A DNA stretch of 64,000 nucleotides from a virus. Its lineage: Duplodnaviria > Heunggongvirae > Uroviricota > Caudoviricetes. Shown here piece after piece: positions 1 to 64,000 of the stretch. A model generated the notes under the pieces. That model saw nothing but the letters and a program-made list of their open reading frames with translations, was not told where the DNA came from and did no database searches. Position 1 is the first letter of the stretch. Every line of letters begins with the position of its first letter. A program made the position numbers and the translations under genes. The stretch is from the IMG/VR virus record IMGVR_UViG_3300025087_000051; one strand, written 5' to 3'.

Positions 1-116
1 CTAATTCTGACGAAATAGCGGTCGGTGTTGGTGCTGGATTTATCTTTAAGATTTTCCAAGACGTTATATTCAAGAGGTCGTTATTTCCGGCACAGAGTAT
101 CAAGGGTATAGCATAT

Positions 117-353
117 TTGGACGGTGTTGATGCTTGTACAAACTGTTCAAACGTTGGTGATTGCAGCGATGTTGGCAGGTGTTTGGGTTATTCCGATGAT
201 GAAATTGGTGAGATAGGCGATTATGACGATGTTGATGGCTTGGAAGATTATGATGACGTTGACGGAATAGGTGACGATGATAATGATGAGGTTGGTGCTT
301 ACGCTTCATATGATTATGACAGTCGTGGCGAAGAAGAAGGAGATGATGATTAA
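117..353 (+). CDS. acidic Asp/Glu-rich repeat protein (may be 3' part of a gene starting upstream of window)
   Basis: ORF; tandem DYDDVDG(L/I) repeats encoded by a ~30-nt DNA tandem repeat; N-terminus of next ORF is similarly acidic. Confidence 0.3.
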   Translation: MDGVDACTNCSNVGDCSDVGRCLGYSDDEIGEIGDYDDVDGLEDYDDVDGIGDDDNDEVGAYASYDYDSRGEEEGDDD

Positions 354-552
354 GTAAAAATTGTAAAAAAATAATTCGTCTCCGATCTGATCAATCGGAG
401 ATTCGGTATGTCAGATGTCCGATGCGCACAAACTCTGATATTGGTTTTCGGTAATCCAATTGTAATAAACCGATGGTTGTCCAGAGCCGATACGATCTGG
501 TTGGTTACGAAAGTTATCCATTAAAACTTTTTACAGAATAGGAGAAAATTGA

Positions 553-1467
553 ATGTTAGATGATTATGAAGAAATCAGTGATGATATGGAAGATTATGAT
601 GATTTGCTCGGTGATTTGAGCGATGATGAAGCAGAAGATGTCGGGGCGTTTATGGTGATGGACGGGTACGAACTTGATGGAATTATTGGCGATATTGGAG
701 CTTCCCCTCGTAAGAAGAAGCTTGCCAGAGCAGCTAAGAGAATCAAGGTCAAGGCGAAGAGAAGGGGTGTACCTTCCAAAAAATTGTATCGAAAAGCGAA
801 GCAAAGGAAAAGGGCTAAAAAGGCTGGGAAAAAGATGAAGTCGTTTGGTGGAAAGAGTATGGTTTGTGGTGTTCAAGCTCCTTGCGCCGGACTGTTGCCG
901 AAGAACGAGCCTGTCTATGATACGGAAAGACTGAGTGCGACACAGGCCGCTGGCGACGTAACGTTCTTTGCAATACCGGAAGGACAGAGTTCGAGCGTAT
1001 CCGGTTCAGCCATAACCAAATCGAAATATCATACCAACATGACTGCGGTCAAGATGTTGCCTGTGCCGCAAAGATTCGATGTGTTTGGTCTTTCTTGGTG
1101 TATGGATAGCGCTACCGTTGCAGCCGTAAATGACATAAGAAATAAGTGTGCTGTTCAATTTTATATCGGCAATACTCCTTATGCAACATTAAGACTTTCG
1201 TTGATACCGTTTTATAGTTCTGTTAATGCCGCTTTTGACGGTACTAATGGTGCAGTTCCTAACGTTGCTTGGTGTACAGGCCCCAAAGAGATGTATGATC
1301 TGAGGACTTTCGATCTTGACAGTGGTGTTTTGATTCCGCAAAGAATTGCATTGCAGGAAAATTTCAGCGTTATTCTGAAGATTGACTCTGCGCTTAATAT
1401 GAGTGCGGCTAAAGATGTTTGTTTCACGTTGCATGGTATTAAGTGGACAGAGATTCGTCAGGGTTAA
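553..1467 (+). CDS. hypothetical protein: acidic N-terminus, Lys/Arg-rich linker, C-terminal globular domain (possible virion/DNA-associated protein)
   Basis: 304-aa ORF, strong composition domains, followed by hairpin+T-run. Confidence 0.55.
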   Translation: MLDDYEEISDDMEDYDDLLGDLSDDEAEDVGAFMVMDGYELDGIIGDIGASPRKKKLARAAKRIKVKAKRRGVPSKKLYRKAKQRKRAKKAGKKMKSFGGKSMVCGVQAPCAGLLPKNEPVYDTERLSATQAAGDVTFFAIPEGQSSSVSGSAITKSKYHTNMTAVKMLPVPQRFDVFGLSWCMDSATVAAVNDIRNKCAVQFYIGNTPYATLRLSLIPFYSSVNAAFDGTNGAVPNVAWCTGPKEMYDLRTFDLDSGVLIPQRIALQENFSVILKIDSALNMSAAKDVCFTLHGIKWTEIRQG

Positions 1468-1518
1468 TCGTTGTAATTGTTGAGTTGTATCGTTCTTTTT
1501 ATGTTTATTGTTATTAAT

Positions 1519-1568
1519 AGGTGTGGGGTTAAGCAAAAAATCTCACACCTATTTTTTTAGAAATTTTC
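1519..1568 (+). terminator. putative intrinsic terminator
   Basis: AGGTGTG...CACACCT stem followed by T7 run directly after CDS 553-1467 (loop is long, so moderate). Confidence 0.4.
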
Positions 1569-1589
1569 TCAAAAAGGTGGATAAAACCT

Positions 1590-2375
1590 ATGATGACAAG
1601 AGATAAAGTAAAGGAATATTTGTACAAAATCGGTGCAAATAGAAGCTGGAGCGTACTTCCGCATTCATCTATTTCGACCGTTGCCAACGGTGCTGGTTCA
1701 GTCGTTATTGTTACTCCGTCACGTTATGATTTTCTAGTAAAAGCCATATCGGGCAGAAGTACAGGATCATACCTGTTAAACTTTCTGGGCAGTGGGAAAT
1801 CTGAACTACTCAGTAATAAACCACTTCACAATTCTACCGTTATCGGCACTGGCAATCTTCCCTATCCGTTACCTTTTCCTATTATACTAAGAAGGAGCGG
1901 TAGCTTTGTAGTAGACGTTTCCGATCTTTCCGGTGCTGCTAATACTATTGAGATTCAGCTTCACGGAATAGCTCTTTATCAAGAAAAAGATACGGAATCG
2001 CTCATACAAAAATATTTAGGAATGATTCCTTATTTTTATACTACGGATTCTACCTTTGCGCTTACCACTGCCGATGCTACTAAAAATATTTCGCTTGTTA
2101 ATAGTCATGATTTTTTATGGACTCAGTGGACATATACAGATACAAACGCAACCACAACTATTGATATTAAATTACAAGCTACGGACGGAAGGACGTTGCA
2201 TCCACCAGACTTGTATATAGATTTACAAGCAGTTACAGGTGGCGCACAATATCCGAAGAAGTTGGAGCATCCAACACCACTATACGGAGGTAATACCTTT
2301 AGCGTTACGGCGAGAGATACGGCTGGTGCAAATACGCTATATCTTACTTTTGGTGGAATAGCATTGTATAAATAG
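1590..2375 (+). CDS. hypothetical protein
   Basis: 261-aa ORF in co-directional array, RBS-like AAAGGTGG upstream. Confidence 0.5.
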   Translation: MMTRDKVKEYLYKIGANRSWSVLPHSSISTVANGAGSVVIVTPSRYDFLVKAISGRSTGSYLLNFLGSGKSELLSNKPLHNSTVIGTGNLPYPLPFPIILRRSGSFVVDVSDLSGAANTIEIQLHGIALYQEKDTESLIQKYLGMIPYFYTTDSTFALTTADATKNISLVNSHDFLWTQWTYTDTNATTTIDIKLQATDGRTLHPPDLYIDLQAVTGGAQYPKKLEHPTPLYGGNTFSVTARDTAGANTLYLTFGGIALYK

Positions 2376-2495
2376 TATGGATAAAAATCTTCTTAAAAAA
2401 TCAGGCACAGTAGCGGTAATAATTATTTTCTGTCTAGTCGTTGGATGGTTCGGTATCGAACTTTCAGAAATATTGTATTGGAGGGTAGATTGATC

Positions 2496-3077
2496 ATGAA
2501 TAAATGTTTAAAACTTAAAAGCACACGGCATGATTTTTTTAATTTACCGGAAAACAAAATTCCGATAAATGAGTATGAAAAAGAAGTAGCTCTATCTAAA
2601 ACTGAATTGTATAAAGTTTTCGACATGGTGTTGAGAAAGAATGCGAAAACATTCACATCAAGAGAAAGCATATTTCTGGCGAATCAGCGTACATTTATTC
2701 AAACATCTGGCAAAATAACCGTTCCTATAGCTGTTGGCAGTGTTTATGGAACAGCAACAGTAATAGATTATACTTTGCCATTGAGGAGTGAAGGGTTTGT
2801 ACATGAGTTCGGTATTGGATATGTGACTCCGAACGGACAAGAAAAAATATTACTAAATTTCCTAGTCAATGATAAGATTGAACCAGGACTGTCCCAGCAA
2901 AGGTTTACTGAGTCTTTTGATACGCCACGACCTATAAAAATTCCACTGCCATCGAATAGTACCAATCTTAAAGTTATTGCATATAATATTGATGATGTAG
3001 CGCCATACGAAATCAAGGTTACAATGGTTGGATACTGGCAATATTTAGAATCTGATAAAGACCAACTAATCAAATAA
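2496..3077 (+). CDS. hypothetical protein
   Basis: ORF 2445-3077; GGAGGG RBS precedes internal ATG at 2496. Confidence 0.45.
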   Translation: MNKCLKLKSTRHDFFNLPENKIPINEYEKEVALSKTELYKVFDMVLRKNAKTFTSRESIFLANQRTFIQTSGKITVPIAVGSVYGTATVIDYTLPLRSEGFVHEFGIGYVTPNGQEKILLNFLVNDKIEPGLSQQRFTESFDTPRPIKIPLPSNSTNLKVIAYNIDDVAPYEIKVTMVGYWQYLESDKDQLIK

Positions 3078-3078
3078 C

Positions 3079-3804
3079 ATGAAAAAATATAAATTCTTAT
3101 CATATTTTTTTTTGTTTGTATCGTTCTTTGGGTTAATTCATGGTGTAAATGCTGAAATTGCTAAAACATTACTAGGCACAACCACGACCAATCCGACCGG
3201 AACATATACGTCCGCGCCAAAACCAACGACCGGTTATACCTGGTTTCGCGGACATATCATAACGGATGGTAGTAATGGGGCAGAAAATCAACCTACTGGA
3301 TATATTGAACAATCGCTCAATCCATCAGCGCCATTGAGTTATCACGGTACGAACACGATTACTTTTTCGAGGTCGGGACAGCTTTGGACAGGTTCGATAA
3401 ATTCTGCAATTATTGGACAATATGCAAGGCTGGTAATTGGTAATTTTGGCGATGCCTCGTTATTGGCTATTAACTGGTTCGTAACACCAGAAACGTCTGT
3501 CAGCACTACGTTAAATCTTACTACGACCCCAATTGCTTCGGGTACAGTGAAAACGGTAGGAATGTCAAGCATAACATTGATAGAAGCTAATACGAGTCGA
3601 AAGTATATACTAATAATTAATACGGGTAATCAAGATTTGTACGTAGACCCTGATAGTCCTGCTGATTCTAATACTGCACGCATATTCATTTCTGGTGGTA
3701 ATGGTTCGTATGAAAAAGAAAGCATGGCATCTATTTATACCGGTGCATTTTATTGCATAACGGCTACGGGAACAACAGAAGTGAGGGTATTTGAAAATAA
3801 TTAA
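3079..3804 (+). CDS. secreted protein with N-terminal signal peptide; paralog of 5231-6094 (tail-fibre/adhesin-like?)
   Basis: signal peptide MKKYKFLSYFFLFVSFFGLIHGVNA; shared motifs NPTGTYTS...YARLVIGNF with 5231-6094. Confidence 0.55.
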   Translation: MKKYKFLSYFFLFVSFFGLIHGVNAEIAKTLLGTTTTNPTGTYTSAPKPTTGYTWFRGHIITDGSNGAENQPTGYIEQSLNPSAPLSYHGTNTITFSRSGQLWTGSINSAIIGQYARLVIGNFGDASLLAINWFVTPETSVSTTLNLTTTPIASGTVKTVGMSSITLIEANTSRKYILIINTGNQDLYVDPDSPADSNTARIFISGGNGSYEKESMASIYTGAFYCITATGTTEVRVFENN

Positions 3805-4555
3805 AAAAATAATAAAAAAAGAAAACAAATTATTGATTCTTCTGGTTTGTCTTTTCTTGTTTTTGATAAGTAATCAAAATTTTGCCGGATATAACGTACC
3901 AAACAAACACGGAAGTCAATTATTTACTGAAACCGGCACTTTTATTGTACCTAGTGGCATTACGACCGTTTACGTAACAATGGTGGGGGCGGGCGGGGGT
4001 GGTGGGGGCGGCGCTGCCGGTAATACTGGAGGCACTACAGATACGGGCGGCGGAGGGGGAAGCAGTGGTGGTGCTTTTGTAAATCAACCATTGGTGGTAA
4101 CTGGTGGAAATTCTTATATAATAACTGTGGGTGTTGGTGGAATTGGCGGAAGCGGTGCAACCACTTCCCAGACCCAGGGTACTACCGCAAATGCTGGGGG
4201 TAATTCTTCCTTTTCGAGCTTGCTTGTTGCTGTCGGTGGTGGTGGTGGTGGGATGGGAAGATTAGACGCTGTTAGTTCTAGCAGTAGCGGAGGTATTAAT
4301 ACTGCTGGTGGTATATCTGGCAGTAATGGTAGTGGGTCAGCTACTATCGATGGTGCTCCAGGCCGTGATAGTTTGTTTGGAGATGGTAGCGTTGGCGGGT
4401 ATGGCGGGTATGAGAATGACGGACTAGACGGTACGGCAGTATCCATAACAAACACTTACGGCTCTGGCGGTGGGGGCGGAGGGGCTGCTCAATATCCATA
4501 TCTCGGTGGAGATGGCGCAGACGGCGCAGATGGCATGGTATTAATAACGTGGTGA
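3791..4555 (+). CDS. glycine-rich secreted protein (tail-fibre-like Gly-rich repeats)
   Basis: signal peptide/TM then long GGGGG / GGxGG tracts, GADGADG C-terminus. Confidence 0.55.
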   Translation: MKIIKKIIKKENKLLILLVCLFLFLISNQNFAGYNVPNKHGSQLFTETGTFIVPSGITTVYVTMVGAGGGGGGGAAGNTGGTTDTGGGGGSSGGAFVNQPLVVTGGNSYIITVGVGGIGGSGATTSQTQGTTANAGGNSSFSSLLVAVGGGGGGMGRLDAVSSSSSGGINTAGGISGSNGSGSATIDGAPGRDSLFGDGSVGGYGGYENDGLDGTAVSITNTYGSGGGGGGAAQYPYLGGDGADGADGMVLITW

Positions 4556-5217
4556 TGAATAAAAAAATGAAATATATCGAAAATTTTATTCTATTTTTCT
4601 TGGCATGGTTTTTTGTGTTAAACAGTAATTTTAACACAGCAGATGCCGCTATCGTTAAAATATATAAATTGAAAGATATAGATACAGAATCAGATAAAAG
4701 ATATTTCAATGGCGGTTTGTATTTTTATCGATCAGATACTGGTGATGTTGTCGGATTTACACTTGATTCTGATTATACTGGAAACAAAGGAATAGAAATA
4801 ACCGAAAGCGAATATTTGAATTATGTCGAATCGTTTCCATTAACTCATAAAAAAATTGAATTAACTATAAAACAAAAAAGAGCATTGGCTACCAATATTC
4901 TTATCTCAAAACAGAACAAAATATTTCTTTATTTTCTCGGTAAAGAAGTAGAAACGGCGGAAGAGGTTAGGAAAATTGCTAAGGAAAGAACCAGTGATTT
5001 ATTATCAGATAAATTAGAAAATAATGAATTGAATCTTATCATGTTATTATTTGCATATTCAGGCAAGGTTCAATTCAATCAGACCGGAATACAAGGAGTA
5101 AATTCACAACTTGAAGCGGATAACTACTTGACTAATTTTTACAACGATACGATTAAGAAAATAAACAATATAAAAAATCAGGCGAAACAATTCATACAAG
5201 ACAACAATTTGAATTAA
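4549..5217 (+). CDS. secreted hypothetical protein
   Basis: N-terminal hydrophobic signal FILFFLAWFFVLNSNFNTADA. Confidence 0.45.
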   Translation: MVMNKKMKYIENFILFFLAWFFVLNSNFNTADAAIVKIYKLKDIDTESDKRYFNGGLYFYRSDTGDVVGFTLDSDYTGNKGIEITESEYLNYVESFPLTHKKIELTIKQKRALATNILISKQNKIFLYFLGKEVETAEEVRKIAKERTSDLLSDKLENNELNLIMLLFAYSGKVQFNQTGIQGVNSQLEADNYLTNFYNDTIKKINNIKNQAKQFIQDNNLN

Positions 5218-5230
5218 AGGATATAATCAT

Positions 5231-6094
5231 ATGAAAAATATTATACAAAAGATATGCTATGCAATATTTATTTTCTACTTACCCGCTTCTTTTGTTTTTG
5301 CCAACAGTGTCCCAACCACTAGAAAAATCCTCGATGTCTCCGTAAACAGTCCAACCGGAACATATACAAGCGGTTCTTTCCCCTTACAAGACTATACAAG
5401 AATCAAAGGTGCGATAGTAATGGATAGTAGTTCTGACACTACGCCGATAGCTCATTTGAATCAAATCATTGCAACCGCTACAGCATTTTGGTTCGGTACT
5501 AATACGGTTTCATTTCATTACGATGGTACTTATTGGAAGGGCGAGGTTAATATTCCTGTTTTAGGCAAATATGCAAGATTAATCGTTGGAAATTTTAACA
5601 ATGCTACGAACTGGCAGTCATATTTGTACGTAACGAATGAATCAGGTGATAGATTTGTTGAAGCGCAACGAAGCGAAATCGTCAATAATGTAAGATTGAC
5701 CTATTTTGTAGATAAATATACAGACATATACGGAGTGGTTGTGGATCGTTTCAATTCCTATAATCTTGAGCCTGCTTCTGGATATGTCTATGACGATACG
5801 GGCGGGTCTGGTACATTGAGTGGAAGCGTGGCGATTCGAGGCTTCGATACAAATGAAATCTCAATCATAATTAATAGCATCGTTGACGGTACGGTCACGA
5901 TACGAATACAAGAACAAGTCGGATCAACAACGTTTTGGTCAAATGTTGCAGATATAGAACTTGGATCGGCAACGTCTTATTCACTTTCTTTGGACGAATC
6001 TCCTTGGAATGTAAGAATTGGATTGAATAAGACCGCAACTGGCATTGCTTCTGTGAGTATTATAGAATCGTATTCAACGAAAATTAATAACTGA
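5231..6094 (+). CDS. secreted protein, paralog of 3079-3804
   Basis: signal peptide; conserved SPTGTYTSG...KYARLIVGNFNNATNW blocks. Confidence 0.55.
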   Translation: MKNIIQKICYAIFIFYLPASFVFANSVPTTRKILDVSVNSPTGTYTSGSFPLQDYTRIKGAIVMDSSSDTTPIAHLNQIIATATAFWFGTNTVSFHYDGTYWKGEVNIPVLGKYARLIVGNFNNATNWQSYLYVTNESGDRFVEAQRSEIVNNVRLTYFVDKYTDIYGVVVDRFNSYNLEPASGYVYDDTGGSGTLSGSVAIRGFDTNEISIIINSIVDGTVTIRIQEQVGSTTFWSNVADIELGSATSYSLSLDESPWNVRIGLNKTATGIASVSIIESYSTKINN

Positions 6095-6111
6095 AACAAG
6101 AAAGAAATAAT

Positions 6112-7248
6112 ATGAAAAAAAAATATCTAATTATTGTCTTGGCGGTATTGGGATGCGCAGGATTGATGGGACTGGCCGCACCTGTTAAAATTGGACTAAA
6201 AGATATGTTTAATCCTGCTGGACGAATTAAATATCTCTGGTGGGATACGGGACAAAAAGATACTCGTGCTTCACTGCTTGCTGCCGCAGGTGGTGGCGAT
6301 GTTTCATATCCTATCGACATATCAGGAACGGAAACAACAGGTATCTTGCCTGAAAGTAAAGGCGGTTTCGGTACGAGTACGCCTGGTTATGTGCGACAAA
6401 ATAGCGGTAGCTCTACAACACAAACAGCCACAGATATTACAATAGCTGGAACTGGAACTGACACATCAACGATGAGGACAAACGGAGTCGATATATCCCC
6501 AACTGAAAAGAGCTATAGCGATGGCTTGACCGGTAATATCCAAACTCAAATCAACTCTAAGGTTGGTACGCAAAGTTTTTCTACAATTACAGGTTCAGTT
6601 ACGGCAAGTCAGCTACCTTCGGACGGTATTGTTGCACAAAACAATGGATCGTCCACGAACCAAACACTAACAAATGCAATATTGCAAGGTACAAATACTA
6701 CTTTTCCAACTAATGAAACAACCACAGGAACAAAAACAATAACTCTTGCCGCAGATTCAGATTTTCAAATAATGACGAATGGTGGTAAGTTCCGTGTGTC
6801 GGGAGATATTGTAGGTTCTAGCACGCCTCGGATGCTATTCAAAATATCATCTCCTGTTGTGCTTGGTACTACTACTACTGCTGCTACAATGGTTGGTTCG
6901 TGGACAATACCAGCAGGAACTATGGATATTGACAGTGGTATACAATTTTATTTAGGTGGAACAAATACAGCAAACAGTTCAGGACTCTTTAGAATCGATG
7001 TAGGCAGTCAAACAATATTTAATAATGGGATGACAACCAATGTATTTCTCAAGGAAATACCGTATTTTCAAAATACTGGAAGTACGTCTACAAATGTGTA
7101 TGGCCCGAATTTCCAATCATTTTTGTCTCCATCGCAAAGAATTTTTAGTTCAACGGTAAACACAGCAGTTGATTTAGAGGTATCAGTATGGTTGGCTGGG
7201 ACGGGAACTACTGTGTTGTCCTGGTTTAGGGCGGTGCTAGAGCCATGA
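6112..7248 (+). CDS. Thr/Ser-rich lipoprotein-like secreted protein
   Basis: MKKKYLIIVLAVLGCAG signal/lipobox-like; TS-rich repeats. Confidence 0.55.
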   Translation: MKKKYLIIVLAVLGCAGLMGLAAPVKIGLKDMFNPAGRIKYLWWDTGQKDTRASLLAAAGGGDVSYPIDISGTETTGILPESKGGFGTSTPGYVRQNSGSSTTQTATDITIAGTGTDTSTMRTNGVDISPTEKSYSDGLTGNIQTQINSKVGTQSFSTITGSVTASQLPSDGIVAQNNGSSTNQTLTNAILQGTNTTFPTNETTTGTKTITLAADSDFQIMTNGGKFRVSGDIVGSSTPRMLFKISSPVVLGTTTTAATMVGSWTIPAGTMDIDSGIQFYLGGTNTANSSGLFRIDVGSQTIFNNGMTTNVFLKEIPYFQNTGSTSTNVYGPNFQSFLSPSQRIFSSTVNTAVDLEVSVWLAGTGTTVLSWFRAVLEP

Positions 7249-9014
7249 AAATATTAATATTAATAATCTCAATAATGCTGTCATTTGAATACTGCTCACG
7301 TGCAGATGTTTATATTGACCCATCAACAGGCACACCTACCCAAAATGGAACAATAGATGCTCCGTACGATTCGTGGAGTGATGTTGTATGGGCAGCAAAT
7401 ACTACTTATCGACAGAGGGAGGGGACAACCTATGTCAATACGATACGTGTAGATGTTCCAAACACCACAACATTTAACGGAACTATTACCTCATACAAGG
7501 CAATGCCAGAAGATTCCGGGAGACCTATTATTCATGGTTTAATTCCTGTCGAAGGTACGTGGACACAGAGAGCAGATGCAACTTACTATGCCACGCAAAC
7601 AACTACCTTTACGTTTAATAATGCAAACATGTGGGCTGATCAGGTAGAAATAAATCGCACTGCTGCTGCTACGACTACACCGAGCAATGCATCATGGAGT
7701 ACCGTTTCAAATGTGATTTATCTAAACGTAGGAACTTATACTTTTAGTATTGGTACATCAACTTTTGAAAGATCAAATAGCACGATCAATACCGGTATTT
7801 ATCTTTGGGACAGTAATTGCTCAGTTGTCGGCATGCAAGTGGAATGGACACCGTTTAGCGGTATAACGGGATTGTCTACTTCTGACAATATATATATTTA
7901 TGACTGTGTTGTTGAGCATTGTGGACAGAATCAATATACTTCTGGGCAAAACTGTATTCAGGGACTCGGGAATAATTGTTATATTGGAAGCTGCACTGCT
8001 AGGTATGCAGGAGATAATGGAATAGCACATGAAAATTTGGAAGGTACAGGGAATGAGAGGCCGACAAATACAGGTAATGTTGTTGAGAATTGCGAATCTT
8101 CCTTTAATTGGAATGTGGGGATTACTGTTAAAGGAGAGGGGCCTCTTTGTAATAGTGCCATTATACGGAATAACAATGTCCATGACAACGGATTGTTGTC
8201 GACTGATCTGAATCAGGACATTGACTATAATCGTTGTGGAATAAGATTACAGAACTTTTTCGGCACTGTGACTGGCAATACTATATATCGAAATGGAGGA
8301 GCAGGGATATATAGTCTCGGTTCAACAAATACTGCATACACAGATCCACAAATTACCACGATTGAATACAACGACGTTTACAATAATTATTTGGAGCAAT
8401 CAAGCGGGTATGGTAATAATCTGCCACCTACCGATTACCATCGCGGCGACAGGGGTGGGATTGCATTAATAACTCGTTATGTGACAGCAGATATAAACAG
8501 TTATTTTTCTTTGTCAAATAATACGGTACATGAAATGGGCACTGGTAGTGTTGCACTGTACTATTTTTCTTTATCAACATTCTCCGCTGTTAGTCCTGTA
8601 AAAGCTTATAACAATATTTTTATTTCGGAAGGTACTTATTCAGTACACAGAGATAAGTCTGATTTTTCAACAGGGAGTGATTTTGACAATAATGTATTAA
8701 ATAGTAATTCTCTTGTTTCGTCAGACAGAGGAATTGATGAAACATTTGCAACCTGGAATGCTAAAAGTTATGTTGGCACAGATTTACAATTTGATCCTGG
8801 ATGGGTAGGGTCTTCAACGTACAATCACAATCTTGTATCGAGCTCCCCAATACGGAATATCGGAATTGAAATTGGTACAAGAATTACCGATGTGCTTGGT
8901 AATCCTTTGTCTGGAATAAGGGATATAGGGGCTTTTGAATACCAGCCGGTTGGGAGTACCTTTTCTGGGGGAGCTTCAACCTTCAGCGGAAATACTTCAA
9001 CTTTTACAGATTGA
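7245..9014 (+). CDS. right-handed parallel beta-helix (pectate-lyase fold) protein, likely tailspike/depolymerase or adhesin
   Basis: signal peptide; repeated NxxxxNG / hNNhhhDNG-type turns (NNNVHDNGL, GNTIYRNGGAGIY) typical of beta-helix repeats. Confidence 0.6.
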   Translation: MKILILIISIMLSFEYCSRADVYIDPSTGTPTQNGTIDAPYDSWSDVVWAANTTYRQREGTTYVNTIRVDVPNTTTFNGTITSYKAMPEDSGRPIIHGLIPVEGTWTQRADATYYATQTTTFTFNNANMWADQVEINRTAAATTTPSNASWSTVSNVIYLNVGTYTFSIGTSTFERSNSTINTGIYLWDSNCSVVGMQVEWTPFSGITGLSTSDNIYIYDCVVEHCGQNQYTSGQNCIQGLGNNCYIGSCTARYAGDNGIAHENLEGTGNERPTNTGNVVENCESSFNWNVGITVKGEGPLCNSAIIRNNNVHDNGLLSTDLNQDIDYNRCGIRLQNFFGTVTGNTIYRNGGAGIYSLGSTNTAYTDPQITTIEYNDVYNNYLEQSSGYGNNLPPTDYHRGDRGGIALITRYVTADINSYFSLSNNTVHEMGTGSVALYYFSLSTFSAVSPVKAYNNIFISEGTYSVHRDKSDFSTGSDFDNNVLNSNSLVSSDRGIDETFATWNAKSYVGTDLQFDPGWVGSSTYNHNLVSSSPIRNIGIEIGTRITDVLGNPLSGIRDIGAFEYQPVGSTFSGGASTFSGNTSTFTD

Positions 9015-9063
9015 GCTAGTCAGAAGCGTTGCGGCATTTTTCGATAAGGAAAGAAAAAAGAAA

Positions 9064-9327
9064 ATGATCAAAAAATTGTTGATTACAAAATTAAAAGAGT
9101 ACGGAGAAAGCTTAATAATAAAACATGGAGAAACCGATATTGGCATGATTGGTAAAATTGTTGATGGTTATGTCGAAAAGTTATCACCGATAAAAAAAAG
9201 AATAACTAAGACTATGATCAGGCATGTAAAAAACGATATTGATAACTATGTAAAAAATGTAAAACAGAAGCAAAACAATCCTGGTACAGTTATAGACGTT
9301 GATTTTACCGTTAAAGATAAAAAATGA
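9064..9327 (+). CDS. hypothetical protein
   Basis: ORF 8935-9327, likely start at internal Met 9064 after previous CDS end. Confidence 0.35.
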   Translation: MIKKLLITKLKEYGESLIIKHGETDIGMIGKIVDGYVEKLSPIKKRITKTMIRHVKNDIDNYVKNVKQKQNNPGTVIDVDFTVKDKK

Positions 9328-9524
9328 GTAACAGATTTGTTTTTGATAAAGAATTTAAAGAAAAACTGAACGCTGTAAATGAAGCTGCACACAAATATTT
9401 TAAAATAAAAGCAGAATATGATGAAGCCACTGATAAATTACATTTACTCCTAGATAAACAAAAAGAAACCGATAAAGAATTATACCAACTTGTGAACTAC
9501 TCTAACCAATCAGAGATTGGATAG
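9324..9524 (+). CDS. hypothetical protein (3' end overlaps tnpB convergently)
   Basis: 66-aa ORF, start overlaps previous stop. Confidence 0.35.
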   Translation: MSNRFVFDKEFKEKLNAVNEAAHKYFKIKAEYDEATDKLHLLLDKQKETDKELYQLVNYSNQSEIG

Positions 9525-9640
9525 GGCTTCTTGGTTCTCAGGCAGCATCTGGCATAAGCTGCCTCCCCAAGCGTAACTTTCCGTAGTTCCTACGGTAGAT
9601 TTTTTTAGAATATTTAGTGAGGCATTGTGGTCTCTATCAA
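9440..9640 (-). ncRNA. putative omegaRNA/reRNA scaffold overlapping tnpB 3' end
   Basis: hairpins GGCAGC-11nt-GCTGCC and CCGTAG-GAA-CTACGG inside/after the last 35 codons of tnpB, the usual omegaRNA position; exact ends not determinable. Confidence 0.35.
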
Positions 9641-10670
9641 GAGTAGTACCACAAGCAAGACAAAAATGAATTCTATCTCTAAGTGTTTTCGGCACATGGT
9701 TGCCACAATGACTGCAATTTATGCTCGTGTGATGAGGCGCAACCTTCTCAAACTGAATACCAGCTTCTTCCGCTTTGTATTTCAGAAATCCGAGAAATTG
9801 TCCCCAACCAGCATCCGAAATGCTTTTGCTCAAGTGCCTATTTTTTACCATGCCTTTGATATTCAAATCTTCAACGGCAATAAAACCATAGATGTTTACA
9901 ATTTTGCGGGAAATCTTATGATGAAAATCAGACCTTTGATTTCTTATTTTGCAATGAAGTTTAGCAATCTTGATTCTTGCTTTTTTTCTGTTACGAGACC
10001 CTTTTTTCTTTTTAGAAAGCTGTCTTTGTTTAGAGACAAGTTTCTTTTCAGATTTACGAAGATATTTAGGGTTGTCTATAACTTTACCATCAGAAAGAAC
10101 AACAAAGGAGTGAATACCAACGTCAACACCAATAGCCTTATTGGGTATAGGCTTTGCGACAGGCTCGTATTCGACGGAAAAGCAGGCATACCATTTATCA
10201 ATCTCTCTTTTGATGGTGCAAGTCTTTATAATTCCAATAATGGGACGATGTATTTTTATTTTGACCGTTCCTATCTTGGAAAGCCTAAGACCTTGTTCTG
10301 TTATTTGAAATGCAGGTTCTTGTGGATAAGTAATGGAATCGTATCTGCCTTCATTTTTGAAACGTGGATAACCAACTTTTTCACCTGTTTTTATTCTGCG
10401 AAAGAAGCCCTGGAATGCTCTTTCAACTCTAAACAAAACATTTTGAAGAACTTGGGCATTAATATCATAGAGAAATCCCATCCTTTGTTTGTCGGATGTC
10501 AAAATCTTTTGTTGCTGTATTCTAGTAAGGCTTTTGCCCGATTGTTCATAGTTTCTTTTTCTATCAAACAGACAGGAATTGTAAAGGACTCGACATATTT
10601 CAAGAGTATGTTCAAGTACCTTCACTTGTTTTGTTGTAGGGTTTATTCTAAATTTGTAAGTTTTATGCAT
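9510..10670 (-). CDS. tnpB: TnpB (IS200/IS605 OrfB-family RNA-guided RuvC nuclease)
   Basis: RuvC-I GVDVGI, RuvC-II AVEDLNIKGM, zinc finger CSHCG...CLACG, RuvC-III RDHNASLNIL; N-terminal FRINPT...VLYN typical of TnpB. Confidence 0.9.
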   Translation of the reverse strand: MHKTYKFRINPTTKQVKVLEHTLEICRVLYNSCLFDRKRNYEQSGKSLTRIQQQKILTSDKQRMGFLYDINAQVLQNVLFRVERAFQGFFRRIKTGEKVGYPRFKNEGRYDSITYPQEPAFQITEQGLRLSKIGTVKIKIHRPIIGIIKTCTIKREIDKWYACFSVEYEPVAKPIPNKAIGVDVGIHSFVVLSDGKVIDNPKYLRKSEKKLVSKQRQLSKKKKGSRNRKKARIKIAKLHCKIRNQRSDFHHKISRKIVNIYGFIAVEDLNIKGMVKNRHLSKSISDAGWGQFLGFLKYKAEEAGIQFEKVAPHHTSINCSHCGNHVPKTLRDRIHFCLACGTTLDRDHNASLNILKKSTVGTTESYAWGGSLCQMLPENQEALSNL

Positions 10671-10671
10671 C

Positions 10672-10791
10672 TATTTTTTTCTGTTCCAATAAGGACTTTT
10701 ACATTTAGGGCAAATAACAACCTCAGACTTTCTTGGTGTCCATAGATGTTTGCATCTTTCACAGGCAAGTTTAATAATTTTAATTTTCATA
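10672..10791 (-). CDS. zinc-ribbon micro-ORF immediately upstream of and abutting tnpB
   Basis: 39-aa MKIKIIKLACERCKHLWTPRKSEVVICPKCKSPYWNRKK, CxxC...CxxC; stop abuts tnpB ATG (coordinates approximate to 1-2 nt). Confidence 0.3.
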
Positions 10792-10916
10792 ATATGAGTA
10801 TATCTTATAAGTAAGAATATGTCAAGAAAAAATGCAACCAATTCATCACCAACTAATCAAAAGAAAGATTGGTTGGGGACTTCTTGGACAACAACAGTTA
10901 AAATAATTATAAAAAA

Positions 10917-11276
10917 ATGATTGAGAGGAGACGGTACATGGACGAAGGTACGAAAGCAATTATAAGGGAAATTAGTCGTGAAATAGTCGATGCTCACGAA
11001 GAAAAATTCAATAAAATAACAGAAAAAACTAATGAATACCTAGACGAAAAGTTTAAATGTTTAAAGACCCAGATAAGCGAATTAACCAAAACAATGACTG
11101 ATCTTAGCACGAAAGGTTGTTTGCCGTTTATTGAACACAAAACAGAACATAAAGAAAAAGAAAAAAGAACTATTAAGATCGTGACACTTATTTCCACCAT
11201 TATACCGACCGTGATTTTGCTGGGAAGCTGGATAAAAGGGATAGTTATCGGATGGATACAAAAACCACATAACTAA
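10917..11276 (+). CDS. coiled-coil protein with C-terminal transmembrane helix
   Basis: 119-aa ORF; C-terminal IVTLISTIIPTVILLGSWI hydrophobic segment. Confidence 0.45.
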   Translation: MIERRRYMDEGTKAIIREISREIVDAHEEKFNKITEKTNEYLDEKFKCLKTQISELTKTMTDLSTKGCLPFIEHKTEHKEKEKRTIKIVTLISTIIPTVILLGSWIKGIVIGWIQKPHN

Positions 11277-11290
11277 GAAAAGATAAAACA

Positions 11291-11785
11291 ATGATACCGA
11301 TACTACTCGCTTCTTTGGGAATATTTTTATATTCAAATTCACCAATTAACGATACAGAGATTAAGCCGTGTAGAAATTACTGCTGTGAGAATATTTTGTT
11401 TTTTGTCGTTAAAGATATTAATAATGAAGAACTGGTAACGACTCAACACGGATCGGATTGTGTAATTCTAAATGGCACTAGATCAAGCAAGATAAGAGCC
11501 ATTATAAAGAATAGGAAAAATGATGATGTGTTGTGCTGGCTTTGTAACGGAGAACAATTAAATTATGATAAAGAATGCGGATCGTGGTGTTGTAAGCATT
11601 ATGGTTTTGTCGTTGATTTTAGGACTGGGCTGATTCATTATTTAAACTGTGATATGATTAAAGATATGCCGATTTATGACGCTATGTTTAAACCGAAAAG
11701 ATTTGATTTGATTGATGGATATAAGAAATTGGACTATTCGGGATTGTGTTTGTTTTGTTTGGGTGGATTTGCCAGATTAAATTAA
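11291..11785 (+). CDS. cysteine-rich hypothetical protein
   Basis: 164-aa ORF, many Cys pairs (CRNYCC, CWLCNG, CGSWCC). Confidence 0.45.
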   Translation: MIPILLASLGIFLYSNSPINDTEIKPCRNYCCENILFFVVKDINNEELVTTQHGSDCVILNGTRSSKIRAIIKNRKNDDVLCWLCNGEQLNYDKECGSWCCKHYGFVVDFRTGLIHYLNCDMIKDMPIYDAMFKPKRFDLIDGYKKLDYSGLCLFCLGGFARLN

Positions 11786-11786
11786 A

Positions 11787-11884
11787 AGGCCTTCGGGGGG
11801 TTTTTCTATCGGGGTAATGACGGTGGCGGTGATTAGTGGGGAATAACGCCGTGTGCCATGCAAGTGTAGTCGGCTATCGCCGAC
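11787..11884 (+). repeat. structured intergenic element, copy A (family of four)
   Basis: GC-rich hairpin+GGGGTTTTT, conserved TCTATCGGGGTAATGA, AACGCCGTG, 3' hairpin GTCGGC-TATC-GCCGAC; homologous to 12560-12680(-), 32609-32721(+), 54733-54847(-). Confidence 0.6.
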
Positions 11885-11959
11885 AGATCAATAAATAATT
11901 AACAAGGAGGCGTGGAATGGCAACCGATATGAGGATAGCCAAAGAAATATTAAAGCAAA

Positions 11960-12220
11960 TTGGGCGGGAATAGATTCATAACAATGACAGGTGCTAAAAA
12001 TTTAGCCGCAAGCGACAATGCTTTAACTTTTAAAATAATGAGAAACAGCAACGAGGTGACTCATGTAAAAATTGAATTGAATTTTATGGATACTTACGAC
12101 ATCACCTTTTACAGCATCGCAGGCATTAATATAAAAAAGGAGTATACGGTTCGTGGTGTTTATTTCGACCAATTACAAAGTGTATTTACCATGCACACGG
12201 GACTCGATACACATTTATAA
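11960..12220 (+). CDS. hypothetical protein
   Basis: 86-aa ORF between element copies A and B. Confidence 0.4.
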   Translation: MGGNRFITMTGAKNLAASDNALTFKIMRNSNEVTHVKIELNFMDTYDITFYSIAGINIKKEYTVRGVYFDQLQSVFTMHTGLDTHL

Positions 12221-12234
12221 TATGGGACAATCTT

Positions 12235-12546
12235 ATGAACAGAGAAGAACGACAGCTTTACAATTTTATAGACAAATTTAAACGTCATATCCAGAAACAT
12301 CTCAATTTTTCTCCGATGGGATTGTCGAACCTTCACCATTTTTCGGATCGCCTATTGGATAAATGCGATGGTGATTTTGAGATAAATTTTGAATTATTTC
12401 GGAAAAATATCAAAGAAATGGTGCGAGAGTCGGAACCGATCTCTGTACATGGGTATAATATTTTAGATATGTTGTTGTTGTTTGTGAAAAAAGGTGAGAA
12501 TGTTAACGATTTTATCAATTATGTTTATTGGATATACGAAGACTAA
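12235..12546 (+). CDS. hypothetical protein
   Basis: 103-aa ORF. Confidence 0.45.
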   Translation: MNREERQLYNFIDKFKRHIQKHLNFSPMGLSNLHHFSDRLLDKCDGDFEINFELFRKNIKEMVRESEPISVHGYNILDMLLLFVKKGENVNDFINYVYWIYED

Positions 12547-12559
12547 AAGAGAATTAACC

Positions 12560-12680
12560 GCCTGCGACAGCAGGCTACATCTTGGAATAACCCACGGCGT
12601 TGCAAGTACGTTTGTTTCGGCGCAACTTCATTACCCCGATAGACAAAACCCACAGCCGATAGGCTGATTTAGAAGAGATT
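12560..12680 (-). repeat. structured intergenic element, copy B (inverted relative to A)
   Basis: reverse complement reads CAGCC-TATC-GGCTG TGGGTTTTGTCTATCGGGGTAATGA ... CAACGCCGTGGG ... GCCTGC-TGTC-GCAGGC. Confidence 0.6.
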
Positions 12681-12711
12681 TAAAAGAATTTTTTTATTAA
12701 GGAGAAACGTC

Positions 12712-13026
12712 ATGGGATATAGTTGTGCTAAAGCGGCAGGAGATGTTTTAGATTCTTTGTCGCGGTATAATGCAAATTTAGGAAAAAAGTATCCATCGAA
12801 TGGTTGGTATTACAGGGGAAAAGATTATTTTTATGAAGTTGGAAAAGAAAATTATGATGGAGCGATTACTGGTGGAGTATACGATAGAAAGGGGTATAAA
12901 GCTGGAACTTTTCGTATCGAACCAAACGGATCTGTTTCGAGAGGAGCGGGTGGATTGAAAACAATTCTGAATCTTCTAAAAGAACCATTTATTGAAATAT
13001 CTGATTGGAGAAATTGGAAATTATAA
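12712..13026 (+). CDS. hypothetical protein
   Basis: 104-aa ORF with AGGAGA RBS. Confidence 0.4.
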   Translation: MGYSCAKAAGDVLDSLSRYNANLGKKYPSNGWYYRGKDYFYEVGKENYDGAITGGVYDRKGYKAGTFRIEPNGSVSRGAGGLKTILNLLKEPFIEISDWRNWKL

Positions 13027-13348
13027 AGGAAAACTAATATGCCGACAAAATACAAAATATATATTAAATTAGCAACGGTAGGGATTGTAGCATTTTATGC
13101 TTGGAGAAAATACGATAGTGTGTCGAGAGCATTATCGAGGATTCCGGTAGCGGGAAAATTGTTTAAGTAAAAAAAATGAGTGCAGGAATATACAAAAAAT
13201 TAAAAAATAGTTTGATAAGCAAAAAGCCTCTTAACGATATTCAATATGCTTATTACATGGGATATATTGATGCGCTATACGATTATGATATTTTAGAGTC
13301 GAAACACGCTCAATACTTATTAGATTTGATTGTAAAAATTAAAAGAAA

Positions 13349-13672
13349 GTGAAAAGGAGGCGTAACATGCCGGTCGAAAAAGATGAAAATCCATTAGATG
13401 ATGTAGTTGATTTGAAAGAAGATGGTCAAGATGCTGGAAAGAGTCTAATGTTCGTTGCGGTAGTGAGACATTTAATATCTCCGTTTCTTGTCGTGTTTTT
13501 CTGTTTCTTTTATGCTGCACTTGCCTTCGGAGGATTGTATTTGGCTTATTTGGGAAAGTTAGACATTAAAGATACTTTCATTCTTATCTTAACTTTTGCG
13601 TCGAACACATTGACCATGATGGTGAGTTATAGATTTGCTAAGGGGTCTGCGATAGATAAGAGCAAGCCGTAA
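13349..13672 (+). CDS. small membrane protein
   Basis: AAAAGGAGG RBS; two hydrophobic helices. Confidence 0.45.
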   Translation: MKRRRNMPVEKDENPLDDVVDLKEDGQDAGKSLMFVAVVRHLISPFLVVFFCFFYAALAFGGLYLAYLGKLDIKDTFILILTFASNTLTMMVSYRFAKGSAIDKSKP

Positions 13673-13698
13673 AAAAATAAAATATTAAAATAATTAAT

Positions 13699-13726
13699 TT
13701 GACAAATTAAGTATATCGAGTATACT
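13699..13726 (+). promoter_or_regulatory. sigma70-like promoter
   Basis: TTGACA-16nt-TATACT ahead of 13774 CDS. Confidence 0.5.
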
Positions 13727-13773
13727 ATGTCCATTAATTCTATTATCTTGGTTGACTCAATTAAAGGCATGAT

Positions 13774-13974
13774 ATGCTTGAAAACTCTAAAGGAACAAAA
13801 TATTATACTCCAAAGGAAATTGCAGAAATGCTTAACATAAGCGATAGGACTGTGTATGCTTGGATAAATGCTAGAAAAGTTAAGGCGGTACGTTACAGAG
13901 AGCGAAGAATGTTAATAAGCGAAATTGAATTAAATAAATATTTATCTAAACATTGGGGAACTATAGAGGAATAA
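13774..13974 (+). CDS. excisionase/MerR-like HTH DNA-binding protein
   Basis: YTPKEIAEMLNISDRTVYAWINARKVKAV matches Xis/AlpA-type HTH pattern. Confidence 0.5.
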   Translation: MLENSKGTKYYTPKEIAEMLNISDRTVYAWINARKVKAVRYRERRMLISEIELNKYLSKHWGTIEE

Positions 13975-14074
13975 TAAAATGAGTATAAGTAAAGTTGAAG
14001 AAATGGTAGAAACATATATGGTAAGAATGGTTCTAGCATAGTGTATCGCTACTTATCAAATCAAGATTAGTATT

Positions 14075-14734
14075 ATGGATCGAAAATTAGCAGAATTTTT
14101 ATCTAAAAAATTCAAAATTGATATTTCTCAAATAGTAAGAGAGTTTTGGGAAATGGTAATATTGTATGAAATATCAAAATCTTCTGTAGGTAAGTGGTTG
14201 ATATTCAAGGGTGGCACAGCGTTAAGACTTTCTTATAATTCTCCAAGATTTTCGGAGGATTTAGATTTTTCTTTAATACGAGACAAATTAAATATTAACC
14301 AATTTAAGAAATTGTTGGTAGATATAATTAATGAATATCCAAATGTTTCAATTGATGATTTTTGTGAAAAATATAATACATACTTTGGGGAATTAAAAAT
14401 AATTGATAATATTTTGCCATATCCATTTAGGCTAAAAATAGAAATATCAAAGAGAAAGATCAGTAGCTATGCTTACGAACCAAGATTTATTGTATCGGAC
14501 GCAGTACCGGCAAGATTTATAATGAATGTTTTCACAGTAGATCAAATATATAAAGATAAAGAGGATTGTATCAAAACAAGAGCAAAACCGAGAGACTATT
14601 TCGATCTGTGGTATATTTCTCAAATAATTGGATTACCATATAAATTTAAAAGTAAAATTAACAAGATAGAAATAGTCAGAGAAATGAGAAAATATTTGCC
14701 TAGAAATTTGTACCAAGTAATAGATTTATTGTAA
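14075..14734 (+). CDS. abiEii: AbiEii-family nucleotidyltransferase (type IV toxin, DUF1814-like)
   Basis: FKGGTALRLSYNSPRFSEDLDFSL = hGGTAL...SEDLDF NTase signature. Confidence 0.7.
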   Translation: MDRKLAEFLSKKFKIDISQIVREFWEMVILYEISKSSVGKWLIFKGGTALRLSYNSPRFSEDLDFSLIRDKLNINQFKKLLVDIINEYPNVSIDDFCEKYNTYFGELKIIDNILPYPFRLKIEISKRKISSYAYEPRFIVSDAVPARFIMNVFTVDQIYKDKEDCIKTRAKPRDYFDLWYISQIIGLPYKFKSKINKIEIVREMRKYLPRNLYQVIDLL

Positions 14735-14736
14735 AA

Positions 14737-15303
14737 ATGAATATAAAAGAATTGATAAAAATATTCAAGAGCATGGATAAGTCTTTTTATACGAAAAGGG
14801 ATTTGGAGATAATTACTAAGTTATCGGAAAAAAGATTAAAATTATTAATTGATGAACTTTTGAATCTTGGTATTATCGAAAAAGTTGCAAAAGATGTTTA
14901 CGTGGTGTTTTATTCTTATTATCAAATAGAGGAAATTGCGTCTACTTTATATTTACCTAATTATTTATCTTTTGAATCAGTATTGGCAAGATATGACGTA
15001 TTGAATCAGATACCTTACATAATAACATTTGCTACTATCAAACAATCGAAAAATATTGTAGTTGCGAAAAGACAAATAGAGTTTATACAAATTCCGAAAG
15101 ATTTGTTTTGGGGATATGTGGTGTCGGGAAACATTTATGTGGCAGAACCAGAAAAGGCTTTTCTCGATTTGGTTTATATCGCATCAATCAAAAATTATCA
15201 AATAGATATGGATGAAATAAATTTAAAAAGATTATCGAAAAAGATTTTATTGGAATATTCAAAAAGATTTCCAATAAAAATACAGAAAATACTTGCGGCG
15301 TAA
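14737..15303 (+). CDS. AbiEi-like antitoxin/transcriptional regulator (wHTH + C-terminal domain)
   Basis: N-terminal HTH-like segment; C-terminal ESVLARYDVLNQIPYIITFAT...IQIPKDLFWGY resembles AbiEi C-domain; 3-nt spacing to abiEii. Confidence 0.5.
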   Translation: MNIKELIKIFKSMDKSFYTKRDLEIITKLSEKRLKLLIDELLNLGIIEKVAKDVYVVFYSYYQIEEIASTLYLPNYLSFESVLARYDVLNQIPYIITFATIKQSKNIVVAKRQIEFIQIPKDLFWGYVVSGNIYVAEPEKAFLDLVYIASIKNYQIDMDEINLKRLSKKILLEYSKRFPIKIQKILAA

Positions 15304-15325
15304 ATATATTTAAAAGGAATTTAAT

Positions 15326-15877
15326 ATGAAATCAAAAAAAAGAAATAGGGGAATTGGCTGTGATGTTGAGCTTGGCGGCATCGGTACGAATCTAAAATCG
15401 GTATCAACAATAATGACGATAGGCGGTGTTGGTTATCTTGTCTATAAATTCAAATTATTCAAAGGATTGAAATGGCTTACCGATGCGTTTAAGGATTTAG
15501 TTGCTGCGCCCAAAACCATAGCGGTGTTCGAGGATGAGCAACTAAATGTTCGTGGTTCTCAAATCGAGAAAATGTTCAATATTTTGAGACAAAAAGCGGA
15601 TAATTTTACGAGTCAGTACGGATCATTATATGGTGAGTGGTTGAAATTGAAAAGCGAGATAAAGACAGGGGTGGAAGGTTACGGTAAGACTTTTTACGAA
15701 AGCGGGAAAATGCAATATTTTGGATTAAAATCATCTAAAGAAAAAATGACCGACAGATTGGATTCGCTACGAACTAAAATTTTAACTGAGGTTAGAAATT
15801 TGCAAAATAAAAAAGGATTTAAAATTTCTGGAAATTGGACTATCGTTAATGGTTTGGGCTGTTTTCCGTTTTGTTAA
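15326..15877 (+). CDS. hypothetical protein
   Basis: 183-aa ORF. Confidence 0.4.
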   Translation: MKSKKRNRGIGCDVELGGIGTNLKSVSTIMTIGGVGYLVYKFKLFKGLKWLTDAFKDLVAAPKTIAVFEDEQLNVRGSQIEKMFNILRQKADNFTSQYGSLYGEWLKLKSEIKTGVEGYGKTFYESGKMQYFGLKSSKEKMTDRLDSLRTKILTEVRNLQNKKGFKISGNWTIVNGLGCFPFC

Positions 15878-15900
15878 ACAAATAAATAGGAGTAAAAACA

Positions 15901-16173
15901 ATGGAAAGAATTACAGATAAAATTTTAAACAATTTAGCTGATCGTATTAATGAGGTTACTAAGAATCCAATAACGTCTTATACTAAATATAAAAATGGTA
16001 AAATGAAATCAAATGTTGGTAATTATTATATTGATTGGGCGTATGGCGGGGTAGCTTTGTATCAAATGACGAATGAAGTAGGTGGGGTAGCTGATGTTTT
16101 CGGTTCTGGATATACGACAAAACGTGATTTGTATAATAGGTTGAGAGCGTTCTTGGAAGGGATGAGAGCTTAA
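15901..16173 (+). CDS. hypothetical protein
   Basis: 90-aa ORF, AGGAG RBS. Confidence 0.4.
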   Translation: MERITDKILNNLADRINEVTKNPITSYTKYKNGKMKSNVGNYYIDWAYGGVALYQMTNEVGGVADVFGSGYTTKRDLYNRLRAFLEGMRA

Positions 16174-16187
16174 TAAAAAGTAAAAAA

Positions 16188-16715
16188 ATGGAAATCATAT
16201 CAAAACTAAAAAACTGGTTAATAGTATTGCCGATGATCCCTGTTGCTATCGGTGGAGTGGCTAAAGGGGTAGACATATTAAAATACGACATTGTTGGACT
16301 CCCGAAAAACTCCGAAGAGAAATATATCCAGCACATGATAAGGAGTCATTTCGTTGAGGGAGAAAATTCAAAATCCACAACGATTGAAATGGAAAACGGA
16401 AACAAAGTAATTATACAGGTGTTTAAGGATGGGTGTGTTACGATGAAACGAGTATCGAAGGATGGATTGGCGAGTGGATTAAAGATAATTCCTGAACCGG
16501 AACGAGAAGATAATTTGAGTCGAAATGAGGGAAACATTGCTTATGCCGGTATGCCCAGAGTTGATTTAGGAGTGCATAAGAATGATCCTAATTTCAAAGA
16601 ACATATCAAAAGTAATGAGATTGTAAGGGTTTATAACGATGGTTGTGTGTTAATTGGAAGATTGAGTAAGCTCGGAAATATCGACAGGTGGGAATGGGTG
16701 AAATATCAGCATTAA
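16188..16715 (+). CDS. hypothetical protein with internal DGCV repeat
   Basis: 175-aa ORF; KDGCVTMKRVSKDGL / NDGCVLIGRLSKLGN internal duplication. Confidence 0.45.
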   Translation: MEIISKLKNWLIVLPMIPVAIGGVAKGVDILKYDIVGLPKNSEEKYIQHMIRSHFVEGENSKSTTIEMENGNKVIIQVFKDGCVTMKRVSKDGLASGLKIIPEPEREDNLSRNEGNIAYAGMPRVDLGVHKNDPNFKEHIKSNEIVRVYNDGCVLIGRLSKLGNIDRWEWVKYQH

Positions 16716-16716
16716 C

Positions 16717-17100
16717 ATGAAATACAAACTATTATCAATTCTTATCGGTTCGATAGGCTTGATTTTAATTTCAAGATATGTCTATGGTTCGGATAAATAT
16801 CTTGGAGTTTTTGAGATAACCGGATATTGTAATGATGAGAAATGTACGGGCAAAAGTTTTGGTGATAAAGGATATGGGATTACGAAATCAGGTGAAGTGG
16901 CAAAATGGGGAACGGTGGCGGTCGATCCGAAAGTAATTCCACTCGGTACTAAATTAAAAATAAGTGGATTTCGTACAATATTCACGGCTACCGATATAGG
17001 CGGGGCGATAAAAAAGAATAAAATTGATATATGGTTTCCGGCGCACCAAGATGCGCTGAACTGGGGAAGGCAAAAAAAAAAGGTTTGGATAGTTAAATAA
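16717..17100 (+). CDS. 3D-domain (MltA/YuiC-like) peptidoglycan lytic protein with N-terminal membrane anchor
   Basis: VAVDPKVIPLGTKLKI...ATDIGGAIKKNKIDIWF three-Asp 3D-domain pattern. Confidence 0.65.
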   Translation: MKYKLLSILIGSIGLILISRYVYGSDKYLGVFEITGYCNDEKCTGKSFGDKGYGITKSGEVAKWGTVAVDPKVIPLGTKLKISGFRTIFTATDIGGAIKKNKIDIWFPAHQDALNWGRQKKKVWIVK

Positions 17101-17104
17101 TAAG

Positions 17105-17320
17105 ATGAAAAGCCAATACGCTGAAACTTTTATGAAATCGTGGTCAACTAAAGAATTGCAAAGATATTTACGCATGTTTTATAAAACTTTAGAAAACGCT
17201 GATAATTACGAACAAGAAGAAAGAATAGACAGGTTAATACATGTGATTAAAGTAATATTGGAAAAACGAGGCATTTATGTCAGGGAAAAAACTACATTTA
17301 CTTTTGTGAAAATTAAATAA
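17105..17320 (+). CDS. hypothetical protein
   Basis: 71-aa ORF. Confidence 0.35.
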   Translation: MKSQYAETFMKSWSTKELQRYLRMFYKTLENADNYEQEERIDRLIHVIKVILEKRGIYVREKTTFTFVKIK

Positions 17321-17332
17321 GAGGTTGAAATT

Positions 17333-17620
17333 ATGGCTAAAAAAATAAAATTTAAAGCTCCTTATATTGTTCATACATGGCTTGAACGAGACAGACAGAA
17401 TATTTGGGTTGAAGATGCTAAGGGTAGAGAAGTTGCGGAATGGTGGGACGAAGAATTCAAACAAATGGTAGACGATGGATTTTTTAAATTTACTGGAAGC
17501 AGGGGACGCATAGGTGAATCAGTAATTAATTATCTTGTCGAGATGAGAATTATAAAAGCGGAACAAATGTCTGATGGATTTAAAAAAGTATGGGTATTGC
17601 CGGAATTTACGGAAGAATAA
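17333..17620 (+). CDS. hypothetical protein
   Basis: 95-aa ORF, GAGG RBS. Confidence 0.4.
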   Translation: MAKKIKFKAPYIVHTWLERDRQNIWVEDAKGREVAEWWDEEFKQMVDDGFFKFTGSRGRIGESVINYLVEMRIIKAEQMSDGFKKVWVLPEFTEE

Positions 17621-17632
17621 AGGAAAACAATT

Positions 17633-18151
17633 ATGGATAAAAAATTACCAAAAGAAGTAACAACACAGACACAGACTACTACCGATGATATTGAAGGTTT
17701 GCTCGAATTAATCAAAGACAAACTTATCAAGCTTAAGAATAAATTAGGTTTTGATAATATTGTCAGTGAATATAATCGGTACATGCAATTGAAAGAACAG
17801 ACCGTTAAGAATAAAACGAAATTGAGCATGGATGATGATCTTGGTGGTGCTATGCTTGGAGAAGTCGAATCGTTACTGGGCAGGTTGGAAGATTTTGAAT
17901 TGATGAGTCCCGAAGAAGTAAAACAAGTCAAGAAATATGAGAATCCTATCAGTATTTTAGGTAGACAATTTAGGTTAGAAGGTTATAAGGGATATTTTAA
18001 AGTTGGTATTTATATCGCTGCTGGTTGGGTCGGATATAAATATTTGATCAGTCCTTATTTCTTCCCTCTGGCTAAAAAGATATTAACGACTAAAGTTAAG
18101 AAGTCGAGAAGTTACGATACTTTGAAGGATGCGGATTATAATATAATTTGA
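17633..18151 (+). CDS. hypothetical protein with C-terminal TM segment
   Basis: 172-aa ORF; VGIYIAAGWVGYKYLISPYFF hydrophobic. Confidence 0.45.
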   Translation: MDKKLPKEVTTQTQTTTDDIEGLLELIKDKLIKLKNKLGFDNIVSEYNRYMQLKEQTVKNKTKLSMDDDLGGAMLGEVESLLGRLEDFELMSPEEVKQVKKYENPISILGRQFRLEGYKGYFKVGIYIAAGWVGYKYLISPYFFPLAKKILTTKVKKSRSYDTLKDADYNII

Positions 18152-18163
18152 TGAAATAAAGAT

Positions 18164-18772
18164 ATGTTAATCAAGAAAAGATACAACGAAATCAGAGAAC
18201 AGATACAGCAAGGGGACGTGATAGCCTTTAGCGGTAAGGGTCACGTGTCTGAGTTGATTAAATTATTTACCTTGTCTTCCGTTTCTCATGTAGCGGTAGT
18301 GATGAAATCGAAACATATATTAGGCGATGGAACTGTTACGATTGTAAACGATATTATAGAATCAACAACACTGGATGGGTTTGCCGGTGTTGTTGTGAAT
18401 AGACTAAGTAAGAGATTGAAAGATTATAGCGGTGAATGTTGGTGGTTGCCTCTCAGCGATGAGACACGAAACAAGATGGATTTTGACGTGTTTTATTCGT
18501 GGTTAAAGAATCAGAAAAGAAAGTTATACGATTCGTGGCAGGCCATTGGTTCTGGATTTGATTTCATACTTGATAATAAAGAAGATTTTAACAAGTTTTT
18601 TTGTTCCGAATTGGTGGCGGCTGCACTGGAAAAATCAGGTGCAATACCGGATACGAATTGTTCTGAAATTACTCCGGCTGAATTATGTCGATGGAATATT
18701 TATCAAAATAATTATTATCAGTTAAGCGGTGAATTTAAAGAGATAAAAAGATTTAATGGAGATAAAATATGA
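18164..18772 (+). CDS. permuted papain-fold (YiiX/NlpC-P60-like) peptidase
   Basis: GDVIAFSG...SHVAVVM then later FFCSELVAAAL (His-before-Cys permuted order). Confidence 0.5.
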   Translation: MLIKKRYNEIREQIQQGDVIAFSGKGHVSELIKLFTLSSVSHVAVVMKSKHILGDGTVTIVNDIIESTTLDGFAGVVVNRLSKRLKDYSGECWWLPLSDETRNKMDFDVFYSWLKNQKRKLYDSWQAIGSGFDFILDNKEDFNKFFCSELVAAALEKSGAIPDTNCSEITPAELCRWNIYQNNYYQLSGEFKEIKRFNGDKI

Positions 18773-19185
18773 AAATTAAATATTATAAGAATAAATATGC
18801 TTACAGATTTGGAGATAAAAACGGAAATATAATTCCATTGTATTCAATACCGTATCCGAACAATGACGATTTTTCACAGTATATAAAAACAGAAAAAGAA
18901 TTTTTTTCGGAATATCCCCATCTTAAATATTCTACAGAATTAACAACCGAAATCACATTCCTCTTATCGCTTGGATCGAGATTTGGTAGAAGCGATAAAG
19001 AGTCCTGGATAGACAGCGAAAATATATTAGTATTGAGAAGCCTTCCATTGCGTAGACATATAAAAGATGCAGAGAATTTTGCTATCGCAATAGAGCATTT
19101 TTTAGCTAATAATTTATTGGAAAGTTATCAAAATACAAAGCATTTGTTTGATAAATACACTTATTTTAAAAAAAATAATTTTTAG
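18769..19185 (+). CDS. hypothetical protein
   Basis: 138-aa ORF overlapping previous stop. Confidence 0.4.
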   Translation: MKIKYYKNKYAYRFGDKNGNIIPLYSIPYPNNDDFSQYIKTEKEFFSEYPHLKYSTELTTEITFLLSLGSRFGRSDKESWIDSENILVLRSLPLRRHIKDAENFAIAIEHFLANNLLESYQNTKHLFDKYTYFKKNNF

Positions 19186-19199
19186 ATTAAAATATCATA

Positions 19200-20690
19200 A
19201 TGTCTAACCCCTTCGGAAAGGGTAATCCAAGCATAAATTTTAGAACGGAACAGAAAGAGAACAATGCTGGTATCTCTGAAGATTTCAGTGCTGACGGGCG
19301 AAAATACAATCAAAAAGGTATTGCCTGGACAAACAATAAAGCGTTATATGAAGGTGGTGACGGATTTTATTGCAGAATGTGTGGGGGTATTTATTCGTAT
19401 CGAATCTTTTTCAATACGGACGAAAATTCAACTGAGTCGGTGCTAGATAAATTTCCTATCAACGATAGATCGAAACAAGACATAATCAAGCTTATAAAAG
19501 AAACACTTGAAGAAATAAATGCTTACAAAATAGGGAATCCGATATTACAATTTAAGCTTGATGCTTCCGTAAATTATGACAGGCAAATTAAAGTACCAAA
19601 TGGCGATATTTGCGGAACATTATATTTTAGTGCGCCTGAGTTGAGAGGGAGTATTCTATGTAATTACCAGAATCGAGACGGTTCTACGGCGGGCAGCACC
19701 GGATATAAAAACAATTGGTTCTTTATTTTCTTATCAATCGCTGATAGTTATGTAAAGGACGATGCAAAGTTTAAATACACACTAAAACACGAATTATTAC
19801 ATAATTTTGGATTGGATCATGAGTATCCGGCATACAGTACAGAATATAGAAAGGAAAGAAAAGACGATGTTGGATATAGTTTTTATAATGAGCAAATTAA
19901 CTATTCAAAATTAGCTCCACAGTTTAAGACATTAGATTTGGATAAAGATAAATTGTGCTGGCTCGATACAATATACAATACGAATCGAGTCGAATCGGAA
20001 GCAAATATTGGTTGGACGTGGAAAATAAAAGGACAGATAAGTAATTTACCGATAAACTATAATGAAGAATTTGACTATAAGAGTGGGCATTGTGAGGCGT
20101 TGCTTATCAACCTCGATTCGATGGAATATGAGTATAGAATGCCGATAGACTACACGGGATATTTTGAGTTTAGATTAAGAATCGCTTCGGATAGTTTGAA
20201 AAGATATGGGTTGTTGATGGTTAGTTCTCACTGGAACTGGAAAAGAATGGTTGAATATGAAAACGAGAAACATGACAAATTTGAACCTGGTAATTTCTGG
20301 ACAGATAGTAGGGAAAGTTGGAACAAGGGATTTCTCTATTATTTTTTTGATGATAAATCTATTCAATGGGTCGCTGATAAGGCTCTAGGCAGTGAATCAA
20401 AAGGAACTGTACCATCGTTCGATAATGATGTGTGGTCGTTTCGGTATGAAATATTTGGTAAAGATAGTGGGATAATTTCGTTTGTTTATGTTCATGCAAA
20501 TAAAAAAGCTGACTCGTTACAAGATTTGGAAGATAAAACTGGAATTAAAAATATCTATGCTTATTTTATAGATATTGGTGAAAAATATAGTGTTGCATCG
20601 TTTATGAAGAAATATGTATCGGGAAATAAGTTGAAGAAGTTGGGAAAAGGATCAGATTTCAAATGCGCTAAATTTAAGAATAAAAAGTAA
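19200..20690 (+). CDS. metzincin-type zinc metalloprotease
   Basis: HELLHNFGLDH = HExxHxxGxxH. Confidence 0.65.
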   Translation: MSNPFGKGNPSINFRTEQKENNAGISEDFSADGRKYNQKGIAWTNNKALYEGGDGFYCRMCGGIYSYRIFFNTDENSTESVLDKFPINDRSKQDIIKLIKETLEEINAYKIGNPILQFKLDASVNYDRQIKVPNGDICGTLYFSAPELRGSILCNYQNRDGSTAGSTGYKNNWFFIFLSIADSYVKDDAKFKYTLKHELLHNFGLDHEYPAYSTEYRKERKDDVGYSFYNEQINYSKLAPQFKTLDLDKDKLCWLDTIYNTNRVESEANIGWTWKIKGQISNLPINYNEEFDYKSGHCEALLINLDSMEYEYRMPIDYTGYFEFRLRIASDSLKRYGLLMVSSHWNWKRMVEYENEKHDKFEPGNFWTDSRESWNKGFLYYFFDDKSIQWVADKALGSESKGTVPSFDNDVWSFRYEIFGKDSGIISFVYVHANKKADSLQDLEDKTGIKNIYAYFIDIGEKYSVASFMKKYVSGNKLKKLGKGSDFKCAKFKNKK

Positions 20691-20872
20691 TGAAAATTAT
20701 AAACGAACAATACAAAAACAGATGTTTGTATGAAGGGTTTCGTACCGAATATCCTGGTCTTTTCGAGATTATATCATTAGAATACGAAGAAGATGGTTCT
20801 GTAATTATTAGAATTAAATCAGAATTATTGCGTGTGCCACGCATTAAATTTACAGCTTTGAAAAGTGTATAG
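20690..20872 (+). CDS. hypothetical protein
   Basis: 60-aa ORF, ATGA overlap with previous. Confidence 0.3.
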   Translation: MKIINEQYKNRCLYEGFRTEYPGLFEIISLEYEEDGSVIIRIKSELLRVPRIKFTALKSV

Positions 20873-21260
20873 AAACAAAAAAAATAAAACAGTAAAAGTA
20901 GTAAAAACAGTAAAAACAGACGGATGTATTGGAATAATACTATTTACTATTTTTTTTACTGGTACAATTCTATCCGCTATTTACTTTAGTGGGCGTATCG
21001 ATCTGTATGGTTATGAAAAAGATTTAGAACGAAGAATTCCATTTACAAAACACGAACAAATAGTTTATGGAAAGCATGATAAGAATATAGTTAGATTTAA
21101 AACAAATTACGATACTGAACTTATTTATACTTTTCCTGAAAATATACCGTTGGAAAAGATAGCGCAATTTATGAAAGAAAACGTTGGACAGATTGCCAGC
21201 ATAGAGATAAAAAATATCCAAAGTGCTTTTTTGAAAACGTTTAATATAATGGTGCAATAA
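20865..21260 (+). CDS. hypothetical membrane-anchored protein
   Basis: 131-aa ORF, N-terminal TM. Confidence 0.4.
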   Translation: MYRNKKNKTVKVVKTVKTDGCIGIILFTIFFTGTILSAIYFSGRIDLYGYEKDLERRIPFTKHEQIVYGKHDKNIVRFKTNYDTELIYTFPENIPLEKIAQFMKENVGQIASIEIKNIQSAFLKTFNIMVQ

Positions 21261-21620
21261 ATGATTGAAATCGAAGAAAAAATAATTTGTTCTAAATGTG
21301 GTAAGCTGATACAATCGTATCGGGATGATGCGTTTAATCCACAATGGACTAATGTTTCTCCGTATAGCGGGAGTAATAATGTATTGTGCGATGGTTGTCG
21401 TTCAGTGCCTCCTGATTTTGCAAAAGAAGATAAAGAAAAAAAGGAAAGCATTGCAAAATTGGAAGATTTATTTAATACATTGTTGGAACAATACTATCAA
21501 GCGCAACAGTTGGCATTAGACGATGCATGTCTTGATTATGAGGAATTAGAAGAAAATGTCGATGGATATAAAAACGACTTTAACAAACTATTAAAATTAC
21601 TTAAAAAACATTTAATATAA
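21261..21620 (+). CDS. zinc-ribbon + acidic C-terminal protein
   Basis: CSKCG...CDGC. Confidence 0.4.
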   Translation: MIEIEEKIICSKCGKLIQSYRDDAFNPQWTNVSPYSGSNNVLCDGCRSVPPDFAKEDKEKKESIAKLEDLFNTLLEQYYQAQQLALDDACLDYEELEENVDGYKNDFNKLLKLLKKHLI

Positions 21621-21802
21621 TGGCTGAATTTTTACAATTTTTATTTGTAACGAGTATTGTCTTAGACATTCTTTGTGTAGGAACTATAATTTCTATAAAA
21701 CCAGAAGATTTAAAAACTGATAAAAAAATTATGAGAATTGGAAAATTTGTTTTGATTACATTAATTTTTACAACGGCGTATATTATATCTTATCTATTAT
21801 GA
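21620..21802 (+). CDS. small membrane protein
   Basis: 60 aa, two hydrophobic helices. Confidence 0.35.
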   Translation: MAEFLQFLFVTSIVLDILCVGTIISIKPEDLKTDKKIMRIGKFVLITLIFTTAYIISYLL

Positions 21803-22074
21803 GTGACGGATGGATCAGTCGAAGAAAATTAAAAGATGCTAAAAAATGTGTGAATTGTGGTAAGATTTGCAATGAAATAATTTTTTGTTTTGGTGATTAC
21901 AGGGCTGAATTTAAAAATTATTATATCGAAAGAGACAACCCTGATTCTTTGTTTCGATATTTTGATAGATTAAGCTTTGTTCTTCATCCTGACGATAAAA
22001 TTTATCAATCTCTGTTACGATGTGGTAAGTGTAGTGATACTTCTGGCAAAGATGTGAGATTTTTTAAGGAATAA
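21799..22074 (+). CDS. Cys-rich small protein
   Basis: CVNCGKIC...CGKC. Confidence 0.4.
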   Translation: MSDGWISRRKLKDAKKCVNCGKICNEIIFCFGDYRAEFKNYYIERDNPDSLFRYFDRLSFVLHPDDKIYQSLLRCGKCSDTSGKDVRFFKE

Positions 22075-22075
22075 T

Positions 22076-22312
22076 ATGACAGACCTGAAAAAGTTTACAA
22101 ATTTGTACGAGGGATTTGGTATTTCTTATAGCGTAGAAAAATTATTAAAAGGTGAAACAATTCATGACTTTATAATTAATGATGAAATCGTGGTAAATAT
22201 TCATCCATTTAATCAGCCAGAAAATTCAAAAATTTATGGGTATCATGGATTTTATACAGTTCTTATTTTTAGTAGAGATGGTAAATTTATTAAGCAAATG
22301 ATTTTGATATAA
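22076..22312 (+). CDS. hypothetical protein, paralog of 37461-37700
   Basis: shared blocks KKF.NLY.GFGI and YGYHGFYTVLIFSRDGKFIKQ vs DGYCDFYTKIVFNRNGKFTKQ. Confidence 0.45.
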   Translation: MTDLKKFTNLYEGFGISYSVEKLLKGETIHDFIINDEIVVNIHPFNQPENSKIYGYHGFYTVLIFSRDGKFIKQMILI

Positions 22313-22313
22313 T

Positions 22314-22544
22314 ATGAAAGAAAAAATCAAGCTAACTCAGGAACAAAACATTGAAAAGCTCGTCAAATTCAGTCAGTTGGATTTATTTTTAAAGATTGGA
22401 TTATTAACGATTGGTTCTATTGCATTGTATTATGGTTATATCTACGGCACTGAAAAGATGGTAGAGGTTCAGGCACAAATAGAAGAATATAGGAAAAGGT
22501 TGGCAAGATTACCGTTCGTGGGATCATCGTTTAAAGAAAGTTAA
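22314..22544 (+). CDS. hypothetical protein
   Basis: 76-aa ORF. Confidence 0.35.
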   Translation: MKEKIKLTQEQNIEKLVKFSQLDLFLKIGLLTIGSIALYYGYIYGTEKMVEVQAQIEEYRKRLARLPFVGSSFKES

Positions 22545-22552
22545 AAATAGAT

Positions 22553-22750
22553 ATGTCTATTAGAAAAATTTGTACTCAACAATTTGAAATAGAAGTTGAA
22601 AATGATTTCCAAGCATTTATCGTACCAAAAATTAATGATTTTATTAATAAACAATTTTTGCTCGGTACGCAAGAAATTGGATTACCTCCAAATACAGTTA
22701 TGAGAACAATTGCAAATGTTGTCAATTCTTATAAATTTATAGCAAAATGA
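22553..22750 (+). CDS. hypothetical protein
   Basis: 65-aa ORF. Confidence 0.35.
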   Translation: MSIRKICTQQFEIEVENDFQAFIVPKINDFINKQFLLGTQEIGLPPNTVMRTIANVVNSYKFIAK

Positions 22751-23022
22751 ATATTACGCTTCCGCTTAAATTTCTAAAACCTGTAAGAATGGTAGTACCG
22801 AAACTATGCAGGACTGTGACACAAACTAGAAAGGTAAAAATAGAAGTTGCAGAAGATAAACAATATATGTTTATCAATGTGGGGGCAATCGTGGTTTCGA
22901 CAATAGATTCAAACAATAATGATATGATACTTATGATTTGGCACATGCTGAACGATGGAATGTGCGAAGTTGATTTCGGAGTTAAAATAAATAAGAAGAT
23001 GACAGATCCAAAAATTAATTAA
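22747..23022 (+). CDS. hypothetical protein
   Basis: 91-aa ORF. Confidence 0.35.
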   Translation: MNITLPLKFLKPVRMVVPKLCRTVTQTRKVKIEVAEDKQYMFINVGAIVVSTIDSNNNDMILMIWHMLNDGMCEVDFGVKINKKMTDPKIN

Positions 23023-23232
23023 CTTTTTTTAAGGAAAAAACATAAATGGCAATCTTTAAGAGATGTATTAGAATAGAAAAAGACAAGACCGTTCCATTAT
23101 TTGATACTGTAAATGTAAAAGTCCCAAAAGGAGAACTTCCAATAGTTATTTTTAAAGATGGAAAAGAAATATGTTTAAATCCAGACACAAAAGGTAAAAT
23201 TCAATAGTAACTTTTTAATAAGGAGAAGAATC

Positions 23233-23640
23233 ATGGCAGACAATGATGTAATTAATGGTTTTTTAGGTGATATAGGGTTTAGTATCAAGAGCGTTACTGA
23301 TAAGGTAAAAGATACCGTATCGAAGGGAACTGAGATGGCAAAACAGGTATCGCCTCAGTATCAGGCTGGCAAGGCCGCACTGGATCAATTCAAAGGTGGG
23401 ATGAAAACTGTAAAAAGTACCACTCCTTCGGGTCGAACAATTTCCAGACGTGTCCCGGCCAGTTCCGGCACTGCCATTCCAACGACTGGTTCAAATTATA
23501 AGGGTCGGTTCACTATTAAGGATTTGCTTTCAAGGCTGTCAAAAAAAAGGATATTGAAAATTCCTGTTTTATATTATGGTATAGGCGGTGCGGTGTTGAT
23601 TAGCTTGCCATTTCTGAGAAAATTAGGTAGGAAAAAGTAA
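23233..23640 (+). CDS. hypothetical protein with C-terminal TM
   Basis: AGGAGAAG RBS; 135 aa. Confidence 0.45.
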   Translation: MADNDVINGFLGDIGFSIKSVTDKVKDTVSKGTEMAKQVSPQYQAGKAALDQFKGGMKTVKSTTPSGRTISRRVPASSGTAIPTTGSNYKGRFTIKDLLSRLSKKRILKIPVLYYGIGGAVLISLPFLRKLGRKK

Positions 23641-23744
23641 ATTTCGGAAGGGACAAAGAGCGGTTTCATCCTTAAAATATTTGGCGAATCGCCACAAATT
23701 ATTTTTATAAAGTCAAACCGCTCGTTCCTTTCTTTTTTAGTGTA

Positions 23745-24038
23745 ATGAATATTATAGTTCAATTCAAACAAAACGATTTTGTCTTGTTCGCTACTATTGA
23801 TAAAAAAGGTATTATTTGGGTAGAAAGCAGAACCGAGAGAGAATTTTTCCAATATCTAACCAATCCGTTTTCGTATGGGATTGTTAAAATTACCAGAGAT
23901 GAAAAGAAAAAGATTTTAAGAATATTGGAAAAAGATAAAAATGTAAAACTGTGCATGAGTAGAAAATATCCGGTTGAAACGCCACAAATGAGCAGGAATT
24001 TAAGATATTATAATGTGTTTAAAATTCAATCAAAATAA
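23745..24038 (+). CDS. hypothetical protein
   Basis: 97-aa ORF. Confidence 0.4.
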   Translation: MNIIVQFKQNDFVLFATIDKKGIIWVESRTEREFFQYLTNPFSYGIVKITRDEKKKILRILEKDKNVKLCMSRKYPVETPQMSRNLRYYNVFKIQSK

Positions 24039-24041
24039 AAT

Positions 24042-24509
24042 ATGAAACTATCCAGGAATTATCTTTTTGAATTGATTGATTATTCAAATTTTTATGATCT
24101 GTATCCTGGTTATTCCTCGAAAGCAATAAACGGAAAAGATTATTATTTTAATACGAAAAAACAAGCAATTCAATGGGTAGATATTGTAAAAGATATTTTT
24201 GAATCATTTCCATCAAAAATAAAAGTATATAGGACGGTATATTTCAAAAATATAGAATCTCTGAGAAAAGACGATCTGGGGGAAAGCTGGTCGTGGGAAA
24301 GAGATTCCGCCATTGAGTTTGGTGTTCACGCAGGAAATAATTATATTTTGTCTGGTATTGTGAATCGAAAAAATGTTGACTGGAAGCGAAGCATTGAAAT
24401 GTTTGTTGTGAATTCGTCTGATCCGTTCAGTAGTGAAAGCGAAAACGAATTATATATTCCATTCTCAGAAGAAGTAATTAAAGACTTAAAAATAGAAAAA
24501 ATTATTTAA
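24042..24509 (+). CDS. hypothetical protein
   Basis: 155-aa ORF. Confidence 0.45.
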   Translation: MKLSRNYLFELIDYSNFYDLYPGYSSKAINGKDYYFNTKKQAIQWVDIVKDIFESFPSKIKVYRTVYFKNIESLRKDDLGESWSWERDSAIEFGVHAGNNYILSGIVNRKNVDWKRSIEMFVVNSSDPFSSESENELYIPFSEEVIKDLKIEKII

Positions 24510-24517
24510 AAATATTC

Positions 24518-24564
24518 TTGACTTGAATTTTTTTTGTGATATAATGTGATACAGTGAATCACAC
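24518..24564 (+). promoter_or_regulatory. sigma70 promoter with extended -10 plus operator (TGTGAT x2 direct + ATCACA inverted)
   Basis: TTGACT-16nt-TGATATAAT then TGTGATACAGTGAATCACA. Confidence 0.55.
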
Positions 24565-24593
24565 AGATAATAAAAAAGGAAAATGATACAAAG

Positions 24594-24788
24594 ATGAAAA
24601 CTAAAACTATAAATCAAATCTGCAAGAACTTAAAACAATTTATTAATAAAATAGAACAGGCTGGAAAATATGTAGAAAAAGACAGTTTTACCCGTTCCGA
24701 AACAATAGAAATAATGAGTAATTGTATTAATATTCATAAGTCTTTAACTGTATTTGAAACAAAATTACTCCAAAAGACCTGTTTATAA
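24594..24788 (+). CDS. hypothetical protein between the two operator copies
   Basis: 64-aa ORF, AAGGAAAA RBS. Confidence 0.4.
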   Translation: MKTKTINQICKNLKQFINKIEQAGKYVEKDSFTRSETIEIMSNCINIHKSLTVFETKLLQKTCL

Positions 24789-24813
24789 ATTTTAAATAAA
24801 TTAAATTTTTTTC

Positions 24814-24850
24814 TTGACTATGTGATATAGTGTGATACAGTGAATCACAT
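24814..24850 (+). promoter_or_regulatory. second copy of promoter/operator module
   Basis: TTGACT then TGTGATATAGTGTGATACAGTGAATCACA (29/29 core identical to first copy bar 1 nt). Confidence 0.45.
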
Positions 24851-24897
24851 AAAATTTAAAAGCAAAACGATATTGGAGGGAGACGAGGAGACATAAG

Positions 24898-25020
24898 ATG
24901 AAGATAACAAAAAATTATCGAATAAAAATTAACAAAAGAGGCGACTTGGTATTGTACAAGGGCAAAGTGCTGATGGGATATATCAAAACTGTATCAACAA
25001 CTCCTGGATTAAAAGATTAA
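24898..25020 (+). CDS. small basic protein
   Basis: 40-aa ORF with GGAGGGAGACGAGGAG RBS after operator copy 2. Confidence 0.3.
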   Translation: MKITKNYRIKINKRGDLVLYKGKVLMGYIKTVSTTPGLKD

Positions 25021-25055
25021 TTTATAACTCTTATCCCCGCTAAAAGAAGAAAAAC

Positions 25056-25238
25056 ATGATAGACATTATGAAAAGAACTGACGGTAAGATAGTAACCGGA
25101 CATAGAATCCGGTTTTTAAACCAAAAGAAAATCGACCAACTGTACCATTCTTATAATGGTTACAGTATTGAAATTTTCGACACTGAAGCCGAAGCGGTCG
25201 CCTATTGGGGCGAGTTGCTAAATATTATAAAATCATAA
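25056..25238 (+). CDS. hypothetical protein
   Basis: 60-aa ORF. Confidence 0.35.
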   Translation: MIDIMKRTDGKIVTGHRIRFLNQKKIDQLYHSYNGYSIEIFDTEAEAVAYWGELLNIIKS

Positions 25239-25254
25239 CTATTAACCCTTCAAG

Positions 25255-25614
25255 TTGTCTGGATATTGTAATAGTTTGTCTATTATCAAAGTAAAAAGAA
25301 TTACCAAGACACAGATAATTTTAGAAAATGGGATTAAGCTTAGAAACGATTCCATAAAAATGTATGGAGAGAATCAAGGTTATTGTTTAAAAGCAATAAG
25401 AAGAAGTGCTTGGAATAAGACAAATTATTATATCGAAAACGAAGATATTAAAGCTCGATACAAATACGAACAACTTTATTTAAAAACCAAAAGAAAGTTT
25501 GAATCACTAAAATTAAAAGAATTAACAGTCGAGCAATTGAACATATTATTGTCTGCAATGATTCAAACAACACCCACAGAAAACAAATCAATAGAAGAAC
25601 AAGAAACAAATTAA
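25255..25614 (+). CDS. hypothetical protein
   Basis: 119-aa ORF. Confidence 0.4.
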   Translation: MSGYCNSLSIIKVKRITKTQIILENGIKLRNDSIKMYGENQGYCLKAIRRSAWNKTNYYIENEDIKARYKYEQLYLKTKRKFESLKLKELTVEQLNILLSAMIQTTPTENKSIEEQETN

Positions 25615-25630
25615 TAAATAAGGAAAATCA

Positions 25631-25798
25631 ATGAAAATGAAATTGATACAAATAAGCATAAGAGTTGAACCCGACATATTAAAAGAAGTGGATCGGATCG
25701 TTAGAAGAGACAGACCAGAAATGATTGCGCTCGGATCGGAATGTACCAGGAATAGTATTGTTAGAAAAGCTCTGCGGAAATTTGTCGAGAAACAATAA
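25631..25798 (+). CDS. ribbon-helix-helix (CopG/Arc-like) DNA-binding protein
   Basis: 55-aa ORF (below track cutoff): IQISIRVEPDILKEVDRIV...SRNSIVRKALRKF = beta-strand + two helices pattern; AAGGAAAA RBS. Confidence 0.45.
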   Translation: MKMKLIQISIRVEPDILKEVDRIVRRDRPEMIALGSECTRNSIVRKALRKFVEKQ

Positions 25799-26039
25799 GG
25801 TAAGATAGATTCTATATATGTTGAAACTTATAGTTATGGATGTGGCTTTAAAATAATTTTATGGATTGGAAAATTTTCCAAGTCAGTAGAAAAAATAAAC
25901 AGTAAGAATTATATTAAATTGGGTTGTAGTGCTAATCCTTATAATAATGACTGTCTAACCGTGATAAACGAAGAACTATTTTACTCTGGTTCAATTTTTG
26001 CAGAACTAAAACAAATAAAATCACTACCAATTATTAATA

Positions 26040-27005
26040 ATGACAAATCTTATTCCGATTGATAATCAGCAAAATAATCAAATAAAGCTATACAAGGAAA
26101 CTTATTTTGATCTGGTTGATAGATTTCTCGCTGTCTCAGACATTGTTCCAAATTCTAAAAAATTCTACAAAAAAATATTGAGATATTGGTATGAATGGTG
26201 TGAGGAAAATAACGTTACTACTCCGACAAGGGAACACATATTGATTTATAAAAATTCACTAAATATTAAATCTCGATATACTCAGGCAGCTTACTTATCT
26301 GTTGTTGGAGAATTCTATAATTGGCTCGATATTGAAGGTATTTATAAAGATATTACAAAAGGAATCAAGGTTAAACATAGACAGGTCGATCAGCATACCA
26401 GAAGTAAATTAACTCTTGAAGAAATTCACGCACTGTTAAACAGTATCGACACCAGCACTTTTACAGGAAGTAGAGATTTTGCTATGATAAATCTTATGGT
26501 GCGAACTGGATTAAGAATGATTGAATTGAACAGAGCAGATGTGAACGACTTTTTCTTTTTAAATGATAGAAGGGTTTTGTACGTACAAGGCAAGGGACGT
26601 ATCCAGAAAGACGAGTTTGTGATTATTAATGAAGAAACGTACAAACCTTTGGAAAATTATATAAATACGAGACAATTTTTATCAGTTACCAATAACAATC
26701 AACCTCTTTTCGTTTCTCATAGTATTCGAGGTTCTGTAAACGATCCAAACAAGACGAATCGGAGGCTAACCGTAAACGCTATCAGATATATTGTGTGGAC
26801 AAGGCTAAAGCAAGCCGGTATTAAGCGAAAAGACATTGTGGGGCATTCGCTTAGACATACAACGGCAACACTCGCTATAGATGCTGGCGCTACCATAGAA
26901 GAGGTTCAAGCACTAATGAGACATAAAGACCCTCGAACTACCATGATTTATATTAAAGAAAGAAACAGGTTTAAAAATGCGGCAGAAGATAAGATAAAAA
27001 TTTAA
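26040..27005 (+). CDS. int: tyrosine recombinase / phage integrase
   Basis: C-terminal catalytic box GHSLRHTTAT...LMRHKDPRTTMIYIKE (R, HxxR, Y nucleophile). Confidence 0.9.
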   Translation: MTNLIPIDNQQNNQIKLYKETYFDLVDRFLAVSDIVPNSKKFYKKILRYWYEWCEENNVTTPTREHILIYKNSLNIKSRYTQAAYLSVVGEFYNWLDIEGIYKDITKGIKVKHRQVDQHTRSKLTLEEIHALLNSIDTSTFTGSRDFAMINLMVRTGLRMIELNRADVNDFFFLNDRRVLYVQGKGRIQKDEFVIINEETYKPLENYINTRQFLSVTNNNQPLFVSHSIRGSVNDPNKTNRRLTVNAIRYIVWTRLKQAGIKRKDIVGHSLRHTTATLAIDAGATIEEVQALMRHKDPRTTMIYIKERNRFKNAAEDKIKI

Positions 27006-27019
27006 ACGAAGGAAACGGC

Positions 27020-27051
27020 TTATCCACATTAAGCGTGATTAACGTGGATAA
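27020..27051 (+). promoter_or_regulatory. inverted pair of DnaA-box-like 9-mers
   Basis: TTATCCACA ...14 nt... CGTGGATAA directly after int stop. Confidence 0.35.
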
Positions 27052-27095
27052 TAAATAATAAAGAATATTGATAAATTGATCGATCCGATAGAGGA

Positions 27096-27118
27096 ATAGA
27101 TAGAATTTTAATTCAAAA
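27096..27118 (+). repeat. ATAGATAGAATTTTAATTCAAAA direct repeat copy 1 (iteron/arm-site-like)
   Basis: 23/24 identical to 27496-27519; related GATAGATAGTAAC at 28525 and inverted at 28654. Confidence 0.45.
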
Positions 27119-27134
27119 CGAGGCAATAAAAATT

Positions 27135-27425
27135 ATGAAAATCAAATTTATATTATTATTTATTATCTTTTTCCTTTTAGGCTGTGAGGTTGGTGTTCAT
27201 GTTTGTGCCACGAGACCAGGAATTTATGAACTAAAAAGTGAAACATTTCCCAATGCACAAACCTATCGTTTTGATTCAACAGCAAAAGATAATATATTAT
27301 TTTGTGGTACGAATGAAATTGCACTTGAATTTACAGATTTAACAACTGGGAAAAGAATTAAACTGGAAGAAAACAATATGCGATATAGAGGTAAATTAAT
27401 ACTTTTAAAGGAAACATGCAAATGA
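27135..27425 (+). CDS. small lipoprotein
   Basis: MKIKFILLFIIFFLLGC lipobox. Confidence 0.45.
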   Translation: MKIKFILLFIIFFLLGCEVGVHVCATRPGIYELKSETFPNAQTYRFDSTAKDNILFCGTNEIALEFTDLTTGKRIKLEENNMRYRGKLILLKETCK

Positions 27426-27495
27426 AAACAGACACCGAAGAATGCTTAATTGAAATACAAAACAAAGCCAACGAAATCTTAAAAATTAATATAAA

Positions 27496-27519
27496 CGATA
27501 GATAGAATTTTAATTTAAA
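27496..27519 (+). repeat. GATAGATAGAATTTTAATTTAAAA direct repeat copy 2
   Basis: see 27096; ~45 nt upstream of 27568 CDS. Confidence 0.45.
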
Positions 27520-27567
27520 AAATATCCAAAAAATAAAAGGAAGAATAGAAAGAAAGGAACAAAAATC

Positions 27568-28128
27568 ATGGAAAAAACAGTAACGATAGAATTAATTACT
27601 CCGATGCTGGGAACAATCCCAAAAAACAAAGAAATCTACGCCGATTTTATCGCAACGAAAAATCCCGCAGGTATAGATAATGAAGAAATACAGACTATTG
27701 AAGAAATTGAAGAAAAAGGCTGGACGGGATTTCATTCTGATGAACAAGGGCTGTTTGTTTATGATTATTTTATCAAAGGATTCCTTAAAAATGCTGGCAA
27801 TGTTTTGAAGGAAGAGCTTAAAATTAAAGCGTTAAGAAGCAAGATAAGTGATTTTCTTTTCGTAAAGCCTAGAAAAATCTACATTGGACAGAAAGTGGAC
27901 GGGGTTCTCGAAAGACCATTAAGAGGACAGACGGCACAAGGACAGCGAGTAACTCTCATACGGAGTGATTTTGTAAAAGAAGGAACAATGATTACCTTCC
28001 AGCTGAAATTATTGCCTCACAAAGAACTTACCTGGGAAGTGATAGATTCTTTGTGGATGTATGGAGAAGATCAAGGACTTGGACAATTTAGAAACGGTGG
28101 TTATGGTAGATTTAAAATTATTGCGTAA
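27568..28128 (+). CDS. hypothetical protein with RAMP/Cas6-like C-terminal glycine-rich loop (tentative)
   Basis: C-terminus GLGQFRNGGYGRFKIIA fits GhGxxxxxGhG + hydrophobic tail 3 aa before stop; 186 aa; no other Cas signature verified. Confidence 0.3.
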   Translation: MEKTVTIELITPMLGTIPKNKEIYADFIATKNPAGIDNEEIQTIEEIEEKGWTGFHSDEQGLFVYDYFIKGFLKNAGNVLKEELKIKALRSKISDFLFVKPRKIYIGQKVDGVLERPLRGQTAQGQRVTLIRSDFVKEGTMITFQLKLLPHKELTWEVIDSLWMYGEDQGLGQFRNGGYGRFKIIA

Positions 28129-28129
28129 T

Positions 28130-28490
28130 GGTACGGTGCTGTGGTGTTTGGTTTAGGTTTAGTACGATGAGGTAAAGTGCGGCAAAAGTAATGTGTCGTT
28201 TAGCGGGACGAAGTAATGGTCAGGCAAGGACAGGTCTTGTTTGGTAGTGTAATGGTTTGGTGTTGTGGCGTATGATTTAATGTAGCAAGGTAATAATAGT
28301 GTGTGGTTCGTCCTGGCAGGGTGATGGTTGGGTATAGTGCAGTGAAGTCCAGTAATGGTGTGGTAAAGCGATGTGGGGCTAGGGTTAGGTGCGGTAAAAT
28401 TCTATATGGTTTCAGTGTGGTGGTGTTATGTACGGTAGAATGGTGTGGTCGCGCAAGGTAATGGTAAGGTACGGTGCATTAGAAGAAGAA
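28130..28490 (+). repeat. C-depleted G/T-rich degenerate repeat tract, non-coding
   Basis: ~7% C on + strand vs genome; recurring RGTAATGGT, GGTAAAGYG, ACGGTGC motifs at irregular 19-88 nt spacing; stops in all frames. Confidence 0.6.
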
Positions 28491-28524
28491 AAAAGAAAAT
28501 TATTAACAGAACTAATACAAAACG

Positions 28525-28666
28525 GATAGATAGTAACTTGTCATCCAAAACGCAAGAACGTATCATAAGGTAAGCATTGCGTGATGCAGGGAGATACTAA
28601 AAAGAATTAGCCGGAAATAAACTAGAATAAAACCGGCTACGACTCTTTCAATAGTTACTATCTATC
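28525..28666 (+). repeat. inverted pair GATAGATAGTAAC / GTTACTATCTATC flanking ~115 bp upstream of 28685 CDS
   Basis: 13-nt perfect inverted repeat; contains GCCGG-18nt-CCGGC hairpin between. Confidence 0.4.
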
Positions 28667-28684
28667 TTTTTCATAAGAAAGAAG

Positions 28685-29161
28685 GTGGTTGTGATAGAAA
28701 AAATTTACAGATGTGATTTGTGCAACATACAACAAGAAAAACAAGGATGGAGAGATTGTCTCGATTATTTATTATCAAAAGTAAGTTTAATTGAAAATAA
28801 CATATTAAACAAGAACGAAACGATAGACAGGAAAGAAGTATCGACAAACACAGACGACATTCTGATTAACAAAATAAAAGAACTTTCAAAGAAATTGGTA
28901 GAAGATAATATTGCCTTTCCGATGGAAATGGATTATTTTTTAATCGAACAAGCAATGCTTCGGGGCGCATCCATAGCTTTTCAATTGCTAATGGAAAAAG
29001 AAACAGAATCAATAACAAGTGAAATAACAACAAAAAATGGACTTTTATACCGAAACGGTAAAATGATAGAATTACCGTACGCAGACGATGTGGCAAGAAA
29101 ACATGGATATATGTATGCGGAGCAACTGGTTCGTGCGCTCGAAAGTAAAAATAAAGAATAA
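28685..29161 (+). CDS. hypothetical protein
   Basis: 158-aa ORF, GAAGGTGG RBS, unusual start region. Confidence 0.45.
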   Translation: MVVIEKIYRCDLCNIQQEKQGWRDCLDYLLSKVSLIENNILNKNETIDRKEVSTNTDDILINKIKELSKKLVEDNIAFPMEMDYFLIEQAMLRGASIAFQLLMEKETESITSEITTKNGLLYRNGKMIELPYADDVARKHGYMYAEQLVRALESKNKE

Positions 29162-29179
29162 AAAAGGAGAACTTAGTAT

Positions 29180-29425
29180 ATGAATCTAGAATGTCGTGGA
29201 GATTATTTTTCGACTGATGGTATTAATTATTATCGTTGCCTTTGGGACGGAACTGCTTTGATATTAAAAGAAGTTGAAAAATTAAAAACTTGTTCAAATT
29301 GTAAAAGAACAATATCTAGCAATGCAGAAAATCATGGAATATTAAAAGCAGAGAAAATCAAATTCGTTTATATTTCTTATTTAACTGGCAATAAACTGGA
29401 AATAAGACTTCCAGGTAAGGAATAA
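29180..29425 (+). CDS. Cys-containing small protein
   Basis: 81-aa ORF. Confidence 0.4.
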   Translation: MNLECRGDYFSTDGINYYRCLWDGTALILKEVEKLKTCSNCKRTISSNAENHGILKAEKIKFVYISYLTGNKLEIRLPGKE

Positions 29426-29575
29426 TAAATGAAAAGAACCTGTTTAAAATGCAACGAAACAATCGACTCTGGACATTTCTGTAAAAAATGTACCAAGAAA
29501 AATAAAAGAATCAAAGATAGAGAAAAGAATAGAAGGATCGGCAGCTCTGGACATTATCACAGAACTGAATAAATA

Positions 29576-29863
29576 ATGAAGCGATTAATAATCCATATAA
29601 TAGTATCAATATCAATAGCAGCTATAATTACCATAGGACTCATATATTATGGTAAGAATGAATCACCGGACGGATACATAATACTATATAATGATGCGGG
29701 AAGGTGGACATACGCTTCACCTACTGGGTCTGAACACAATCAAAGTTTACAAGATTATGCAAACAGAAAAATAGCAATTGGAAGAGCCTGGCAATATTAT
29801 AAATGGGAAAAAAGAAGAAATGCTCGCAATAACTGGCACAAATATAAAGGAGATAAAAAATGA
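29576..29863 (+). CDS. membrane-anchored small protein
   Basis: N-terminal TM IIHIIVSISIAAIITIGLIYY. Confidence 0.4.
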   Translation: MKRLIIHIIVSISIAAIITIGLIYYGKNESPDGYIILYNDAGRWTYASPTGSEHNQSLQDYANRKIAIGRAWQYYKWEKRRNARNNWHKYKGDKK

Positions 29864-30207
29864 CACCAATAAAATTGAAAAAAACAGAAAAGGAATCATG
29901 TGCATCGTTCGGGAATATGCAAAAAATAGAATTTCAAGTATTATCTAAAAAACTTAAAAAATTAGTTGATGAAGAAGGTCTCGGTCTTTATGGTTCTCTG
30001 TCAACAAAATGTTGGATAGAAAAAATAGAAAATAAAAAAATTTCCGAAGAAAGTTATTGTGGAGAATATTATATTACATATTTTCCGTCTGGACAAAAAC
30101 CAGTATATAGCATCCTACCAGATTGGTTTAACATACTGTTGGATGAATTTGAAAGAAATTCCAAAAAAACCATACAAAATGGTATTAAAAAATTACTTGC
30201 TTTATAA
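29860..30207 (+). CDS. hypothetical protein
   Basis: 115-aa ORF, ATGA overlap. Confidence 0.4.
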   Translation: MTPIKLKKTEKESCASFGNMQKIEFQVLSKKLKKLVDEEGLGLYGSLSTKCWIEKIENKKISEESYCGEYYITYFPSGQKPVYSILPDWFNILLDEFERNSKKTIQNGIKKLLAL

Positions 30208-30252
30208 TCAAAACACATGACTATTCACAAATAGACAAAAAGGAGCTTGTGG

Positions 30253-30696
30253 ATGAAACCATATCTAATACAAAGAGCAAAATTCCAGGATAATCCTAAT
30301 CGTAAAGGCATTGATTCAATCTTAGATTTTGATTACATGGGAAGCGCAGAATTTGAATTCGGAGCATTACCACAAAGCCTAAAAAGAATCAGAGAAAATA
30401 TATCTAACTATTGCATATCTTCATTTGATATAAATAACAAAAAAATCAGTATTTTTTATGATAACAAACTGATAGAAAGTCCCAAAGAATTATCAGAAAT
30501 TATAGAAGGTCTTGCAGATAATAAATTTTGTCTAAAAGAATATTGCGATTTTCAACACTTCATATATTTTAACCCACTCATGCTTAAATGTGATTTTTGG
30601 TGGGACATAGAAAATGATTATATGTTCTGGAAATACAATGAAGAATTTAATAATAAATTTATAAAATTAATAAAACCAGGAGGGAAAAATGGATGA
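30253..30696 (+). CDS. hypothetical protein
   Basis: 149-aa ORF, AAAGGAG RBS. Confidence 0.45.
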   Translation: MKPYLIQRAKFQDNPNRKGIDSILDFDYMGSAEFEFGALPQSLKRIRENISNYCISSFDINNKKISIFYDNKLIESPKELSEIIEGLADNKFCLKEYCDFQHFIYFNPLMLKCDFWWDIENDYMFWKYNEEFNNKFIKLIKPGGKNG

Positions 30697-31210
30697 TATT
30701 TTAAAAGCACTAAAGGATGGATTAGATCAATTACTAGAAGGCGATCAAGACAGTAAAGACAATACAGAATTAAAGCTACCCGATCCTGTAAAAATGAGTC
30801 TGAATCACGCTATCGCCTTAACAGATAAGTATGAATCACTGGACAAAAGATTGGATATATTAAAATTTTGGTTTGATTCAGAAAAAACCAGAATCGAAAA
30901 ACAGAAGGAATTTATCGAAAAATGTTGCGAAGGATTTATGTTAAATTACATGGAGCGGTGTGGATCGAAATCATTGATATTGCCGAATGGACATAAATTT
31001 GGATTAAGAAAATGTCCAGATTCAGTAGAAATCAAAGATGAAGAAAAAGCAATAGACTGGTGTAAAGAAAATCTAAAAGAGGCGTGTAAGGAAAAAATTA
31101 GCTTATTAAAAAAACCGATAATTGATTATGTAAAATCTACGGGTAGCTTACCGGCAGGTATTGAATTTATTAGTTCGGAATCGAAGGGGCTTTCTTTTTC
31201 GATAAGTTAA
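30689..31210 (+). CDS. coiled-coil protein (Gam-like end-binding protein is a weak possibility)
   Basis: 173 aa, N-terminal coiled coil; no verified motif. Confidence 0.4.
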   Translation: MDDILKALKDGLDQLLEGDQDSKDNTELKLPDPVKMSLNHAIALTDKYESLDKRLDILKFWFDSEKTRIEKQKEFIEKCCEGFMLNYMERCGSKSLILPNGHKFGLRKCPDSVEIKDEEKAIDWCKENLKEACKEKISLLKKPIIDYVKSTGSLPAGIEFISSESKGLSFSIS

Positions 31211-31429
31211 TGTATAAAAACGAATCCGACTTTGCAAAAGAAGTGATTGAATGGCTGAAAGATTATCAATGGGAAGTGTACCAGGAGGTTCAATTCCATG
31301 AGAAAATTGCAGATATTGTAGCGGTATAAAACAATATCGTATGGGTCGTAGAGACAAAACTTAATCTAAAGCGGATTGTCTCAACGGACAAGATCATAAT
31401 TACGAAATGACAAAAACTTATCCGATTGA

Positions 31430-31723
31430 ATGTGCCAAATCACAATGTACGATTTGCGGAGAAGACAAATAATGGAAATAGAAACTAAAGACCAATTCAC
31501 TTGTAATCATTGCGGAATATCAAAATCTTTTCTTTTCCACTGGACAAAAAATGTGTGCAAGTCGTGTTGTTGTTTATATGCTCCATGTGGCAAATGCGGA
31601 AAATTAATATTTTGGAAATTGGTTCATACCAGTAATGATAAAAGCGAAACGAATCAATATAGATGTTTGAATTGTTTAAAGAAGGAACATCAACATAAAA
31701 ACAAAAAAAAGAAAGGGATTTAA
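31430..31723 (+). CDS. Cys-rich zinc-binding protein
   Basis: CNHCG, CKSCCC, CGKCGK, CLNC. Confidence 0.4.
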   Translation: MCQITMYDLRRRQIMEIETKDQFTCNHCGISKSFLFHWTKNVCKSCCCLYAPCGKCGKLIFWKLVHTSNDKSETNQYRCLNCLKKEHQHKNKKKKGI

Positions 31724-31905
31724 TGAGTTCGGATAATATAATAACGTGTCCTAAATGTAACAAGAAAAATTCACTGTTTGAATATGTCTTGAAATACCCA
31801 CATATTACTGATGGTGTGTTTACAATTAATTATAAAGCTGAATGTAAAAACAAGAAATGTAGATTTTCTTATTGGTATGATTTTTCTGAAAAAGTAATAG
31901 AATAA
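31723..31905 (+). CDS. zinc-ribbon protein
   Basis: CPKCNKK ... CKNKKC. Confidence 0.35.
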   Translation: MSSDNIITCPKCNKKNSLFEYVLKYPHITDGVFTINYKAECKNKKCRFSYWYDFSEKVIE

Positions 31906-31952
31906 ATACCAAATCGACCAACTTACTATTCATTTTATTCAGGAGATATAGG

Positions 31953-32306
31953 ATGGATACGGAAAAAGTAATATTGAGGCTAAGCATTGACGGTAGATTA
32001 CTGAATCGATACAACAGCGTAAAACACGCCGCACTTTCTTTGTGTGGACATGAGTGTAAAATTTACAAAGCAATTGAAACAAAAATACTATACCGTGAAT
32101 CTTTCTGGCAATACGCATTCATAAAAAAAGAAATAGAATTATCAGAAAAAGAACAAATAATATACCAGGAAACAATCTGTCTTAAATGCGAACGCAAATT
32201 TCTAACTCGTAGTAAAAAAGTCAATCATGTATGCTCTGATTGCAACATAATCAATGATAACCTTTGGGACAACAACACTGTTTACAGAACCCACATAAAT
32301 GTATAG
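31953..32306 (+). CDS. Cys-containing hypothetical protein
   Basis: 117-aa ORF. Confidence 0.4.
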   Translation: MDTEKVILRLSIDGRLLNRYNSVKHAALSLCGHECKIYKAIETKILYRESFWQYAFIKKEIELSEKEQIIYQETICLKCERKFLTRSKKVNHVCSDCNIINDNLWDNNTVYRTHINV

Positions 32307-32321
32307 AAAGGAAAAAGCACA

Positions 32322-32594
32322 ATGAAAGCAAGTATAATCGAAGAAAAATCTCGTAACTTTAAACCGTTCATATTGAACATTAGCATTGAAAACATTACAG
32401 ATTTAAAATATTTGTGGTTATCGTTTGGTATGTGTATTGGTTCGGTAATACAATACTACAAAAACAAAGACCATGAAAAGATCGAACACCAAATAGCAGT
32501 TGAAGTTTTGCAAAAATTAGACTTACAATCCAAACAAAAAATATGGGAAATACTAGACGAACAATTAGAAAAGATCGAAGAATTGTCCTCTTGA
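32322..32594 (+). CDS. hypothetical protein
   Basis: 90-aa ORF, AAGGAAAAAG RBS. Confidence 0.4.
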   Translation: MKASIIEEKSRNFKPFILNISIENITDLKYLWLSFGMCIGSVIQYYKNKDHEKIEHQIAVEVLQKLDLQSKQKIWEILDEQLEKIEELSS

Positions 32595-32608
32595 TGAACC
32601 ACCTTAGT

Positions 32609-32721
32609 TAAATGTCGCCTGTGGCGGGGGTTTTGTTTGTCGGGGTAATGGGACGGTACGAATACAAACAAGCAGTCAACGCCATTGGGCATACGAAACA
32701 ATATGGCTGGCTGTCGCCAGC
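32609..32721 (+). repeat. structured intergenic element, copy C
   Basis: AAATGTCGCCTGTGGCGGGGGTTTTGTTTGTCGGGGTAATGG ... CAACGCCATTGGG ... GCTGGC-TGTC-GCCAGC; ~85% identical to reverse complement of copy D over first 42 nt. Confidence 0.6.
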
Positions 32722-32739
32722 AGTTAAGAAGAAATAAAA

Positions 32740-32982
32740 ATGAAAATAATAATCATTAAGGATTGTTTAGATTGCCCGCTGTGTGAAGTAGAAACAGACG
32801 CTAAGGGTAGTTATTTTAGATGTACGAGCCATGCCATTGATAATTCTGGGTTTTTAGGCAGATCGGTTCGTTCAGTTTTTATTCATAATAGTAAAATTAA
32901 AATACCTAAATGGTGCAAATTATCAGATATAAAAGACGGAAGCAGGGAATTTCAAAAATTAATTAATAAATATTTTACTTAA
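32740..32982 (+). CDS. Cys-rich small protein
   Basis: 80-aa ORF starting 19 nt after element C. Confidence 0.4.
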   Translation: MKIIIIKDCLDCPLCEVETDAKGSYFRCTSHAIDNSGFLGRSVRSVFIHNSKIKIPKWCKLSDIKDGSREFQKLINKYFT

Positions 32983-32996
32983 TTCGGAGAATTAAT

Positions 32997-33365
32997 ATGA
33001 AAAAGTATGTGTTTTTGGCTTGTGTATCATTATTATTTTGTAGTTTATCTTATGGCTATGATGCTTTATTTACGTGCCACCAATGCCTAAAAGAAAGAAA
33101 AGATTATATAAGTACATCCGAGAATGTCAATCGTATCGTCCTGGACGAAGAATGGCTTTATGGTAAGTTCGGGGTTAAAATAATAAACAAAAAATATTAC
33201 GATTCAAAAGGAGATTTACATAGACATTCTTATAGCGGATTTCCCGAACAAGTTACATGCTCAAATGGTCACGATTGGTATATTTTTTATTTCATGAGGT
33301 GTAATGACGAGTGTAAGTGGCCAGACGGAAATGTAAGGTTTGATGAAATAAAAAGGGAGAAATAA
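32997..33365 (+). CDS. secreted Cys-rich protein
   Basis: signal peptide MKKYVFLACVSLLFCSLSYG. Confidence 0.45.
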   Translation: MKKYVFLACVSLLFCSLSYGYDALFTCHQCLKERKDYISTSENVNRIVLDEEWLYGKFGVKIINKKYYDSKGDLHRHSYSGFPEQVTCSNGHDWYIFYFMRCNDECKWPDGNVRFDEIKREK

Positions 33366-33526
33366 ATTGAAATACATCGCATATTCTTTACTAGGTGTTA
33401 TGTGGATGGCTGCTACCGTTGCTCTAGCCTTTTCAATTATCGGAATCTTTGTCCTGATATTTTCAGAAACCTGGCGGAAGCTTATCCAGGGTATCTTGTC
33501 TGGAATGAGAGAGGAATCGGAAAACC

Positions 33527-33811
33527 ATGACTCCATACTATAAAATATATTACAGAAAAAATAGGAAAAGAATAATAGCAAGGAATCGGGAATATTATTT
33601 TAAAAATAGGGAAAAATGGCTCGTTCACGCCAAAGAATATAACCGGAAATATCCAGAGAAAAGAAAATTAGCCTTTGGGAAATGGTACAAGAAAAACAAA
33701 AGCAAGGTAAAAAAATATAATGCTCAATACTTCATAGCTAATAAAGATAAAATTTACAAGAGAAGAAAAGAACTAGAAATTAAAAAATTAATAATGAAAG
33801 GACTGGTATGA
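33527..33811 (+). CDS. highly basic Lys/Arg/Tyr repeat protein (nucleic-acid binding?)
   Basis: YxxxNRK-type repeats, pI clearly very high. Confidence 0.4.
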   Translation: MTPYYKIYYRKNRKRIIARNREYYFKNREKWLVHAKEYNRKYPEKRKLAFGKWYKKNKSKVKKYNAQYFIANKDKIYKRRKELEIKKLIMKGLV

Positions 33812-33812
33812 A

Positions 33813-34229
33813 ATGGAAAATGATTTTAGAAAAGCACGAATTGGTGATAAAGTATTTCATATAATGTATGGATGGGGAGAAATATCAGAGTTAAATTCGA
33901 ATACTTTTGGGGTAGTATTTACAGATAAAAATAATAAGCGCATCACTTCGTGGTTTTTTTACAATGGAAAGTCTGATAGCAACTATATAAATCCTTCTGT
34001 TTTTTGGGACGAAGCAATAATTACGCCCCCACCAAAACCAAAAAGGAAAGTAGAAAAAATATTGGAGGGGTGGTTGAATATTTATCCTAATAAAACATGC
34101 AACAACGACCTTTCCGCAATGTGTTACAGTTTGTATAAATCGCAAGACTTGGCCGATAAAACAGCGCGTAAAGAAAGAAGAATCGGAGAGTCCTGTTATG
34201 TGATCCATAAATACACAATCGAAGAATAG
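33813..34229 (+). CDS. hypothetical protein
   Basis: 138-aa ORF. Confidence 0.45.
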   Translation: MENDFRKARIGDKVFHIMYGWGEISELNSNTFGVVFTDKNNKRITSWFFYNGKSDSNYINPSVFWDEAIITPPPKPKRKVEKILEGWLNIYPNKTCNNDLSAMCYSLYKSQDLADKTARKERRIGESCYVIHKYTIEE

Positions 34230-34251
34230 AAAGGTAAAAACGAAAGAAGCA

Positions 34252-34461
34252 TTGAGAAGTTTAACGACTCAGTCACAAGTATCGAATATACAAGCAGAAA
34301 ATCTAATGGTTGATATCAGTGCTGTAAAAAAACTGCTCAAACAGTACGAAAATTGTTTGATTGGAGAATTAAAAACAAGCGATGAACTTGCCGAAAAGAT
34401 CAGGCTGGAATTGTTAATAGATGATGCTGTGAAGGCACAGATGGGAGTAGCTGATGAGTAA
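34252..34461 (+). CDS. hypothetical protein
   Basis: 69-aa ORF. Confidence 0.3.
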   Translation: MRSLTTQSQVSNIQAENLMVDISAVKKLLKQYENCLIGELKTSDELAEKIRLELLIDDAVKAQMGVADE

Positions 34462-34696
34462 TATAGTCGATCATTTTATAGCGAAAATTATTTCTAAAAA
34501 AATGATGGAACAATACGAAAGAATCAGACAAACGGGCTCAACCGATATGTATGATTATTATGGCGTTACCAACATTGCGAAGATTTTGCAATGTAAAGAA
34601 CTTGCCGGAATTTCATTGAAAGATTACAAAATATTGCTTTTAAATTTTCAAAAGCTTATGAAGCATTACGATATTAAACAGCCACCCAAATCTTAG
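34454..34696 (+). CDS. hypothetical protein
   Basis: 80-aa ORF. Confidence 0.35.
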   Translation: MSNIVDHFIAKIISKKMMEQYERIRQTGSTDMYDYYGVTNIAKILQCKELAGISLKDYKILLLNFQKLMKHYDIKQPPKS

Positions 34697-34711
34697 AAAG
34701 GAAAAACCAAA

Positions 34712-34936
34712 ATGTCAATATTTATCAGCGATCCACTCGGAGAATTAACAATATCCACCGGAGGAAACCTTACACACATAAGCCCAGACCTAGAAATAGA
34801 ATTTGTGGGTAAGGATAATAGTTTTTTCGTTTCTTTGACACAAGATGGAAGACTTAAAATAGTGAAATCAACCAGGAAAAATAGTATACAGACAAAATTA
34901 ATCAGTACCTTAGCAAATGAAATAATTGTCAGCTAA
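34712..34936 (+). CDS. hypothetical protein
   Basis: 74-aa ORF. Confidence 0.35.
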   Translation: MSIFISDPLGELTISTGGNLTHISPDLEIEFVGKDNSFFVSLTQDGRLKIVKSTRKNSIQTKLISTLANEIIVS

Positions 34937-35008
34937 TGAACAAAAAAACACAAAAAACACAACAGATAGTACGGTATAAAAAATCATAAAATTATTTTAA
35001 ATTAGTTG

Positions 35009-35037
35009 TTGACAAGATTGAAAAAGGTGTGTATATT
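35009..35037 (+). promoter_or_regulatory. consensus-like sigma70 promoter driving RHH-tnpB
   Basis: TTGACA-17nt-TATATT. Confidence 0.55.
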
Positions 35038-35045
35038 CGCTGTAT

Positions 35046-35171
35046 ATGAAACGTATCAATTGCCATTTAACAAATCTTCAAATCAAACAATTAAAAAAAC
35101 TATCAAAAGAAGTTGGGCTGTCGGTTGCTGAAATTATTCGCCGAGCAATAGATGAATATATAACAAAATGA
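35046..35171 (+). CDS. ribbon-helix-helix micro-protein translationally coupled to tnpB
   Basis: 41-aa MKRINCHLTNLQIKQLKKLSKEVGLSVAEIIRRAIDEYITK; stop TGA overlaps tnpB ATG (ATGA). Confidence 0.45.
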   Translation: MKRINCHLTNLQIKQLKKLSKEVGLSVAEIIRRAIDEYITK

Positions 35172-36292
35172 AAAAGACATTTCTTTATCGTGCGAAAATA
35201 AACAGACAGACAGAATCTAATTGCTGTCGATGGATTGAAATTTGTCGTGATGTTTATAACTCCGCATTAGGGCAAAGAATTAATACGTACAAGGAAGCCG
35301 GAAAATCTATAACCAAAAACAATCAAGTAACACAATTACCTTTAATTAAAAAAGATTTTCCAAGTATTAAGATAGTTAGCTCTCAAACACTTCAAGATGT
35401 GATTGAACGTCTCGATAAAGCCTATAAAGCATTTTTTCGTAGAGTAAAGTTTGGAGAAAAAGCCGGATTTCCCCGTTTTAAGAATCGAAACAGCTATAAT
35501 TCCTTCACCCTTAAACAGCATGGATATAAACTTGATGGTAGGTATTTATATATTAAAAACATTGGCAGGTTCAAACTCTTTCTTTCCAGACCGATTGAAG
35601 GAAACGTCAAAACCGTTACCATCAGAAAGATGCCTACAGGTAAATGGTATGTATCTTTTTCTTGTGATGATGTTTCTGCCAAGCAAGTCTCAATAACCGA
35701 TAAAATCATAGGAATAGACGTAGGAATTAAAAATTTCTGTGTTGACAGCGAAGGAACATGCGTTAAAAACCCTAAATTTTTATTTGATTCTGAAAAAGAA
35801 CTTAGACGTAAACAGAGAAAACTTTCCAGAAGAAAAAAGTGTTCTAGCCACTGGAACAAAGCAAAAATATTAGTTGCTAAAGTGCATGAAAAAATAACAA
35901 ATCAAAGAAAAGACTTTTTACATAAGATTACCAATAAATATATTAATAATTTTCAAACTATTTATATTGAAGATTTAAAGATTAAAAATATGGTTAAAAA
36001 TAGATATTTGAGCAAATCTATTTCAGACAGTAGTTGGGGTACTTTCTTTCGGTTTCTTTCTTATAAAGCTGAAAATGCTGGTAGGAAAGTAATTAAGGTG
36101 AACCCTGCCAATACTTCACAAAAATGTTCTACTTGCGGAGAAAAAGTCCAAAAATCTTTATCTGTTCGTATACATTCGTGTTCTTTTTGTGGCTTGAAAA
36201 TAGATAGAGATTTGAATGCTGCAATAAATATAAGTCAGGATGGGCAGTCCTGTCAGGCATTAACTAATGATATGTTAGAATTGGTAGCCTGA
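35168..36292 (+). CDS. tnpB: TnpB (second, divergent copy; ~40% identity to 9510-10670)
   Basis: IGIDVGI, YIEDLKIKNM, CSTCG...CSFCG, RDLNAAINI. Confidence 0.9.
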   Translation: MKKTFLYRAKINRQTESNCCRWIEICRDVYNSALGQRINTYKEAGKSITKNNQVTQLPLIKKDFPSIKIVSSQTLQDVIERLDKAYKAFFRRVKFGEKAGFPRFKNRNSYNSFTLKQHGYKLDGRYLYIKNIGRFKLFLSRPIEGNVKTVTIRKMPTGKWYVSFSCDDVSAKQVSITDKIIGIDVGIKNFCVDSEGTCVKNPKFLFDSEKELRRKQRKLSRRKKCSSHWNKAKILVAKVHEKITNQRKDFLHKITNKYINNFQTIYIEDLKIKNMVKNRYLSKSISDSSWGTFFRFLSYKAENAGRKVIKVNPANTSQKCSTCGEKVQKSLSVRIHSCSFCGLKIDRDLNAAINISQDGQSCQALTNDMLELVA

Positions 36293-36400
36293 GTATCTTT
36301 TGATTTCAACTACAAGGAATGTCAAATATCGTATATACGTAAAAGCCTTGCAAAATAAGGGAAAATCCACAAAATAATAATATGAAAACCAATACCGAAA
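36293..36400 (+). ncRNA. possible omegaRNA 3' portion / right end of TnpB element
   Basis: CAAGG-28nt-CCTTG hairpin just after stop; boundaries unknown. Confidence 0.3.
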
Positions 36401-36603
36401 TTACGATATGTCAATCCCGAAAAACACTTGCAAAAGGAATCATAGAAATAGCATTAGATGAGTGCATTCAAAAAATTAACCAAGAAATCGAACAAGAAAA
36501 ATCAGAATCAGTAAAATATACAGTGTCTCCACTTTATATAAATGGACTTACAAAGGCGAAAAATATTATTAGTGAAATGAAACGAATTGTGAGTTCAAAA
36601 TGA
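36382..36603 (+). CDS. hypothetical protein, tandem paralog of 36625-36825
   Basis: shared E.L.ECI.EI..EI and AKNII.EMKR blocks. Confidence 0.4.
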   Translation: MKTNTEITICQSRKTLAKGIIEIALDECIQKINQEIEQEKSESVKYTVSPLYINGLTKAKNIISEMKRIVSSK

Positions 36604-36624
36604 AAAAACTCATAAAACTATAAC

Positions 36625-36825
36625 ATGGAAATCATTATCGAACAAATCAGACAAACGATCATAAAAGAAATCACAAAAGAAACGTTGGAGGAATGTATCA
36701 AAGAAATTGACAGAGAAATTCTTTCGATAAAATCGCGTCCATACCCATTTTATCAACATCATGCGGATGGACTTGTAATGGCAAAAAATATCATCAACGA
36801 AATGAAACGAGAAAGATATTTATAA
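36625..36825 (+). CDS. hypothetical protein, tandem paralog of 36382-36603
   Basis: see previous. Confidence 0.4.
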   Translation: MEIIIEQIRQTIIKEITKETLEECIKEIDREILSIKSRPYPFYQHHADGLVMAKNIINEMKRERYL

Positions 36826-37157
36826 TGAAAAAACTAATTAATAAAAAGTTCAACATGGCACACTCATTAAAACATTTAGATGAAGCGTATAAAACAATTT
36901 GCGATTTAACATTAGAAGAACAGTCCGATTACGCAGATGAAGTTTGTATTAAAAATGTAAACAAGAAATTTTTAATAAATTCTTGTAAAAACATCGACCT
37001 TTATAAGGAAAATTTTACAGTCTACAATACAACCTCAATTGGCAATTTGGCGTATATAATATTGCACTGTAAGGATAAAGAAGCTGTAGATGTTTGCAGA
37101 GAATTATTATTAAGGTATGAAGATTATATGAACGAGGGATGGGATATTTGGAATTAA
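36825..37157 (+). CDS. hypothetical protein
   Basis: 110-aa ORF. Confidence 0.4.
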   Translation: MKKLINKKFNMAHSLKHLDEAYKTICDLTLEEQSDYADEVCIKNVNKKFLINSCKNIDLYKENFTVYNTTSIGNLAYIILHCKDKEAVDVCRELLLRYEDYMNEGWDIWN

Positions 37158-37158
37158 T

Positions 37159-37296
37159 ATGAAAAAACTTATCAACTTTCCAGACGACTTAATCAAAAAA
37201 ATTGTCAAAGAACAGTGCCAAAGAGGAATATTACAATTTAATAAAACGGTTGTTACAATTCTTTACGAAGCAATTGATAATAAAAAGAAGAAATGA
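37159..37296 (+). CDS. small RHH-like protein (weak)
   Basis: 45-aa ORF MKKLINFPDDLIKKIVKEQ...TVVTILYEAI. Confidence 0.3.
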   Translation: MKKLINFPDDLIKKIVKEQCQRGILQFNKTVVTILYEAIDNKKKK

Positions 37297-37460
37297 AAGT
37301 AAAACTCCATGCATTAACAAGAAGTGACGTTCCGAACTATGCATGGCAATGATGGGTAATCATGCGAGCCGACCTGTGCCATCCTCGATACGGTGGATAG
37401 CGTATGTCAAAACGTATACTCCGTATCGGGTCGGTCGGATTATTAAAAAACAGTTTTTGA

Positions 37461-37700
37461 TTGATTTTTAAAACGATACGCAAAATGAATAACGATGATG
37501 ATGTGGAAAAATTTATAAAATTTTACAAACAATTTGGAATAGAAATTGTGTATCCCAAACTTATTGATAATGAATATTTTATGATTCTTCCAAAAGATGT
37601 TGTCTCTGGACATGAAAAACTTGACGGCTATTGTGATTTTTATACTAAAATAGTATTTAACAGAAATGGTAAATTTACAAAACAAGGATTTTGGGAGTAA
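37461..37700 (+). CDS. hypothetical protein, paralog of 22076-22312
   Basis: see 22076. Confidence 0.45.
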   Translation: MIFKTIRKMNNDDDVEKFIKFYKQFGIEIVYPKLIDNEYFMILPKDVVSGHEKLDGYCDFYTKIVFNRNGKFTKQGFWE

Positions 37701-37772
37701 TTACAAAAGCGTTGTAGTGATCGTCAAATTATTTCTGATTTTATTAAAAATAGTTAAAAAAGGAGGGGCAAA

Positions 37773-38663
37773 ATGATTTGGATGTCTATGGTATGTTTTG
37801 TTGCATTTGTTATTTTTTTTATCATTTTAAAGAATTTGAATAAAGATACGAATGATAGCGATAAATTAATTTTAAAAATATTCGCAGGAGCGTTTGGCGG
37901 TATTGGTGGACTTTTGTTCTTTTTTAGTATTTTTTCAATAATTCCGGTTGGCAACGTTGGAATACAAGTTATATTCGGAAAGGCTTCCCAGAACATACTC
38001 GAAAATGGATTAAGAACTAAAAATCCGTTTACTAGTGTTCAAAAAATGAGCGTGAAGACTCAGGAACTGAAAGAAAGCGCACAAGTTCCATCAAAAGAAG
38101 GACTGATCATGGATGTGGATATTAGCCTATTGTATCGATTAAACCCCCAAACATCTTTCGAGGTATATACAAAAGTTGGAAAAGATTATCAATCAGTTAT
38201 TGTAGAACCTCAACTCCGTTCGGCAATTCGTGAGATTACATCATCCTACGAGGCGAAAGTATTATATTCATCGGAAAGAGACAAAATAAGCAATGAAATA
38301 TATTCCTTATTCAAGAAAATGACTGAACACAGAGGAATTATCACAGAGCAATTACTGCTAAGAGACATTGGGCTGCCGAAAGTTGTTTCTGATGCAATTG
38401 AACAAAAACTTGAAGCGGAACAAAGATCAGAACAAATGAAGTTTACCTTAATGAAAGAGACACAAGAAGCAGAAAGAAAAAGAATCGAAGCAAGGGGTGT
38501 ATCTGATTTCCAACACATAGTTAGTGAAGGAATTAATGACAATCTTTTGAAGTGGAAAGGAATCGAAGCCACGGAAGCATTAGCAAAGTCTCCAAATGCT
38601 AAAATCGTTGTAATAGGTGGTAGAGACGGTATGCCGCTTATTCTTAATGCAGAAACTAAATAG
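37773..38663 (+). CDS. SPFH/band-7 (stomatin/prohibitin/HflK-like) membrane protein
   Basis: N-terminal TM then band-7 core and coiled-coil EQKLEAEQRSEQMKF..QEAERKRIEARG; GGAGGGG RBS. Confidence 0.75.
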   Translation: MIWMSMVCFVAFVIFFIILKNLNKDTNDSDKLILKIFAGAFGGIGGLLFFFSIFSIIPVGNVGIQVIFGKASQNILENGLRTKNPFTSVQKMSVKTQELKESAQVPSKEGLIMDVDISLLYRLNPQTSFEVYTKVGKDYQSVIVEPQLRSAIREITSSYEAKVLYSSERDKISNEIYSLFKKMTEHRGIITEQLLLRDIGLPKVVSDAIEQKLEAEQRSEQMKFTLMKETQEAERKRIEARGVSDFQHIVSEGINDNLLKWKGIEATEALAKSPNAKIVVIGGRDGMPLILNAETK

Positions 38664-38676
38664 GAATTGATAAATT

Positions 38677-38862
38677 ATGGATATGTTTTCTCGTTGCATG
38701 AATATCGCTTATTTTATAATGCTTGTTGCGACTATTTGTTTTTTGGTAATAGGAATTGAGCTCGAAATGCCAAATATCACCATTTTGGGGATTCCATGCG
38801 CCTTGACAGGTATATGTATTGCATTGATAGAAAAAGGAATCAGATCGATAATAGAAAATTAA
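38677..38862 (+). CDS. small two-TM membrane protein (SPFH partner?)
   Basis: 61 aa, two hydrophobic helices, 14 nt after SPFH gene. Confidence 0.4.
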   Translation: MDMFSRCMNIAYFIMLVATICFLVIGIELEMPNITILGIPCALTGICIALIEKGIRSIIEN

Positions 38863-39119
38863 TCAAATAAAATAGGGCGTGCGCCCACAACCAAGGGAGG
38901 TTTTAATCTTCTTGCTTTTACCTCCTTTGGTTGGTTTCTCCGAGATAGATTTAAATAAAAAAGTTAGCCTGGGCAGAGACCATTTAGAATCGAAACATAT
39001 AATTCTAAATGCAATTCTGATAATCATAGCCGAATAGGGGCATAATCCTACAAAGAGTTGCTATATGGTATGTGGGATGCCCCTCCCAGGTATGTAATTC
39101 AAAATATAAAAATAAAATT

Positions 39120-39407
39120 ATGAGACTTTTAGACGCATTAAAAGAAACTGGTATGGCTCGTAATGATAAATTTTACAAGACGTTTTACGTCAAGAAAACC
39201 GATGAGGGTTATTATGCTTGGTGTTCAATGCTTAATGATGAATGCATAGGAAATTTTTTTGGTAACAATGCGTACGAATCTGAAGAGTGGCTACCTTATA
39301 CAAAATCAGTATTAGTATCTAATAATATTAAAGTTATGACGGTTACTATGCAATGTTCGTGTGGACAAACAGTAACGATAAACCTTGATTGGTTGAATAA
39401 AAAATGA
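39120..39407 (+). CDS. Cys-containing hypothetical protein
   Basis: ORF 39072-39407; upstream part overlaps hairpin so start at Met 39120 preferred. Confidence 0.4.
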   Translation: MRLLDALKETGMARNDKFYKTFYVKKTDEGYYAWCSMLNDECIGNFFGNNAYESEEWLPYTKSVLVSNNIKVMTVTMQCSCGQTVTINLDWLNKK

Positions 39408-39620
39408 AAATTATAAGCAAAAGTAACTTTGATAATGAATTTGTAAACGATGTATTGGTTTGCGATAATGTTAATCAATACTTTGGTCAGAAGATTGTTG
39501 ACTTATTAAATTCCCCTGTCGGTCAAGCGGTCAAGATTCAATTTATTTTTACGAATTAGTTCAGGATAATCACAAGCTCTATTCTTTTAAACCATAAAAT
39601 TATATTCAGTAGAAAGTGAT

Positions 39621-39836
39621 ATGGCAAAAAACAAAAAAGAAAAATTTATAAGGTACGAATACGAACCAGAATTAAATATGAAAATAAAATTTAGATGCGA
39701 AGACAATGTTTATTGTATTCATTTCATAGAAGATGGAGGCGTTGCAATAGAAAAAACATCATATAGCGCACCAAGTAATTACGGTAATAAACTTTCAATA
39801 AAACCAATAGCCACAAATCATATAGTTGTTTATTGA
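39621..39836 (+). CDS. hypothetical protein
   Basis: 71-aa ORF. Confidence 0.35.
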   Translation: MAKNKKEKFIRYEYEPELNMKIKFRCEDNVYCIHFIEDGGVAIEKTSYSAPSNYGNKLSIKPIATNHIVVY

Positions 39837-39969
39837 TGATAATTTTTATGAAATCTTATAATAAATATAAAAATTCAAAGTTCGGTAATGTGATATTTGT
39901 TTTGTTTGTTTTGTTTTCTTTTGTGTTAATTTTTTATTGTTTCTACATACCATTAATTAGTATAAAAAA

Positions 39970-40896
39970 ATGACCTGCAAAGACTTAAACGATTCAATCA
40001 AAGCTCCCTGCAATTTCTACATTCCTACAGGATTTTGCAGTAAACCTGACTATTTCAGATGTGTCGAATACATGGCTAAAAACGAACCAGTAATATCATA
40101 TTCAGCGATGAGAAATTTTCTAAAGTGTGAAAGATTATACTACCATACTTCTATATCTGGCGATGAGTTGATTGAAAAGCCTGATGCGTTAAATATTGGT
40201 TCTTATGTTGATTCCGTTCTGAGTCAGAAAAAATTTAATATAACTGGCGCAGAAAATACTGTATGGTTGCAAAAGGCAAGGGCAATTATTGATGGTATGG
40301 GTATGCTAGAAATAACAACACACATCGTTAATAAAGATTTTGAATCTCAAAAAGAATTTACAATACAACGAGACGGGCTTCCGCAAATACATGGCTTTAT
40401 AGATTTTCATCATACTTCTAATAGATTTTTCCTCGAACTTAAAACTACGAAAAGAATAGACGATTACAAACAAGATAAGTTCAAATTCCAAATAGAAGAT
40501 CAGTGCGGTATGTATTTTTTATCGAATCCGGCGTACGAGTTCTGCGTTATACTTCCTATAAAAGTGCCAGAATTGGAATACAATGAAAACAAAGAAACGA
40601 TACAACAATATTACAACCGATGTTTAACGGACATTACAAACAGACCTCGTCATTATTTTGTCAATTATAATTACGAAACAAAGAAATTTGGCATCAAACT
40701 CTATCGGCAAGAAATTGATGAAAATGAATTAATAAAATTATGTAAATGGACGGCGCAAAATATTCAACGATGTGCCAAAGAAAATTATTGGCCGATGCGA
40801 AAAGATTCGTGTTTTTCTCCGATTAAGTGTGATTTTTACGAGGCGTGTTCGATAGGAATTTCAGAAGATAGATATAAAAAAAGAAAGAAAGAATAA
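39970..40896 (+). CDS. Cas4/RecB-like PD-(D/E)xK exonuclease with Cys cluster
   Basis: IDFHH...FLELKTTK (D...ELK motif); N-terminal Cys pair plus C-terminal CFSPIKCDFYEAC. Confidence 0.55.
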   Translation: MTCKDLNDSIKAPCNFYIPTGFCSKPDYFRCVEYMAKNEPVISYSAMRNFLKCERLYYHTSISGDELIEKPDALNIGSYVDSVLSQKKFNITGAENTVWLQKARAIIDGMGMLEITTHIVNKDFESQKEFTIQRDGLPQIHGFIDFHHTSNRFFLELKTTKRIDDYKQDKFKFQIEDQCGMYFLSNPAYEFCVILPIKVPELEYNENKETIQQYYNRCLTDITNRPRHYFVNYNYETKKFGIKLYRQEIDENELIKLCKWTAQNIQRCAKENYWPMRKDSCFSPIKCDFYEACSIGISEDRYKKRKKE

Positions 40897-40900
40897 AACA

Positions 40901-41095
40901 ATGATAAAAATGATGGTTGTAAAAAAATTAAATATAGAGGTATATAAATGTATTTTTTACGAAGGACGTGAAGACAATATCGCAAAACCAATAATGGTAC
41001 TTTCTGATTATGAACTTAGTAAATTTTACAATCAATTAATAAACGAAAAAAAAGAGAGAGAAAACAATGAAATCGGCAAAAATATTAATCCATGA
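40901..41095 (+). CDS. hypothetical protein
   Basis: 64-aa ORF. Confidence 0.3.
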   Translation: MIKMMVVKKLNIEVYKCIFYEGREDNIAKPIMVLSDYELSKFYNQLINEKKERENNEIGKNINP

Positions 41096-41276
41096 ACACG
41101 CTCATGGATATTGGGCATCGGTACGAACTTATGATTATAGCGATAAACTGCCTGTATTTTTCTGTTACGATACTAATTATTACAAAACAATTAAAGAAGC
41201 GGAACAAGAAGTTAGGGCGTTTTGCAAATGGAAAAAATTAAAAATTAGAAAAATAGTAAGGGATTATAAAATATAA
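41067..41276 (+). CDS. hypothetical protein
   Basis: 69-aa ORF. Confidence 0.35.
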   Translation: MKSAKILIHEHAHGYWASVRTYDYSDKLPVFFCYDTNYYKTIKEAEQEVRAFCKWKKLKIRKIVRDYKI

Positions 41277-41288
41277 AGAGAGCGGAAA

Positions 41289-42128
41289 ATGAGAATACCA
41301 ACACCGGATGAGCTTAGTAATTTATCACGAGGCAAAATAATAGTAATTTATAGCGATGAAGCTGGTGTCGGCAAAAGCACGTCATGTATACAGTCTTTAC
41401 CCGAACCAATACTCGATATTTACATCGAAAAAAGAAATTTTGTCAGTTCTTTAGAGTCGATTACAAAAGTAGAAAAATTACCAGATGAAAAGCACGAAGA
41501 TTGGATAAAAAGAGTTGTACTGGACTGGACATCAAGAGGCAATAGAGTAGTAAATCCGACAACCCATGAAGATTTCTTCGATTTTCTTGATACTTGCTAT
41601 CAAAAATTAAAGGCAGGTACATTTCCATTCAAATCAATACTATTCGATTCTTTCGGTTACTGGATTAACATTGAACTGTCGAAAAGATTGGAAGATGAAG
41701 CGTACCAGTCAAAGGTCGAGAACCTTAAAAGGGGAGAAACGCTAAGAAATTTAACCGAACAAGTACAGATGGATTTAAGAGCGTATGGAAGTTTGTCTGG
41801 TATAGTTAATCGTTACATGGGACTAATCAAGCCATTCTCTCAATATAATGTAATGGTAGTGTTGATTTTTCAAGGTGATAACAGCCCATCGTATAATAAG
41901 GCTCTGTCTTGCGCTCCGTACATTAAGGGTAAGATGATTGGGCAAGATTTAAAATCTGAGATTGATTATGCAGGTATTGTTGAAAAAAAGTATATAAATG
42001 AACAATTAGTATTTCCTCCGCAGATTAGTTTCGACAAGCCTGGATTCTTCTGTAAATGGTGTGGGGAAAGACCGGAACGATTAAATGGATTACCGTTAAA
42101 TTTCAAGAAAATATTTAAGCTGGAATAG
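41289..42128 (+). CDS. RecA-like P-loop NTPase (Sak4-type recombination ATPase?)
   Basis: Walker A SDEAGVGKST; Walker B-like ILFDSF; C-terminal CKWCG. Confidence 0.55.
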   Translation: MRIPTPDELSNLSRGKIIVIYSDEAGVGKSTSCIQSLPEPILDIYIEKRNFVSSLESITKVEKLPDEKHEDWIKRVVLDWTSRGNRVVNPTTHEDFFDFLDTCYQKLKAGTFPFKSILFDSFGYWINIELSKRLEDEAYQSKVENLKRGETLRNLTEQVQMDLRAYGSLSGIVNRYMGLIKPFSQYNVMVVLIFQGDNSPSYNKALSCAPYIKGKMIGQDLKSEIDYAGIVEKKYINEQLVFPPQISFDKPGFFCKWCGERPERLNGLPLNFKKIFKLE

Positions 42129-42143
42129 ATTGGAGTAATTTAT

Positions 42144-42332
42144 ATGATAATATCTTTGGTTCTTGTTTCTGTTTCTATTTTTGTTCTTTTAAGAAATAAT
42201 TGGGTATTAAAAAAACAATTAGAACTTATAGATAAAGCAAATTTGTCACAATCAGAATATTTATCATACGATCAAATGATGCTTAGATTTTGGATATGGG
42301 ACGTTGAGAAATTAAAGAAAAAGGGTTTATAA
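42144..42332 (+). CDS. small membrane protein
   Basis: 62 aa, N-terminal TM. Confidence 0.35.
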   Translation: MIISLVLVSVSIFVLLRNNWVLKKQLELIDKANLSQSEYLSYDQMMLRFWIWDVEKLKKKGL

Positions 42333-42333
42333 C

Positions 42334-42645
42334 TTGAAAAAACATATTTGTAGGCTAATGAGATATTGTATATGTTCGAGAGAACCTGATGAGAATTGCC
42401 CCATACATGGATATAGCAGGGAAAATCGTTGCGCTTGTGGCAAATTTGTGAAAACAAAAAAAAGAAAAAGCTGTAAAAAAAGTAAAAAATACAAATTTAT
42501 TACAGGGTGGATGGGTTTTAACATTGCTAAACAACACCAAGAAGAGCATATCATAGCGTATGTATCCCATGTTTATTTAAGAAGAAAAGACGTACCTAGT
42601 ATATGGTGTAACAAACAAAAGATAATCCTAAAAGTAAAAAAATAA
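42334..42645 (+). CDS. Cys-rich basic protein
   Basis: 103-aa ORF. Confidence 0.35.
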   Translation: MKKHICRLMRYCICSREPDENCPIHGYSRENRCACGKFVKTKKRKSCKKSKKYKFITGWMGFNIAKQHQEEHIIAYVSHVYLRRKDVPSIWCNKQKIILKVKK

Positions 42646-42648
42646 ATC

Positions 42649-42834
42649 ATGGTTTACCTGCTTATATCTTTAATAATCCTTGCTTGGCTCTGTTGCTTCT
42701 TATCCATGTTGATACTTTTCAAATTATGTAATGTAGAGTATCGTCTTCATTGGATTTATCAGCAAGTCGAGGAATTAAAACTTAAAATTAATAATGAATC
42801 AAAAAACCATTGGCATGATAAAAAACTAAATTAA
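42649..42834 (+). CDS. small membrane protein
   Basis: 61 aa, TM. Confidence 0.3.
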   Translation: MVYLLISLIILAWLCCFLSMLILFKLCNVEYRLHWIYQQVEELKLKINNESKNHWHDKKLN

Positions 42835-42915
42835 AAAAAGGAGGTATCGTATGAATTAGATTTGTCGTTCTGATTATATTGTGTTTTATTTTTTTGTAAG
42901 AAAGAAGGAGGTAAT

Positions 42916-43470
42916 ATGGCTATAGTAAAATCAGACAAAGAAGGAAAAGCTCCAATCGGCTTTGATAAAATGCCGGAAGGGAAGCATATCGTTACGCCAG
43001 AAACTTTTGAAATGGCTGAGGACAGAACGACCAAACAAGGAAAACCGCTACAGTACAATACAGTTTTTCGTGATCCGGCGAATCCAGAAGCGTCTAATAA
43101 TTCAATTCTACTCTCCTCAAATTTTGGACATGTAAAAGGGGTCGTAAATTTTCTGACATTTCTGGATAAGTCAGGAATTGCGAAGAAATTATCTGAACAG
43201 CATCCGACCCGATTCCCTTACGATCCAAAAGCGGATCATCTCGAATGGGATGATGACAATTTCCTTAATAAAAAAGACGGGAAACCTGTGGATGTAAAGC
43301 AAGCATTTATCACAACGATCAGATTGGCAATGAAGGGCGCAATGGTCGGTATTAATGTCCAGTTCAATGAAAAGACTGGATTCAACGAGATTACTGAATG
43401 GTACAGTCCTAACAGCCAGACAACTACCGCGCCTACTTCTACTACTAAAGATGATTCTGCTTGGATATAA
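42916..43470 (+). CDS. hypothetical protein
   Basis: GAAGGAGG RBS, 184 aa. Confidence 0.45.
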   Translation: MAIVKSDKEGKAPIGFDKMPEGKHIVTPETFEMAEDRTTKQGKPLQYNTVFRDPANPEASNNSILLSSNFGHVKGVVNFLTFLDKSGIAKKLSEQHPTRFPYDPKADHLEWDDDNFLNKKDGKPVDVKQAFITTIRLAMKGAMVGINVQFNEKTGFNEITEWYSPNSQTTTAPTSTTKDDSAWI

Positions 43471-43482
43471 TAGGTTTGCCGG

Positions 43483-43560
43483 TACATCCTCGTAAAACCG
43501 GCATATTTTCTTGGGAGTCCTGGCAGGTTTTGTTTTTGCGCCTGCCAGGAAAATTTTAGA
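43483..43560 (+). terminator. double hairpin terminator-like structure
   Basis: GCCGGT-13nt-ACCGGC and CCTGGCAGG-13nt-CCTGCCAGG after CDS end. Confidence 0.45.
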
Positions 43561-43819
43561 TAAAAAATAAATAAGCCGATTATTGCAAAAAATATTAAAA
43601 TGATTATTAAGGTGTGAGTCTATACCTCACATCAACTGAAAATAAAGGCAATACTGTGCTGATATTGGAGGTTGGTGTAGCGATTAAAAGAGTATGGGTA
43701 AACAGTAAATGAGTCCTAGAGGGTATTAATCTGAGAAAGACATCCTAAAAGACCTAGGGGTGCTAGGGAACCGATCTCTGTATAGACAAGGCAATAAAAT
43801 AAAAAAAAGGATAATATTG

Positions 43820-44068
43820 ATGACAGAATATGAATTTAAAAAATTAAAACCCGACGATGTCGCCTCAAATCTTTATACTGGTAATTATTGCGGAAATATA
43901 GAGGGAAAATTCTACAACAAGGAAGACGTAATCATCATGCTTGCCAACTTCGTTAATACGTTTTCACCGGTTGCCAACTCAATCAAAGAAATGGTGGCAT
44001 TTTATAATGAATTGATTATAAATAAACAACAAGATGAACAAGAAAATAGAAAGAATTTTCAACGTTGA
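43820..44068 (+). CDS. hypothetical protein
   Basis: ORF 43760-44068, Met at 43820 follows AAGGATAA. Confidence 0.4.
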   Translation: MTEYEFKKLKPDDVASNLYTGNYCGNIEGKFYNKEDVIIMLANFVNTFSPVANSIKEMVAFYNELIINKQQDEQENRKNFQR

Positions 44069-44586
44069 CAATCATTAGGTCGAAACGATACGAACCGAAT
44101 AAAACATTAACAAGAACTCAGCATAACTATATACCACCGATACCGGACGGATTTTGTATCGTATATGATACTAGAGAGCAATTACCATATACGTTTAACG
44201 ACTTAAAGATAAATTCATTAAAACAATGCTTGGGAATATCTGGTGCTGATTATTCTATTAAAGGATTTGAAGATAAGATAAGAATTGAAAGAAAAAGCCA
44301 GTCCGATTTTTACAGAAGCATCGGCAAAGGTCGAGAAAGATTTGAAAAAACAATTAAATTTTTAAGCACGTTGGAATTTGCCGGATTGGTTATTGAATGT
44401 AGTGAGGAAGAGCTTTTATGTCCTGAAACTAGCTATTCAAATATTAATGCTAATTCAATTTACGGAACAATAGTGTCGTTTCAGGTTAAGTACGGAATCC
44501 ATATATATTGCGGGAACAGAAACCAGTGCCGCCAAAGGTTGACCCACTGGCTATTAAAATTTTATAAGTGGAAAAGGAATTTATAA
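44065..44586 (+). CDS. ERCC4 (XPF/Mus81/Hef-type) nuclease domain protein
   Basis: YDTREQ ... GADYSI ... IERKSQSDF = GDY/ERKxxxD ERCC4 signature. Confidence 0.55.
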   Translation: MTIIRSKRYEPNKTLTRTQHNYIPPIPDGFCIVYDTREQLPYTFNDLKINSLKQCLGISGADYSIKGFEDKIRIERKSQSDFYRSIGKGRERFEKTIKFLSTLEFAGLVIECSEEELLCPETSYSNINANSIYGTIVSFQVKYGIHIYCGNRNQCRQRLTHWLLKFYKWKRNL

Positions 44587-45216
44587 ATGAAATGTAAATA
44601 TAACGAAACAATATTAAAACCAAAAGTATTAGAATTATATAACAAAGGAATGTCACAGAGAGGAATAGGAGAAATTTTAAATATAACCAGAGGACATTTG
44701 GTAAGATGGTACAAAAAATGGGGAATACGATCAAAAAAAATTCTTGGTATTTATCGTAAAAATTATAAAAACGGTAAAAGTCTTTGCTGTGGTTATTATA
44801 GAATACGTAATCCAGATCATCAGAAAGGAATTATAACTTATAGATATGAACATGTTTTTATTGCAGAAAAAGTATTGGGAAAGCCTCTAATGCCTAAACA
44901 CGAAGTTCATCACGTAGATAACAATAGAGCGAATAATAAAAATAATAATTTAGTTATATGTGAAAGTAGAAATTATCATAGATTACTTCATGTAAGAACA
45001 AAAGCATTGAAAGAATCTGGCGATGCAAATAATATGAAATGTAAATATTGTAAGAAATGGGATACTCTAAAAAACTTGATACAGCAAGACAAAAAAAGAA
45101 TTAATTATTCACATGAACAGTGTACCACAAATTACAGAAAAGAATATTGGATTAAAACAAAAAATGCAATAAAATTCCATAGAATGAAAAGAGAGGATTG
45201 TAATGATCAGTATTAA
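44587..45216 (+). CDS. HTH + HNH endonuclease
   Basis: N-terminal MSQRGIGEILNITRGHL HTH; HEVHHVDNNRANNKNNNLVICESRNYHRLLH HNH. Confidence 0.7.
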   Translation: MKCKYNETILKPKVLELYNKGMSQRGIGEILNITRGHLVRWYKKWGIRSKKILGIYRKNYKNGKSLCCGYYRIRNPDHQKGIITYRYEHVFIAEKVLGKPLMPKHEVHHVDNNRANNKNNNLVICESRNYHRLLHVRTKALKESGDANNMKCKYCKKWDTLKNLIQQDKKRINYSHEQCTTNYRKEYWIKTKNAIKFHRMKREDCNDQY

Positions 45217-45400
45217 TTATGAATTTGGTGACGCAGATGTGTCTTGCAGTAATTGCGGTTTTTGTGAAAATATAAAAGGTTTTGGCGGCCATATTTCTTT
45301 TGATTTTATTGCTGATAAACTCAGAGGGTGTGATTGGAAAACAACAAAAGAAGATGGCGAGTGGAAACATTTTTGTCCTGATTGTAAAAAAAAATTGTAA
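45203..45400 (+). CDS. zinc-ribbon protein
   Basis: CSNCGFC ... CPDCKKK. Confidence 0.35.
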   Translation: MISINYEFGDADVSCSNCGFCENIKGFGGHISFDFIADKLRGCDWKTTKEDGEWKHFCPDCKKKL

Positions 45401-45554
45401 TCAGGTTCGCTGGTTGTAAAACGGGTATCAAATATACCGATACCACCTGAAAGACAGTACAAAAACCAGCATCAAGCAGGATGATCTGGCGGGTTATATC
45501 CCTTAGCCCGCCAGGTCGATTAAATTTTATAATATAAACAAGGAGAGAGCGACA

Positions 45555-45749
45555 ATGAACATAAATTTTGACTTTTTAGATTCTGAGGAATTTTATAATT
45601 TAATGCAAGATTATAGGAATGCACCTGTTTATACGCAAAGTTTTGCATTAGAGATTTATTGTAAGATTAAAAAATACATCAGATTGGAAATATCTAAGCA
45701 AATAATTAATGAAGAAAAAAGACATGAAGATTTTAACGATATTGATTAA
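45555..45749 (+). CDS. hypothetical protein
   Basis: AAGGAGAGAG RBS. Confidence 0.35.
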   Translation: MNINFDFLDSEEFYNLMQDYRNAPVYTQSFALEIYCKIKKYIRLEISKQIINEEKRHEDFNDID

Positions 45750-45752
45750 AAC

Positions 45753-46190
45753 ATGATTAAAAACTATACATCAACCGTACCAATAGAAAGATCAATTAGC
45801 CATATAGAATCTAAACTAGTCGCTCACGGTGCTAAAGATATTATGAAAAGATACGATTCTGTGGGCATACTCGAAAGTATCTGTTTCATTATCTTTGTCT
45901 CTGGTAGTAATCTTTCGTTTAAATTACCAGCCAAGATAGACGCCTGTTGCGAAATATTAAAATCAAAAATCAAAAGACCCAGAGATGGTACTTACGAAAA
46001 AGTCGAGAAACAAGCGGAAAGAACAGCATGGAAATTGGTATCTGACTGGGTAGATATTCAAATATCAATGATTGAATTGGAACAAGCCGAATTTTTAGAA
46101 GTATTTCTACCCTATGCCTATAATCCACAAAAACAACAAACATTTTACGAACAGATACGGGAATCAAAATTTTTGGCATTGACAAAATGA
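45753..46190 (+). CDS. hypothetical protein
   Basis: 145-aa ORF. Confidence 0.4.
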   Translation: MIKNYTSTVPIERSISHIESKLVAHGAKDIMKRYDSVGILESICFIIFVSGSNLSFKLPAKIDACCEILKSKIKRPRDGTYEKVEKQAERTAWKLVSDWVDIQISMIELEQAEFLEVFLPYAYNPQKQQTFYEQIRESKFLALTK

Positions 46191-46453
46191 AAGATATTTA
46201 TGAATGGGGACTTATTCCTAGCCATAGAGTCGGGTTATTACATAGATGGACTGTTGGTAGTGGAAAAACATTTCTTCATACTTTGGTATGGGTTTCGTCT
46301 TGCGGATTACACTATTGTAATGAACATAATCGTCCAGAGCCTGGTTTTACAACTGAAGGAATAAAATGTGAAAAATGTCGAAAAGAGCAAAAAAGAGTTA
46401 ATAAGATTTTAAACATTAACAAAATAAAAAAGACAATAAATGGGAATGATTAA
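46187..46453 (+). CDS. Cys-containing small protein
   Basis: 88-aa ORF. Confidence 0.35.
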   Translation: MKDIYEWGLIPSHRVGLLHRWTVGSGKTFLHTLVWVSSCGLHYCNEHNRPEPGFTTEGIKCEKCRKEQKRVNKILNINKIKKTINGND

Positions 46454-46724
46454 AAAAATAAACTTTCATAAAATCTTTGGAAGCGTAGTCCGTACAATTT
46501 TTATCTTTTCTGTCTTCACATTACTTTTTATAATATTTCATCACACAATAAAGATTAAAAAATTAGAAAAAGACATAACAGTTTTAAAAGAAGAAATGTC
46601 TAATATCTGTGATGCCGGAATGAAAACTGTTGAAGGATTAATGAATAATCAGGACGGACTTATCGAAGCATTTAATGAAATTCAGAAATTAAAACAGACA
46701 CAAAAGGGAATGATATACCACTGA
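46440..46724 (+). CDS. membrane-anchored coiled-coil protein
   Basis: N-terminal TM. Confidence 0.35.
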   Translation: MGMIKKINFHKIFGSVVRTIFIFSVFTLLFIIFHHTIKIKKLEKDITVLKEEMSNICDAGMKTVEGLMNNQDGLIEAFNEIQKLKQTQKGMIYH

Positions 46725-46857
46725 TGCTATTAATAAAACAAATACTTGTTACCGTTTCGATTCTTTCGTATTCTGGAATAATATATTCTGAAACGAACGA
46801 CAATAAACGTGTTAGAGTTCTAATGGCTTTGATTCCATTAATTGTTTTGCCTGTTAT

Positions 46858-47079
46858 TTGGTTTTTATAAACAAGATGGAATTTGATAAATACTTACAAT
46901 CCCAAGCCGTAATTCATTGGAATAACATAGTAAAAAAGTTAAGAGAAGAAGCGAGAAAATTAAAAGAACAAGAAATGAAACGATTAAGATTGTTGCAAGA
47001 AACTACTGATTTTATAAATGAATGCAATAGAGATTTAGACAATATCGAAAGAATATTTTTCGTAGAAAGGGAAAACTAA
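46858..47079 (+). CDS. hypothetical protein
   Basis: 73-aa ORF. Confidence 0.35.
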   Translation: MVFINKMEFDKYLQSQAVIHWNNIVKKLREEARKLKEQEMKRLRLLQETTDFINECNRDLDNIERIFFVEREN

Positions 47080-47082
47080 ACA

Positions 47083-47289
47083 ATGACAACAGACAATATA
47101 AATCATCCGCCACATTACAAATCAAACGGTATGGAAGCTATTGACGTGATAGAGGCGTTTGGTCTTGGATTTCATCTTGGTAATGCCATGAAATACATTC
47201 TTAGAGCTGGCAGAAAAACAGAAGACGATACGGAAGATACAAAAAAGGCTATTTGGTATTTAAATCGTTATTTAGGAGAAAAACAGTGA
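47083..47289 (+). CDS. DUF3310-like phage protein
   Basis: NHPPHYKSNGMEAIDVIEA pattern recalled from phage DUF3310 family (from memory). Confidence 0.45.
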   Translation: MTTDNINHPPHYKSNGMEAIDVIEAFGLGFHLGNAMKYILRAGRKTEDDTEDTKKAIWYLNRYLGEKQ

Positions 47290-48824
47290 AAATAATTAAA
47301 CCGTCAATTGAAATTTTAGACGTATTAGACCAAACCACTATTTTGAAAAGATTGGAATTAGTTGGAAGGACTTGCTATAAATCAGAAGATAAAATAACCG
47401 ATAATTCTTGTGTTGAGTTTATCAGAAAGATTATTAAGTCTGGACACCATTCCATAATTGAACATTACGATATTTCGGTTAGAGTAATATGTGATAGGGG
47501 CGTTACCCACGAAATAGTTAGACATAGAATAGCCAGCTATGCTCAGGAATCTACACGATATTGTATATCGGGAGACATGGGTTTATCTTTTAAAAATCCT
47601 CATCAAAAATTTACTGTGAGCCAACTTTATAACAATCGAATTAACTCAAAAAATAATTCGTGGAAAAGAATGTTTATTAAACAACTTAACGAAGACACCG
47701 GATATATCACTTTTGACAAAATAAAAAATATTGTTTATACAGGATTTAAAGAGGTAGTAAAAATTACTACTTCTCTTGGGTATTCTCTTATTGTTACGCC
47801 AGATCATAGAATAAAAACCAGTTATGGATATGCAAGGGCAGACAGTTTAGCGGGAAGGGAGATAGCTGTAAATGGAATTGGAATTTGTACAACAAAACAT
47901 GCCTACCAAGATAAAGATTGGCTTAAATATCACTATATTGTGTTAAACAAAACAGCAGTACAAATTGCCAATGATTTAAAAGCTAGTACCTCTGCCGTTA
48001 AGAAATGGATAAGATTGCATGGCTTTGCGAATACTAAACCAAAAAGCTATTGGAATAAGGGAAGAAAACCCTGGAATAAAGGACTTACCGAAAGCAATGA
48101 TATAAGAATCAAAAAACAAGGAGATGCCCTACGAAAATTCGGATATAGAAAAGGAGAAAAAAAAAGACAGAAAACAATATCTATAAGAACTTATCATAAA
48201 ACCGTAAAAGATAAATGTGTTTTGTGTGGAGGTTGTTTATCCCTTCATGTTCACCACAAAAACAGCAACAGGATGGATAATTGTACTGACAATTTGATAA
48301 CCTTATGCCCCTCTTGTCATGGGGGTGTCCATAATAAAAATCTATCATTTGTATATTTTGATAAAGTAGTATCCATAGAAAAATTGCCTAATACTATTCC
48401 TGTTTATGATATTGAGATGGGAGGGCAATATCATAATTTTGTAGCAAACGGTGTGGTTGTGCATAACTGTAATTATGCAAGCGGTAAATTTGGAAATGAA
48501 ATCACTGTTATTGAACCTTGTTTTTGGAATATAGATAACGATGAAAAGATGTTAGTATGGGAATTAGTCATAAAAGCCTCAGAAGCCGCATATCTCAAAC
48601 TTATAGAACTTGGAGCAACTCCACAAGAAGCGAGGAGTGTGCTTCCAAATTCTTTGAAAACAGAAATAATTGTTAAATTCAATCTTCGAGAATGGAGACA
48701 TTTCTTAACTTTGAGAACTTCTAGGGCTGCTCATCCACAAATGAGAGAAGTGACAAACATGATACTAACAGAGTTTAAATCAAAATTACCAATTATTTTT
48801 GAGGATATATCCAATGAAAATTAA
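47253..48824 (+). CDS. thyX: flavin-dependent thymidylate synthase ThyX interrupted by an HNH intein
   Basis: N-extein IVRHRIASYAQESTRY (RHRx7S...SxRY ThyX motif); C-extein ARSVLPNS...NLREWRHFLTLRTS; exteins total ~221 aa. Confidence 0.8.
   Translation: MVFKSLFRRKTVKIIKPSIEILDVLDQTTILKRLELVGRTCYKSEDKITDNSCVEFIRKIIKSGHHSIIEHYDISVRVICDRGVTHEIVRHRIASYAQESTRYCISGDMGLSFKNPHQKFTVSQLYNNRINSKNNSWKRMFIKQLNEDTGYITFDKIKNIVYTGFKEVVKITTSLGYSLIVTPDHRIKTSYGYARADSLAGREIAVNGIGICTTKHAYQDKDWLKYHYIVLNKTAVQIANDLKASTSAVKKWIRLHGFANTKPKSYWNKGRKPWNKGLTESNDIRIKKQGDALRKFGYRKGEKKRQKTISIRTYHKTVKDKCVLCGGCLSLHVHHKNSNRMDNCTDNLITLCPSCHGGVHNKNLSFVYFDKVVSIEKLPNTIPVYDIEMGGQYHNFVANGVVVHNCNYASGKFGNEITVIEPCFWNIDNDEKMLVWELVIKASEAAYLKLIELGATPQEARSVLPNSLKTEIIVKFNLREWRHFLTLRTSRAAHPQMREVTNMILTEFKSKLPIIFEDISNEN
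47562..48467 (+). other. intein (302 aa) with HNH homing-endonuclease domain inside thyX
   Basis: starts CISGDMG (block A), HVHHKNSNRMDNCTDNLITLCPSCHGGVHN HNH, ends VYDIEMGGQYHNFVANGVVVHN followed by +1 Cys. Confidence 0.8.
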
Positions 48825-50124
48825 AAGTATTAAATTGGAAAATTTTGCAAAATATTCACATATTGAAGTATCTTTTGATAAAAATGTCACTTATTTAATA
48901 GGAAACAACGGTGCTGGTAAAACCACGCTGGGTCTTAACGCTATATGGTTTTTATTTTGTGGAATTGCTGAAAAAAGTAGCAAAGGCAATAATCCTTTAA
49001 TTGCGGAGCGATTCAGGTTTATTGGTGAAAATGGTGCTTCGGCTAAAGGTGAAATGGTACTGATAGACGAGGTGCGAAAAGTAAAAATCAAAGTTATACG
49101 AAAATTGACCAAAGATGGCACTTCGTTAAGTTTTGAAGCTCCCGAAGGCTTAGTATTAAATCAGGAATGGCTCAATGATTTATTCAATGTATTTTTAATC
49201 TCTCCCCGATCCTTCCTTGCCTTAGATAGTAAAAAACAGACCGAAGCGTTAGGTATTGATACGAGTAAATTTGACGCTGAACTTGAAAATCTTAAATCGG
49301 AACACACCTATACCAATCGAGAATTAAAAAGCATCGGATCACTTGAAGCGGTTCTACCCACCGATGAAGTCGATATAGAATCTCTGATCGAAACCAAAAA
49401 CAATATGGTAAGTTTCAATACGAAACAAATAGCATTAGAACAAAACATTGTGAGGAATAAAGAAAAGTTAAAATTGTGCGAACAAGAACTGGACGGATTG
49501 ATAAAACAAAAAATAGAAATAGAACAAAAAATTGAAAAATTAGACAACAAAATACAAGCTGGCGAAAAACATATATCGTCCATGCCTCGACCCGAAGAAC
49601 TAAGAAGCATGGAACAAATAGACAACGAAATTAAAGAAGCTACCCAAAACAATAATAAAAACATTGCTTATCGAAACTATCTGCAACAGAAGCAAAAACA
49701 TGACCAGAAATTAACCGAGTTGAATAATAATAAAGAGAAGCAATCCGAAGTAATAAAGAACCGCATAGATTATATCCGATCCAAAAAGCTACCATTTGAC
49801 AATCTCGAAATAAACGAAAATGGTGAATTATTATTATCCGGTAAACCTATCAAAGAGCAATATTTCGCTACGGGTGAGTTATTAAAGATAGTGCCTGTGT
49901 TGATTAGCTCGCTCAATCCTGAATTAAAATATGTATTTATACAGCAATTTAACCTTCTCGATGAAAAACAACAAAAAATAGTTGAGGAATATTTGGTTGA
50001 CAAGGGATTCCAGCTAGTAGCCGAGATCGTAGGCGAAAAAGAAATAGAGAGTAAGCACTGTATAGTTTTGAAGGATATGCACCTAGTAACTAAGAAAGAA
50101 AATGTTGCAGAGAATATATTATGA
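48799..50124 (+). CDS. SMC/SbcC/RecF-like ABC ATPase with coiled-coil
   Basis: N-terminal KLENF...LIGNNGAGKTT Walker A; long coiled coil; C-terminal LLDE Walker B/D-loop. Confidence 0.6.
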   Translation: MRIYPMKIKSIKLENFAKYSHIEVSFDKNVTYLIGNNGAGKTTLGLNAIWFLFCGIAEKSSKGNNPLIAERFRFIGENGASAKGEMVLIDEVRKVKIKVIRKLTKDGTSLSFEAPEGLVLNQEWLNDLFNVFLISPRSFLALDSKKQTEALGIDTSKFDAELENLKSEHTYTNRELKSIGSLEAVLPTDEVDIESLIETKNNMVSFNTKQIALEQNIVRNKEKLKLCEQELDGLIKQKIEIEQKIEKLDNKIQAGEKHISSMPRPEELRSMEQIDNEIKEATQNNNKNIAYRNYLQQKQKHDQKLTELNNNKEKQSEVIKNRIDYIRSKKLPFDNLEINENGELLLSGKPIKEQYFATGELLKIVPVLISSLNPELKYVFIQQFNLLDEKQQKIVEEYLVDKGFQLVAEIVGEKEIESKHCIVLKDMHLVTKKENVAENIL

Positions 50125-50363
50125 ATAAACTTGAGGAAAAACATATAACCTTCAAGAGACCTGATAGATGTCAATTCTGTAAACAGCGAATGTATTACAT
50201 TGACGATAAAAGACATATTTCTGAAAGAGAAATCAGAGTAATTAAAAAATCGAAAAAAGATTATGATAGTTTTTATGTTCATTGGAAATGCTGGAAGGCA
50301 GGACTGAAAATAATCAAAAACACGATAGGATCATACGAGTTATGGTATGAGGATTTGAAATGA
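50121..50363 (+). CDS. zinc-binding small protein
   Basis: CQFCKQ ... HWKCW. Confidence 0.35.
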   Translation: MNKLEEKHITFKRPDRCQFCKQRMYYIDDKRHISEREIRVIKKSKKDYDSFYVHWKCWKAGLKIIKNTIGSYELWYEDLK

Positions 50364-50563
50364 CCATAATCAAATCAAATAAATCTGGCAGTTCTAAAAA
50401 AGACTACGAATTTACCGAAAAGCAGAAATTTGTAGCCAAGTTAATTTCCGATTATGGATTAGATCGGATAGAAGCAGTTAAATGGTGCTGGGTATTTAAA
50501 GCGTTTGGTGTTGAAACGTGCGAAGAAGCATTTGAAAAATATGAAATGAAAGCAAATCAATGA
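50360..50563 (+). CDS. hypothetical protein
   Basis: 67-aa ORF. Confidence 0.35.
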   Translation: MTIIKSNKSGSSKKDYEFTEKQKFVAKLISDYGLDRIEAVKWCWVFKAFGVETCEEAFEKYEMKANQ

Positions 50564-50586
50564 AAATACAGAAAAGGAATTAAATC

Positions 50587-51063
50587 GTGGTAGAAGCTGC
50601 TTTCGGTAATATATGGGACTTCCATTCGCAAGGCAAATGGATTGTTATAACTACCAACGGTACTGTTAAGTCTGATGGGTCGTGTGTAATGGGACGTGGC
50701 GTAGCGAAACAGGCAAAAGAAAAACATCCATCGTTACCGTTTTGTGTTGGCGATATGATTAAACGAAACGGAAACCATGTTTATATGTTTCCTCAATATA
50801 AAATTATTACATTTCCAGTCAAACATAATTGGTATGAAAAAGCCGATATTAATTTAATCGAACAAAGCACAAAAGAACTCAAAGAGATGATATTGCAATT
50901 AGACCAGAATGTTTCGTTACCAAGCGATACATTCTTTTATATGGTTCGTCCAGGCTGTGGTAATGGACAGTTGAATTGGAAAGACGTGAAGCCTATTCTT
51001 GAAAAATATTTAGACAATCATTTCATTGTTGTGGAAATAAATACGAAACAAGGAGAGAGATAA
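50587..51063 (+). CDS. macro-domain-like (ADP-ribose binding/hydrolase) protein (tentative)
   Basis: IVITTNG...DGSCVMGRGVAKQ resembles macro NAAN...GGGV motif pair. Confidence 0.45.
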   Translation: MVEAAFGNIWDFHSQGKWIVITTNGTVKSDGSCVMGRGVAKQAKEKHPSLPFCVGDMIKRNGNHVYMFPQYKIITFPVKHNWYEKADINLIEQSTKELKEMILQLDQNVSLPSDTFFYMVRPGCGNGQLNWKDVKPILEKYLDNHFIVVEINTKQGER

Positions 51064-51069
51064 CGAAAA

Positions 51070-51693
51070 ATGATAGACCTTGAAAAATTTTGTAGAAAAA
51101 GTCATTATACAGGAACATTAAATGAACCGTTTAGCGATAATGACTATACTTATGCTTCTGATGGTTCTATAATAATCAGGGTTGATAAAATTCAAGAAAT
51201 GACAGAGAAAGATACTCATTCTAATAAAGCAAAAGAACTGTTTGAAAAAAATAAAATTAATGGAAATGAAATATGGACTGATCTGCCTAAATTTGAAGTA
51301 ATAGAAAAAAATTGTACCGAATGTGTTGGCACTGGCAAAATTATTATATGCAAAGAATGTAATAGCACTGGAAGTTTAGAATTTAGTAGCAATTATAACG
51401 ATTATGATGTTGAGTGTAAGTCTTGTTTTGGTAAAGATATTAAAGATGAAAAATGCGAAGATTGTGACGGTACTGGCAAATATAAAGAATATTCAAATCC
51501 TGTTATAGAAGTTCCTATAAGAAAAGATGGAAATTTAGAACAAATCGAAATAATAATAAATGGTAAATATCTGGAAATGATACAAGACTTGCCGAACATC
51601 AAAATAGCATTGCAAGGTGAAAAAGAACTTATAAAATTAAAATTTGATGGCGGTATCGGATTGCCGATGCCGATAGAACGAGGAAAGCCTTAA
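51070..51693 (+). CDS. DnaJ-type zinc-finger (CxxCxGxG x4) protein
   Basis: CTECVGTG, CKECNSTG, CKSCFGKD, CEDCDGTG. Confidence 0.55.
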   Translation: MIDLEKFCRKSHYTGTLNEPFSDNDYTYASDGSIIIRVDKIQEMTEKDTHSNKAKELFEKNKINGNEIWTDLPKFEVIEKNCTECVGTGKIIICKECNSTGSLEFSSNYNDYDVECKSCFGKDIKDEKCEDCDGTGKYKEYSNPVIEVPIRKDGNLEQIEIIINGKYLEMIQDLPNIKIALQGEKELIKLKFDGGIGLPMPIERGKP

Positions 51694-52685
51694 TGCTTCC
51701 AAACAAAAATAACTTTTGTGGTGGTAATTTCTTCGATTGGATCGAAGTAATGCTCATTGATAAATGTAATGGGACTTGTTCGTGGTGTATAGAAAACGAA
51801 GGATATAAACCGAAAAAAGTAGCAACGTGGCAGAAATTACTCGAAAAATTAATACAATCAAATAAAAAAAATATCATATTTCTTGGCGGAGAACCAACAC
51901 TTTATAAAGACCTTCGGCTCTTGATTACAAATTTATATTTAGTAAATAAAAATACATACATTACTACAAATGGTAGTTTGTTATGTGCAGAATATATAGA
52001 AAATAATCTGCCTGGATTGACTGGAATTAACATATCTATTCATCATTATCATTTAGGTATGAACAAACAAATAACTGGCATAAAATTAGAAGAATATCTG
52101 TTTCGTAGTGCAATTAGCAAAGCAAAAGAATTAAATATAAAAGTACGATTAAATTGTAATGTCATTAAAAAATATATAGACAACGAAAATGAAGTTAATA
52201 AGTATATAGAATTTGCCAAAAATATTGGCGCAAATAATGTGCGATTCGCAGAATTAAAACACGATGATAAAAATTTTATAGATATGGCTGAAATATTAAA
52301 TTATAAATACGGATTAAACGATGATCCTTTTTCCAATGGATGTATCAGAGATGTTGTAATAAATAACATGCCAATAAATTTTAGACAAATGTGTGGTCTA
52401 CAAACAACGAAAAGAATTGTTCCAGAAAATCCTGAGCAAATTAGTAAAAAAGTATTATATTATGATGGTAACTTTTACAATGGTTGGCAAGCCGAAAAAG
52501 AGGAAGATATGAAAAAAACAAAAAAAGAAACAAAAGCGGTTAAAGATTTTACTGAAACTGACAAATTATTAAGAGAATTGAAAAATGGGAAAATTACATT
52601 AAAAGAAGCAAAAATAAAGATGAATGTCATTCTTGAAGAAACAGAGAAAATTGCTGTGGCTGCTTCCGGTGGATGTAATTACTAA
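51693..52685 (+). CDS. radical SAM enzyme
   Basis: CNGTCSWC (CX3CX2C) and FLGGEPTL (GGEP) motifs; 330 aa with C-terminal extension. Confidence 0.7.
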   Translation: MLPNKNNFCGGNFFDWIEVMLIDKCNGTCSWCIENEGYKPKKVATWQKLLEKLIQSNKKNIIFLGGEPTLYKDLRLLITNLYLVNKNTYITTNGSLLCAEYIENNLPGLTGINISIHHYHLGMNKQITGIKLEEYLFRSAISKAKELNIKVRLNCNVIKKYIDNENEVNKYIEFAKNIGANNVRFAELKHDDKNFIDMAEILNYKYGLNDDPFSNGCIRDVVINNMPINFRQMCGLQTTKRIVPENPEQISKKVLYYDGNFYNGWQAEKEEDMKKTKKETKAVKDFTETDKLLRELKNGKITLKEAKIKMNVILEETEKIAVAASGGCNY

Positions 52686-52784
52686 AAAAACAAACAAGGC
52701 TATGACAATACTGATTAAATATCTTGTTGGGAGATGTGGTATTTATGGTATTGTTCATAGCCTTATGTTCAGAAAGGATGAATC

Positions 52785-52970
52785 GTGAAAAACAAAGAAG
52801 TGTTGATTACCCTGACTTACAAATATGAAATTAATCCTGAAAATTATCCCGAAGGACTTACGACAAAACAAATGATAGAAATGGATATAAAATCCTTTCG
52901 AGAAGATCCAGACGCATTGTTTGAATTGGTAGGCGATTCTCCGTTGACAATTTCTGGTAAAATAATCTAA
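52785..52970 (+). CDS. hypothetical protein
   Basis: 61-aa ORF. Confidence 0.3.
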   Translation: MKNKEVLITLTYKYEINPENYPEGLTTKQMIEMDIKSFREDPDALFELVGDSPLTISGKII

Positions 52971-52993
52971 AAAATAATGAAAGGAGCGGTGGC

Positions 52994-53245
52994 GTGGCTA
53001 CAACAAAAAACGAAATCGATGATTATTTCAAAGAACGTGGCAATTATGGGTTAATCCAGGTATCTTGTTGTGGAAAATGTAAATATTGTATAAATAATGA
53101 GTTGAAAACAATGACTACCAACAGGGTCTTTGCTACTTATCGTTATGTTTCTTTTTGTAAATATTGGAGTGATAAAAAGCCACCACCTTCTGGATATTTT
53201 GTTATTGATCGTTCGGGGCTTTGCGATAAATTTAAAAAAATATAA
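52994..53245 (+). CDS. Cys-rich protein with GTG start; N-terminus paralogous to 53264 gene
   Basis: AAAGGAGCGGTGGCGTGGCTACA start context duplicated at 53264; MATTKNE vs MATVKSE. Confidence 0.4.
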   Translation: MATTKNEIDDYFKERGNYGLIQVSCCGKCKYCINNELKTMTTNRVFATYRYVSFCKYWSDKKPPPSGYFVIDRSGLCDKFKKI

Positions 53246-53263
53246 AAAGAAAGGAACGGTGAT

Positions 53264-54070
53264 GTGGCTACAGTAAAATCTGAGAAAAGAGTTTCAACAT
53301 ATCATGGGATTGAAAACTTATTCACCCCTGATGTTTTTTTCAACTTGATGGGCTGGACAGACAGAGAATGTCATACGGAAAGAATAAGATATGCAATTAG
53401 TAATTTTCATTATGCAGCAGGAGAAAAATTATCTTTTATTTTTGGAACTGAAAAGTTTGGAAATATTACAAGGGCAATAACAAGTTTGGGTGTTTTGTCT
53501 TTGGCTAGGTTTCACAATATTACCAATGAACAGATAGAAAAAATCATAGAAGATAGTAAGGGGAAAGGTTTTGAATTATTGAAAAAAGAAATTGAGTATA
53601 TTTGTTCATGTAGAAATATACATGCAGATAAAATAAAAGAAAAATTAACCGATATTACAAGTTTGTATGGTGGTAATAAATATAATAATATTTTGCGTAC
53701 AATGCTGAACATGAATGCAAATGATAGTGATATGGAAAACAGAAAAACAATAAATATCAACGCATTCCAGTTTAATACTATTTGCGAAAAAGAATTGAAT
53801 GAAAATATGTATAAATTGCAAAGAAATAGCGAAAATTGCGTTGTGAATATTTATATATCTAAAATCGTAAGCCATATCAATAATAAAATAAGAACTAACT
53901 ATAGGCGAAACGATACAAAATCTGAAATATGTCGTGGAGCGCACGTTGCAGGTTTGTATATTGTTTCAAAATGGATAATAAATGGTACATTGCCAAAGTA
54001 CGATGAATATTATTCGGCAAGTTTATTGTCTGATATTAAAGATGTTGTCTATTCTAATATTAAAGGATGA
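53264..54070 (+). CDS. hypothetical protein (GTG start)
   Basis: 268-aa ORF; AAAGGAACGGTGATGTGGCTACA. Confidence 0.45.
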   Translation: MATVKSEKRVSTYHGIENLFTPDVFFNLMGWTDRECHTERIRYAISNFHYAAGEKLSFIFGTEKFGNITRAITSLGVLSLARFHNITNEQIEKIIEDSKGKGFELLKKEIEYICSCRNIHADKIKEKLTDITSLYGGNKYNNILRTMLNMNANDSDMENRKTININAFQFNTICEKELNENMYKLQRNSENCVVNIYISKIVSHINNKIRTNYRRNDTKSEICRGAHVAGLYIVSKWIINGTLPKYDEYYSASLLSDIKDVVYSNIKG

Positions 54071-54400
54071 AAATGGCTAAACGTCTTTATGTCTTTATGA
54101 CTTTATGTCTTTATGTCTTTATGGCTGTACAAAGGGATGGAAATCAAAAATTTTCATCCGTTTATATGGCTAAACGTCTTTATGTCTTTATGACTTTATG
54201 TCTATATGACCGAATGGTCAAATGTCTTTATGACTTTATGGCTAGTATAAAGGGATGCTAGAAACGTGTAACGTAGTAAGGAAAATTTTTTCCTGTGTTT
54301 TTGTTAAATAAGTTGATAATGGCTAAATGACTGTATGGCTGTATGACTATGTGGCTAAATGACTAAATGGCTAAATGACTAAAAAGAACGAGGTACTTAA
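54070..54400 (+). repeat. tandem/micro-satellite-like repeat array (iteron-like)
   Basis: 38-nt ATGGCTAAACGTCTTTATGTCTTTATGACTTTATGTCT exact duplicate at 54073 and 54166; 8-10-nt units (GTCTTTATG, ACTTTATG, GGCTAAATGAC x3-4). Confidence 0.7.
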
Positions 54401-54402
54401 AA

Positions 54403-54573
54403 ATGATAAATCCAAGTACAATGAGTAACGGTAAGCCAACATGCTGTCCCTTCTGTTTGAGACCTTACGTTGAGCTTGACGGCAAAATAGTACCGGAATG
54501 TCTTTGTGGATCGTACTTTACAGCTAAAGAATTATGCGGCAGGCATGGGGTGAAGAATTGTCCAAGATGTTAA
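54403..54573 (+). CDS. zinc-ribbon micro-protein
   Basis: 56 aa; CCPFC ... CLC ... CPRC. Confidence 0.35.
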   Translation: MINPSTMSNGKPTCCPFCLRPYVELDGKIVPECLCGSYFTAKELCGRHGVKNCPRC

Positions 54574-54732
54574 ATCAAAACCAATACCTAAGGAAACGCT
54601 ATAATATTCGATTTAAGCCGTTTTTCTATTTCGGCGTGTCTGGGTCGAGGGATGGTGTCCATGTGGCAAATTTCATTAAAAGCGATACGCTTGGCAGTGT
54701 TATTTTTGATTGTGGTGGATGTCGGCGATCTT

Positions 54733-54847
54733 CGGCTGGCGATAGCCAGCAACATTTGTTGTGTCCCGCCCACGACGTTGACTACTTGTTTGTGTTGCAA
54801 CGGCACATTACCCCGATAAACAAAACCCCCGCCACAGGCGACATTTG
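54733..54847 (-). repeat. structured intergenic element, copy D (inverted)
   Basis: reverse complement AAATGTCGCCTGTGGCGGGGGTTTTGTTTATCGGGGTAATGT ... CAACGTCGTGGG ... GCTGGC-TATC-GCCAGC. Confidence 0.6.
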
Positions 54848-54879
54848 GTTATTGTTTTTGAATTATTTAATTTTTGCTA

Positions 54880-54908
54880 TTGACAGTTTCTAGAAAACAA
54901 ATTATATT
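54880..54908 (+). promoter_or_regulatory. sigma70-like promoter
   Basis: TTGACA-17nt-TATATT. Confidence 0.5.
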
Positions 54909-54959
54909 CTTGTTTGTTTGGAATATTTTATGTTTATTTTATTAAAAGGAGAAATTTTT

Positions 54960-55142
54960 ATGGTACTGTCCGTCCTCGAGGAAGTGGAAAGTTTCAAAAA
55001 TATTACTATTAGTGTTCCGGTGGATCAATACAAAAGATTGCAAGAAATAGCGAGAAGAAGCACTCTGTCGATTTCAAAGCTTGCAAAAAAAGGAATTGAG
55101 TTAGTGTTGAATGAATACGAATACGAATTCAAGAAATCTTAA
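54960..55142 (+). CDS. ribbon-helix-helix DNA-binding protein
   Basis: AAAGGAGAAATTTTT-ATG; ITISVPVDQYKRLQEIARRSTLSISKLAKKGIELVL RHH pattern. Confidence 0.45.
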   Translation: MVLSVLEEVESFKNITISVPVDQYKRLQEIARRSTLSISKLAKKGIELVLNEYEYEFKKS

Positions 55143-55156
55143 AAGGAATTAGTGTA

Positions 55157-55429
55157 ATGGCTAACAAAGGATTGGAAGAATATCATAAAAAATTAAAAGC
55201 CGGACTGATTAAAAAAACCAGAGACAAAAATAGACCGAGTGCTATAAAAGCAATTAGGGAAAAGTGTCTGGATTGTATATGTGCTAAGAGCGAAGGACGA
55301 ATTGACTGTCAGGTAGAAGATTGCAGCTTGTATTACTTCATGCCTTATGGAAGATTGAAAAATGAAAGAAAATCACAAAAAGCTAATCAAAAGAAAGAAC
55401 AAGATGCCGTATCTCCCGCAAGACATTGA
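55157..55429 (+). CDS. Cys-containing basic protein
   Basis: 90-aa ORF. Confidence 0.4.
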   Translation: MANKGLEEYHKKLKAGLIKKTRDKNRPSAIKAIREKCLDCICAKSEGRIDCQVEDCSLYYFMPYGRLKNERKSQKANQKKEQDAVSPARH

Positions 55430-55604
55430 AAATTTTAAAATAAAAGAAATCTGTTCGGGTTGTTTCGGCTTTATCGAAAAAGATTTATCTTGTAGCGAGA
55501 AAAAAGAATCATACCGAGACTATACAACAACTTGCTGTAAGTTTTATTTTGTCATGGTCGTCTCGGTAAAAATCTGAACAATTCCTAAAAAATTTGGAGA
55601 AATA

Positions 55605-56159
55605 ATGGAAAACAAAATAATTATGTTCGATTCTGGTGAGGCAGCACAGACAAAAACTATAACGGGATGGGTTTCTGGTAATGGCTTTTTTTACGGTAAC
55701 GATGAACAATCTGCAAGGTATATGGGATGCACTCATCAACGTTGCGAATGTGGAATGATTATGAAAAAAGGCTATACTATCTGTGAGTCGTGCCGACACA
55801 AAAAAGCATTGGAAAGATACAGAAATATGCCGTTTAAGGAATGGAACGGTGCTGATTTTTTATATTCAGAAGTAGCGGATAAATATTTTTACGATAGCGA
55901 AGAAATCTTTGATTATTGTGAAGACGAAGGTATCCTTGTAGAGTCTTTACGATTTATAATTTGCGAACCTGTATATCCAAAAGAAATCAATTTATCTGAG
56001 ATTTATTCGGATTTATTACCGGAATATTCTGGTGGCGAATTGCCACAATATTTAATAGACGCTGAAAATGAATTAAACCAAATAATCAGAGAAGAAAAAG
56101 AACTACTGTCTTGGATACCTGGAAAATATCGGACAGAAGTCGAGGGGAGGAAAGAATGA
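55605..56159 (+). CDS. zinc-binding hypothetical protein
   Basis: CTHQRCECG ... CESC. Confidence 0.45.
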   Translation: MENKIIMFDSGEAAQTKTITGWVSGNGFFYGNDEQSARYMGCTHQRCECGMIMKKGYTICESCRHKKALERYRNMPFKEWNGADFLYSEVADKYFYDSEEIFDYCEDEGILVESLRFIICEPVYPKEINLSEIYSDLLPEYSGGELPQYLIDAENELNQIIREEKELLSWIPGKYRTEVEGRKE

Positions 56160-56578
56160 TATTGAAAAAACTAAAAGGAAAAATAATAAAATTGGTGTTG
56201 GTTAGCTTTGTGTGTTTGAATACTTATTCCTCATTTGCTCTTAATGAAATTACAGAAAAAAAATATAAAACATTCGATGGAAAAATATTTAATAAGAAGG
56301 AAGACGCCCTGCTCCATGAAAAAATCCAGAAAAATGTCAACCTGCTTATGGAAATATTCAAAGAGGATACAGAAGCCGCTCTACAGCAAAAAGAACACGA
56401 TATGGATCACGACTTGAGATTGTATCTCTGGGGACACCGTCCTTATCGCTTAGACGAATACGAAGAAGAATATAGAAGTCATTTCTATAAATATTTTAAA
56501 ATATTAGAAGAAAAAGGAATCGAAATAGAAATCACACTTAAAAAAGATTATGGAACTTTTACAGTAAATAAAAAATAA
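56156..56578 (+). CDS. secreted hypothetical protein
   Basis: Met at 56156 followed by signal-like LVLVSFVCLNTYSSFA. Confidence 0.4.
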   Translation: MILKKLKGKIIKLVLVSFVCLNTYSSFALNEITEKKYKTFDGKIFNKKEDALLHEKIQKNVNLLMEIFKEDTEAALQQKEHDMDHDLRLYLWGHRPYRLDEYEEEYRSHFYKYFKILEEKGIEIEITLKKDYGTFTVNKK

Positions 56579-56601
56579 AACAAGAAATAGGAGAAAATAA
56601 T

Positions 56602-56823
56602 ATGATATTAAACGAATCGAGTATGTTAAAAAACTTTAAAGGCAAAACGAGAAATATGAAAAATATATTGGATTGTCTTTATGTTGATATATGTACTGCA
56701 ACACCGTCACCGAATGATATTCACGATCTAGACAAAGAAAAGAAAGAACTGTTAAGACGTATCAAAAAATTAGAAAAAGAAATTTTATCTTTAAAAAATA
56801 AAAAAATCAAACGAAACATCTAG
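56602..56823 (+). CDS. coiled-coil small protein
   Basis: AGGAGAA RBS; followed by CGCAG-GTTTT-CTGCG hairpin. Confidence 0.35.
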   Translation: MILNESSMLKNFKGKTRNMKNILDCLYVDICTATPSPNDIHDLDKEKKELLRRIKKLEKEILSLKNKKIKRNI

Positions 56824-56930
56824 TCTAAGTGTTTCGTTATCGATCCGCAGCGTTTTTCCCGTATCGCAGGTTTTCTGCGGGTCGAAACTTTAGAAATTTA
56901 ATCTAAAAAAATTCACTACATCAATATATT

Positions 56931-58868
56931 ATGAATTACGATAATTTTCTTACTCATAAAAAACAGCAAGGATCTAATCATGGATTTGATCCTACATTTG
57001 TTCCAGATTATTTGTTTGATTTTCAAAAAAGTTTGGTTGAATGGGCTGTAAATAAGGGTCGTAGTGCTATATTTTCTGATTGCGGCACAGGAAAAACTAT
57101 TATGGAGCTTGTGTGGGCATACAACATAGTAAGAAAAACAAACAAAAATGTATTGATATTATCACCGCTGGCCGTCTCTTGGCAAACCGCAAAAGAAGCG
57201 GAAAAATTTGGAATTGAATGTAAGGTATCAAGGGATGGTAAAATTAACAGCAAAATAACAATTACCAATTATGAACAATTACATAAGTTTGAACCGTCTG
57301 ATTTTGTCGGTATTGTATGTGATGAGAGTGGAATATTAAAATCGTTTAAAGGTGCATTAAGAAAAGAAATAACAATATTCATGCGTAAAATTGAATATAG
57401 ATTATTAGCTACGGCAACGCCAGCTCCGAACGATTATATTGAATTGGGAACTTCGTCTGAAGCCTTGGGATATCTAGGTGCAATGGATATGTTAAATAAA
57501 TTTTTCAAAAACGATCAACACAATAGCAAAGTGGGAAGATATAGAGGACAAGAAGTTAAATGGAGATTGAAAGGTCATGCAGAATTACCTTTTTGGAGAT
57601 GGATATGTTCTTGGGCTAAAGCAATGAGAAAACCATCTGATTTAGGTTTTGACGATAATGGATTTATATTGCCAGAATTAATAATTAATCAAACCGTTGT
57701 AAAATCTAATAGTCTTCCTAAGGGTAAATTATTTTCTATGCCAGCGATAACACTACAAGAACAAAGAGAAGAAAGAAGAAGAACTATAATGGAAAGATGT
57801 GAGATGGTCGCCAGCAAGGTCAATACTGGTAAACAAGCATTGGTTTGGTGTCATTTAAACGACGAAGGAGACTTGTTAGAAGCACTTATTCCTAATTCAA
57901 TACAAGTAAAAGGGTCTGATTCTGTTGAATGGAAAGAAGCAGCGGCTGAATGGTTCGTTGGAAATAAATGTATTTGCAATGATAATATGTTTCGTGCTAA
58001 ACTTTTAGCATGGAAAAGAGAAAAACAAATCTTGAATACCATCGCCGATACTATCAAGAACATCGAGAGGAACGATTGCGTCAATCCATCGAATACCAGC
58101 GAGCACATAAAGTTGAACGAAAATCTTATCTATCAGAATATTACAAACACAACAGGGGGAAATGGGTGCGGACACAAAAACAAAAGGATGAAAGAAATAG
58201 AAGACGACGAGAGCGATATGCAAATGACGAAAAATTTCGTCTCGCTAAAATTGAAGAATCAAAAGAAACAAGAAGAAAAAACCCAGACACTCGGCTCAAA
58301 TATTGTCTTAAAAAATATGGTGTGTCCATCGAAGAATATCGAAAACTTGAATCAAAAGGATGCGCAATCTGCGGAAGAAAAGAAAACGGAGATATTCGAG
58401 GACACCGATTCCACATCGATCACTCCCACGATACTGGAAAATTCAGAGGGGTACTGTGTACAGGATGCAATCAAGGACTCGGAAAGTTTGGTGACGACCC
58501 TAAACGGCTCGAAAATGCCGCCATGTATCTGCGGGCATAAGACAGGACGTCGCATCCTCATAAGCAAGCCTGTCATGTTTGGGTATGGCTTAAATTTCCA
58601 ATGCTGTAATTATATGGTTTTATTCCCTTCCCATAGTTACGAACAATATTATCAAGTAATCCGCCGGTGTTGGCGTTTCGGACAAAAAAATCCAGTAACA
58701 GTAGATATTATAACAACGGAAGGGGAGTCAAGAATTATAAACAATTTACAAAGAAAATCTAAACAAGCTGATGAAATGTTTGAAAGATTAATTAGCGAAA
58801 TGAATCATGTGTTAAATATAAATCGAATGGAAGAATATTCACAAAAAATAATACTTCCTAATTTCTAA
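56931..58868 (+). CDS. SNF2-family helicase carrying an in-frame 555-nt insertion that encodes an HNH endonuclease in another frame
   Basis: motif I SDCGTGKT, II CDESG, III LLATATPAPND, V RILISKPVMFGYGLNF, VI QVIRRCWRFGQ; middle 185 codons low-complexity. Confidence 0.7.
   Translation: MNYDNFLTHKKQQGSNHGFDPTFVPDYLFDFQKSLVEWAVNKGRSAIFSDCGTGKTIMELVWAYNIVRKTNKNVLILSPLAVSWQTAKEAEKFGIECKVSRDGKINSKITITNYEQLHKFEPSDFVGIVCDESGILKSFKGALRKEITIFMRKIEYRLLATATPAPNDYIELGTSSEALGYLGAMDMLNKFFKNDQHNSKVGRYRGQEVKWRLKGHAELPFWRWICSWAKAMRKPSDLGFDDNGFILPELIINQTVVKSNSLPKGKLFSMPAITLQEQREERRRTIMERCEMVASKVNTGKQALVWCHLNDEGDLLEALIPNSIQVKGSDSVEWKEAAAEWFVGNKCICNDNMFRAKLLAWKREKQILNTIADTIKNIERNDCVNPSNTSEHIKLNENLIYQNITNTTGGNGCGHKNKRMKEIEDDESDMQMTKNFVSLKLKNQKKQEEKTQTLGSNIVLKNMVCPSKNIENLNQKDAQSAEEKKTEIFEDTDSTSITPTILENSEGYCVQDAIKDSESLVTTLNGSKMPPCICGHKTGRRILISKPVMFGYGLNFQCCNYMVLFPSHSYEQYYQVIRRCWRFGQKNPVTVDIITTEGESRIINNLQRKSKQADEMFERLISEMNHVLNINRMEEYSQKIILPNF
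57978..58532 (+). mobile_element. inserted segment carrying HNH gene, bounded by 9-bp direct repeat TGTATTTGC / TGTATCTGC
   Basis: 555 nt (3 x 185) purine-rich, GC-richer than flanks; removal restores ...GNKCIC-GHKTGRRILIS... SNF2 motif IV-V spacing. Confidence 0.6.
58010..58540 (+). CDS. HNH homing-type endonuclease
   Basis: CAICGRKENGDIRGHRFHIDHSHDTGKFRGVLCTGCNQGLGKF. Confidence 0.75.
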   Translation: MEKRKTNLEYHRRYYQEHREERLRQSIEYQRAHKVERKSYLSEYYKHNRGKWVRTQKQKDERNRRRRERYANDEKFRLAKIEESKETRRKNPDTRLKYCLKKYGVSIEEYRKLESKGCAICGRKENGDIRGHRFHIDHSHDTGKFRGVLCTGCNQGLGKFGDDPKRLENAAMYLRA

Positions 58869-58889
58869 ACAATAGAGGAGGTCAGGATC

Positions 58890-59903
58890 GTGACAGTTAA
58901 AGATCAGGTAATAACAAGTAATTATGCAATATACAATGGAGATGCTGTAGAAGTATTAAAAACACTACAAAGCAATTCTATTCACTTCTCTGTATACTCT
59001 CCTCCGTTTGCTACTGGCGGTGGCGGGCTTTATACTTATTCAAGCCACGAAAGAGACCTTTCTAATTGCGATAGTTACGAACAATTTTTTGAACATTACG
59101 CTTTTGTCGTAGAAGAAATAGCAAGATTAACATTACCTGGAAGATGTTCTGTCGTGCATTGTATGGATGTGCCGAAAAGTAATTCCGGTAATGATCTATT
59201 GAGGGATTTTCCAGGAGATATAATCAGATTACACGAAAAATATGGATTTGGATATGCGGCAAGACACTGTATTTGGAAAGAACCATTAGGGGTAAGATTG
59301 AGAACTATGCAAAAAAATTTAGCGCACAAAACATTAGTAGAAGATTCTATTGCATGTGGAGTGGCATCTGCTGACTACTTGTTAGTTTTTACGAAAAAAG
59401 GCAAGAATCAAATACCCATATCTCACCCAACCGGATTAAGTAATTATGCTGGAGAAAAGCCAATACCTTCCAACATATTACAATACAAGGGATATACTGG
59501 TAAACAGACAGAAAATTCATACTCGCATTGGATGTGGCGACAATACGCTTCTTCTATGTGGGACGATATAAGACTTGAAAGAACATTGCCATATAAAGAA
59601 GCAAGAGACAGCGAAGACGAAAAACACGTACATCCATTACAATTAGATGTTATTGAAAGATGCGTTGTTTTAAGGTCTAATATAGACGAAGTCGTGTTGA
59701 CACCATTTATGGGAGTTGGAAGCGAATGTTATGGTGCTATTATTAATGGCAGAAAAGCCATAGGAATCGAATTGAAACCATCTTATTACAGACAAGCCGT
59801 TAAAAATATGGAATTAGCTAAAAACGAAAAAACATTACAGAAAAAACTATTCAACGAAAACAATACCTTACTATCATTGATGAGTGAGGAAAAATCGGAA
59901 TAA
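58890..59903 (+). CDS. beta-class N6-adenine/N4-cytosine DNA methyltransferase
   Basis: motif IV SPPF (FSVYSPPFATGG) N-terminal, motif I FMGVGSE C-terminal; GAGGAGG RBS. Confidence 0.8.
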   Translation: MTVKDQVITSNYAIYNGDAVEVLKTLQSNSIHFSVYSPPFATGGGGLYTYSSHERDLSNCDSYEQFFEHYAFVVEEIARLTLPGRCSVVHCMDVPKSNSGNDLLRDFPGDIIRLHEKYGFGYAARHCIWKEPLGVRLRTMQKNLAHKTLVEDSIACGVASADYLLVFTKKGKNQIPISHPTGLSNYAGEKPIPSNILQYKGYTGKQTENSYSHWMWRQYASSMWDDIRLERTLPYKEARDSEDEKHVHPLQLDVIERCVVLRSNIDEVVLTPFMGVGSECYGAIINGRKAIGIELKPSYYRQAVKNMELAKNEKTLQKKLFNENNTLLSLMSEEKSE

Positions 59904-59905
59904 TA

Positions 59906-62611
59906 ATGGAAATCTCGAACAAAATCCCATTTTCTAATCCTAAATTTAAAAAAGGATTAACACCGCTACAGCACAAAACCGTCACGGACGTGCTATCAAG
60001 CAGAAAAACAATAACGATGATTAATGCTCCCACCGGATTCGGGAAGACTCCGACAGCTATGACCCTTGCCCACCATATAAACTACCCGAACCAATCTCTA
60101 TATCTTTGTAGTTCTAAAATTTTACAAGATCAATTGGCTGGGGATTTTACAGAAGCGTATCAATTAAAAGGGCGGGGAAATTATCCGTGCACACTTCTAC
60201 CCACCTATAATGCAGACCGATGCTTCCAACAATGCGATGAATATAAGTGCGGTGAAATTTCATGCGCTTATGAAGATGCGAAAAAAGAAGCCTTATCATC
60301 AACTTTTACCATTCTCAACATGCACTATTACGAGACCGAAACGAATTTTGTCGGTAGATTTTCAAAGCGTAAAACCGTAATAATTGACGAGGCAGATGTA
60401 TTAGAAGATATTTTGATAGATTTTATCGCACTAGACGTCCATCCGAAAACATTGGAAAAATTCAAGCTGGATCAGCCCAAATATGTGACTAAGTTAGATT
60501 CATGGAAGGAATGGGCGGATAAAACATTAAAAATATTAGAAGAAAAAGTTAAAAAGCTAAGAGCCGCCGAAGACCACTTGGATAGAGAATCAAAATTAGA
60601 ACTAAGTAAATTGTTGAGAATGTGTCTGAAATTAAATATGCTAAAAAACGATATAACGGAAGAGTGGATATTCGACCATGCCGAAAAATTTCGCTTTCAA
60701 CCTCTCTGGCTAGACACAAAACTTACCCAACAATATTTACTCAAACATGCGGAAAGATTCGTTATGATGTCTGCGACCATGCTCCCGAAAGTTATAGCGT
60801 GTAAATTATTGGGATTAGATATTAACGATGTGGATTATCACGAGATAGATTCACCTATACCCGTAGCGAATCGTCCCATTGTTTATAAGCCAATTAAAAA
60901 GCTAAAATACGGTGAATCAGAAGAAGATGTTTATAATGAAATTAAAAGATTGATAGAAGGGTACAAAGGAATTAAAGGGATTATTCATGCTGTGAGCTAT
61001 ACCCGTGCAAAGGCAATAGCAGGACTGGACAAGCGTTGCATCACTCATAATACCTACGATAAAAACGAAAAAATAAAACAATTCATAGACTCAAAAGATG
61101 GGATATTGGTAAGCCCATCGTGTGATCGTGGACTTGACCTGCACGGCGATCTAGCAAGATTCTGTATAATTCCAAAAGTTCCGTTCCCGAACACAACGGA
61201 CAAGGTGGTCTCCAAGCGTTTGTACAGCTCTCCCTTTGGTAGGGTATGGTACAGGGCTGTAACGGCGCAAACCATTGTTCAGATGGCGGGGCGTACTACT
61301 CGATGTTTTAGCACAGACACAGAAATCTTAACGATACATGGATGGAAAAAATACAACGAAGTAAATATGCACGATAAAACTTATTGTATTGATCAGAAAT
61401 CTTTTAACAATAAAACTAAACGTCCAGTTATGGAGGGTTCTTCGATATTAGTAGAAGGAGAAATAGAGGATGTCTATACATCAGATAAAGAAGAAAAAGT
61501 TATTAATATTAAAAATCAAAACATTGATGCTTTAGTTACTCAAGACCACGACATGATTGTTCAAATGAGAAAACAGAAAACTTATAGGGGGAAGTATAAA
61601 AAACCTTATGGAGTTTATGATTGGAAATACTGTCATCGTACAAATAGTCATGGATTAGAAAAAATAAAAGCATCTAAATTACCAGACAGATTTAAAATAC
61701 CACTAGCAGGAAAAATTATACGCAAAAACAAATCTCGTGCTAAAAAAGAATGGTTCTGGCTGATAGGTTTCATAATAGGGGATGGACATATTCATAAAAA
61801 CAAAAACGTCGTAACAATACATCAATCGGAAACCAACATAGACTTAATAGAAAAAATCAGAAAAGTTCTTGGTATACTTAAAATAGAATATTCAGAATAC
61901 AGACGACAAGTAAAAGGAACAAAAATAAATTTAAACGATAAGGAGTATTCAAGAAAAGAAGATATGATAAATTTTCAAATAACGGGTAAGTCTTCTTCGA
62001 TGATTAGGGATATGTTTAATAATGGCAAAAGAAGAAGGTATTCAAAAACAGTAACATACGTACAAAGAACTCACTTTTCTTTTAGTAAAAAAATAGGGGG
62101 AAAGCATAAAATAGATGGGTGGAAAGAAGTGGAAAAAATCATACCAAGATGGTGTCTGGAGAAGGGGTCGAAATCCCAACTTATTAAATTAATTCATGGT
62201 TTGGTTGACAGCGACGGAAGCTGGAAAAAAACTAATGGTAAATATAATAAAAACGTTGGAGGTTTTTACAACAAAAATAAAATCATAATAGATGCTTTTC
62301 AGGAGTTGTGCGTATTGACAGGATATAGAAGTTTGATTCGTAACAGAAGGAATCAATACGAAGTTTCCTTTTGTTGTCCCTCCATGATTGACTGTACGAA
62401 AAATAATGATGTAAAAGACGGAGGGATGTCTAAGGTGTGGTGTGTTAAAACAAATCATGGAAATGTTATAATGAGGAGAAATGGTAAACCTTTTTTGTGT
62501 GGAAACAGTGCCAGCGACTTTTCCACTGTTCATATACTGGACGCTGCTTTTGATTCGGTCGTAGAATTTGTCCCGAAATGGTTTCGAGATGCAATCAAGG
62601 TTGAATTTTAG
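59906..62611 (+). CDS. DinG/Rad3(XPD)-family FeS helicase interrupted by a LAGLIDADG intein in motif VI
   Basis: motif I NAPTGFGKT, four-Cys FeS cluster, DEAD box, motif VI QMAGRTTR | intein | SASDFSTVHILDAAF. Confidence 0.8.
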   Translation: MEISNKIPFSNPKFKKGLTPLQHKTVTDVLSSRKTITMINAPTGFGKTPTAMTLAHHINYPNQSLYLCSSKILQDQLAGDFTEAYQLKGRGNYPCTLLPTYNADRCFQQCDEYKCGEISCAYEDAKKEALSSTFTILNMHYYETETNFVGRFSKRKTVIIDEADVLEDILIDFIALDVHPKTLEKFKLDQPKYVTKLDSWKEWADKTLKILEEKVKKLRAAEDHLDRESKLELSKLLRMCLKLNMLKNDITEEWIFDHAEKFRFQPLWLDTKLTQQYLLKHAERFVMMSATMLPKVIACKLLGLDINDVDYHEIDSPIPVANRPIVYKPIKKLKYGESEEDVYNEIKRLIEGYKGIKGIIHAVSYTRAKAIAGLDKRCITHNTYDKNEKIKQFIDSKDGILVSPSCDRGLDLHGDLARFCIIPKVPFPNTTDKVVSKRLYSSPFGRVWYRAVTAQTIVQMAGRTTRCFSTDTEILTIHGWKKYNEVNMHDKTYCIDQKSFNNKTKRPVMEGSSILVEGEIEDVYTSDKEEKVINIKNQNIDALVTQDHDMIVQMRKQKTYRGKYKKPYGVYDWKYCHRTNSHGLEKIKASKLPDRFKIPLAGKIIRKNKSRAKKEWFWLIGFIIGDGHIHKNKNVVTIHQSETNIDLIEKIRKVLGILKIEYSEYRRQVKGTKINLNDKEYSRKEDMINFQITGKSSSMIRDMFNNGKRRRYSKTVTYVQRTHFSFSKKIGGKHKIDGWKEVEKIIPRWCLEKGSKSQLIKLIHGLVDSDGSWKKTNGKYNKNVGGFYNKNKIIIDAFQELCVLTGYRSLIRNRRNQYEVSFCCPSMIDCTKNNDVKDGGMSKVWCVKTNHGNVIMRRNGKPFLCGNSASDFSTVHILDAAFDSVVEFVPKWFRDAIKVEF
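61304..62506 (+). other. intein (401 aa) with LAGLIDADG homing endonuclease
   Basis: begins CFSTDTEILT; LIGFIIGDGHI and LVDSDGSW motifs; ends NGKPFLCGN then +1 Ser. Confidence 0.75.
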
Positions 62612-62628
62612 AAAAAAAGGATAAGGAT

Positions 62629-62820
62629 ATGTGCAATAACAAATGTCCAAATTGTGGAAGCAATATGATAGAAAAACCACCAGTAATGATTTATTCAGCC
62701 AATCCACAACAATACGATTCTGTAATGTGGTGTGGTTGTGGCTATTCTGAAAATCGAGGCAGGGTTTTTAGCAAGGCAGAAGATGAACAATTATATGATT
62801 TGTGGAAAAAAGCAAATTAA
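62629..62820 (+). CDS. zinc-ribbon protein
   Basis: CNNKCPNCG ... CGCG. Confidence 0.35.
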   Translation: MCNNKCPNCGSNMIEKPPVMIYSANPQQYDSVMWCGCGYSENRGRVFSKAEDEQLYDLWKKAN

Positions 62821-63056
62821 CAAAAAACATGGATAGCCTTGAGATAAAAAGAGGGGAGTGGTTGTTTCTTGATGCTGTTTATAACATAAATTCTCATTAT
62901 ATCGAGGGCGGCTGGGACAAAATTATGGAGAAATTTCCAGAAGAAATCAAATGCTTGGATGAAAGATTAAATCAGTATTGGAATCAGAAAGTTATTACAG
63001 AATGGAAGAATGGAATTAAAGAATATTTGATCGAAGTTAATTACTGGAAGGAGTAG
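62802..63056 (+). CDS. hypothetical protein
   Basis: 84-aa ORF. Confidence 0.35.
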   Translation: MEKSKLTKNMDSLEIKRGEWLFLDAVYNINSHYIEGGWDKIMEKFPEEIKCLDERLNQYWNQKVITEWKNGIKEYLIEVNYWKE

Positions 63057-63063
63057 TCTGGAA

Positions 63064-63933
63064 ATGGGATATTTACATATAGAAAATTTATATAAAAACA
63101 AAGATATATTACTTTTTAAAGAATGTTATGCTTTGGAAAAAATACATGGATGTTCCGCCCATATTCAATGGAAAGATAAATTAATTACTTATTTTCCTGG
63201 CGGTATCAAACTGGAATCTTTTGTCAAAATTTTTAATAATGATTTTTTAAAAAGTAAATTTTCAGAATTAGCTATTAACGATATAATCATTTACGGAGAA
63301 GTTTATGGTGGTGCTTGCCAAAAAATGAGCGATGTTTATGGTAAAAATTTAAAATTTATAGCTTTTGATGTAAAAATAGAAGATGTTTGGCTGTGTGTTC
63401 CCGATGCTTTCGATATTTGTTCTCAATTTAATATAGAATTTGTTCATTACGAAAAAGTTAAAACTGAAATTGAAATATTAGATAAATTGGCAAATGATTA
63501 TTCCATACAATCTATTCGTAACGGCATAAAAGAACCGAAAAAAAGAGAAGGTATTGTGCTGAGACCTCTTGTTGAACTTATCAAAAACAACGGAAGCCGT
63601 ATAATTTCAAAACACAAAAATGATACATTTAAAGAAAGAGAACATTTACCGAAAATTAGTGAAGAATCTCTTAAAATTTACGAAGAAGCGCAATCCGCCG
63701 TTAATGAATTTGTTACAGAGATGAGACTTTCTCATATTTTGGGGAAATTAACTGAATGTAATATCGAAGATGCGGGAATGATAATAAAATTTATGATCGA
63801 AGATGTTTTCAGAGAAGCAAAGGGAGAAATTATAGAAAATACTGAAATTAAAAAATTAATAGGCAAAAAAACTGCAATAATGTTTAAGCAAAGAATAGTT
63901 GATAAGTTAAAAACAGGATCAAAGAATATTTAG
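63064..63933 (+). CDS. Rnl2-like ATP-dependent RNA/DNA ligase (nucleotidyltransferase)
   Basis: motif I EKIHGCSA (KxHG as in T4 Rnl2 KIHGTN); GEVYGG; EGIVLRP. Confidence 0.55.
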   Translation: MGYLHIENLYKNKDILLFKECYALEKIHGCSAHIQWKDKLITYFPGGIKLESFVKIFNNDFLKSKFSELAINDIIIYGEVYGGACQKMSDVYGKNLKFIAFDVKIEDVWLCVPDAFDICSQFNIEFVHYEKVKTEIEILDKLANDYSIQSIRNGIKEPKKREGIVLRPLVELIKNNGSRIISKHKNDTFKEREHLPKISEESLKIYEEAQSAVNEFVTEMRLSHILGKLTECNIEDAGMIIKFMIEDVFREAKGEIIENTEIKKLIGKKTAIMFKQRIVDKLKTGSKNI

Positions 63934-64000
63934 TAGAAGTTGATTATTGGAGGGAATGAATAATGGGCATTGAAATTTTATCAATTATATTTTTGACTTG

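Follow-up and report, generated by a model that had tools for sequence, protein, structure and literature searches.

A predicted ribbon-helix-helix protein and an adjoining array of short repeats recur and co-vary in related groundwater phages

The locus described here raises a simple question: what is the purpose of a long run of short, head-to-tail DNA repeats placed between two genes of a tailed phage, and what might recognize it? In the window, by which we mean the whole 64,000-nucleotide stretch of viral DNA that was analyzed, the array occupies positions 54073-54382 and consists of 25 8-nt units of the form A-T-G-N-C-T-W-W, all on the + strand. A sequence-only reading had described the region as an iteron-like array built from two types of unit. 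The second-type unit it reported, GGCTAAATGAC, does occur three times in block C, but the two types proved to be a single family that keeps a strict 8-nt periodicity across blocks A, B, and C. Among the 25 units, the first position is A in 24, the second is T in 23, the third is G in all 25, the fifth is C in 24, and the sixth is T in 23, followed by two W positions; the variable fourth position is G in nine units, T in eight, A in eight, and C in none. The unit can also be read as GNCT plus a WWAT spacer. Self-matching of the array reaches 0.55 at a lag of 8 nt, compared with 0.26 ± 0.04 at other lags. Furthermore, the dimer pattern ATGNCTNNATGNCT, with at most one mismatch allowed, has 22 matches in the window versus 3.7 ± 1.9 in shuffled sequences, and 20 of these 22 fall in the 310-bp array stretch. 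A scan of the window found 25 in-phase units at this locus only, and the site is single-copy.

The units are distributed among three blocks of 7, 10, and 8. Block A (54073-54128, + strand) reads ATGGCTAA ACGTCTTT ATGTCTTT ATGACTTT ATGTCTTT ATGTCTTT ATGGCTGT and begins 2 nt past the stop codon of the upstream gene, p268. The first 38 nt of block B (54166-54245, + strand, 10 units) are the same as the start of block A, and the exact duplicate described earlier is thus confirmed (54073-54110 = 54166-54203). Units 6 and 7 of block B are degenerate and make a small palindrome, TGACCGAATGGTCA. Block C (54319-54382, + strand) consists of 8 units in which ATGGCTNN and ATGACTNN alternate to give a 16-nt super-period, and it stops 20 nt short of the next start codon. 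The spacer between blocks A and B holds a 10-bp hairpin (54135-54159, + strand; GGATGGAAAT...ATTTTCATCC) that relatives, whose A-B spacers differ, do not conserve and that is probably incidental. Rfam covariance models produced no matches at the gathering threshold anywhere in the window, and no tRNA or tmRNA was found there.

The blocks flank a conserved core (54263-54289, + strand; AACGTGTAACGTAGTAAGGAAAATTTT) that is unique in the window. It can be read as two heptads (GTGTAAC and GTAGTAA) and then a near-invariant GGAAA(A)TTTT, and the heptads resemble GTRTAAC, the repeat unit of a distant homologue (L045). Across seven loci, AACGTAGTA, the GGAAA motif, and the TTT run are invariant. A 12-mer, AACGTGTAACGT, is common to the window core and the L045 array, a result that was equalled in 5 of 2000 shuffles. 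In all relatives, the core and block C are separated by an AT-rich spacer (54290-54318 in the window, + strand). The sequence of this spacer is variable among relatives, and in the window it forms a modest low-stability region (14th percentile among the least-stable 40-bp windows by nearest-neighbor stability), a weak signal for a DNA unwinding element. The 64-aa ORF called across blocks A and B (54067-54261, + strand) had been suspected to be a repeat artefact, and on comparison with relatives this is what it is, rather than a gene. No equivalent ORF spans the array in relatives, and the heptad arrays there have TAA in all three frames, which supports this reading.

The possibility that the array might be absent from close relatives, raised by the sequence-only reading, was checked, and an array is present in every relative with enough downstream DNA. 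Specifically, all 11 relatives with DNA beyond p268 carry an array at the same position, and their p268 proteins are 68-76% identical to that of the window. These arrays start at the p268 stop codon or within a few nucleotides of it; with the window included, arrays range in size from 25 to about 45 units in three blocks. The units of the relatives are 7-nt GGATAAT or AGATAAY, 8-nt GGATAAAT or TGTATAAA, or 15-nt composites. Lag analysis and TRF revealed periods of 7, 8, or mixed 15/22 nt, with 7-nt or mixed periods in the majority; most relatives have 7-nt units in several blocks. The switch between 7 and 8 bp occurs even within single arrays, and inverted blocks are present in two relatives (L030 and L036).

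Similar sites also accompany two more distant p268 homologues (24-31% identity), in which 8-nt repeats begin 1-5 nt past the stop codon. In L045 the site begins 5 nt past the stop and comprises GTTACANN x4, GGGGG, and GTRTAAC x3-4, and in L047 it begins 1 nt past the stop and comprises GACTACAN x4, GGGG, and TGTAGC; the units of both are convergent around the G-run. Among the distant homologues, the space before an HTH_17 gene, 78-190 nt long, is taken up by the repeat site, with a 64-aa ORF coming first in L047, and a tyrosine integrase follows the HTH_17 gene in L045 and L046. The 5-kb region has no DNA match among INPHARED phages, and neither p268, two distant homologues, nor the protein encoded downstream of the array (zn56) has a tblastn match in that collection. 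Likewise, searches of IMG/VR and GTDB genomes with protein patterns or the conserved core found no relatives. A pattern scan of IMG/VR for five ATGNCTNN units recovered 22 contigs with homogeneous 8-mer arrays. None of the 22 has a p268-like gene, and we treat these arrays as unrelated minisatellites.

The foremost candidate for a protein that recognizes the array, which the sequence-only reading had not named, is the product of the gene that precedes it. The p268 gene (53264-54070, + strand, GTG start) encodes a 268-aa protein of 31 kDa. An AF2 model from a 38-sequence alignment has a pLDDT of 93.4, whereas 16 close sequences gave a value of only 53, and a confident model is obtained only with the larger alignment. 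This model exhibits two beta-alpha-alpha motifs with strands paired in one antiparallel ribbon, which is the structural hallmark of ribbon-helix-helix (RHH) proteins. As modeled, p268 is predicted to be a single-chain tandem RHH DNA-binding protein, in which one polypeptide supplies both half-motifs of a single antiparallel beta-ribbon, as in TraY, and a helical domain of ~100 residues is predicted to be inserted between the two halves. The family comprises 39 clusters at 50% identity. None of 38 members matches the Pfam RHH models, and the family has no match in Pfam or NCBIfam (six members were scanned against the latter), or in INPHARED for the three members queried. A sequence-profile search of the PDB gave no match, Foldseek comparison of the model with the PDB and BFVD gave no significant global match, and no P-loop was found in p268. 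The protein is predicted from its model to be a previously undescribed RHH DNA binder. The upstream GTG-start paralog pair proposed in the sequence-only reading did not hold up, in that only the first 7 residues are alike (BLASTP E about 0.6-0.9).

A link between p268 and the array emerges from the way in which the two vary. The outward-facing ribbon strand positions in the predicted model are 40, 42, 44, 193, and 195. The last two of these are the 7th and 8th most variable of the 268 positions and lie within strands that are otherwise invariant. In a sample of 12 p268 orthologues from four clades, those pairs at 80-85% identity that agree in their ribbon residues also agree in unit type (L026/L033, L029/L034, L030/L036, and L037/L038), whereas equally diverged pairs whose ribbon residues differ have unlike units (L039 vs L037, L029 vs L030, and L034 vs L036). 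From these comparisons we infer that the ribbon specificity residues change together with the unit sequence, and that protein and array diversify jointly. The term 'iteron-like' is apt if taken to mean a set of repeats to which a protein, here a predicted one, binds; the array is kept at one position and co-varies with the adjacent gene for this predicted DNA-binding protein. Across related groundwater phages, protein and array recur as a pair and vary together. Taken together with the structural model and the analogies to known systems, this makes it quite probable that the array is the cognate multi-site target of the predicted binder p268.

The surrounding genes provide additional context. 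The array is surrounded by genes for recombination, nucleotide metabolism, and helicases; Pfam and PHROGs scans revealed no recognizable initiator among the ORFs covered, and the phage carries a tyrosine integrase. All genes are co-oriented and the cumulative GC skew is monotonic; because of this co-orientation, GC skew is uninformative regarding an origin. The usual downstream neighbor of the arrays is zn56 (54403-54573, + strand), which encodes a Cys-rich, zinc-ribbon-like protein of 56 aa that has no family match and is 73-84% identical in eight relatives. Its linkage to the array is not strict, as L037 has another small ORF between block C and zn56, and zn56 does not co-vary with unit type. 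Farther downstream, a strong promoter (54880-54908) with no units near it precedes a small RHH gene (54960-55142). This gene is missing in two relatives with large arrays (L026 and L029) and is thereby ruled out as a universal array partner. The arrays stay with p268 in all three of these relatives despite their different downstream genes. Promoter scans gave no support for a promoter inside the array or core, with none better than 8 of 12 in the window array and no consistent placement across relatives.

How might p268 act on such a site? Each p268 ribbon would enter the major groove and recognize a single asymmetric unit of 7 or 8 bp, and neighboring molecules would touch to coat each block of 7, 10, or 8 units cooperatively, on the pattern of ParG dimers at ACTC boxes with 4-bp AT spacers or of omega dimers at heptads. 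Coated in this way, the three blocks would flank the core, where two ancestral-type units are followed by GGAAAATTTT and then by the AT-rich spacer. Binding and the formation of this higher-order complex, taken jointly, seem to us somewhat likely. Two observations sit awkwardly with such coating: switching between 7- and 8-bp periods is difficult to reconcile with a rigid cooperative filament, and, for an occupancy of one unit per 7-8 bp, p268 (31 kDa) is bulky compared with the dimers of ParG, omega, and MetJ. In the weakest step of the proposal, the complex would mark a cis-acting origin-type DNA-processing site, most likely the start of replication, with p268 serving as a site-specific organizer beside its own gene.

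If p268 does bind the array, an origin-type role is a tentative suggestion. In its favor are the conserved unique core between variable repeat blocks, the single-copy nature of the site, and the gene cluster that lacks a recognizable initiator. The site also lies directly 3′ of the proposed binder gene, like the SaPI ori 3′ of rep (PMC9371898). As is typical of iteron origins, the repeats adjoin the proposed binder gene and the unit sequence is element-specific. Against an origin, the initiators known to act at iterons have a winged-helix domain or are helicases rather than RHH proteins, and p268, with its predicted RHH fold and without a P-loop or family match, falls in none of the recognized initiator classes (winged-helix Rep, helicase-initiator, or DnaA-like). 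In addition, the stability of the AT-rich spacer is unremarkable, and the layout near the distant homologues, with a gap before the HTH_17 gene and then an integrase in L045 and L046, is more operator-like. A comparison with oriT and the relaxosome fits in terms of the predicted fold and also the layout of a conserved core with variable repeats; the ORF scans, in which many ORFs had no family match, detected neither a relaxase nor an HUH nuclease. Two further likenesses, of reverse-complemented heptads (TTATCCA) to DnaA boxes and of heptads with GGA to CsrA sites, were considered and dropped because the window units lack both motifs.

Given p268 binding, a transcriptional function is a rather doubtful possibility, with segregation, packaging, or other roles accounting for what remains. 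The majority of RHH proteins are repressors that act on tandem sub-sites, and a p268-coated operator or roadblock in the style of omega, ParG-OF, or MetJ might limit expression of downstream genes, namely zn56 here and the HTH_17 (Xis-like) and integrase genes in the distant elements. The diversification of units would then reflect heteroimmunity. Block C stops just before the zn56 start, the repeats of L045, L046, and L047 occupy a short gap upstream of HTH_17, the convergent units around the G-run in L045 and L047 suit an operator, and the ParG OF operator provides a precedent (PMC3130281). Sigma-70-like hexamers also occur at the start of block C in L036 (TTGTCA-16-TATACT) and L033 (CTGACA-17-GATAAT). 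However, no promoter is consistently placed across relatives, the conserved core is unique and lacks promoter features and therefore defines no promoter class, and 25 to about 45 sites in three blocks far exceed the need of one promoter. Moreover, the strong promoter that does exist nearby has no units around it.

A partition centromere, in which 7-8-bp repeats are coated by an RHH protein that brings in a segregation ATPase so that the prophage persists as a plasmid, is improbable, even though type Ib and type II centromeres are characterized by large contiguous RHH-bound arrays with this spacing (PMC3130281, PMC9499535). The block sizes of 7, 10, and 8 are of centromere order, and the diversification of specificity is typical of incompatibility determinants. 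The partition role suggested by the sequence-only reading nevertheless finds no ATPase partner. The ParA-type Walker motif KGGxGKS/T is absent from all ORFs of 90 aa or more in the window and L041, and from the 10 kb past the window end, and ParA, ParM, and TubZ have no family match among the ORFs scanned (Pfam, PHROGs). Furthermore, the phage has a tyrosine integrase, the distant homologues reside in integrase-bearing elements, and the genes that flank p268 are unrelated to partition.

It is similarly improbable that the binder is another nearby product. The 60-aa protein of the small RHH gene matches Pfam RHH_3 and RHH_1 and is encoded 580 nt downstream of the array, and zn56 usually adjoins block C. 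But the small RHH gene is missing from L026 and L029, whose arrays are large, and phages with different units and periods have a nearly identical zn56 over its N-terminal 40 residues. In L037, zn56 is separated from the array, and neither protein was found on the distant-homologue contigs that keep the repeats.

A packaging site of the pac or cosB type, at which the repeats would position terminase beside a conserved cleavage core, is very improbable. In lambda, cosB and cosN likewise place variable repeats next to a conserved core, and some assemblies break within the array (L025 at window position 54102, and also L027 and L028). However, such breaks are expected of assemblers at exact repeats, and other assemblies of the same genome break elsewhere, at 48705 and ~300 nt past the window end, which makes three break sites in all. 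No terminase was matched among the ORFs scanned with Pfam and PHROGs in the window and 10 kb beyond, which leaves the packaging proposal of the sequence-only reading without its enzyme; the adjoining genes concern DNA metabolism, and short contigs of small integrative elements with p268 homologues show no packaging genes. Equally remote is an RNA-level element (leader, 3′-UTR, or a sponge for an RNA-binding protein), a functionless minisatellite prone to slippage, or a genuine gene for a small protein. In favor of such readings, p268 and the region probably share a transcript, with no terminator found between them, flexible 7/8-nt spacing better suits single-strand recognition, the fold z-score is -3.0, and relatives' heptads contain GGA motifs, but there is no Rfam family match, the z-score is driven by the window hairpin that relatives do not conserve, the window units lack GGA, the inverted blocks (L030, L036) and convergent distant sites fit duplex DNA, a neutral minisatellite is opposed by the conserved position, block structure, and protein co-variation, and the ORF at 54067-54261 is not conserved.

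If the array is indeed read by p268, the pairing has implications beyond this locus. For the Rifle and Hainich groundwater phages, which have almost no annotatable genes, a cis-site is now paired with a candidate trans-factor, and the p268 family, which has no match in Pfam or NCBIfam, gains a fold prediction together with a putative target on DNA. The series of ribbon residues and units, including the change in period from 7 to 8 bp, constitutes a natural set for studying how RHH proteins re-specify recognition and spacing. There is also a caution for annotation, as such arrays break assemblies and spawn spurious ORF calls. A broader and more speculative proposal, which we consider unlikely as it stands, is that p268 and its array represent an unrecognized class of cis-acting 'organizer' modules in phages and small integrase-bearing elements, in which a TraY-like single-chain RHH protein with a helical insert, whose gene lies just 5′ of its array, nucleates replication or other DNA processing at the core while hypervariable ribbon residues, units, and even the period co-diversify into incompatibility or immunity groups of groundwater phages that occur together. 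If true, the p268 module would be a new initiator class built on the RHH fold.

Several known systems share features with this module. MetJ places RHH units on successive 8-bp metboxes, with protein-protein contacts along the DNA. Its sites, however, are sets of 2-5 palindromic boxes at promoters and it uses SAM as a co-repressor, whereas the window units are asymmetric, far more numerous, and away from any recognizable promoter. F-plasmid TraY (and VirC2, with oriT and overdrive as the respective sites) has 131 aa and binds few sub-sites beside a relaxase nick site. In contrast, p268 is twice as long with its inserted domain, faces arrays of 25-45 units, and has no relaxase or HUH nuclease identified in the window. 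Octamer iterons are used by P4 alpha. The SaPI ori has short iterons 3′ of rep, with element-specific sequences and with iteron sets flanking a central AT-rich region (PMC9371898). SaPI Rep is a helicase whose winged-helix domain reads 6-12 iterons of 5-6 nt in opposite orientation on the two sides, unlike p268 with its predicted RHH fold and lack of a P-loop. Also unlike the SaPI ori, the window blocks all point in one direction and the central spacer is not markedly low in stability.

Other parallels come from RHH proteins of plasmids. Arrays bound by omega overlap promoters, and omega is a small homodimer paired with the delta ATPase, whereas neither a partner ATPase nor a clear promoter was found for the phage arrays, whose period is 7 bp in some close relatives and 8 bp in others. 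Like the arrays of most phage relatives, the omega (ParB-pSM) sites of pSM19035 and inc18 plasmids are made of contiguous 7-bp repeats; they are bound by an RHH protein, and contiguity is required, with at least four contiguous heptads needed (PMC9499535). In the TP228 ParG system (parH and OF), as in the window, short degenerate boxes with 4-bp AT-rich spacers recur with an 8-bp period in blocks of 8-12 mostly direct repeats, and in TP228 itself one RHH dimer binds per ACTC box and cooperatively coats 8-12 boxes (PMC3130281). ParG, a 76-aa homodimer, is encoded with the ParF ATPase on the downstream side of its sites, whereas the 268-aa p268 is a predicted single-chain tandem RHH protein with a helical insert, is encoded upstream of its sites, and has no ParA-type partner found nearby. 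In centromeres of this kind (ParG/parH, omega/parS, and ParR/parC), an RHH protein encoded close by occupies at least four contiguous short direct repeats; the window has runs of 7, 10, and 8 such repeats beside a gene for a predicted RHH protein that may bind them.

The repeats directly downstream of the gene for p268 (53264-54070), a 268-aa protein, form a single family with a strict 8-nt period, as found by TRF, a repeat finder, and a reading of 53400-55200. All 25 units lie on the plus strand; laid out in register, there are seven in block A (54073-54128), ten in block B (54166-54245), and eight in block C (54319-54382). The unit consensus is A (24/25), T (23/25), G (25/25), N (9 G, 8 T, 8 A, 0 C), C (24/25), T (23/25), W, W. 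The repeats noticed in the sequence-only reading are thus genuine, and its 38-nt exact duplicate is the common start of blocks A and B. Its "second unit type" is also real and corresponds to block C, an alternation of ATGGCTNN with ATGACTNN, but these units belong to the same 8-nt family and not to a separate one. The repeat signal is far above chance: a two-unit pattern has 22 matches in the window versus 3.7 ± 1.9 expected, 20 of them inside the array stretch, and self-identity is 0.55 at lag 8 versus 0.26 at other lags. The 64-aa ORF through blocks A and B had been judged a repeat artifact, and the relatives carry no counterpart; such an ORF is impossible in heptad arrays because TAA is present in every frame there. 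Around block A, a right arm, ATTTTCATCC (54150-54167), can pair with two alternative left arms, namely GGATGAAAAT at the p268 stop codon (54057-54074) and GGATGGAAAT past block A (54135-54144). These alternative hairpins could bracket block A, and their arms are not kept in relatives.

Orthologs of p268 (67-77% identity) occur in other groundwater data sets, and 14 such loci were compared. Eleven extend past the gene, including three (L027, L028, and L039) that stop within the first block; the remaining three contigs stop inside the gene or within a few dozen nucleotides and carry no information on arrays. When relatives were checked for a missing array, tandem repeats were found at the same position in all 11 loci that reach beyond the gene, usually in the order A, B, conserved core, C. 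Periods by TRF are 7 nt in L026 and L033 (GGATAAT/AGATAAG) and in L029 and L034 (AGATAAY), 7-8 nt in L030 and L036 (CTGATAWW/GGGATAT), 8 nt in L039 (GGATAAAT), mixed 7-8 nt in L037 and L038 (TGTATAAA/TGTCTAAA/GATAAAT), and 15 nt in L031 and L032 (GATAAATGNTGTCTT composites). Periods of 15, 22, 29, and 37 nt reflect 7- and 8-nt units intermixed inside arrays. Unit position 5 is A in relatives (ATGGATGT) versus C in 24 of the 25 window units (ATGGCTGT).

The core between blocks B and C (54263-54289), which occurs once in the window, reads AACGTG(G/T)(A)AACGTAGTA-N-GGAAA(A)TTTT, with AACGTAGTA, the GGAAA motif, and the TTT run invariant across seven loci. Because it has the 12-mer AACGTGTAACGT in common with the array of a distant homolog, L045 (a match reached by 5 of 2000 shuffles), the core looks like two ancestral-type units, GTGTAAC and GTAGTAA.

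Is the array tied to p268 or to another neighbor? When the window's local proteins were compared with relatives by tblastn, p268 was found directly upstream of the arrays in every relative. The zinc-ribbon ORF (54403-54573) is the usual downstream neighbor, and its protein is nearly identical across phages whose units differ; in L037, an extra ORF separates it from block C. A TnpB insertion sequence interrupts L031, where an IS605-type TnpB gene (2514-3719; OrfB_IS605/Cas12f-like TNB domains), encoded on the other strand, sits exactly between the p268 ortholog and the arrays. The window has a TnpB-like ORF of its own at 35168-36292.

Searched as a profile against 1.8 billion representatives, p268 belongs to a small family of 39 clusters, all of ~270-310 aa, for which neither a Pfam or NCBIfam model nor a relative of solved structure was found. 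Five distant members were recovered. In L045 (31% identity), four copies of GTTACANN, GGGGG, and three to four copies of GTRTAAC begin 5 nt past the stop codon, and in L047 (24% identity), four copies of GACTACAN, GGGG, and TGTAGC begin 1 nt past it. L046 carries a weaker GGTACNNN set, and the L044 and L048 contigs stop too close behind the gene to inform on repeats. An HTH_17 (Xis-like) gene comes next in L045, L046, and L047 (in L047 only after a 64-aa ORF), with a tyrosine integrase past it in L045 and L046. The comparison shows the array position to be conserved and the array to be tied to the p268 family over 24-77% identity. Homogeneous tandem 8-mers fitting ATGNCTNN are also present in 22 unrelated IMG/VR viral contigs, several of them giant-virus MAG contigs, a count that has no control-pattern baseline (e.g., ATGTCTAA x6-10, ATGACTTT x13, and ATGGCTGG x15). 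None of the 22 has a p268-like gene near its array.

An AlphaFold model of p268 built from 38 diverse homologs reached a pLDDT of 93.4 and a pTM of 0.90; with 16 close sequences the pLDDT was 53. Two helices follow each of the model's only two long strands (38-45 and 192-199), and p268 is predicted to carry a pair of ribbon-helix-helix (RHH) half-motifs in a single chain, with residues 88-183 forming a helical insert. Foldseek returned no significant global match and picked an archaeal-virus RHH domain with a probability of 0.94. Residues 41, 43, and 45 and 194, 196, and 198 are hydrophobic and presumably turned to the protein core, and the alternating residues 40, 42, and 44 and 193, 195, and 197 would, judging from other RHH proteins, face the DNA. 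Positions 193 and 195 rank 7 and 8 in variability among 268 (12 orthologs), in strands that are otherwise invariant.

The residues at 40, 42, 44 and at 193, 195 track unit type. They are RRA and VN in the window (8-nt GNCT), RRA and MN in L039 (8-nt GGATAAAT), RR(A/S) and CT in L026 and L033 (GGATAAT), KRS and GV in L029 and L034 (AGATAAY), KHS and (S/G)V in L030 and L036 (GATAT-type), KWA and SA, GS in L031 and L032 (15-mers), and KRT and RD in L037 and L038 (GTATAAA-type). The ortholog identity matrix provides a partial phylogeny control: at 80-86% overall identity, the same ribbon set accompanies the same units (L026/L033, L029/L034, L030/L036, L037/L038), and different sets accompany different units (L039 versus L037/L038, L029 versus L030, L034 versus L036). 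Because the sample is small, this co-variation is supportive but not conclusive.

The exact p268 sequence also occurs on ~78.5-kb contigs from Rifle aquifer metagenomes, and all copies examined are identical to the window sequence. Three assemblies break at three separate positions, as would fit a circular map; the break at 54102, within block A, is expected because the repeats are exact. Public contigs ending within arrays include L025 (at window position 54102), L027, L028, and L039, and L044 ends within a few nucleotides of its p268-family gene. Repeats systematically interrupt short-read assemblies, which is probably why most family members reside on 1-2 kb contigs. The samples are 0.1-0.2 µm groundwater filters from Rifle and Hainich. 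No known phage in INPHARED matches the 5 kb surrounding the array, and searches of IMG/VR with p268-family patterns or the conserved core did not detect the lineage.

The genome is 33% GC, with all genes on a single coding strand. Recognizable neighbors include an intein-bearing ThyX, an SbcC-like ATPase, a radical-SAM protein, SNF2- and XPD-like helicases, a methyltransferase, an RNA ligase, HNH nucleases, a PDDEXK nuclease, and a tyrosine integrase. The ORFs scanned include no recognizable polymerase, primase, initiator, terminase, or ParA-like protein, and the window has no Rfam or tRNA matches. Most large ORFs of the window and of L041, a contig of the same genome, have no PHROGs or Pfam match, among them presumed structural genes (553-10745) and, outside the window, an ORF of 542 aa. 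Mobile insertions occupy replication-related genes: an intein with an HNH domain splits ThyX (47253-48824), a LAGLIDADG intein lies inside the XPD-like helicase (59906-62611), and a 176-aa ORF (58010-58540), HNH-like by sequence motifs alone, occupies another frame within the SNF2-like helicase gene (56931-58868). An AbiEii-type nucleotidyltransferase toxin domain (14075-14734) and the integrase (26040-27005) suggest that the phage is probably temperate, with a toxin-antitoxin or abortive-infection-type gene.

A GC-rich non-coding element of ~250 nt (54600-54850) separates the zinc-ribbon gene from a strong promoter and is found at the same position in L030, L034, L037, and L038. An inverted partial copy lies 22 kb away (32610-32721; 81% identity over 113 nt), with short pieces near 11794-11819 and 12629-12651. 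The element contains terminator-like hairpins and could be a MITE, an IS-end-like element, or a structured RNA; alifold of three sequences gave no convincing covariation, and there is no Rfam match. The near-consensus sigma-70-type promoter (54880-54908; TTGACA-17-TATATT, 11/12) precedes a 60-aa Pfam RHH gene (54960-55142), and the two together look as if a new operon begins here. This small gene is present in some relatives only and is missing from L026 and L029.

The array is probably bound by p268, each ribbon reading a single asymmetric unit and adjoining molecules cooperatively coating every block. There are precedents: ParG places one RHH dimer per ACTC box, with 4-bp AT spacers creating an 8-bp period, and has 8 such boxes at OF and 12 at parH (PMC3130281), and omega requires at least four contiguous heptads (PMC9499535). 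The weakest step of our proposal is the output of the complex, which, given p268 binding, we tentatively favor to be an origin-type DNA-processing site. One reason is that the closest fold relatives, TraY and VirC2, are RHH proteins that act beside such sites. Others are that the array is single-copy, has a conserved unique core flanked by variable repeat blocks, lies directly 3′ of its binder's gene, like SaPI rep-ori (PMC9371898), and sits in a DNA-metabolism cluster without a recognizable initiator.

Counting against an origin are the predicted p268 fold, which would be RHH and neither winged-helix nor helicase, and the unremarkable stability of the AT-rich spacer (14th percentile). In distant homologs, moreover, the site fills the short interval before the following gene and lies upstream of the HTH_17 gene, in what looks like an operator-like layout. 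Because of these features, a p268-coated array that acts as an operator or roadblock is a close rival, although the promoter search gave no consistent promoter, and we consider this possible but somewhat doubtful. A partition site, which was proposed with origin and packaging in the sequence-only reading, seems improbable given that no NTPase partner was found among the ORFs scanned. Packaging is more improbable still, as no terminase was recognized nearby among the ORFs scanned and this role accounts for nothing beyond what assembly artifacts already do; action at the RNA level is not supported.

RHH proteins on tandem sub-sites are already known from ParG/parH-OF, omega/heptads, and MetJ/metboxes, whose working principle the p268-array pair would share, and the layout is like that of SaPI-type and oriT-type sites. 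However, the pair fails each compared class at a defining feature. Unlike partition systems, it has no ParA partner among the ORFs scanned; unlike SaPI-type origins, p268 falls outside known initiator classes; unlike oriT-type sites, no relaxase is present among the scanned ORFs; and unlike RHH operator systems, no promoter was found at the array. The p268 family is uncurated. Relative to these systems, the pair is unusual in that the RHH protein is predicted to be a single chain interrupted by an extra domain, that it is encoded immediately 5′ of its array, that the sub-sites number 25-45 per array, and that the period shifts from 7 to 8 bp between close relatives.

Follow-up and report, generated by a model that had tools for sequence, protein, structure and literature searches.

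The common view is that a homing endonuclease located within a gene requires an intron or an intein to spare its host, and in coding genes these endonucleases usually ride in group I introns. A different kind of insertion is represented by the Rickettsia palindromic elements, which Ogata and colleagues are said to have reported in 2000 as selfish DNA lying in frame in protein-coding genes. The locus described here is found in the window, by which we mean the whole 64,000-nt stretch of viral DNA that was analyzed (Caudoviricetes; IMG/VR record IMGVR_UViG_3300025087_000051). It resembles these elements in that a selfish insertion would be tolerated by being translated, which would add an exposed surface peptide to the host protein. 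The Rickettsia elements differ in that they are short, palindromic, non-coding repeats; they bring no gene and involve no dual coding.

Among the closest described systems is the ShiLan domain (Arsenault, Gosselin and Gogarten, Genes 2025, PMC11855218), in which a "hidden" HNH gene lies out of frame within the DNA methylase genes of actinophages. Like ShiLan, the window cassette lodges an HNH gene in a conserved phage gene of DNA metabolism; the two genes share a strand but not a reading frame. Both have a stop-free host frame, no intron or intein signature, a predicted host-frame loop and the patchy distribution expected of a homing element. A Shine-Dalgarno sequence is missing from both, leaderless initiation having been suggested for ShiLan (PMC11855218), and both inserts open with sequence similar to the beginning of the downstream flank. 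The hosts differ: ShiLan occupies the methylase, which is the neighboring gene here, whereas the window cassette occupies the helicase. By its published description, the ShiLan endonuclease combines HNHc with zinc fingers in 195 aa and begins at a GTG 18 bp into the insert, while that of the window belongs to Endonuclease_7 (PF02945) and begins at an ATG 38 nt into the insert. The ShiLan work concerned a handful of mycobacteriophages; the present comparison covers 54 distinct copies at two sites and in two frames, and adds a quantitative stop-avoidance test, a -10-like signal at fixed spacing and mapped co-conversion-like tracts.

Another example is gp60 of the Mycobacterium phage Pacc40 (PMC11855218), whose N-terminal domain is homologous to the window helicase (30% identity to P0003, an insert-free relative of the latter). 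It too contains an out-of-frame endonuclease-like ORF, an open host frame and Cys-rich flanks (CRCLCHGD...AQCPCDTGY). It differs in using a third insertion site, inside the PSDLGxDDxGYxLP motif, and in that its host is a helicase-methylase fusion which also carries an intein. The nested ORF of Pacc40 has no similarity to the window HNH and no Pfam match.

Two further systems share part of this organization. In Aeromonas phage Aeh1, nrdA is split by mobE, a case of genes-in-pieces arising from a free-standing homing endonuclease (PMC3045599, PMC2988022). As in the window, a free-standing HNH gene lies directly in a coding sequence, with no intron or intein and with host function retained; however, the Aeh1 host gene is split into two ORFs whose products reassemble, whereas the window helicase is a single continuous ORF. 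Intein-borne Endo VII-like endonucleases belong to the same superfamily as the window HNH and are likewise encoded in a shifted frame within sequence that is translated in the host frame. They are accompanied by true splicing domains and remove themselves, whereas the window cassette has no such domains and its peptide is apparently retained.

With insert-free homologs, an open host frame, a nested endonuclease ORF and no splicing features, the window cassette fits among the ShiLan-type hidden insertions. This membership is by mechanism only, because the nested endonuclease has no similarity to the Pacc40 ORF and ShiLan was compared by description. The initial annotation, made from the window sequence, implied that the arrangement is unique; it recurs in dozens of phages and prophages, and the principle is not new, having appeared in print in 2025 with a phage methylase and Pacc40 gp60 as its examples (PMC11855218). 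The window cassette adds a new and large member to a kind that is known but has hardly been studied.

Host Helicase and Nested Endonuclease

The locus comprises the following genes and insertion.

56931-58868, plus strand: SNF2-like superfamily-2 helicase, 645-aa read-through ORF including the insertion (ORF listing, Pfam, PHROG, AF2/Foldseek)
57972-58550, plus strand: inserted cassette of about 579 bp, 193 host-frame codons (ICNDN...CICGHKTGR), absent from insert-free relatives
58010-58540, plus strand: homing endonuclease gene of HNH / Endonuclease VII type, encoding 176 aa at offset 2 from the host frame and closing with TAA at 58538-58540
58890-59903, plus strand: N6/N4 DNA methyltransferase, conserved downstream partner of the helicase (PF01555, E=2e-16)

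The 645-aa ORF originally proposed at 56931-58868 is present, and the accompanying claim that a foreign HNH gene lies out of frame within an SNF2-like helicase gene was borne out. The host protein passes the Pfam cutoff for ResIII (E=4e-5; 24 bits against 22.5), stays under that for SNF2-rel_dom (21 bits against 24.9) and matches a PHROG DNA helicase. A Foldseek search with its AF2 model returned Chd1, BRG1, CSB, Rad54, ISWI and RapA as the best PDB matches (probability 1.0, E down to 5e-11), both RecA-like lobes being SNF2 ATPase-like. Helicase motifs I-VI are invariant across the 21 insert-bearing and 20 insert-free homologs compared, and in every relative those located 3′ of the insert remain intact and in frame. 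Synteny or fusion of helicase and methylase also occurs in S-H1, in Flavobacterium, Mycobacterium and Gordonia phages, and in metagenomic loci. The next helicase gene carries a LAGLIDADG intein that is readily found by Pfam, providing a positive control for the intein search.

The HNH gene at 58010-58540 is complete, as first described, and matches Pfam Endonuclease_7 (PF02945, E=3e-19; 69.1 bits against a curated cutoff of 23.6) and PHROG endonuclease VII families (E=6e-25). It keeps the zinc-binding Cys pairs and the catalytic D-H..H..N: residues C118, C121, D137, H138, H140, C150, C153 and N154 are invariant in the family alignment and all present in the window HNH. Among nested cassettes, diversity by codon position in the HNH frame is highest at position 3, lower at position 1 and lowest at position 2, and protein identity is 0.46 in the HNH frame, 0.244 in the host frame and 0.248 in the third frame. 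Judged by these patterns, the HNH frame is under purifying selection. Only this frame is conserved as protein, the host-frame sequence being no more conserved than that of the non-coding frame.

Our preferred reading, to which we assign a probability of about 0.8, is that a homing cassette is translated through as a loop of the helicase while the HNH protein is made separately from its own internal start. An Endonuclease VII/HNH cassette would have invaded a loop of the second RecA-like lobe, between "WFxG.." and "RxLISKP", and would stay in both the RNA and the protein, with ribosomes crossing the insert in a frame other than that of the endonuclease. Read-through would add about 193 mostly polar, disordered residues looping out of an otherwise intact helicase, and selection would hold the host frame stop-free while otherwise leaving its sequence unconserved. 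Apparently, an uninterrupted helicase frame across the cassette is what allows it to be tolerated. The endonuclease would be made from the internal ATG at 58010, most likely off a leaderless transcript started by a TGnTAAACT element 6 nt upstream. It presumably cuts insert-free helicase alleles in co-infection, and repair would then copy in the cassette together with about 90 bp and 120 bp of helicase flanks.

Extent of the Cassette

The inserted segment is missing from phage homologs of about 450 aa. It is absent from P0003/L173, S-H1 and Flavobacterium phages, P0003/L173 being 82-91% identical to the window helicase and yet insert-free. The insert-free junction in P0003 reads ...FCAGEF/RVLVTKP..., the slash marking the point of insertion, and the putative target region in the insert-free L173 helicase allele lies around ...TTTTGTGCTGGAGAATTTAGAGTGTTAGTAACTAAACC.... 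Two insertion sites are used in the helicase, at approximately aa 340-348 and 297-304 of P0003.

The cassette was first described as an exact insertion of 555 bp whose deletion would be seamless. Alignment to the closest insert-free relatives gives instead about 193 codons, or 579 bp (approximately 57972-58550), with edges that are ambiguous by a few nt. The earlier right boundary at 58532 excludes the HNH stop codon (58538-58540), and about eight cassette-derived residues (..ICGHKTGR) would remain after the proposed deletion. The insert is indeed richer in G+C, as had been noted, at 0.404 against 0.340 and 0.278 in the flanking parts of the helicase. The HNH ORF takes up 531 of the roughly 579 nt, with about 38 nt upstream and 10 nt downstream lying outside it. 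Host-frame peptides encoded by the insert include NIENLNQK and TEIFEDTDSTSITPTILENSEGYCVQDAIK. The host-frame translation has no Pfam match at E<=0.1, and it is predicted to be mostly disordered (AF2 pLDDT of 25-35 for residues 384-528, against 80-95 in the helicase core).

One relative, P0002 (430 aa, 100% identical), ends inside the insert and was considered as a natural variant with a broken frame. It lies at the very end of a 78,560-nt contig and is uninformative, because its last residues stem from the assembly break.

Search for Intron and Intein Signatures

The insert might be cut from the RNA, either through self-splicing of a degenerate or novel intron or through host or phage RNA processing, an idea favored by the role of group I introns as the usual carriers of homing endonuclease genes in coding genes. 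The similarity between the start of the ShiLan insert and its downstream flank has also been discussed as intron-like (PMC11855218). Yet an Rfam scan found no intron family (group I or II) even at E<=10, and the HNH ORF leaves only about 48 nt of the insert free, too little for a ribozyme core. Moreover, efficient splicing would remove selection for an open frame, so that the open host frame in 54/54 distinct relatives, in two different frames, argues against it. The initial annotation had already discounted a group I intron, and RNA-level removal of any kind is very unlikely.

Removal at the protein level would involve an atypical intein-like reaction through the flanking Cys residues, or proteolysis followed by religation. 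The insert starts at a Cys and is followed by a Cys-containing motif, these Cys residues are conserved at the protein level, and inteins also need an open frame. Nevertheless, Pfam matched no intein or Hint domain in the insert, while the true intein in the neighboring gene was detected. The insert ends in ...KTGR or ...MPP rather than in His-Asn, and the identity of the host-frame amino acids equals that of the non-coding frame. The AF2 model of the insert peptide contains one helix and about 145 disordered residues with no Hint fold, the roughly 17 residues not overlapped by the HNH ORF are too few for splicing blocks, and site-A relatives lacking CxC exist. The earlier statement that the insert is not an intein agrees with these results, and we give protein-level removal the same slim chance as removal from the RNA.

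An Open Host Frame Across the Family

Between 57960 and 58560 there is no stop in the helicase frame, against 13 in the third frame. The same is seen in the family at large, in which 54 distinct related cassettes occupy homologous helicases; they use two sites, and their frame relative to the helicase can be either +1 or +2. None of the 54 has a host-frame stop, and the remaining frame averages 7.1 and 6.0 stops. Permutation of synonymous codons leads one to expect 2.5 host-frame stops per sequence and about 10/54 sequences free of stops by chance; the joint log10 P for the stop-free frames is about -73 when the 54 related sequences are treated as independent. For the window alone, the probability of the open frame is 5e-5 under the codon usage of the window and 0.06 under that of the HNH gene itself. 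The 71 free-standing relatives that served as a control have 3.85 (+1) and 9.08 (+2) stops per 100 codons, and 0/71 are stop-free in +1. These sequence comparisons show the open host frame to be kept by selection, termination inside the insert evidently being harmful.

Such selection argues against the unknown removal mechanism that the initial annotation put forward as one of two alternatives, and which is not needed. It may still be compatible with partial removal after translation. The other alternative, a translated junk insertion, is favored by the 54/54 stop-free relatives and by a host-frame sequence that is unconserved.

The open frame could in principle be a by-product of the purine-rich HNH composition, with the helicase a decaying pseudogene. 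The window's open-frame probability of about 0.06 with HNH codon usage points in this direction, as does a polar host-frame peptide whose composition is what the HNH codons predict. However, the open frame switches between +1 and +2 with the frame of the helicase, free-standing relatives have stops in both frames, and no relative has lost the motifs 3′ of the insert or their frame, which makes this explanation scarcely credible. A signal for a polar or disordered host-frame peptide beyond stop avoidance was weak (mean z -0.66), the hydrophobic fraction being 0.169 observed against 0.173 expected under synonymous permutation. The polarity of the host frame is mostly a by-product of the basic HNH sequence.

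The Junction Repeat and Two Cysteine Pairs

Two short motifs lie near the ends of the insert.

57969-57977, plus strand: first CxC, read in the host frame as Cys-Ile-Cys and located 5′ of the HNH ORF; kept as C-x-C by 14-17 site-A relatives
58524-58532, plus strand: second CxC in the host frame; it results from reading in +1 the codons aTG TAy CTG c, which specify M-Y-L at the HNH C terminus

The corresponding DNA was initially taken for a 9-bp direct repeat resembling a target-site duplication. In fact, TGTATTTGC and TGTATCTGC agree at only 8/9 positions, the pair was not reported by a repeat finder with a 7-nt seed, and an equally good match arises in 5% of shuffles of the two 40-nt junction windows. 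The second copy falls within the HNH ORF, in the conserved C-terminal AAMYLR. In homologs, the first CxC uses the synonymous codons TGT and TGC at 7:7, with the Cys kept and the middle residue varying (I/L/V/D). Because it is conserved at the protein level, with both copies maintained as Cys codons, the repeat is not a target-site duplication.

These near-identical 9-nt strings at both insert ends would also suit a ribosomal bypass of the T4 gene 60 type, with take-off at the first Cys-Ile-Cys and landing at the second copy. In T4, a mobile endonuclease cassette is linked to the 50-nt bypass (10.1101/2022.08.31.505936), a precedent that lends the idea some appeal. Here, however, the proposed take-off site is not followed by a stop, the frame being open all the way. 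In many relatives the two copies do not share the middle codon (for example CVC...CIC, CIC...CTC), some have no CxC, and a hop of 555 nt would be an order of magnitude above the 50-nt gap of T4 gene 60. Bypass would abolish selection for openness, and thus the 54 stop-free relatives argue against it as well; we regard it as extremely improbable.

Under the preferred reading, in which the loop is translated and kept, the Cys pairs could have a structural role. The first and second CxC always occur together in site-A relatives, none having one without the other when truncated windows are allowed for, and AF2 places both with good scores (pLDDT 82-90 at the first, about 81 at the second). In a subclade that includes the window, the two pairs at the base of the loop may bind metal and pin its ends together. 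Such a clasp is not required for tolerance, because some site-A relatives are without any CxC pair. Excision of the loop by a non-Hint reaction of the Cys pairs is unlikely.

Proposed Expression of the Endonuclease

A candidate promoter lies immediately upstream of the HNH start.

57994-58003, plus strand: GTGCTAAACT, TGn + TAAACT resembling an extended -10 element, with exactly 6 nt between it and the HNH ATG

The motif GTGCTAAACTGGCAGC is found in 30/57 distinct nested cassettes, 23 of these 30 having it exactly 6 nt from the ATG, and its TAAACT core is nearly invariant. A similar arrangement, TGnTAnnAT/TACTAT-N6-ATG, is seen in the free-standing relatives L098, L064 and L138. The start codon is ATG in 56 of the 57 distinct nested copies, and a Shine-Dalgarno-like sequence was found in none of the 57. 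TGnTAAACT-N6-ATG probably drives a leaderless HNH transcript. The motif, which also encodes the conserved host-frame peptide AKLAA, could instead be a binding or recognition site and not a promoter. Promoters in the putative Bacteroidota-like host of this AT-rich phage may also depart from the sigma-70 type. If true, a leaderless start would make expression of the HNH independent of translation of the host gene and portable across bacterial phyla. A hairpin is present around the HNH start in the window; considered as a start-site feature, it was rejected, as it is not conserved among relatives.

Probable Mobility and Distribution

Comparison of the window with L173, in which the two flanks were aligned separately, delimits a putative tract of imported sequence on either side of the cassette.

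57881-57971, plus strand: candidate upstream co-conversion tract; identity to L173 DNA drops from 80-88% to 60/60/33%
58551-58670, plus strand: candidate downstream co-conversion tract; identity to L173 DNA 47-70%

On the upstream side, helicase residues 321-346 are 32% identical to P0003 and 65-85% identical to insert-bearing homologs that are otherwise distant. Beyond the downstream tract, identity to L173 DNA returns to 100% at 58671-58700 and is 87% further on; G+C is 0.392 within this tract against 0.278 farther downstream. Both tracts look like helicase sequence imported along with the cassette, in the manner of co-conversion. One nested copy (L067) resides in a 1488-aa non-helicase ORF, for which no Pfam match and only PHROGs of unknown function were found.

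The cassette might also have been domesticated, with its nuclease, its loop or the two together working for the helicase-methylase module, for instance in anti-defense or DNA processing. Its persistence across 40-60% protein divergence with the catalytic motif intact, its spread over Actinobacteria, Proteobacteria and AT-rich phages, its constant association with the helicase-methylase module and its conserved host-frame Cys pairs are all in keeping with such a role. Its distribution among close relatives is patchy, however, with P0003/L173 insert-free at 82-91% identity, and its flanks resemble co-conversion tracts. Within this one gene the cassette occupies at least two sites and two frames, the host-frame sequence is unconserved, and free-standing copies adjoin insert-free helicases (L057). 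Domestication is accordingly an improbable account, less so than removal from RNA or protein.

Implications for Homing Endonucleases in Phage Genes

Nested nucleases of this type are easily overlooked. The Gordonia phages Malisha (gp71) and Squiddly (gp64), for instance, have the cassette at site B, and their annotation reads simply "DNA helicase" and overlooks the nuclease. These are cultured phages, with Gordonia terrae 3612 as host, and read-through, leaderless expression and homing are directly testable for that reason.

We tentatively raise the possibility, doubtful as it is, that homing endonucleases have a dedicated third lifestyle in essential genes, beside introns and inteins, with adaptations of its own. 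One such adaptation could be a coding sequence that is stop-free in whichever frame the host uses. Another could be a built-in extended -10 promoter, by which the endonuclease mRNA begins at its own AUG. In one lineage, as sequence and structural model would suggest, a four-cysteine clasp (CxC...CxC) could structurally "splice out" the 190-residue loop with no chemistry.

The out-of-frame strategy turns out to be widespread in this family of SNF2-like helicases. The helicase-nested cassettes provide the strongest comparative evidence so far for a third solution, in which the insertion is translated through as a loop and the nuclease is encoded in the other frame. This evidence extends over dozens of independent sequences, two sites, two frames, and hosts from Actinobacteria to Proteobacteria, and it bears on overlapping genes and on how much insertion proteins tolerate.

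An endonuclease gene nested in a helicase gene

The initial annotation had placed an HNH endonuclease gene in another frame inside a helicase gene. This nesting is confirmed by the features below and by an open helicase frame:

56931-58868, helicase ORF of 645 aa, matching PHROG DNA-helicase families and, solely across its first ~170 residues, ResIII/DEAD/SNF2-type Pfam profiles
58010-58540, same strand, offset by 2 nt, HNH ORF of 176 aa, matching Pfam Endonuclease_7 (PF02945, His-Me/HNH-type nucleases) at E=3e-19
~57972-58550, insert of ~193 codons (579 bp), ends uncertain by a few nt

Across 57960-58560 there are no stops in the helicase frame and 13 in the third, and the HNH frame stays open starting at 58010. 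The middle segment is missing from the ~450-aa homologs of cultured phages, including Synechococcus S-H1, Flavobacterium phages and Mycobacterium Cheoctoviruses, in all of which, as in the window, a DNA methylase follows the helicase. The extent of the insert was set by alignment to the closest insert-free relatives, which read ...F-x-x-G-x-x/R-[VI]-L-[IV]-[ST]-K-P... at the native junction. P0003, a 453-aa helicase encoded on the related phage contig L173, has ...LSFCAGEF/RVLVTKP..., and the window has ...EWFVGNKC[ICNDN...PPCICGHKTGR]RILISKP.... This alignment, suggested earlier as a check, shows the insertion to be real and redraws its junction. The ~579-bp insert takes in the entire HNH gene with its stop (58538-58540), which the exact 555-bp interval first proposed (57978-58532) leaves out; the initial annotation was therefore right about the nesting and wrong about the boundary, as about the repeat discussed below.

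Upstream of the helicase start, the intergenic stretch 56809-56900 holds short inverted repeats (AACGAAACA...TGTTTCGTT and CCGCAG...CTGCGG), where a terminator scan called none. Elsewhere in the window, ORFs of 386 aa (9510-10670, minus strand) and 372 aa (9627-10745, plus strand) overlap almost fully.

A family of nested cassettes

Searching proteins with the 645-aa sequence supplied the first set of relatives: many insert-free homologs of 450-468 aa, and over 20 longer proteins (620-720 aa, 100% query coverage, 47-54% identity) in whose DNA a homologous HNH ORF lies in another frame. A search with an alignment of these HNH proteins then yielded 160 metagenomic and IMG/VR loci, plus 15 in bacterial genomes. 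Related nested genes occur in other genomes: in ~75 loci a full-length HNH relative lies within a homolog of the window helicase (54 distinct HNH coding sequences), at two sites. The host frame, that of the helicase, is offset from the HNH frame by +1 or +2:

Site A (that of the window), between WFxG and RxLISKP, host frame HNH+1
Site B, first form, directly ahead of the W[LVI]IWCxLNxEQ motif, host frame HNH+1
Site B, second form, directly ahead of the same motif, host frame HNH+2

Cultured carriers are the Gordonia phages Malisha (gp71) and Squiddly (gp64), annotated merely as 'DNA helicase', and prophage copies are found in Rhizobium, Mesorhizobium and Dactylosporangium genomes and several MAGs. 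This SEA-PHAGES label covers a 620-aa read-through product in Malisha (OP434458; 1485-3344 of the extracted locus L170), as also in Squiddly (MN096370); the nested 176-aa Endonuclease VII gene (L170 2396-2926) is unannotated.

Other arrangements were also observed. On a 150-kb contig (L067), a 1488-aa ORF (1949-6412) hosts a nested Endonuclease_7 relative (3387-3854), across which the host frame (HNH+2) is open. This ORF has no helicase similarity and no Pfam match, and its PHROG matches are only to families of unknown function; the read-through lifestyle may therefore extend beyond this helicase. In locus L057 a full-length HNH relative (862-1491) with the GTAAACTGGCAGC-ATG signal of the nested cassettes lies directly 3' of an insert-free helicase. 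Its +1 frame is still open end to end, within a 210-aa ORF stopping just past the HNH gene. This copy may be a cassette that was recently cut out or moved, or one that inserted into the beginning of the following gene. The helicase ORF continues for at least 900 aa in many relatives (e.g. L017 112-2919, L026 2332-5124, L029 2555-5347, L047 2543-5263), apparently because the DNA methylase that follows is fused to it, an arrangement also seen in Pacc40 gp60 and S-CBS3. Helicase and methylase act as one module and are sometimes a single polypeptide.

Reading frames under selection

Host-frame stops are absent from all 54 distinct nested copies, and the remaining frame averages 7.1 stops where the host frame is +1 and 6.0 where it is +2. 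Because the open frame switches along with the host frame, it is no by-product of composition. Permuting synonymous codons within each HNH gene, a conservative null that keeps the gene's own biased usage, gives an expectation of 2.5 host-frame stops per sequence and ~10 of 54 sequences stop-free; the joint log10 probability that all are stop-free is about -73 when these related sequences are treated as independent. For the window alone, the probability of zero stops is 5e-5 under window-wide codon usage and 0.06 with the HNH gene's own codons; each of its NTR codons precedes a codon beginning with a pyrimidine, so that no TAA, TAG or TGA arises in the +1 frame. Free-standing relatives (71 distinct) have 3.85 (+1) and 9.08 (+2) stops per 100 codons. 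All of them have stops in +1, and the only one lacking stops in +2 is a nested copy located at the edge of its contig.

The endonuclease itself is under ordinary purifying selection, since nucleotide diversity tracks its codon positions (0.63 at the third, 0.44 at the first, 0.39 at the second) and amino-acid identity in its frame is 0.46. Identity in the host frame (0.244) cannot be distinguished from that in the non-coding third frame (0.248), and the host-frame peptide is constrained only against termination. The helicase is still under selection in carriers, because its motifs on either side of the insert are invariant across 21 insert-bearing and 20 insert-free proteins. Such a frame pattern is expected when ribosomes making the helicase continue across the insert, and unexpected with removal from the mRNA or skipping.

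Alternatives to read-through and the predicted structure

The initial annotation had dismissed an intein and a group I intron, and both judgments hold. An Rfam scan of 56500-59500 returned no intron family at E<=10, and the HNH ORF takes up all but ~48 nt of the insert, so an intron is rejected. Pfam profiles gave no match to the host-frame peptide at E<=0.1 and readily picked up the LAGLIDADG intein of the next helicase gene, a positive control; an intein is likewise rejected. Ribosome bypass is contradicted by three things: the frame is open, no stop follows the putative take-off site, and there are relatives in which the two Cys-x-Cys (CxC) motifs differ or are missing.

In an AlphaFold2 model built from a 41-sequence alignment, two RecA-like lobes (pLDDT 80-95) find their best PDB matches among the SNF2 ATPases Chd1, BRG1, CSB, Rad54 and RapA. 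Insert residues 384-528 have pLDDT 25-35, low values that also speak against an intein, and the ends are better modelled (pLDDT ~81-90), namely the first ~35 residues (CIC and a long helix) and the last ~10 (PPCICGH). The insert is best regarded as a mobile cassette that is translated through as part of the helicase (probability about 0.8). Of the interpretations first offered, a junk loop is favoured, a removal mechanism is not needed and a target-site duplication fails.

That duplication rested on a 9-bp direct repeat at the insert ends. The copies agree at 8 of 9 positions, the repeat was not reported by a repeat finder with a 7-nt seed, and shuffling the junction windows gives an equally good match 5% of the time. 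The second copy is the +1-frame reading of the C-terminal M-Y-L codons of the HNH gene (aTG TAy CTG c, giving Cys, Ile/Thr, Cys), and the first varies synonymously in relatives (TGT:TGC = 7:7) with Cys-x-Cys kept at the protein level. The site-A subclade that includes the window has one CxC just within either insert end. Since the first stands outside the HNH ORF and its Cys residues are kept despite codon variation, selection on the translated host frame is indicated there.

The pairs always co-occur (both in 14-17 site-A relatives, neither in ~7, one alone in 0), and both regions are modelled with high confidence. The four Cys at the loop base could bind zinc and hold the insert ends together, a candidate clasp that is speculative and, on balance, doubtful. 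Because some site-A relatives have no CxC, the pairs are not needed for tolerance of the insert.

Proposed expression of the endonuclease

Alignment of cassette 5' ends uncovered a conserved motif, GTGCTAAACTGGCAGC, directly 5' of the HNH ATG. Scored as present at >=11/16 positions, it is found in 30 of 57 distinct nested copies and in ~3.6% of random windows. Its TAAACT core is almost invariant, with TG one base 5':

57994-58003, TGnTAAACT motif of the window, followed by the ATG at 58010

This sequence resembles an extended -10-type element and is a candidate promoter. It could instead be a protein-binding site. TAAACT and the ATG are exactly 6 nt apart in 23 of the 30 motif-bearing copies, and in certain copies the motif is 15-30 nt away from the ATG. 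At six bases the A of the ATG would fall at the usual transcription start, and a leaderless mRNA would result. Synthesis of the endonuclease from such an mRNA is a hypothesis held with slight preference. It fits the lack of any Shine-Dalgarno-like sequence before the ATG of nested copies, the use of ATG in 56 of 57 and the same architecture, with other hexamers, in intergenic free-standing relatives (L098, TGATAAAAT-N6-ATG; L064, TGCTAGAAT-N6-ATG; L138, TGTTACTAT-N6-ATG). Leaderless initiation has also been suggested for the ShiLan element (PMC11855218).

Signs of horizontal movement and a neighboring intein

The window helicase and the insert-free P0003 are 82-91% identical over residues 1-320 and 92% over 576-600, and identity falls to 32% at residues 321-346 and 44-57% at 531-575. 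Within both of these segments the window helicase shares 65-85% identity with insert-bearing helicases whose identity to it elsewhere is just 50-70%. The relevant features are:

57881-57970, upstream tract of low DNA identity to L173
58551-58670, downstream divergent tract, then 100% identity at 58671-58700
59906-62611, DEAD/Helicase_C_2 (XPD/DinG-like) helicase, two genes downstream of the SNF2-like helicase
~61304-62506, LAGLIDADG intein of ~401 aa in that gene (GRTTR/CFSTDTEILT...FLCGN/SASDF)

The cassette with both tracts has a G+C content of 0.37-0.40 against 0.34 and 0.28 in the surrounding gene, bearing out the G+C-richer insert noted initially. Judged from these sequence comparisons, the cassette appears to have been imported with donor flanks of ~90 bp and ~120 bp, the signature of homing with co-conversion. 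L173 encodes the same DEAD/Helicase_C_2 gene (86% identity, 501 aa) without the intein. The window thus has two different selfish elements in two helicase genes 1 kb apart, neither in L173, and both are polymorphic between the two phages. In another assembly, apparently of the same phage (ENA contig ANAN16-1 scaffold_779, 78,560 nt), the sequence breaks within the HNH cassette at the locus end, so that the protein database lists an artefactual 'truncated helicase' of 430 aa. Sequences with and without the insert may have been mixed in that sample and caused the break, or it may be only the end of a permuted contig.

Relation to known systems

Rickettsia palindromic elements are translated within host proteins. 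Other precedents are the genes-in-pieces created by mobE (PMC3045599) and the T4 gene 60 bypass cassette (10.1101/2022.08.31.505936). Closest is the ShiLan domain of actinophage DNA methylases, described in February 2025, in which an out-of-frame HNH gene lies in an open host frame, splicing signatures are absent and a loop is predicted; Pacc40 gp60, in the same paper, is a different insertion following the same principle (PMC11855218). The window element is therefore a further member of a recently described kind, although its endonuclease family and host site differ, and none of the papers searched describes an Endonuclease VII cassette in this helicase.

Pacc40 gp60 (NC_011287; 5102-9127 of the extracted locus L171, insert ~5866-6342) carries the RefSeq annotation 'anaerobic ribonucleoside reductase large subunit', and its N-terminal domain is a homolog of the window helicase. 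Its unrelated insertion occupies a third site, within the PSDLGxDDxGYxLP motif, where CxC pairs again flank the nested ORF in the host frame (CRCLCHGD...AQCPCDTGY). What is added here is a large family, a quantitative demonstration that an open host frame is maintained whichever its phase, and candidates for an expression signal and a clasp. The principle was already known, yet this family is unusually clean and testable.

Follow-up and report, generated by a model that had tools for sequence, protein, structure and literature searches.

A probable class 1 LAGLIDADG intein with a Gly-Asn end behind motif VI of a phage DinG/XPD-type helicase

In this article, I discuss one gene in a 64,000-nucleotide stretch of viral DNA (IMGVR_UViG_3300025087_000051; "the window" below means this whole stretch), in which a DinG/XPD-like helicase and a 401-residue segment read as a single 901-residue chain, the segment parting the arginines of helicase motif VI from the strand that comes after them (Table 1). 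A preliminary description of this DNA had placed a LAGLIDADG intein in the open reading frame at 59906..62611, beginning with a cysteine directly after QMAGRTTR, containing two LAGLIDADG-like motifs (LIGFIIGDGHI and LVDSDGSW) and ending in NGKPFLCGN before a +1 serine, and all of these strings and coordinates check out to the residue. The junctions are Arg466/Cys467 and Asn867/Ser868 (slashes mark junctions, and intein residues are otherwise counted from Cys1, which is Cys467 of the precursor), and the fused exteins would read ...CGTACTACTCGA/AGTGCCAGCGAC... across them. The same description had counted this as the second intein in the window, and the ThyX open reading frame (47253..48824) does hold a canonical 302-residue intein with an HNH motif (nt 47562..48467, RY/CISGD...VVVHN/C). 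The SNF2-like helicase gene that neighbours the present one encloses, in another reading frame, an HNH endonuclease gene that is conserved; a group I intron was considered there, but an Rfam search of 56500..64000 was empty at E<=0.1, and the SNF2 gene of locus L001 is not an ortholog of this SNF2-like gene.

Table 1. Coordinates of the helicase precursor gene and of the features within it
Feature	Position (nt)	Strand	Remarks
Precursor gene, DinG/XPD-like helicase plus intein	59906..62611	+	single ORF, ATG to TAG, 901 aa plus stop
N-extein, aa 1-466, helicase domain 1 and the larger part of domain 2	59906..61303	+	gapless against the 500-aa orthologs P0001-P0003
Walker A / motif I, APTGFGKT	60026..60049	+	a different intein is inserted here in other alleles
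Cys-rich segment, C95, C106, C110, C115, C120	60188..60265	+	4-Cys domain with a presumed metal (FeS) cluster
Walker B / motif II, IIDEAD	60380..60397	+	D161 and E162 invariant
Helicase motif VI, QMAGRTTR, aa 459-466, end of N-extein	61280..61303	+	next codon starts the intein
Intein, 401 aa, Cys467-Asn867, HINT domain with nested LAGLIDADG endonuclease (predicted)	61304..62506	+	exact gap against orthologs; AF2 model
Intein block A, CFSTDTEILTIHGW	61304..61345	+	Cys1 nucleophile, starts CFSTDTEILT; family-invariant residues
Intein block B, NIDALVTQDHDMIV	61520..61561	+	Thr79 and His82 (TxxH, Thr79-Gln-Asp-His82); family comparison
LAGLIDADG motif 1, LIGFIIGDGHI, aa 619-629	61760..61792	+	acidic Asp in GDG; Pfam LAGLIDADG_3
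LAGLIDADG motif 2, LIHGLVDSDGSW (includes LVDSDGSW), aa 762-773	62189..62224	+	acidic Asp in SDG
Intein block F, KVWCVKTNHGNVIM	62432..62473	+	Cys380 (VWCVKT) in place of the Asp of most inteins
Intein block G, RRNGKPFLCGN, plus +1 Ser	62474..62509	+	Gly400 penultimate, Asn401 terminal, Ser868
C-extein, 34 aa, SASDFSTVHILDAAF...KVEF, from Ser868	62507..62608	+	matches ortholog C-termini

The host carries the SF2 helicase motifs I, II and VI together with Helicase_C_2, the C-terminal domain particular to this family, and its N-extein matches the Pfam families DEAD, ResIII and Helicase_C_2. Within motif VI, Q459, R463 and R466 show no variation in 54 homologs, and the last arginine is followed directly by SxxD (R/SxxD) in 52 of 117. 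The C95-C120 segment has at least four cysteines in 116 of the 117 homologs (C95, C106 and C120 being 91-100% conserved) and is presumed from this pattern and from the fold to hold an FeS cluster. After splicing, the protein would score 49.7 bits against Helicase_C_2 (Pfam cutoff 25.3), and its AF2 model (pLDDT 91.7) matches DinG and XPD structures in Foldseek at E 1e-23 to 1e-19, with E. coli DinG (6fwr) at E 1.2e-23 and TM 0.75, and with nearly all of the top 40 matches being DinG, XPD, CasDinG or Rad3 chains. Judged by its motifs, Helicase_C_2 and this modelled fold, the host is a DinG/XPD-type helicase, in agreement with the DinG/Rad3-family assignment of the preliminary description. The NCBIfam equivalog models for YoaA (62 bits against a cutoff of 680) and DinG (16 against 598) fall far under both cutoffs, so the host should be regarded as a family-level relative of DinG/YoaA and not as an ortholog.

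Orthologs that are 84-86% identical measure 500-505 residues, three of them exactly 500, and precisely these 401 residues are absent from them. With the segment removed, the gene is 1503 nt long, the length of the ortholog genes, to which it is 78% identical without a gap, and its Helicase_C_2 match improves from 31.8 to 49.7 bits while extending from positions 38-139 to positions 38-168 of 170. Because the segment is precise, is absent from orthologs and leaves a contiguous helicase when removed, it is best read as an intein. That it might instead be a normal, non-mobile accessory domain of this helicase family is a reading for which no support was found: the alignment with intein-free homologs, proposed as a check in the preliminary description, found the segment absent from 117 of 117 homologs, including the closely related orthologs of matching length (none of the 117 intein-free homologs with a locatable motif VI has an insert after it), the segment's own relatives sit in unrelated host proteins, and the fold of its model is shared with intein homing endonucleases. 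The accessory-domain reading is refuted by the ortholog alignment and the 117-homolog survey, and I consider it next to impossible.

At least 23 contigs of roughly 78.5 kb encode the identical precursor, which is indexed in 62 blocks of the collection; none of 50,697 phage records matched 56000..64000 by megablast, and no relative of the precursor came up in a scan of IMG/VR. A scan of JGI/ENA metagenomes yielded six loci; L009 is intein-free, L004 is intein-free as judged from match length, L005 and L006 have match lengths that make them candidates for a P-loop mini-intein allele, and L008 (= P0008) was discarded as a rearranged, chimeric-looking fragment. No close relative of the window intein at the motif VI site was found among the homologs and scans, and the literature searched yielded nothing relevant on inteins of DinG/XPD proteins or of motif VI in helicases, so that the insertion site is apparently new with respect to that literature and the relatives sampled. 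At +1, the nearest intein-free alleles carry Gly in place of Ser; identity to them is as low as 30-43% over the first 30 nt downstream of the insertion, and a 60-nt interval spanning the junction has 53% nucleotide identity to intein-free alleles. A co-conversion tract at the junction was rejected as unproven, because the intein-free alleles are equally divergent among themselves in that stretch (mutually 55-62%).

Turning to the segment itself, its identity as an intein follows from the presence of Cys1, TxxH, the terminal Asn and the +1 Ser. Its frame has no stop in 401 codons, as against 39 and 42 in the other forward frames, and in this AT-rich DNA the probability of such an open frame arising by chance is about 3e-17 at the local base composition. 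The GC content is 31.4% in the intein and 39.5% in the exteins, and the GC3 content is 27% and 38%, respectively, a gap in third positions that suggests a foreign origin for the intein. Pfam LAGLIDADG_3 matches in two stretches (E 2.4e-11), and TIGR01445 (intein N-terminal region) gives 15.8 bits, below its cutoff of 24.5. The AF2 model of the intein has a pTM of 0.80 and a pLDDT of about 90 at both termini, with helices at LAGLIDADG motif 1 (residues 148-160) and motif 2 (290-304); residues 35-45, 92-121 and 242-272, which are specific to this copy, are poorly modelled. In Foldseek, this model matches TliVMA, PI-SceI and PhoVMA at E 3.6e-13 to 1e-10, the mini-inteins Ssp DnaB and Mtu RecA at a probability of 0.97-1.0, and I-Tsp061I, I-SceI, bI3 maturase and I-WcaI at E 4e-7 to 1e-4, so that as modelled the segment matches both the HINT fold and the LAGLIDADG fold. 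By sequence, intein matches in the PDB required a family profile (PI-PkoII at 2.8e-10, the NrdHF intein at 1e-8) in place of the lone intein, for which single-sequence phmmer returned only I-Tsp061I at E 0.12.

What sets this intein apart from the textbook is a set of missing helpers (the Asp and the His of block F, and the penultimate His), together with cysteines at three catalytic positions (1, 380 and 399). The preliminary description had singled out the penultimate Gly as non-canonical and had missed the second departure, the Cys at block F position 4 (F:4; VWCVKT) in place of Asp. In class 1 inteins, a penultimate His is common and an Asp at F:4 is usual, and neither is obligatory. Gly does stand where His was expected; the family comparison shows that this is no oddity of the copy, since the penultimate residue is Gly in 153 of 179 family C-termini and His in 3. 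This Gly-Asn end, being the rule in the family, is no sign of decay.

The family in question is large: at E<=1e-30 it counts 7,472 cluster representatives, and one protein often has several copies. Alignment A2 has C1, T6, E7, L9, T10, G13, W14, D304, G305, R391 to K395 and N401 as invariants, every one of which is kept by the window intein, and an acidic residue (Asp or Glu) in LAGLIDADG motif 1 in 9 of 9 sequences. Cys1 is present in 81 of 87 members, TxxH in 48 of the 54 that can be assigned and the terminal Asn in 156 of 179 C-termini; the +1 residue is Ser in 109, Thr in 40 and Cys in 18 (167 of 179 together). Block F shows [WY]C in 116 and [WY]D in 9 of about 147 assignable C-termini, an alternation that identifies the Cys position as F:4, and there is no conserved block F His. 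At block B position 12 (B:12), the family has Met (as in the window intein), Leu, Ile or Val, without a single Trp. The hosts of these relatives are unrelated proteins (metallophosphoesterase, ThyX, MCM, methyltransferase and glycosyltransferase); the window intein is a distant relative of such inteins in other hosts (E 1.5e-15), identity to even the nearest of its relatives is no more than 22-32%, and tblastn against phages returned the ThyX intein of Corynebacterium phage P1201 alone. The window intein is a typical member of a large and known kind of intein, in a very large clade that is almost unstudied.

One member has been tested. The metallophosphoesterase (RDF) intein of mycobacteriophage Bethlehem, gp51 of Kelley et al. 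2016 (PMC5050341) and annotated as gp52 in AY500153, matches the family profile, for which the window intein was combined with its relatives, at E 1.8e-40 and 125 bits, a link that surfaced only through the relative P0121 and this profile. Functional inteins without a penultimate His are documented (PMC5050341 and papers cited there), and the RDF intein, which its authors filed under class 1, splices to completion in experiment, while its G316H mutant accumulates precursor (PMC5050341). Splicing of the window intein is therefore plausible in spite of Gly400 and Cys380, both being family norms and the tested relative being active, and by analogy with that relative the window intein probably splices as well.

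I propose, with considerable confidence, that the 401 residues are a full-length intein that splices by the class 1 route and is released as a homing endonuclease. Cys1, activated by Thr79 and His82 of block B, would form a thioester at the Arg466-Cys467 bond, the N-extein would move to Ser868 by transesterification, Asn401 cyclisation would free the intein without a penultimate His, as elsewhere in the family, and an O-to-N shift would leave a 500-residue helicase reading ...GRTTR-SASD..., in which motif VI would be restored. The freed intein is a putative site-specific endonuclease, an activity predicted from the LAGLIDADG_3 match and the two intact acidic residues, which in co-infection may cut helicase alleles lacking the intein, and repair of such a cut would copy the intein into them (homing).

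It is improbable, in my estimate, that splicing leaves the plain class 1 route, with Cys380 acting as a nucleophile through a class 3-like branched intermediate or forming a redox-gating disulfide with Cys1 or Cys399. The idea draws on the prevalence of Cys at F:4 in the family (116 of about 147), a residue typical of class 3 among published inteins (PMC2807308), on a class 3-like Ser or Thr at +1 in 149 of 179 C-termini, on Thr or Ser at block G position 5 (G:5) in 86 of 179, on the three catalytic-position cysteines of the window intein, and on the disulfide-bonded precursor forms seen with a mutant of the related RDF intein (PMC5050341). However, Cys1 is present here and almost throughout the family, the TxxH of class 1 stands in block B, B:12 is never the Trp that activates the class 3 route, and F:4 is Asp or Ser in some members, so the block F Cys is not obligatory; in addition, the RDF relative is class 1 to its authors (PMC5050341), and grafting the WCT triplet onto a class 1 intein gave no class 3 splicing (PMC7664689). 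More broadly, it is unlikely, though conceivable, that the block F Cys takes part in catalysis alongside Cys1, as second nucleophile or redox gate, and that this clade bridges classes 1 and 3; if it did, the helicase would be under conditional, redox-sensitive activation.

An unspliced insert directly after the motif VI arginines of an SF2 helicase would be expected to abolish ATPase activity. This expectation speaks against the suggestion that the intein has decayed and no longer splices, the helicase being inactive or working with its 401-residue insert and the gene being dispensable or only recently invaded. Non-canonical residues at F:4 and block G position 6, three copy-specific insertions that model poorly and the missing close relative at the motif VI site all speak for such decay. 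Yet the nucleophiles and family-invariant residues are intact, the residues called non-canonical are the family consensus and are compatible with efficient splicing in the tested member (PMC5050341), the 401 codons of AT-rich DNA are free of stops, both LAGLIDADG acidic residues are retained, and many assemblies of a phage of about 78.5 kb contain this precursor unchanged. Decay is accordingly very improbable, and class 1 splicing of an intact intein remains the preferred reading.

This locus offers a clean, residue-exact example of an intein immediately behind the motif VI arginines of a DinG/XPD-type helicase. Furthermore, a single phage helicase gene family has taken in inteins on two or more independent occasions, at Walker A and again at motif VI, in keeping with what is known of inteins, which favour catalytic ATPase motifs. 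The window intein could also be of value to protein engineers as a compact Ser+1, His-less splicing module.

With respect to known systems, the host has the fold of E. coli DinG and of archaeal and eukaryotic XPD (with CasDinG also matched), Pfam Helicase_C_2, a Cys-rich segment between motifs Ia and II, and a motif VI of the form QxxGRxxR followed by xxxD...LD. It differs from these in being short (500 residues) with a compact Cys segment (26 residues), in being only 12-18% identical to the solved structures, and in belonging to a phage clade for which the closest named relatives bear just the annotation 'DNA helicase'. Within this host gene family, P0006 (648 residues, 85% identical to the window's exteins) and P0060 (698 residues) likewise carry an intein at a catalytic ATPase motif, but at a different site, Walker A (APTG/C...HN/SGKS), and of a different lineage with a canonical His-Asn end, that of P0006 being a mini-intein without an endonuclease domain.

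Among inteins, the Bethlehem RDF intein is like the window intein in Cys1, block F VWC, a penultimate Gly (Gly316 of 317 residues, with the end xTGN/S), a phage as carrier and a homing endonuclease, whereas it sits in a different host protein and insertion site, is 317 and not 401 residues long, reads EDGGK in place of the RRNGK common to the window intein and the relatives nearer to it, and in a direct BLASTP aligns just over short local stretches, at about 23% identity. Class 3 inteins, whose prototype is the mycobacteriophage Bethlehem DnaB intein, have the F:4 Cys and a preference for Ser or Thr at +1, as here, and are frequent in phage helicases and ATPases, like the host of the window intein; however, they have no nucleophile at position 1 and rely on Trp at B:12, Cys at F:4 and Thr at G:5 (PMC2807308). 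The corresponding residues of the window intein are Cys, Met, Cys and Cys, so that with Cys1 and no WCT triplet it is not a member of class 3. The solved LAGLIDADG inteins TliVMA (7qsu/7qss), PI-SceI (1vde and others), PhoVMA (7qst), PI-PkoII (2cw7) and PI-PfuI (1dq3) have the same two-part architecture (Foldseek E 3.6e-13 to 5e-7, probability 1.0) and a splicing-plus-homing life cycle that the window intein presumably follows. The yeast VMA intein has a His-Asn end and an Asp at F:4. The solved inteins are 6-12% identical to the window intein over structural alignments and reside in archaeal or yeast ATPase and polymerase genes, whereas the window intein resides in a phage helicase.

The preliminary description had proposed a LAGLIDADG intein in motif VI of a DinG/Rad3-family FeS helicase, and every string that it quoted is found at its position in the precursor ORF. 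The intein frame has no stops in its 401 codons, an open frame expected by chance at about 3e-17 at this base composition, with 39 and 42 stops in the other two forward frames, and GC content is 31.4% in the intein (GC3 27%) vs 39.5% in the exteins (GC3 38%). When the spliced 500-aa helicase was searched against 5.8 billion proteins, orthologs P0001-P0005 were recovered at 84-86% identity (500-505 aa, three of exactly 500), and in their alignment the intein residues form a single clean gap after ...GRTTR. Similarly, the window gene minus its intein has the same 1503 nt as the ortholog gene of locus L001, aligning without gaps at 78% identity, and the N6/N4 methylase gene lies directly upstream of the intein-free ortholog in L001-L003, as in the window. 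Of the 120 listed helicase homologs, 117 have a motif VI that could be placed, and none of these carries an insertion after it; the residue that follows is Ser in 52 of the 117, several reading Arg then SASD, identical to the window. Once the intein is removed, the Pfam Helicase_C_2 match rises from 31.8 to 49.7 bits and its profile coverage extends from 38-139 to 38-168 of 170. The segment might instead have been a conserved helicase accessory domain common to intein-free homologs; since it is missing from the orthologs and from 117/117 homologs, and given the Helicase_C_2 gain and the GC contrast, this scenario is excluded. What the preliminary description observed is borne out and its reading is supported, subject to two corrections.

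Features of the window and of related loci L012 and L013 (amino-acid positions refer to the precursor)
Feature	Location	Strand	Details
TnpB / IS605 OrfB-type gene	35168..36292	+	OrfB_IS605 E 4e-28; Cas12f1-like TNB domain E 5e-25
ThyX gene	47253..48824	+	intein nt 47562..48467, 302 aa
SNF2/ResIII-like helicase	56931..58868	+	645 aa; two genes upstream of precursor gene
Nested HNH ORF	58010..58540	+	other frame; 176 aa; Endonuclease VII-type, PF02945 E 3e-19
N6/N4 DNA methylase	58890..59903	+	L012 477..1508; L013 2183..3133
Precursor ORF	59906..62611	+	901 aa
Candidate intein	nt 61304..62506	+	401 aa
Helicase motif VI	aa 459-466		QMAGRTTR
Intein start	opens at Cys467		CFSTDTEILT
LAGLIDADG motif 1	starts aa 619		LIGFIIGDGHI
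LAGLIDADG motif 2	starts aa 766		LVDSDGSW
Intein end	last residue aa 867		...RRNGKPFLCGN
C-extein start	opens at Ser868		SASDFSTVHILDAAF
Copy-specific intein segments	nt about 61406..61438, 61577..61666, 62027..62119
L012 long SNF2-like homolog / nested HNH ORF	1444..3483 / 2622..3170
L013 long SNF2-like homolog / nested HNH ORF	213..2243 / 1337..1894

The inserted segment is 22-32% identical to in-frame insertions of unrelated proteins, with hosts including metallophosphoesterases, ThyX, MCM, DNA methyltransferases and a glycosyltransferase, and these insertions all open C-x-[SD]-x-[DE]-TEILT-x-x-GW and close RRNGK-x4-x-N, then Ser, Cys or Thr. The alignment of the window intein with its family relatives (A2) has invariant columns in the N-terminal part (Cys1, Thr6, Glu7, Leu9, Thr10, Gly13, Trp14), in the endonuclease part (Gly of LAGLIDADG motif 1, Asp-Gly of motif 2) and in the C-terminal part (Trp379, Arg391 to Lys395, Asn401), and the window intein keeps every one of them; its block B is Thr79-x-x-His82, and Pfam LAGLIDADG_3 matches at E 2.4e-11. 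An AlphaFold model built on A2 (mean pLDDT 78.8, pTM 0.80, about 90 at both termini) retrieved through Foldseek the solved intein homing endonucleases TliVMA, PI-SceI, PhoVMA and PI-PkoII at E 3.6e-13 to 5e-7, parts of it also matching free LAGLIDADG enzymes and mini-inteins, and the family profile, searched against the PDB by sequence only, found PI-PkoII (2.8e-10) and an NrdHF intein (1e-8). The window copy is longer than the family median of 340 aa, the extra length coming from three basic-rich segments (intein residues 35-45, 92-121 and 242-272) that are missing from other family members and modeled at pLDDT <50.

At E<=0.001 the A2 profile matched 30,069 cluster representatives, 7,472 of them at E<=1e-30, and many of the matched proteins hold several intein copies. 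Among 179 C-terminal signatures located in the best 150 proteins of this search, the penultimate residue is Gly in 153 and His in 3, the last residue is Asn in 156, and the +1 residue is Ser (109), Thr (40) or Cys (18). The penultimate Gly that had been singled out as a non-canonical block G is thus present, but it is the family rule and not peculiar to the window copy. A second correction is that block F of the window intein bears Cys: the pair is [WY]-Cys in 116 family C-termini and [WY]-Asp in 9, and these Asp-bearing members place Cys380 at block F position 4, which is Asp in most inteins. The conserved block F His, which in other inteins can stand in for a penultimate His, is missing from the family, as read from A2. 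In the 87 family members whose N- and C-terminal ends could be matched up, Cys occupies position 1 in 81, block B is TxxH or SxxH, and position 12 of block B varies among Met, Leu, Ile and Val, with no case of Trp. Judged by these counts, the window intein is typical of its family, which is large and has the consensus Cys1, TxxH, Cys at F:4, Gly at G:6 and Asn.

The host also agrees with the family first proposed for it. The spliced helicase was modeled at pLDDT 91.7 and pTM 0.89, and its top structural matches are nearly all DinG, XPD/Rad3 or CasDinG chains, the best being E. coli DinG 6fwr (E 1.2e-23, TM 0.75), with XPD at E 1e-21 to 1e-19. The NCBIfam YoaA and DinG models match far under their cutoffs, and cultured-phage relatives, annotated 'DNA helicase', reach at most 30% identity; the protein is a family-level DinG/XPD relative and no ortholog of DinG or YoaA. 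Five Cys fall within a 26-residue segment located between motif Ia and Walker B; C95, C106 and C120 are 91-100% conserved, and because 116 of 117 helicase homologs have at least four Cys here, a four-Cys cluster is a trait of the helicase family and, by analogy with XPD and DinG, a presumed FeS center.

The identical precursor has entries in 62 indexed blocks of the assembly collection and occurs on at least 23 contigs, two of which are about 78.5 kb, so the intein-bearing allele belongs to a recurrent phage genome; the identical SNF2-like protein likewise recurs across many samples, on numerous contigs of about 78.5 kb (loci L014 and L015). The window, with every large ORF on the + strand and a GC content of about 33%, is most of this recurrent uncultured genome, of which deposited phage genomes and IMG/VR yielded no near-identical relative. 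In groundwater metagenomes (Hain_H41, H51 and H52 samples), close relatives have the allele without the intein. In the nearest intein-free alleles the +1 residue is Gly (Ser in the window) and the 30 nt past the insertion site diverge strongly from the window; these alleles diverge from one another likewise over this stretch, and the divergence is therefore uninformative on co-conversion and target availability. A mini-intein lies in Walker A (APTG, then C...HN, then SGKS) of a further allele, P0006, which shares 85% identity with the window exteins, and a full LAGLIDADG intein occupies the same site in P0060, a more distant homolog; the match lengths of loci L005 and L006 would fit the Walker A mini-intein allele. 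Together with the motif VI intein, these amount to at least two invasions of the helicase family, at two ATPase motifs. No further motif VI insertion was found among the listed helicase homologs or the sampled inteins of this family, nor was a literature description of an intein at helicase motif VI, and the site appears to be new for an intein that is itself of known kind. Separately, the short JGI contig L008 (1210..2412, protein P0008) encodes a 400-aa 'helicase' with its C-terminal half ahead of its N-terminal half, beside an unrelated, transposase-like gene, which suggests chimeric assembly or a fragment that has been rearranged.

Two genes upstream of the precursor gene, the SNF2-like helicase gene holds the complete HNH ORF in another reading frame. 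SNF2-like homologs are mostly about 454 aa, but about twenty of the best 120 are 620-720 aa, and the aligned long ones share an insertion of about 190 aa flanked by conserved KCICN and CICGH (CxC...CxC). L012 and L013, two distant long homologs from other samples, also have the nested HNH ORF within an uninterrupted helicase frame, and when the loci are compared across these shared nucleotides, identity is 51-62% in the HNH frame vs 34-39% in the helicase frame. No Rfam intron model matched in 56500..64000 at E<=0.1, and the nested HNH looks like a homing-endonuclease gene translated through as a linker of its host protein, a conserved dual-coding arrangement that I could match to no known case. 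The methylase gene adjoins this helicase in the window, L012 and L013, on varying sides, which suggests a conserved module; beside the intein-free DinG-like helicase of L001 the methylase is 244 aa vs 337 aa in the window. The ThyX intein has canonical ends (STRY, then CISGD...VVVHN, then CNYASG), an HNH-type endonuclease motif instead of LAGLIDADG and a Pfam Intein_splicing match at E 1e-15; it is of a different lineage from the helicase intein, whose family profile does not match it. A TnpB / IS605 OrfB-type gene is also found within this apparent phage genome.

Class 3 inteins have no nucleophile at position 1 and carry the triplet Trp B:12, Cys F:4 and Thr G:5, with Ser or Thr usual at +1 (PMC2807308; PMC7664689). 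Cys at F:4 and Ser at +1 are common to these and to the window intein, which gives some room to the minor alternative that Cys380 has a catalytic or redox role; unlike them, the window intein has Cys1, the class 1 TxxH, Met at B:12 and Cys at G:5, and because of these features I file it as class 1. Family relatives are frequent among the phosphoesterase (RDF), methyltransferase and nucleotidyltransferase genes of mycobacteriophages, and the intein in the metallophosphoesterase of mycobacteriophage Bethlehem matches the A2 profile at E 1.8e-40. This 317-aa intein has block F EVWCLRV and ends HLTGN, then Ser, so that Gly316 is penultimate, as Gly is in the window intein. [quoted passage not shown] By analogy, these data make the strongest available argument for the predicted activity of the window intein.
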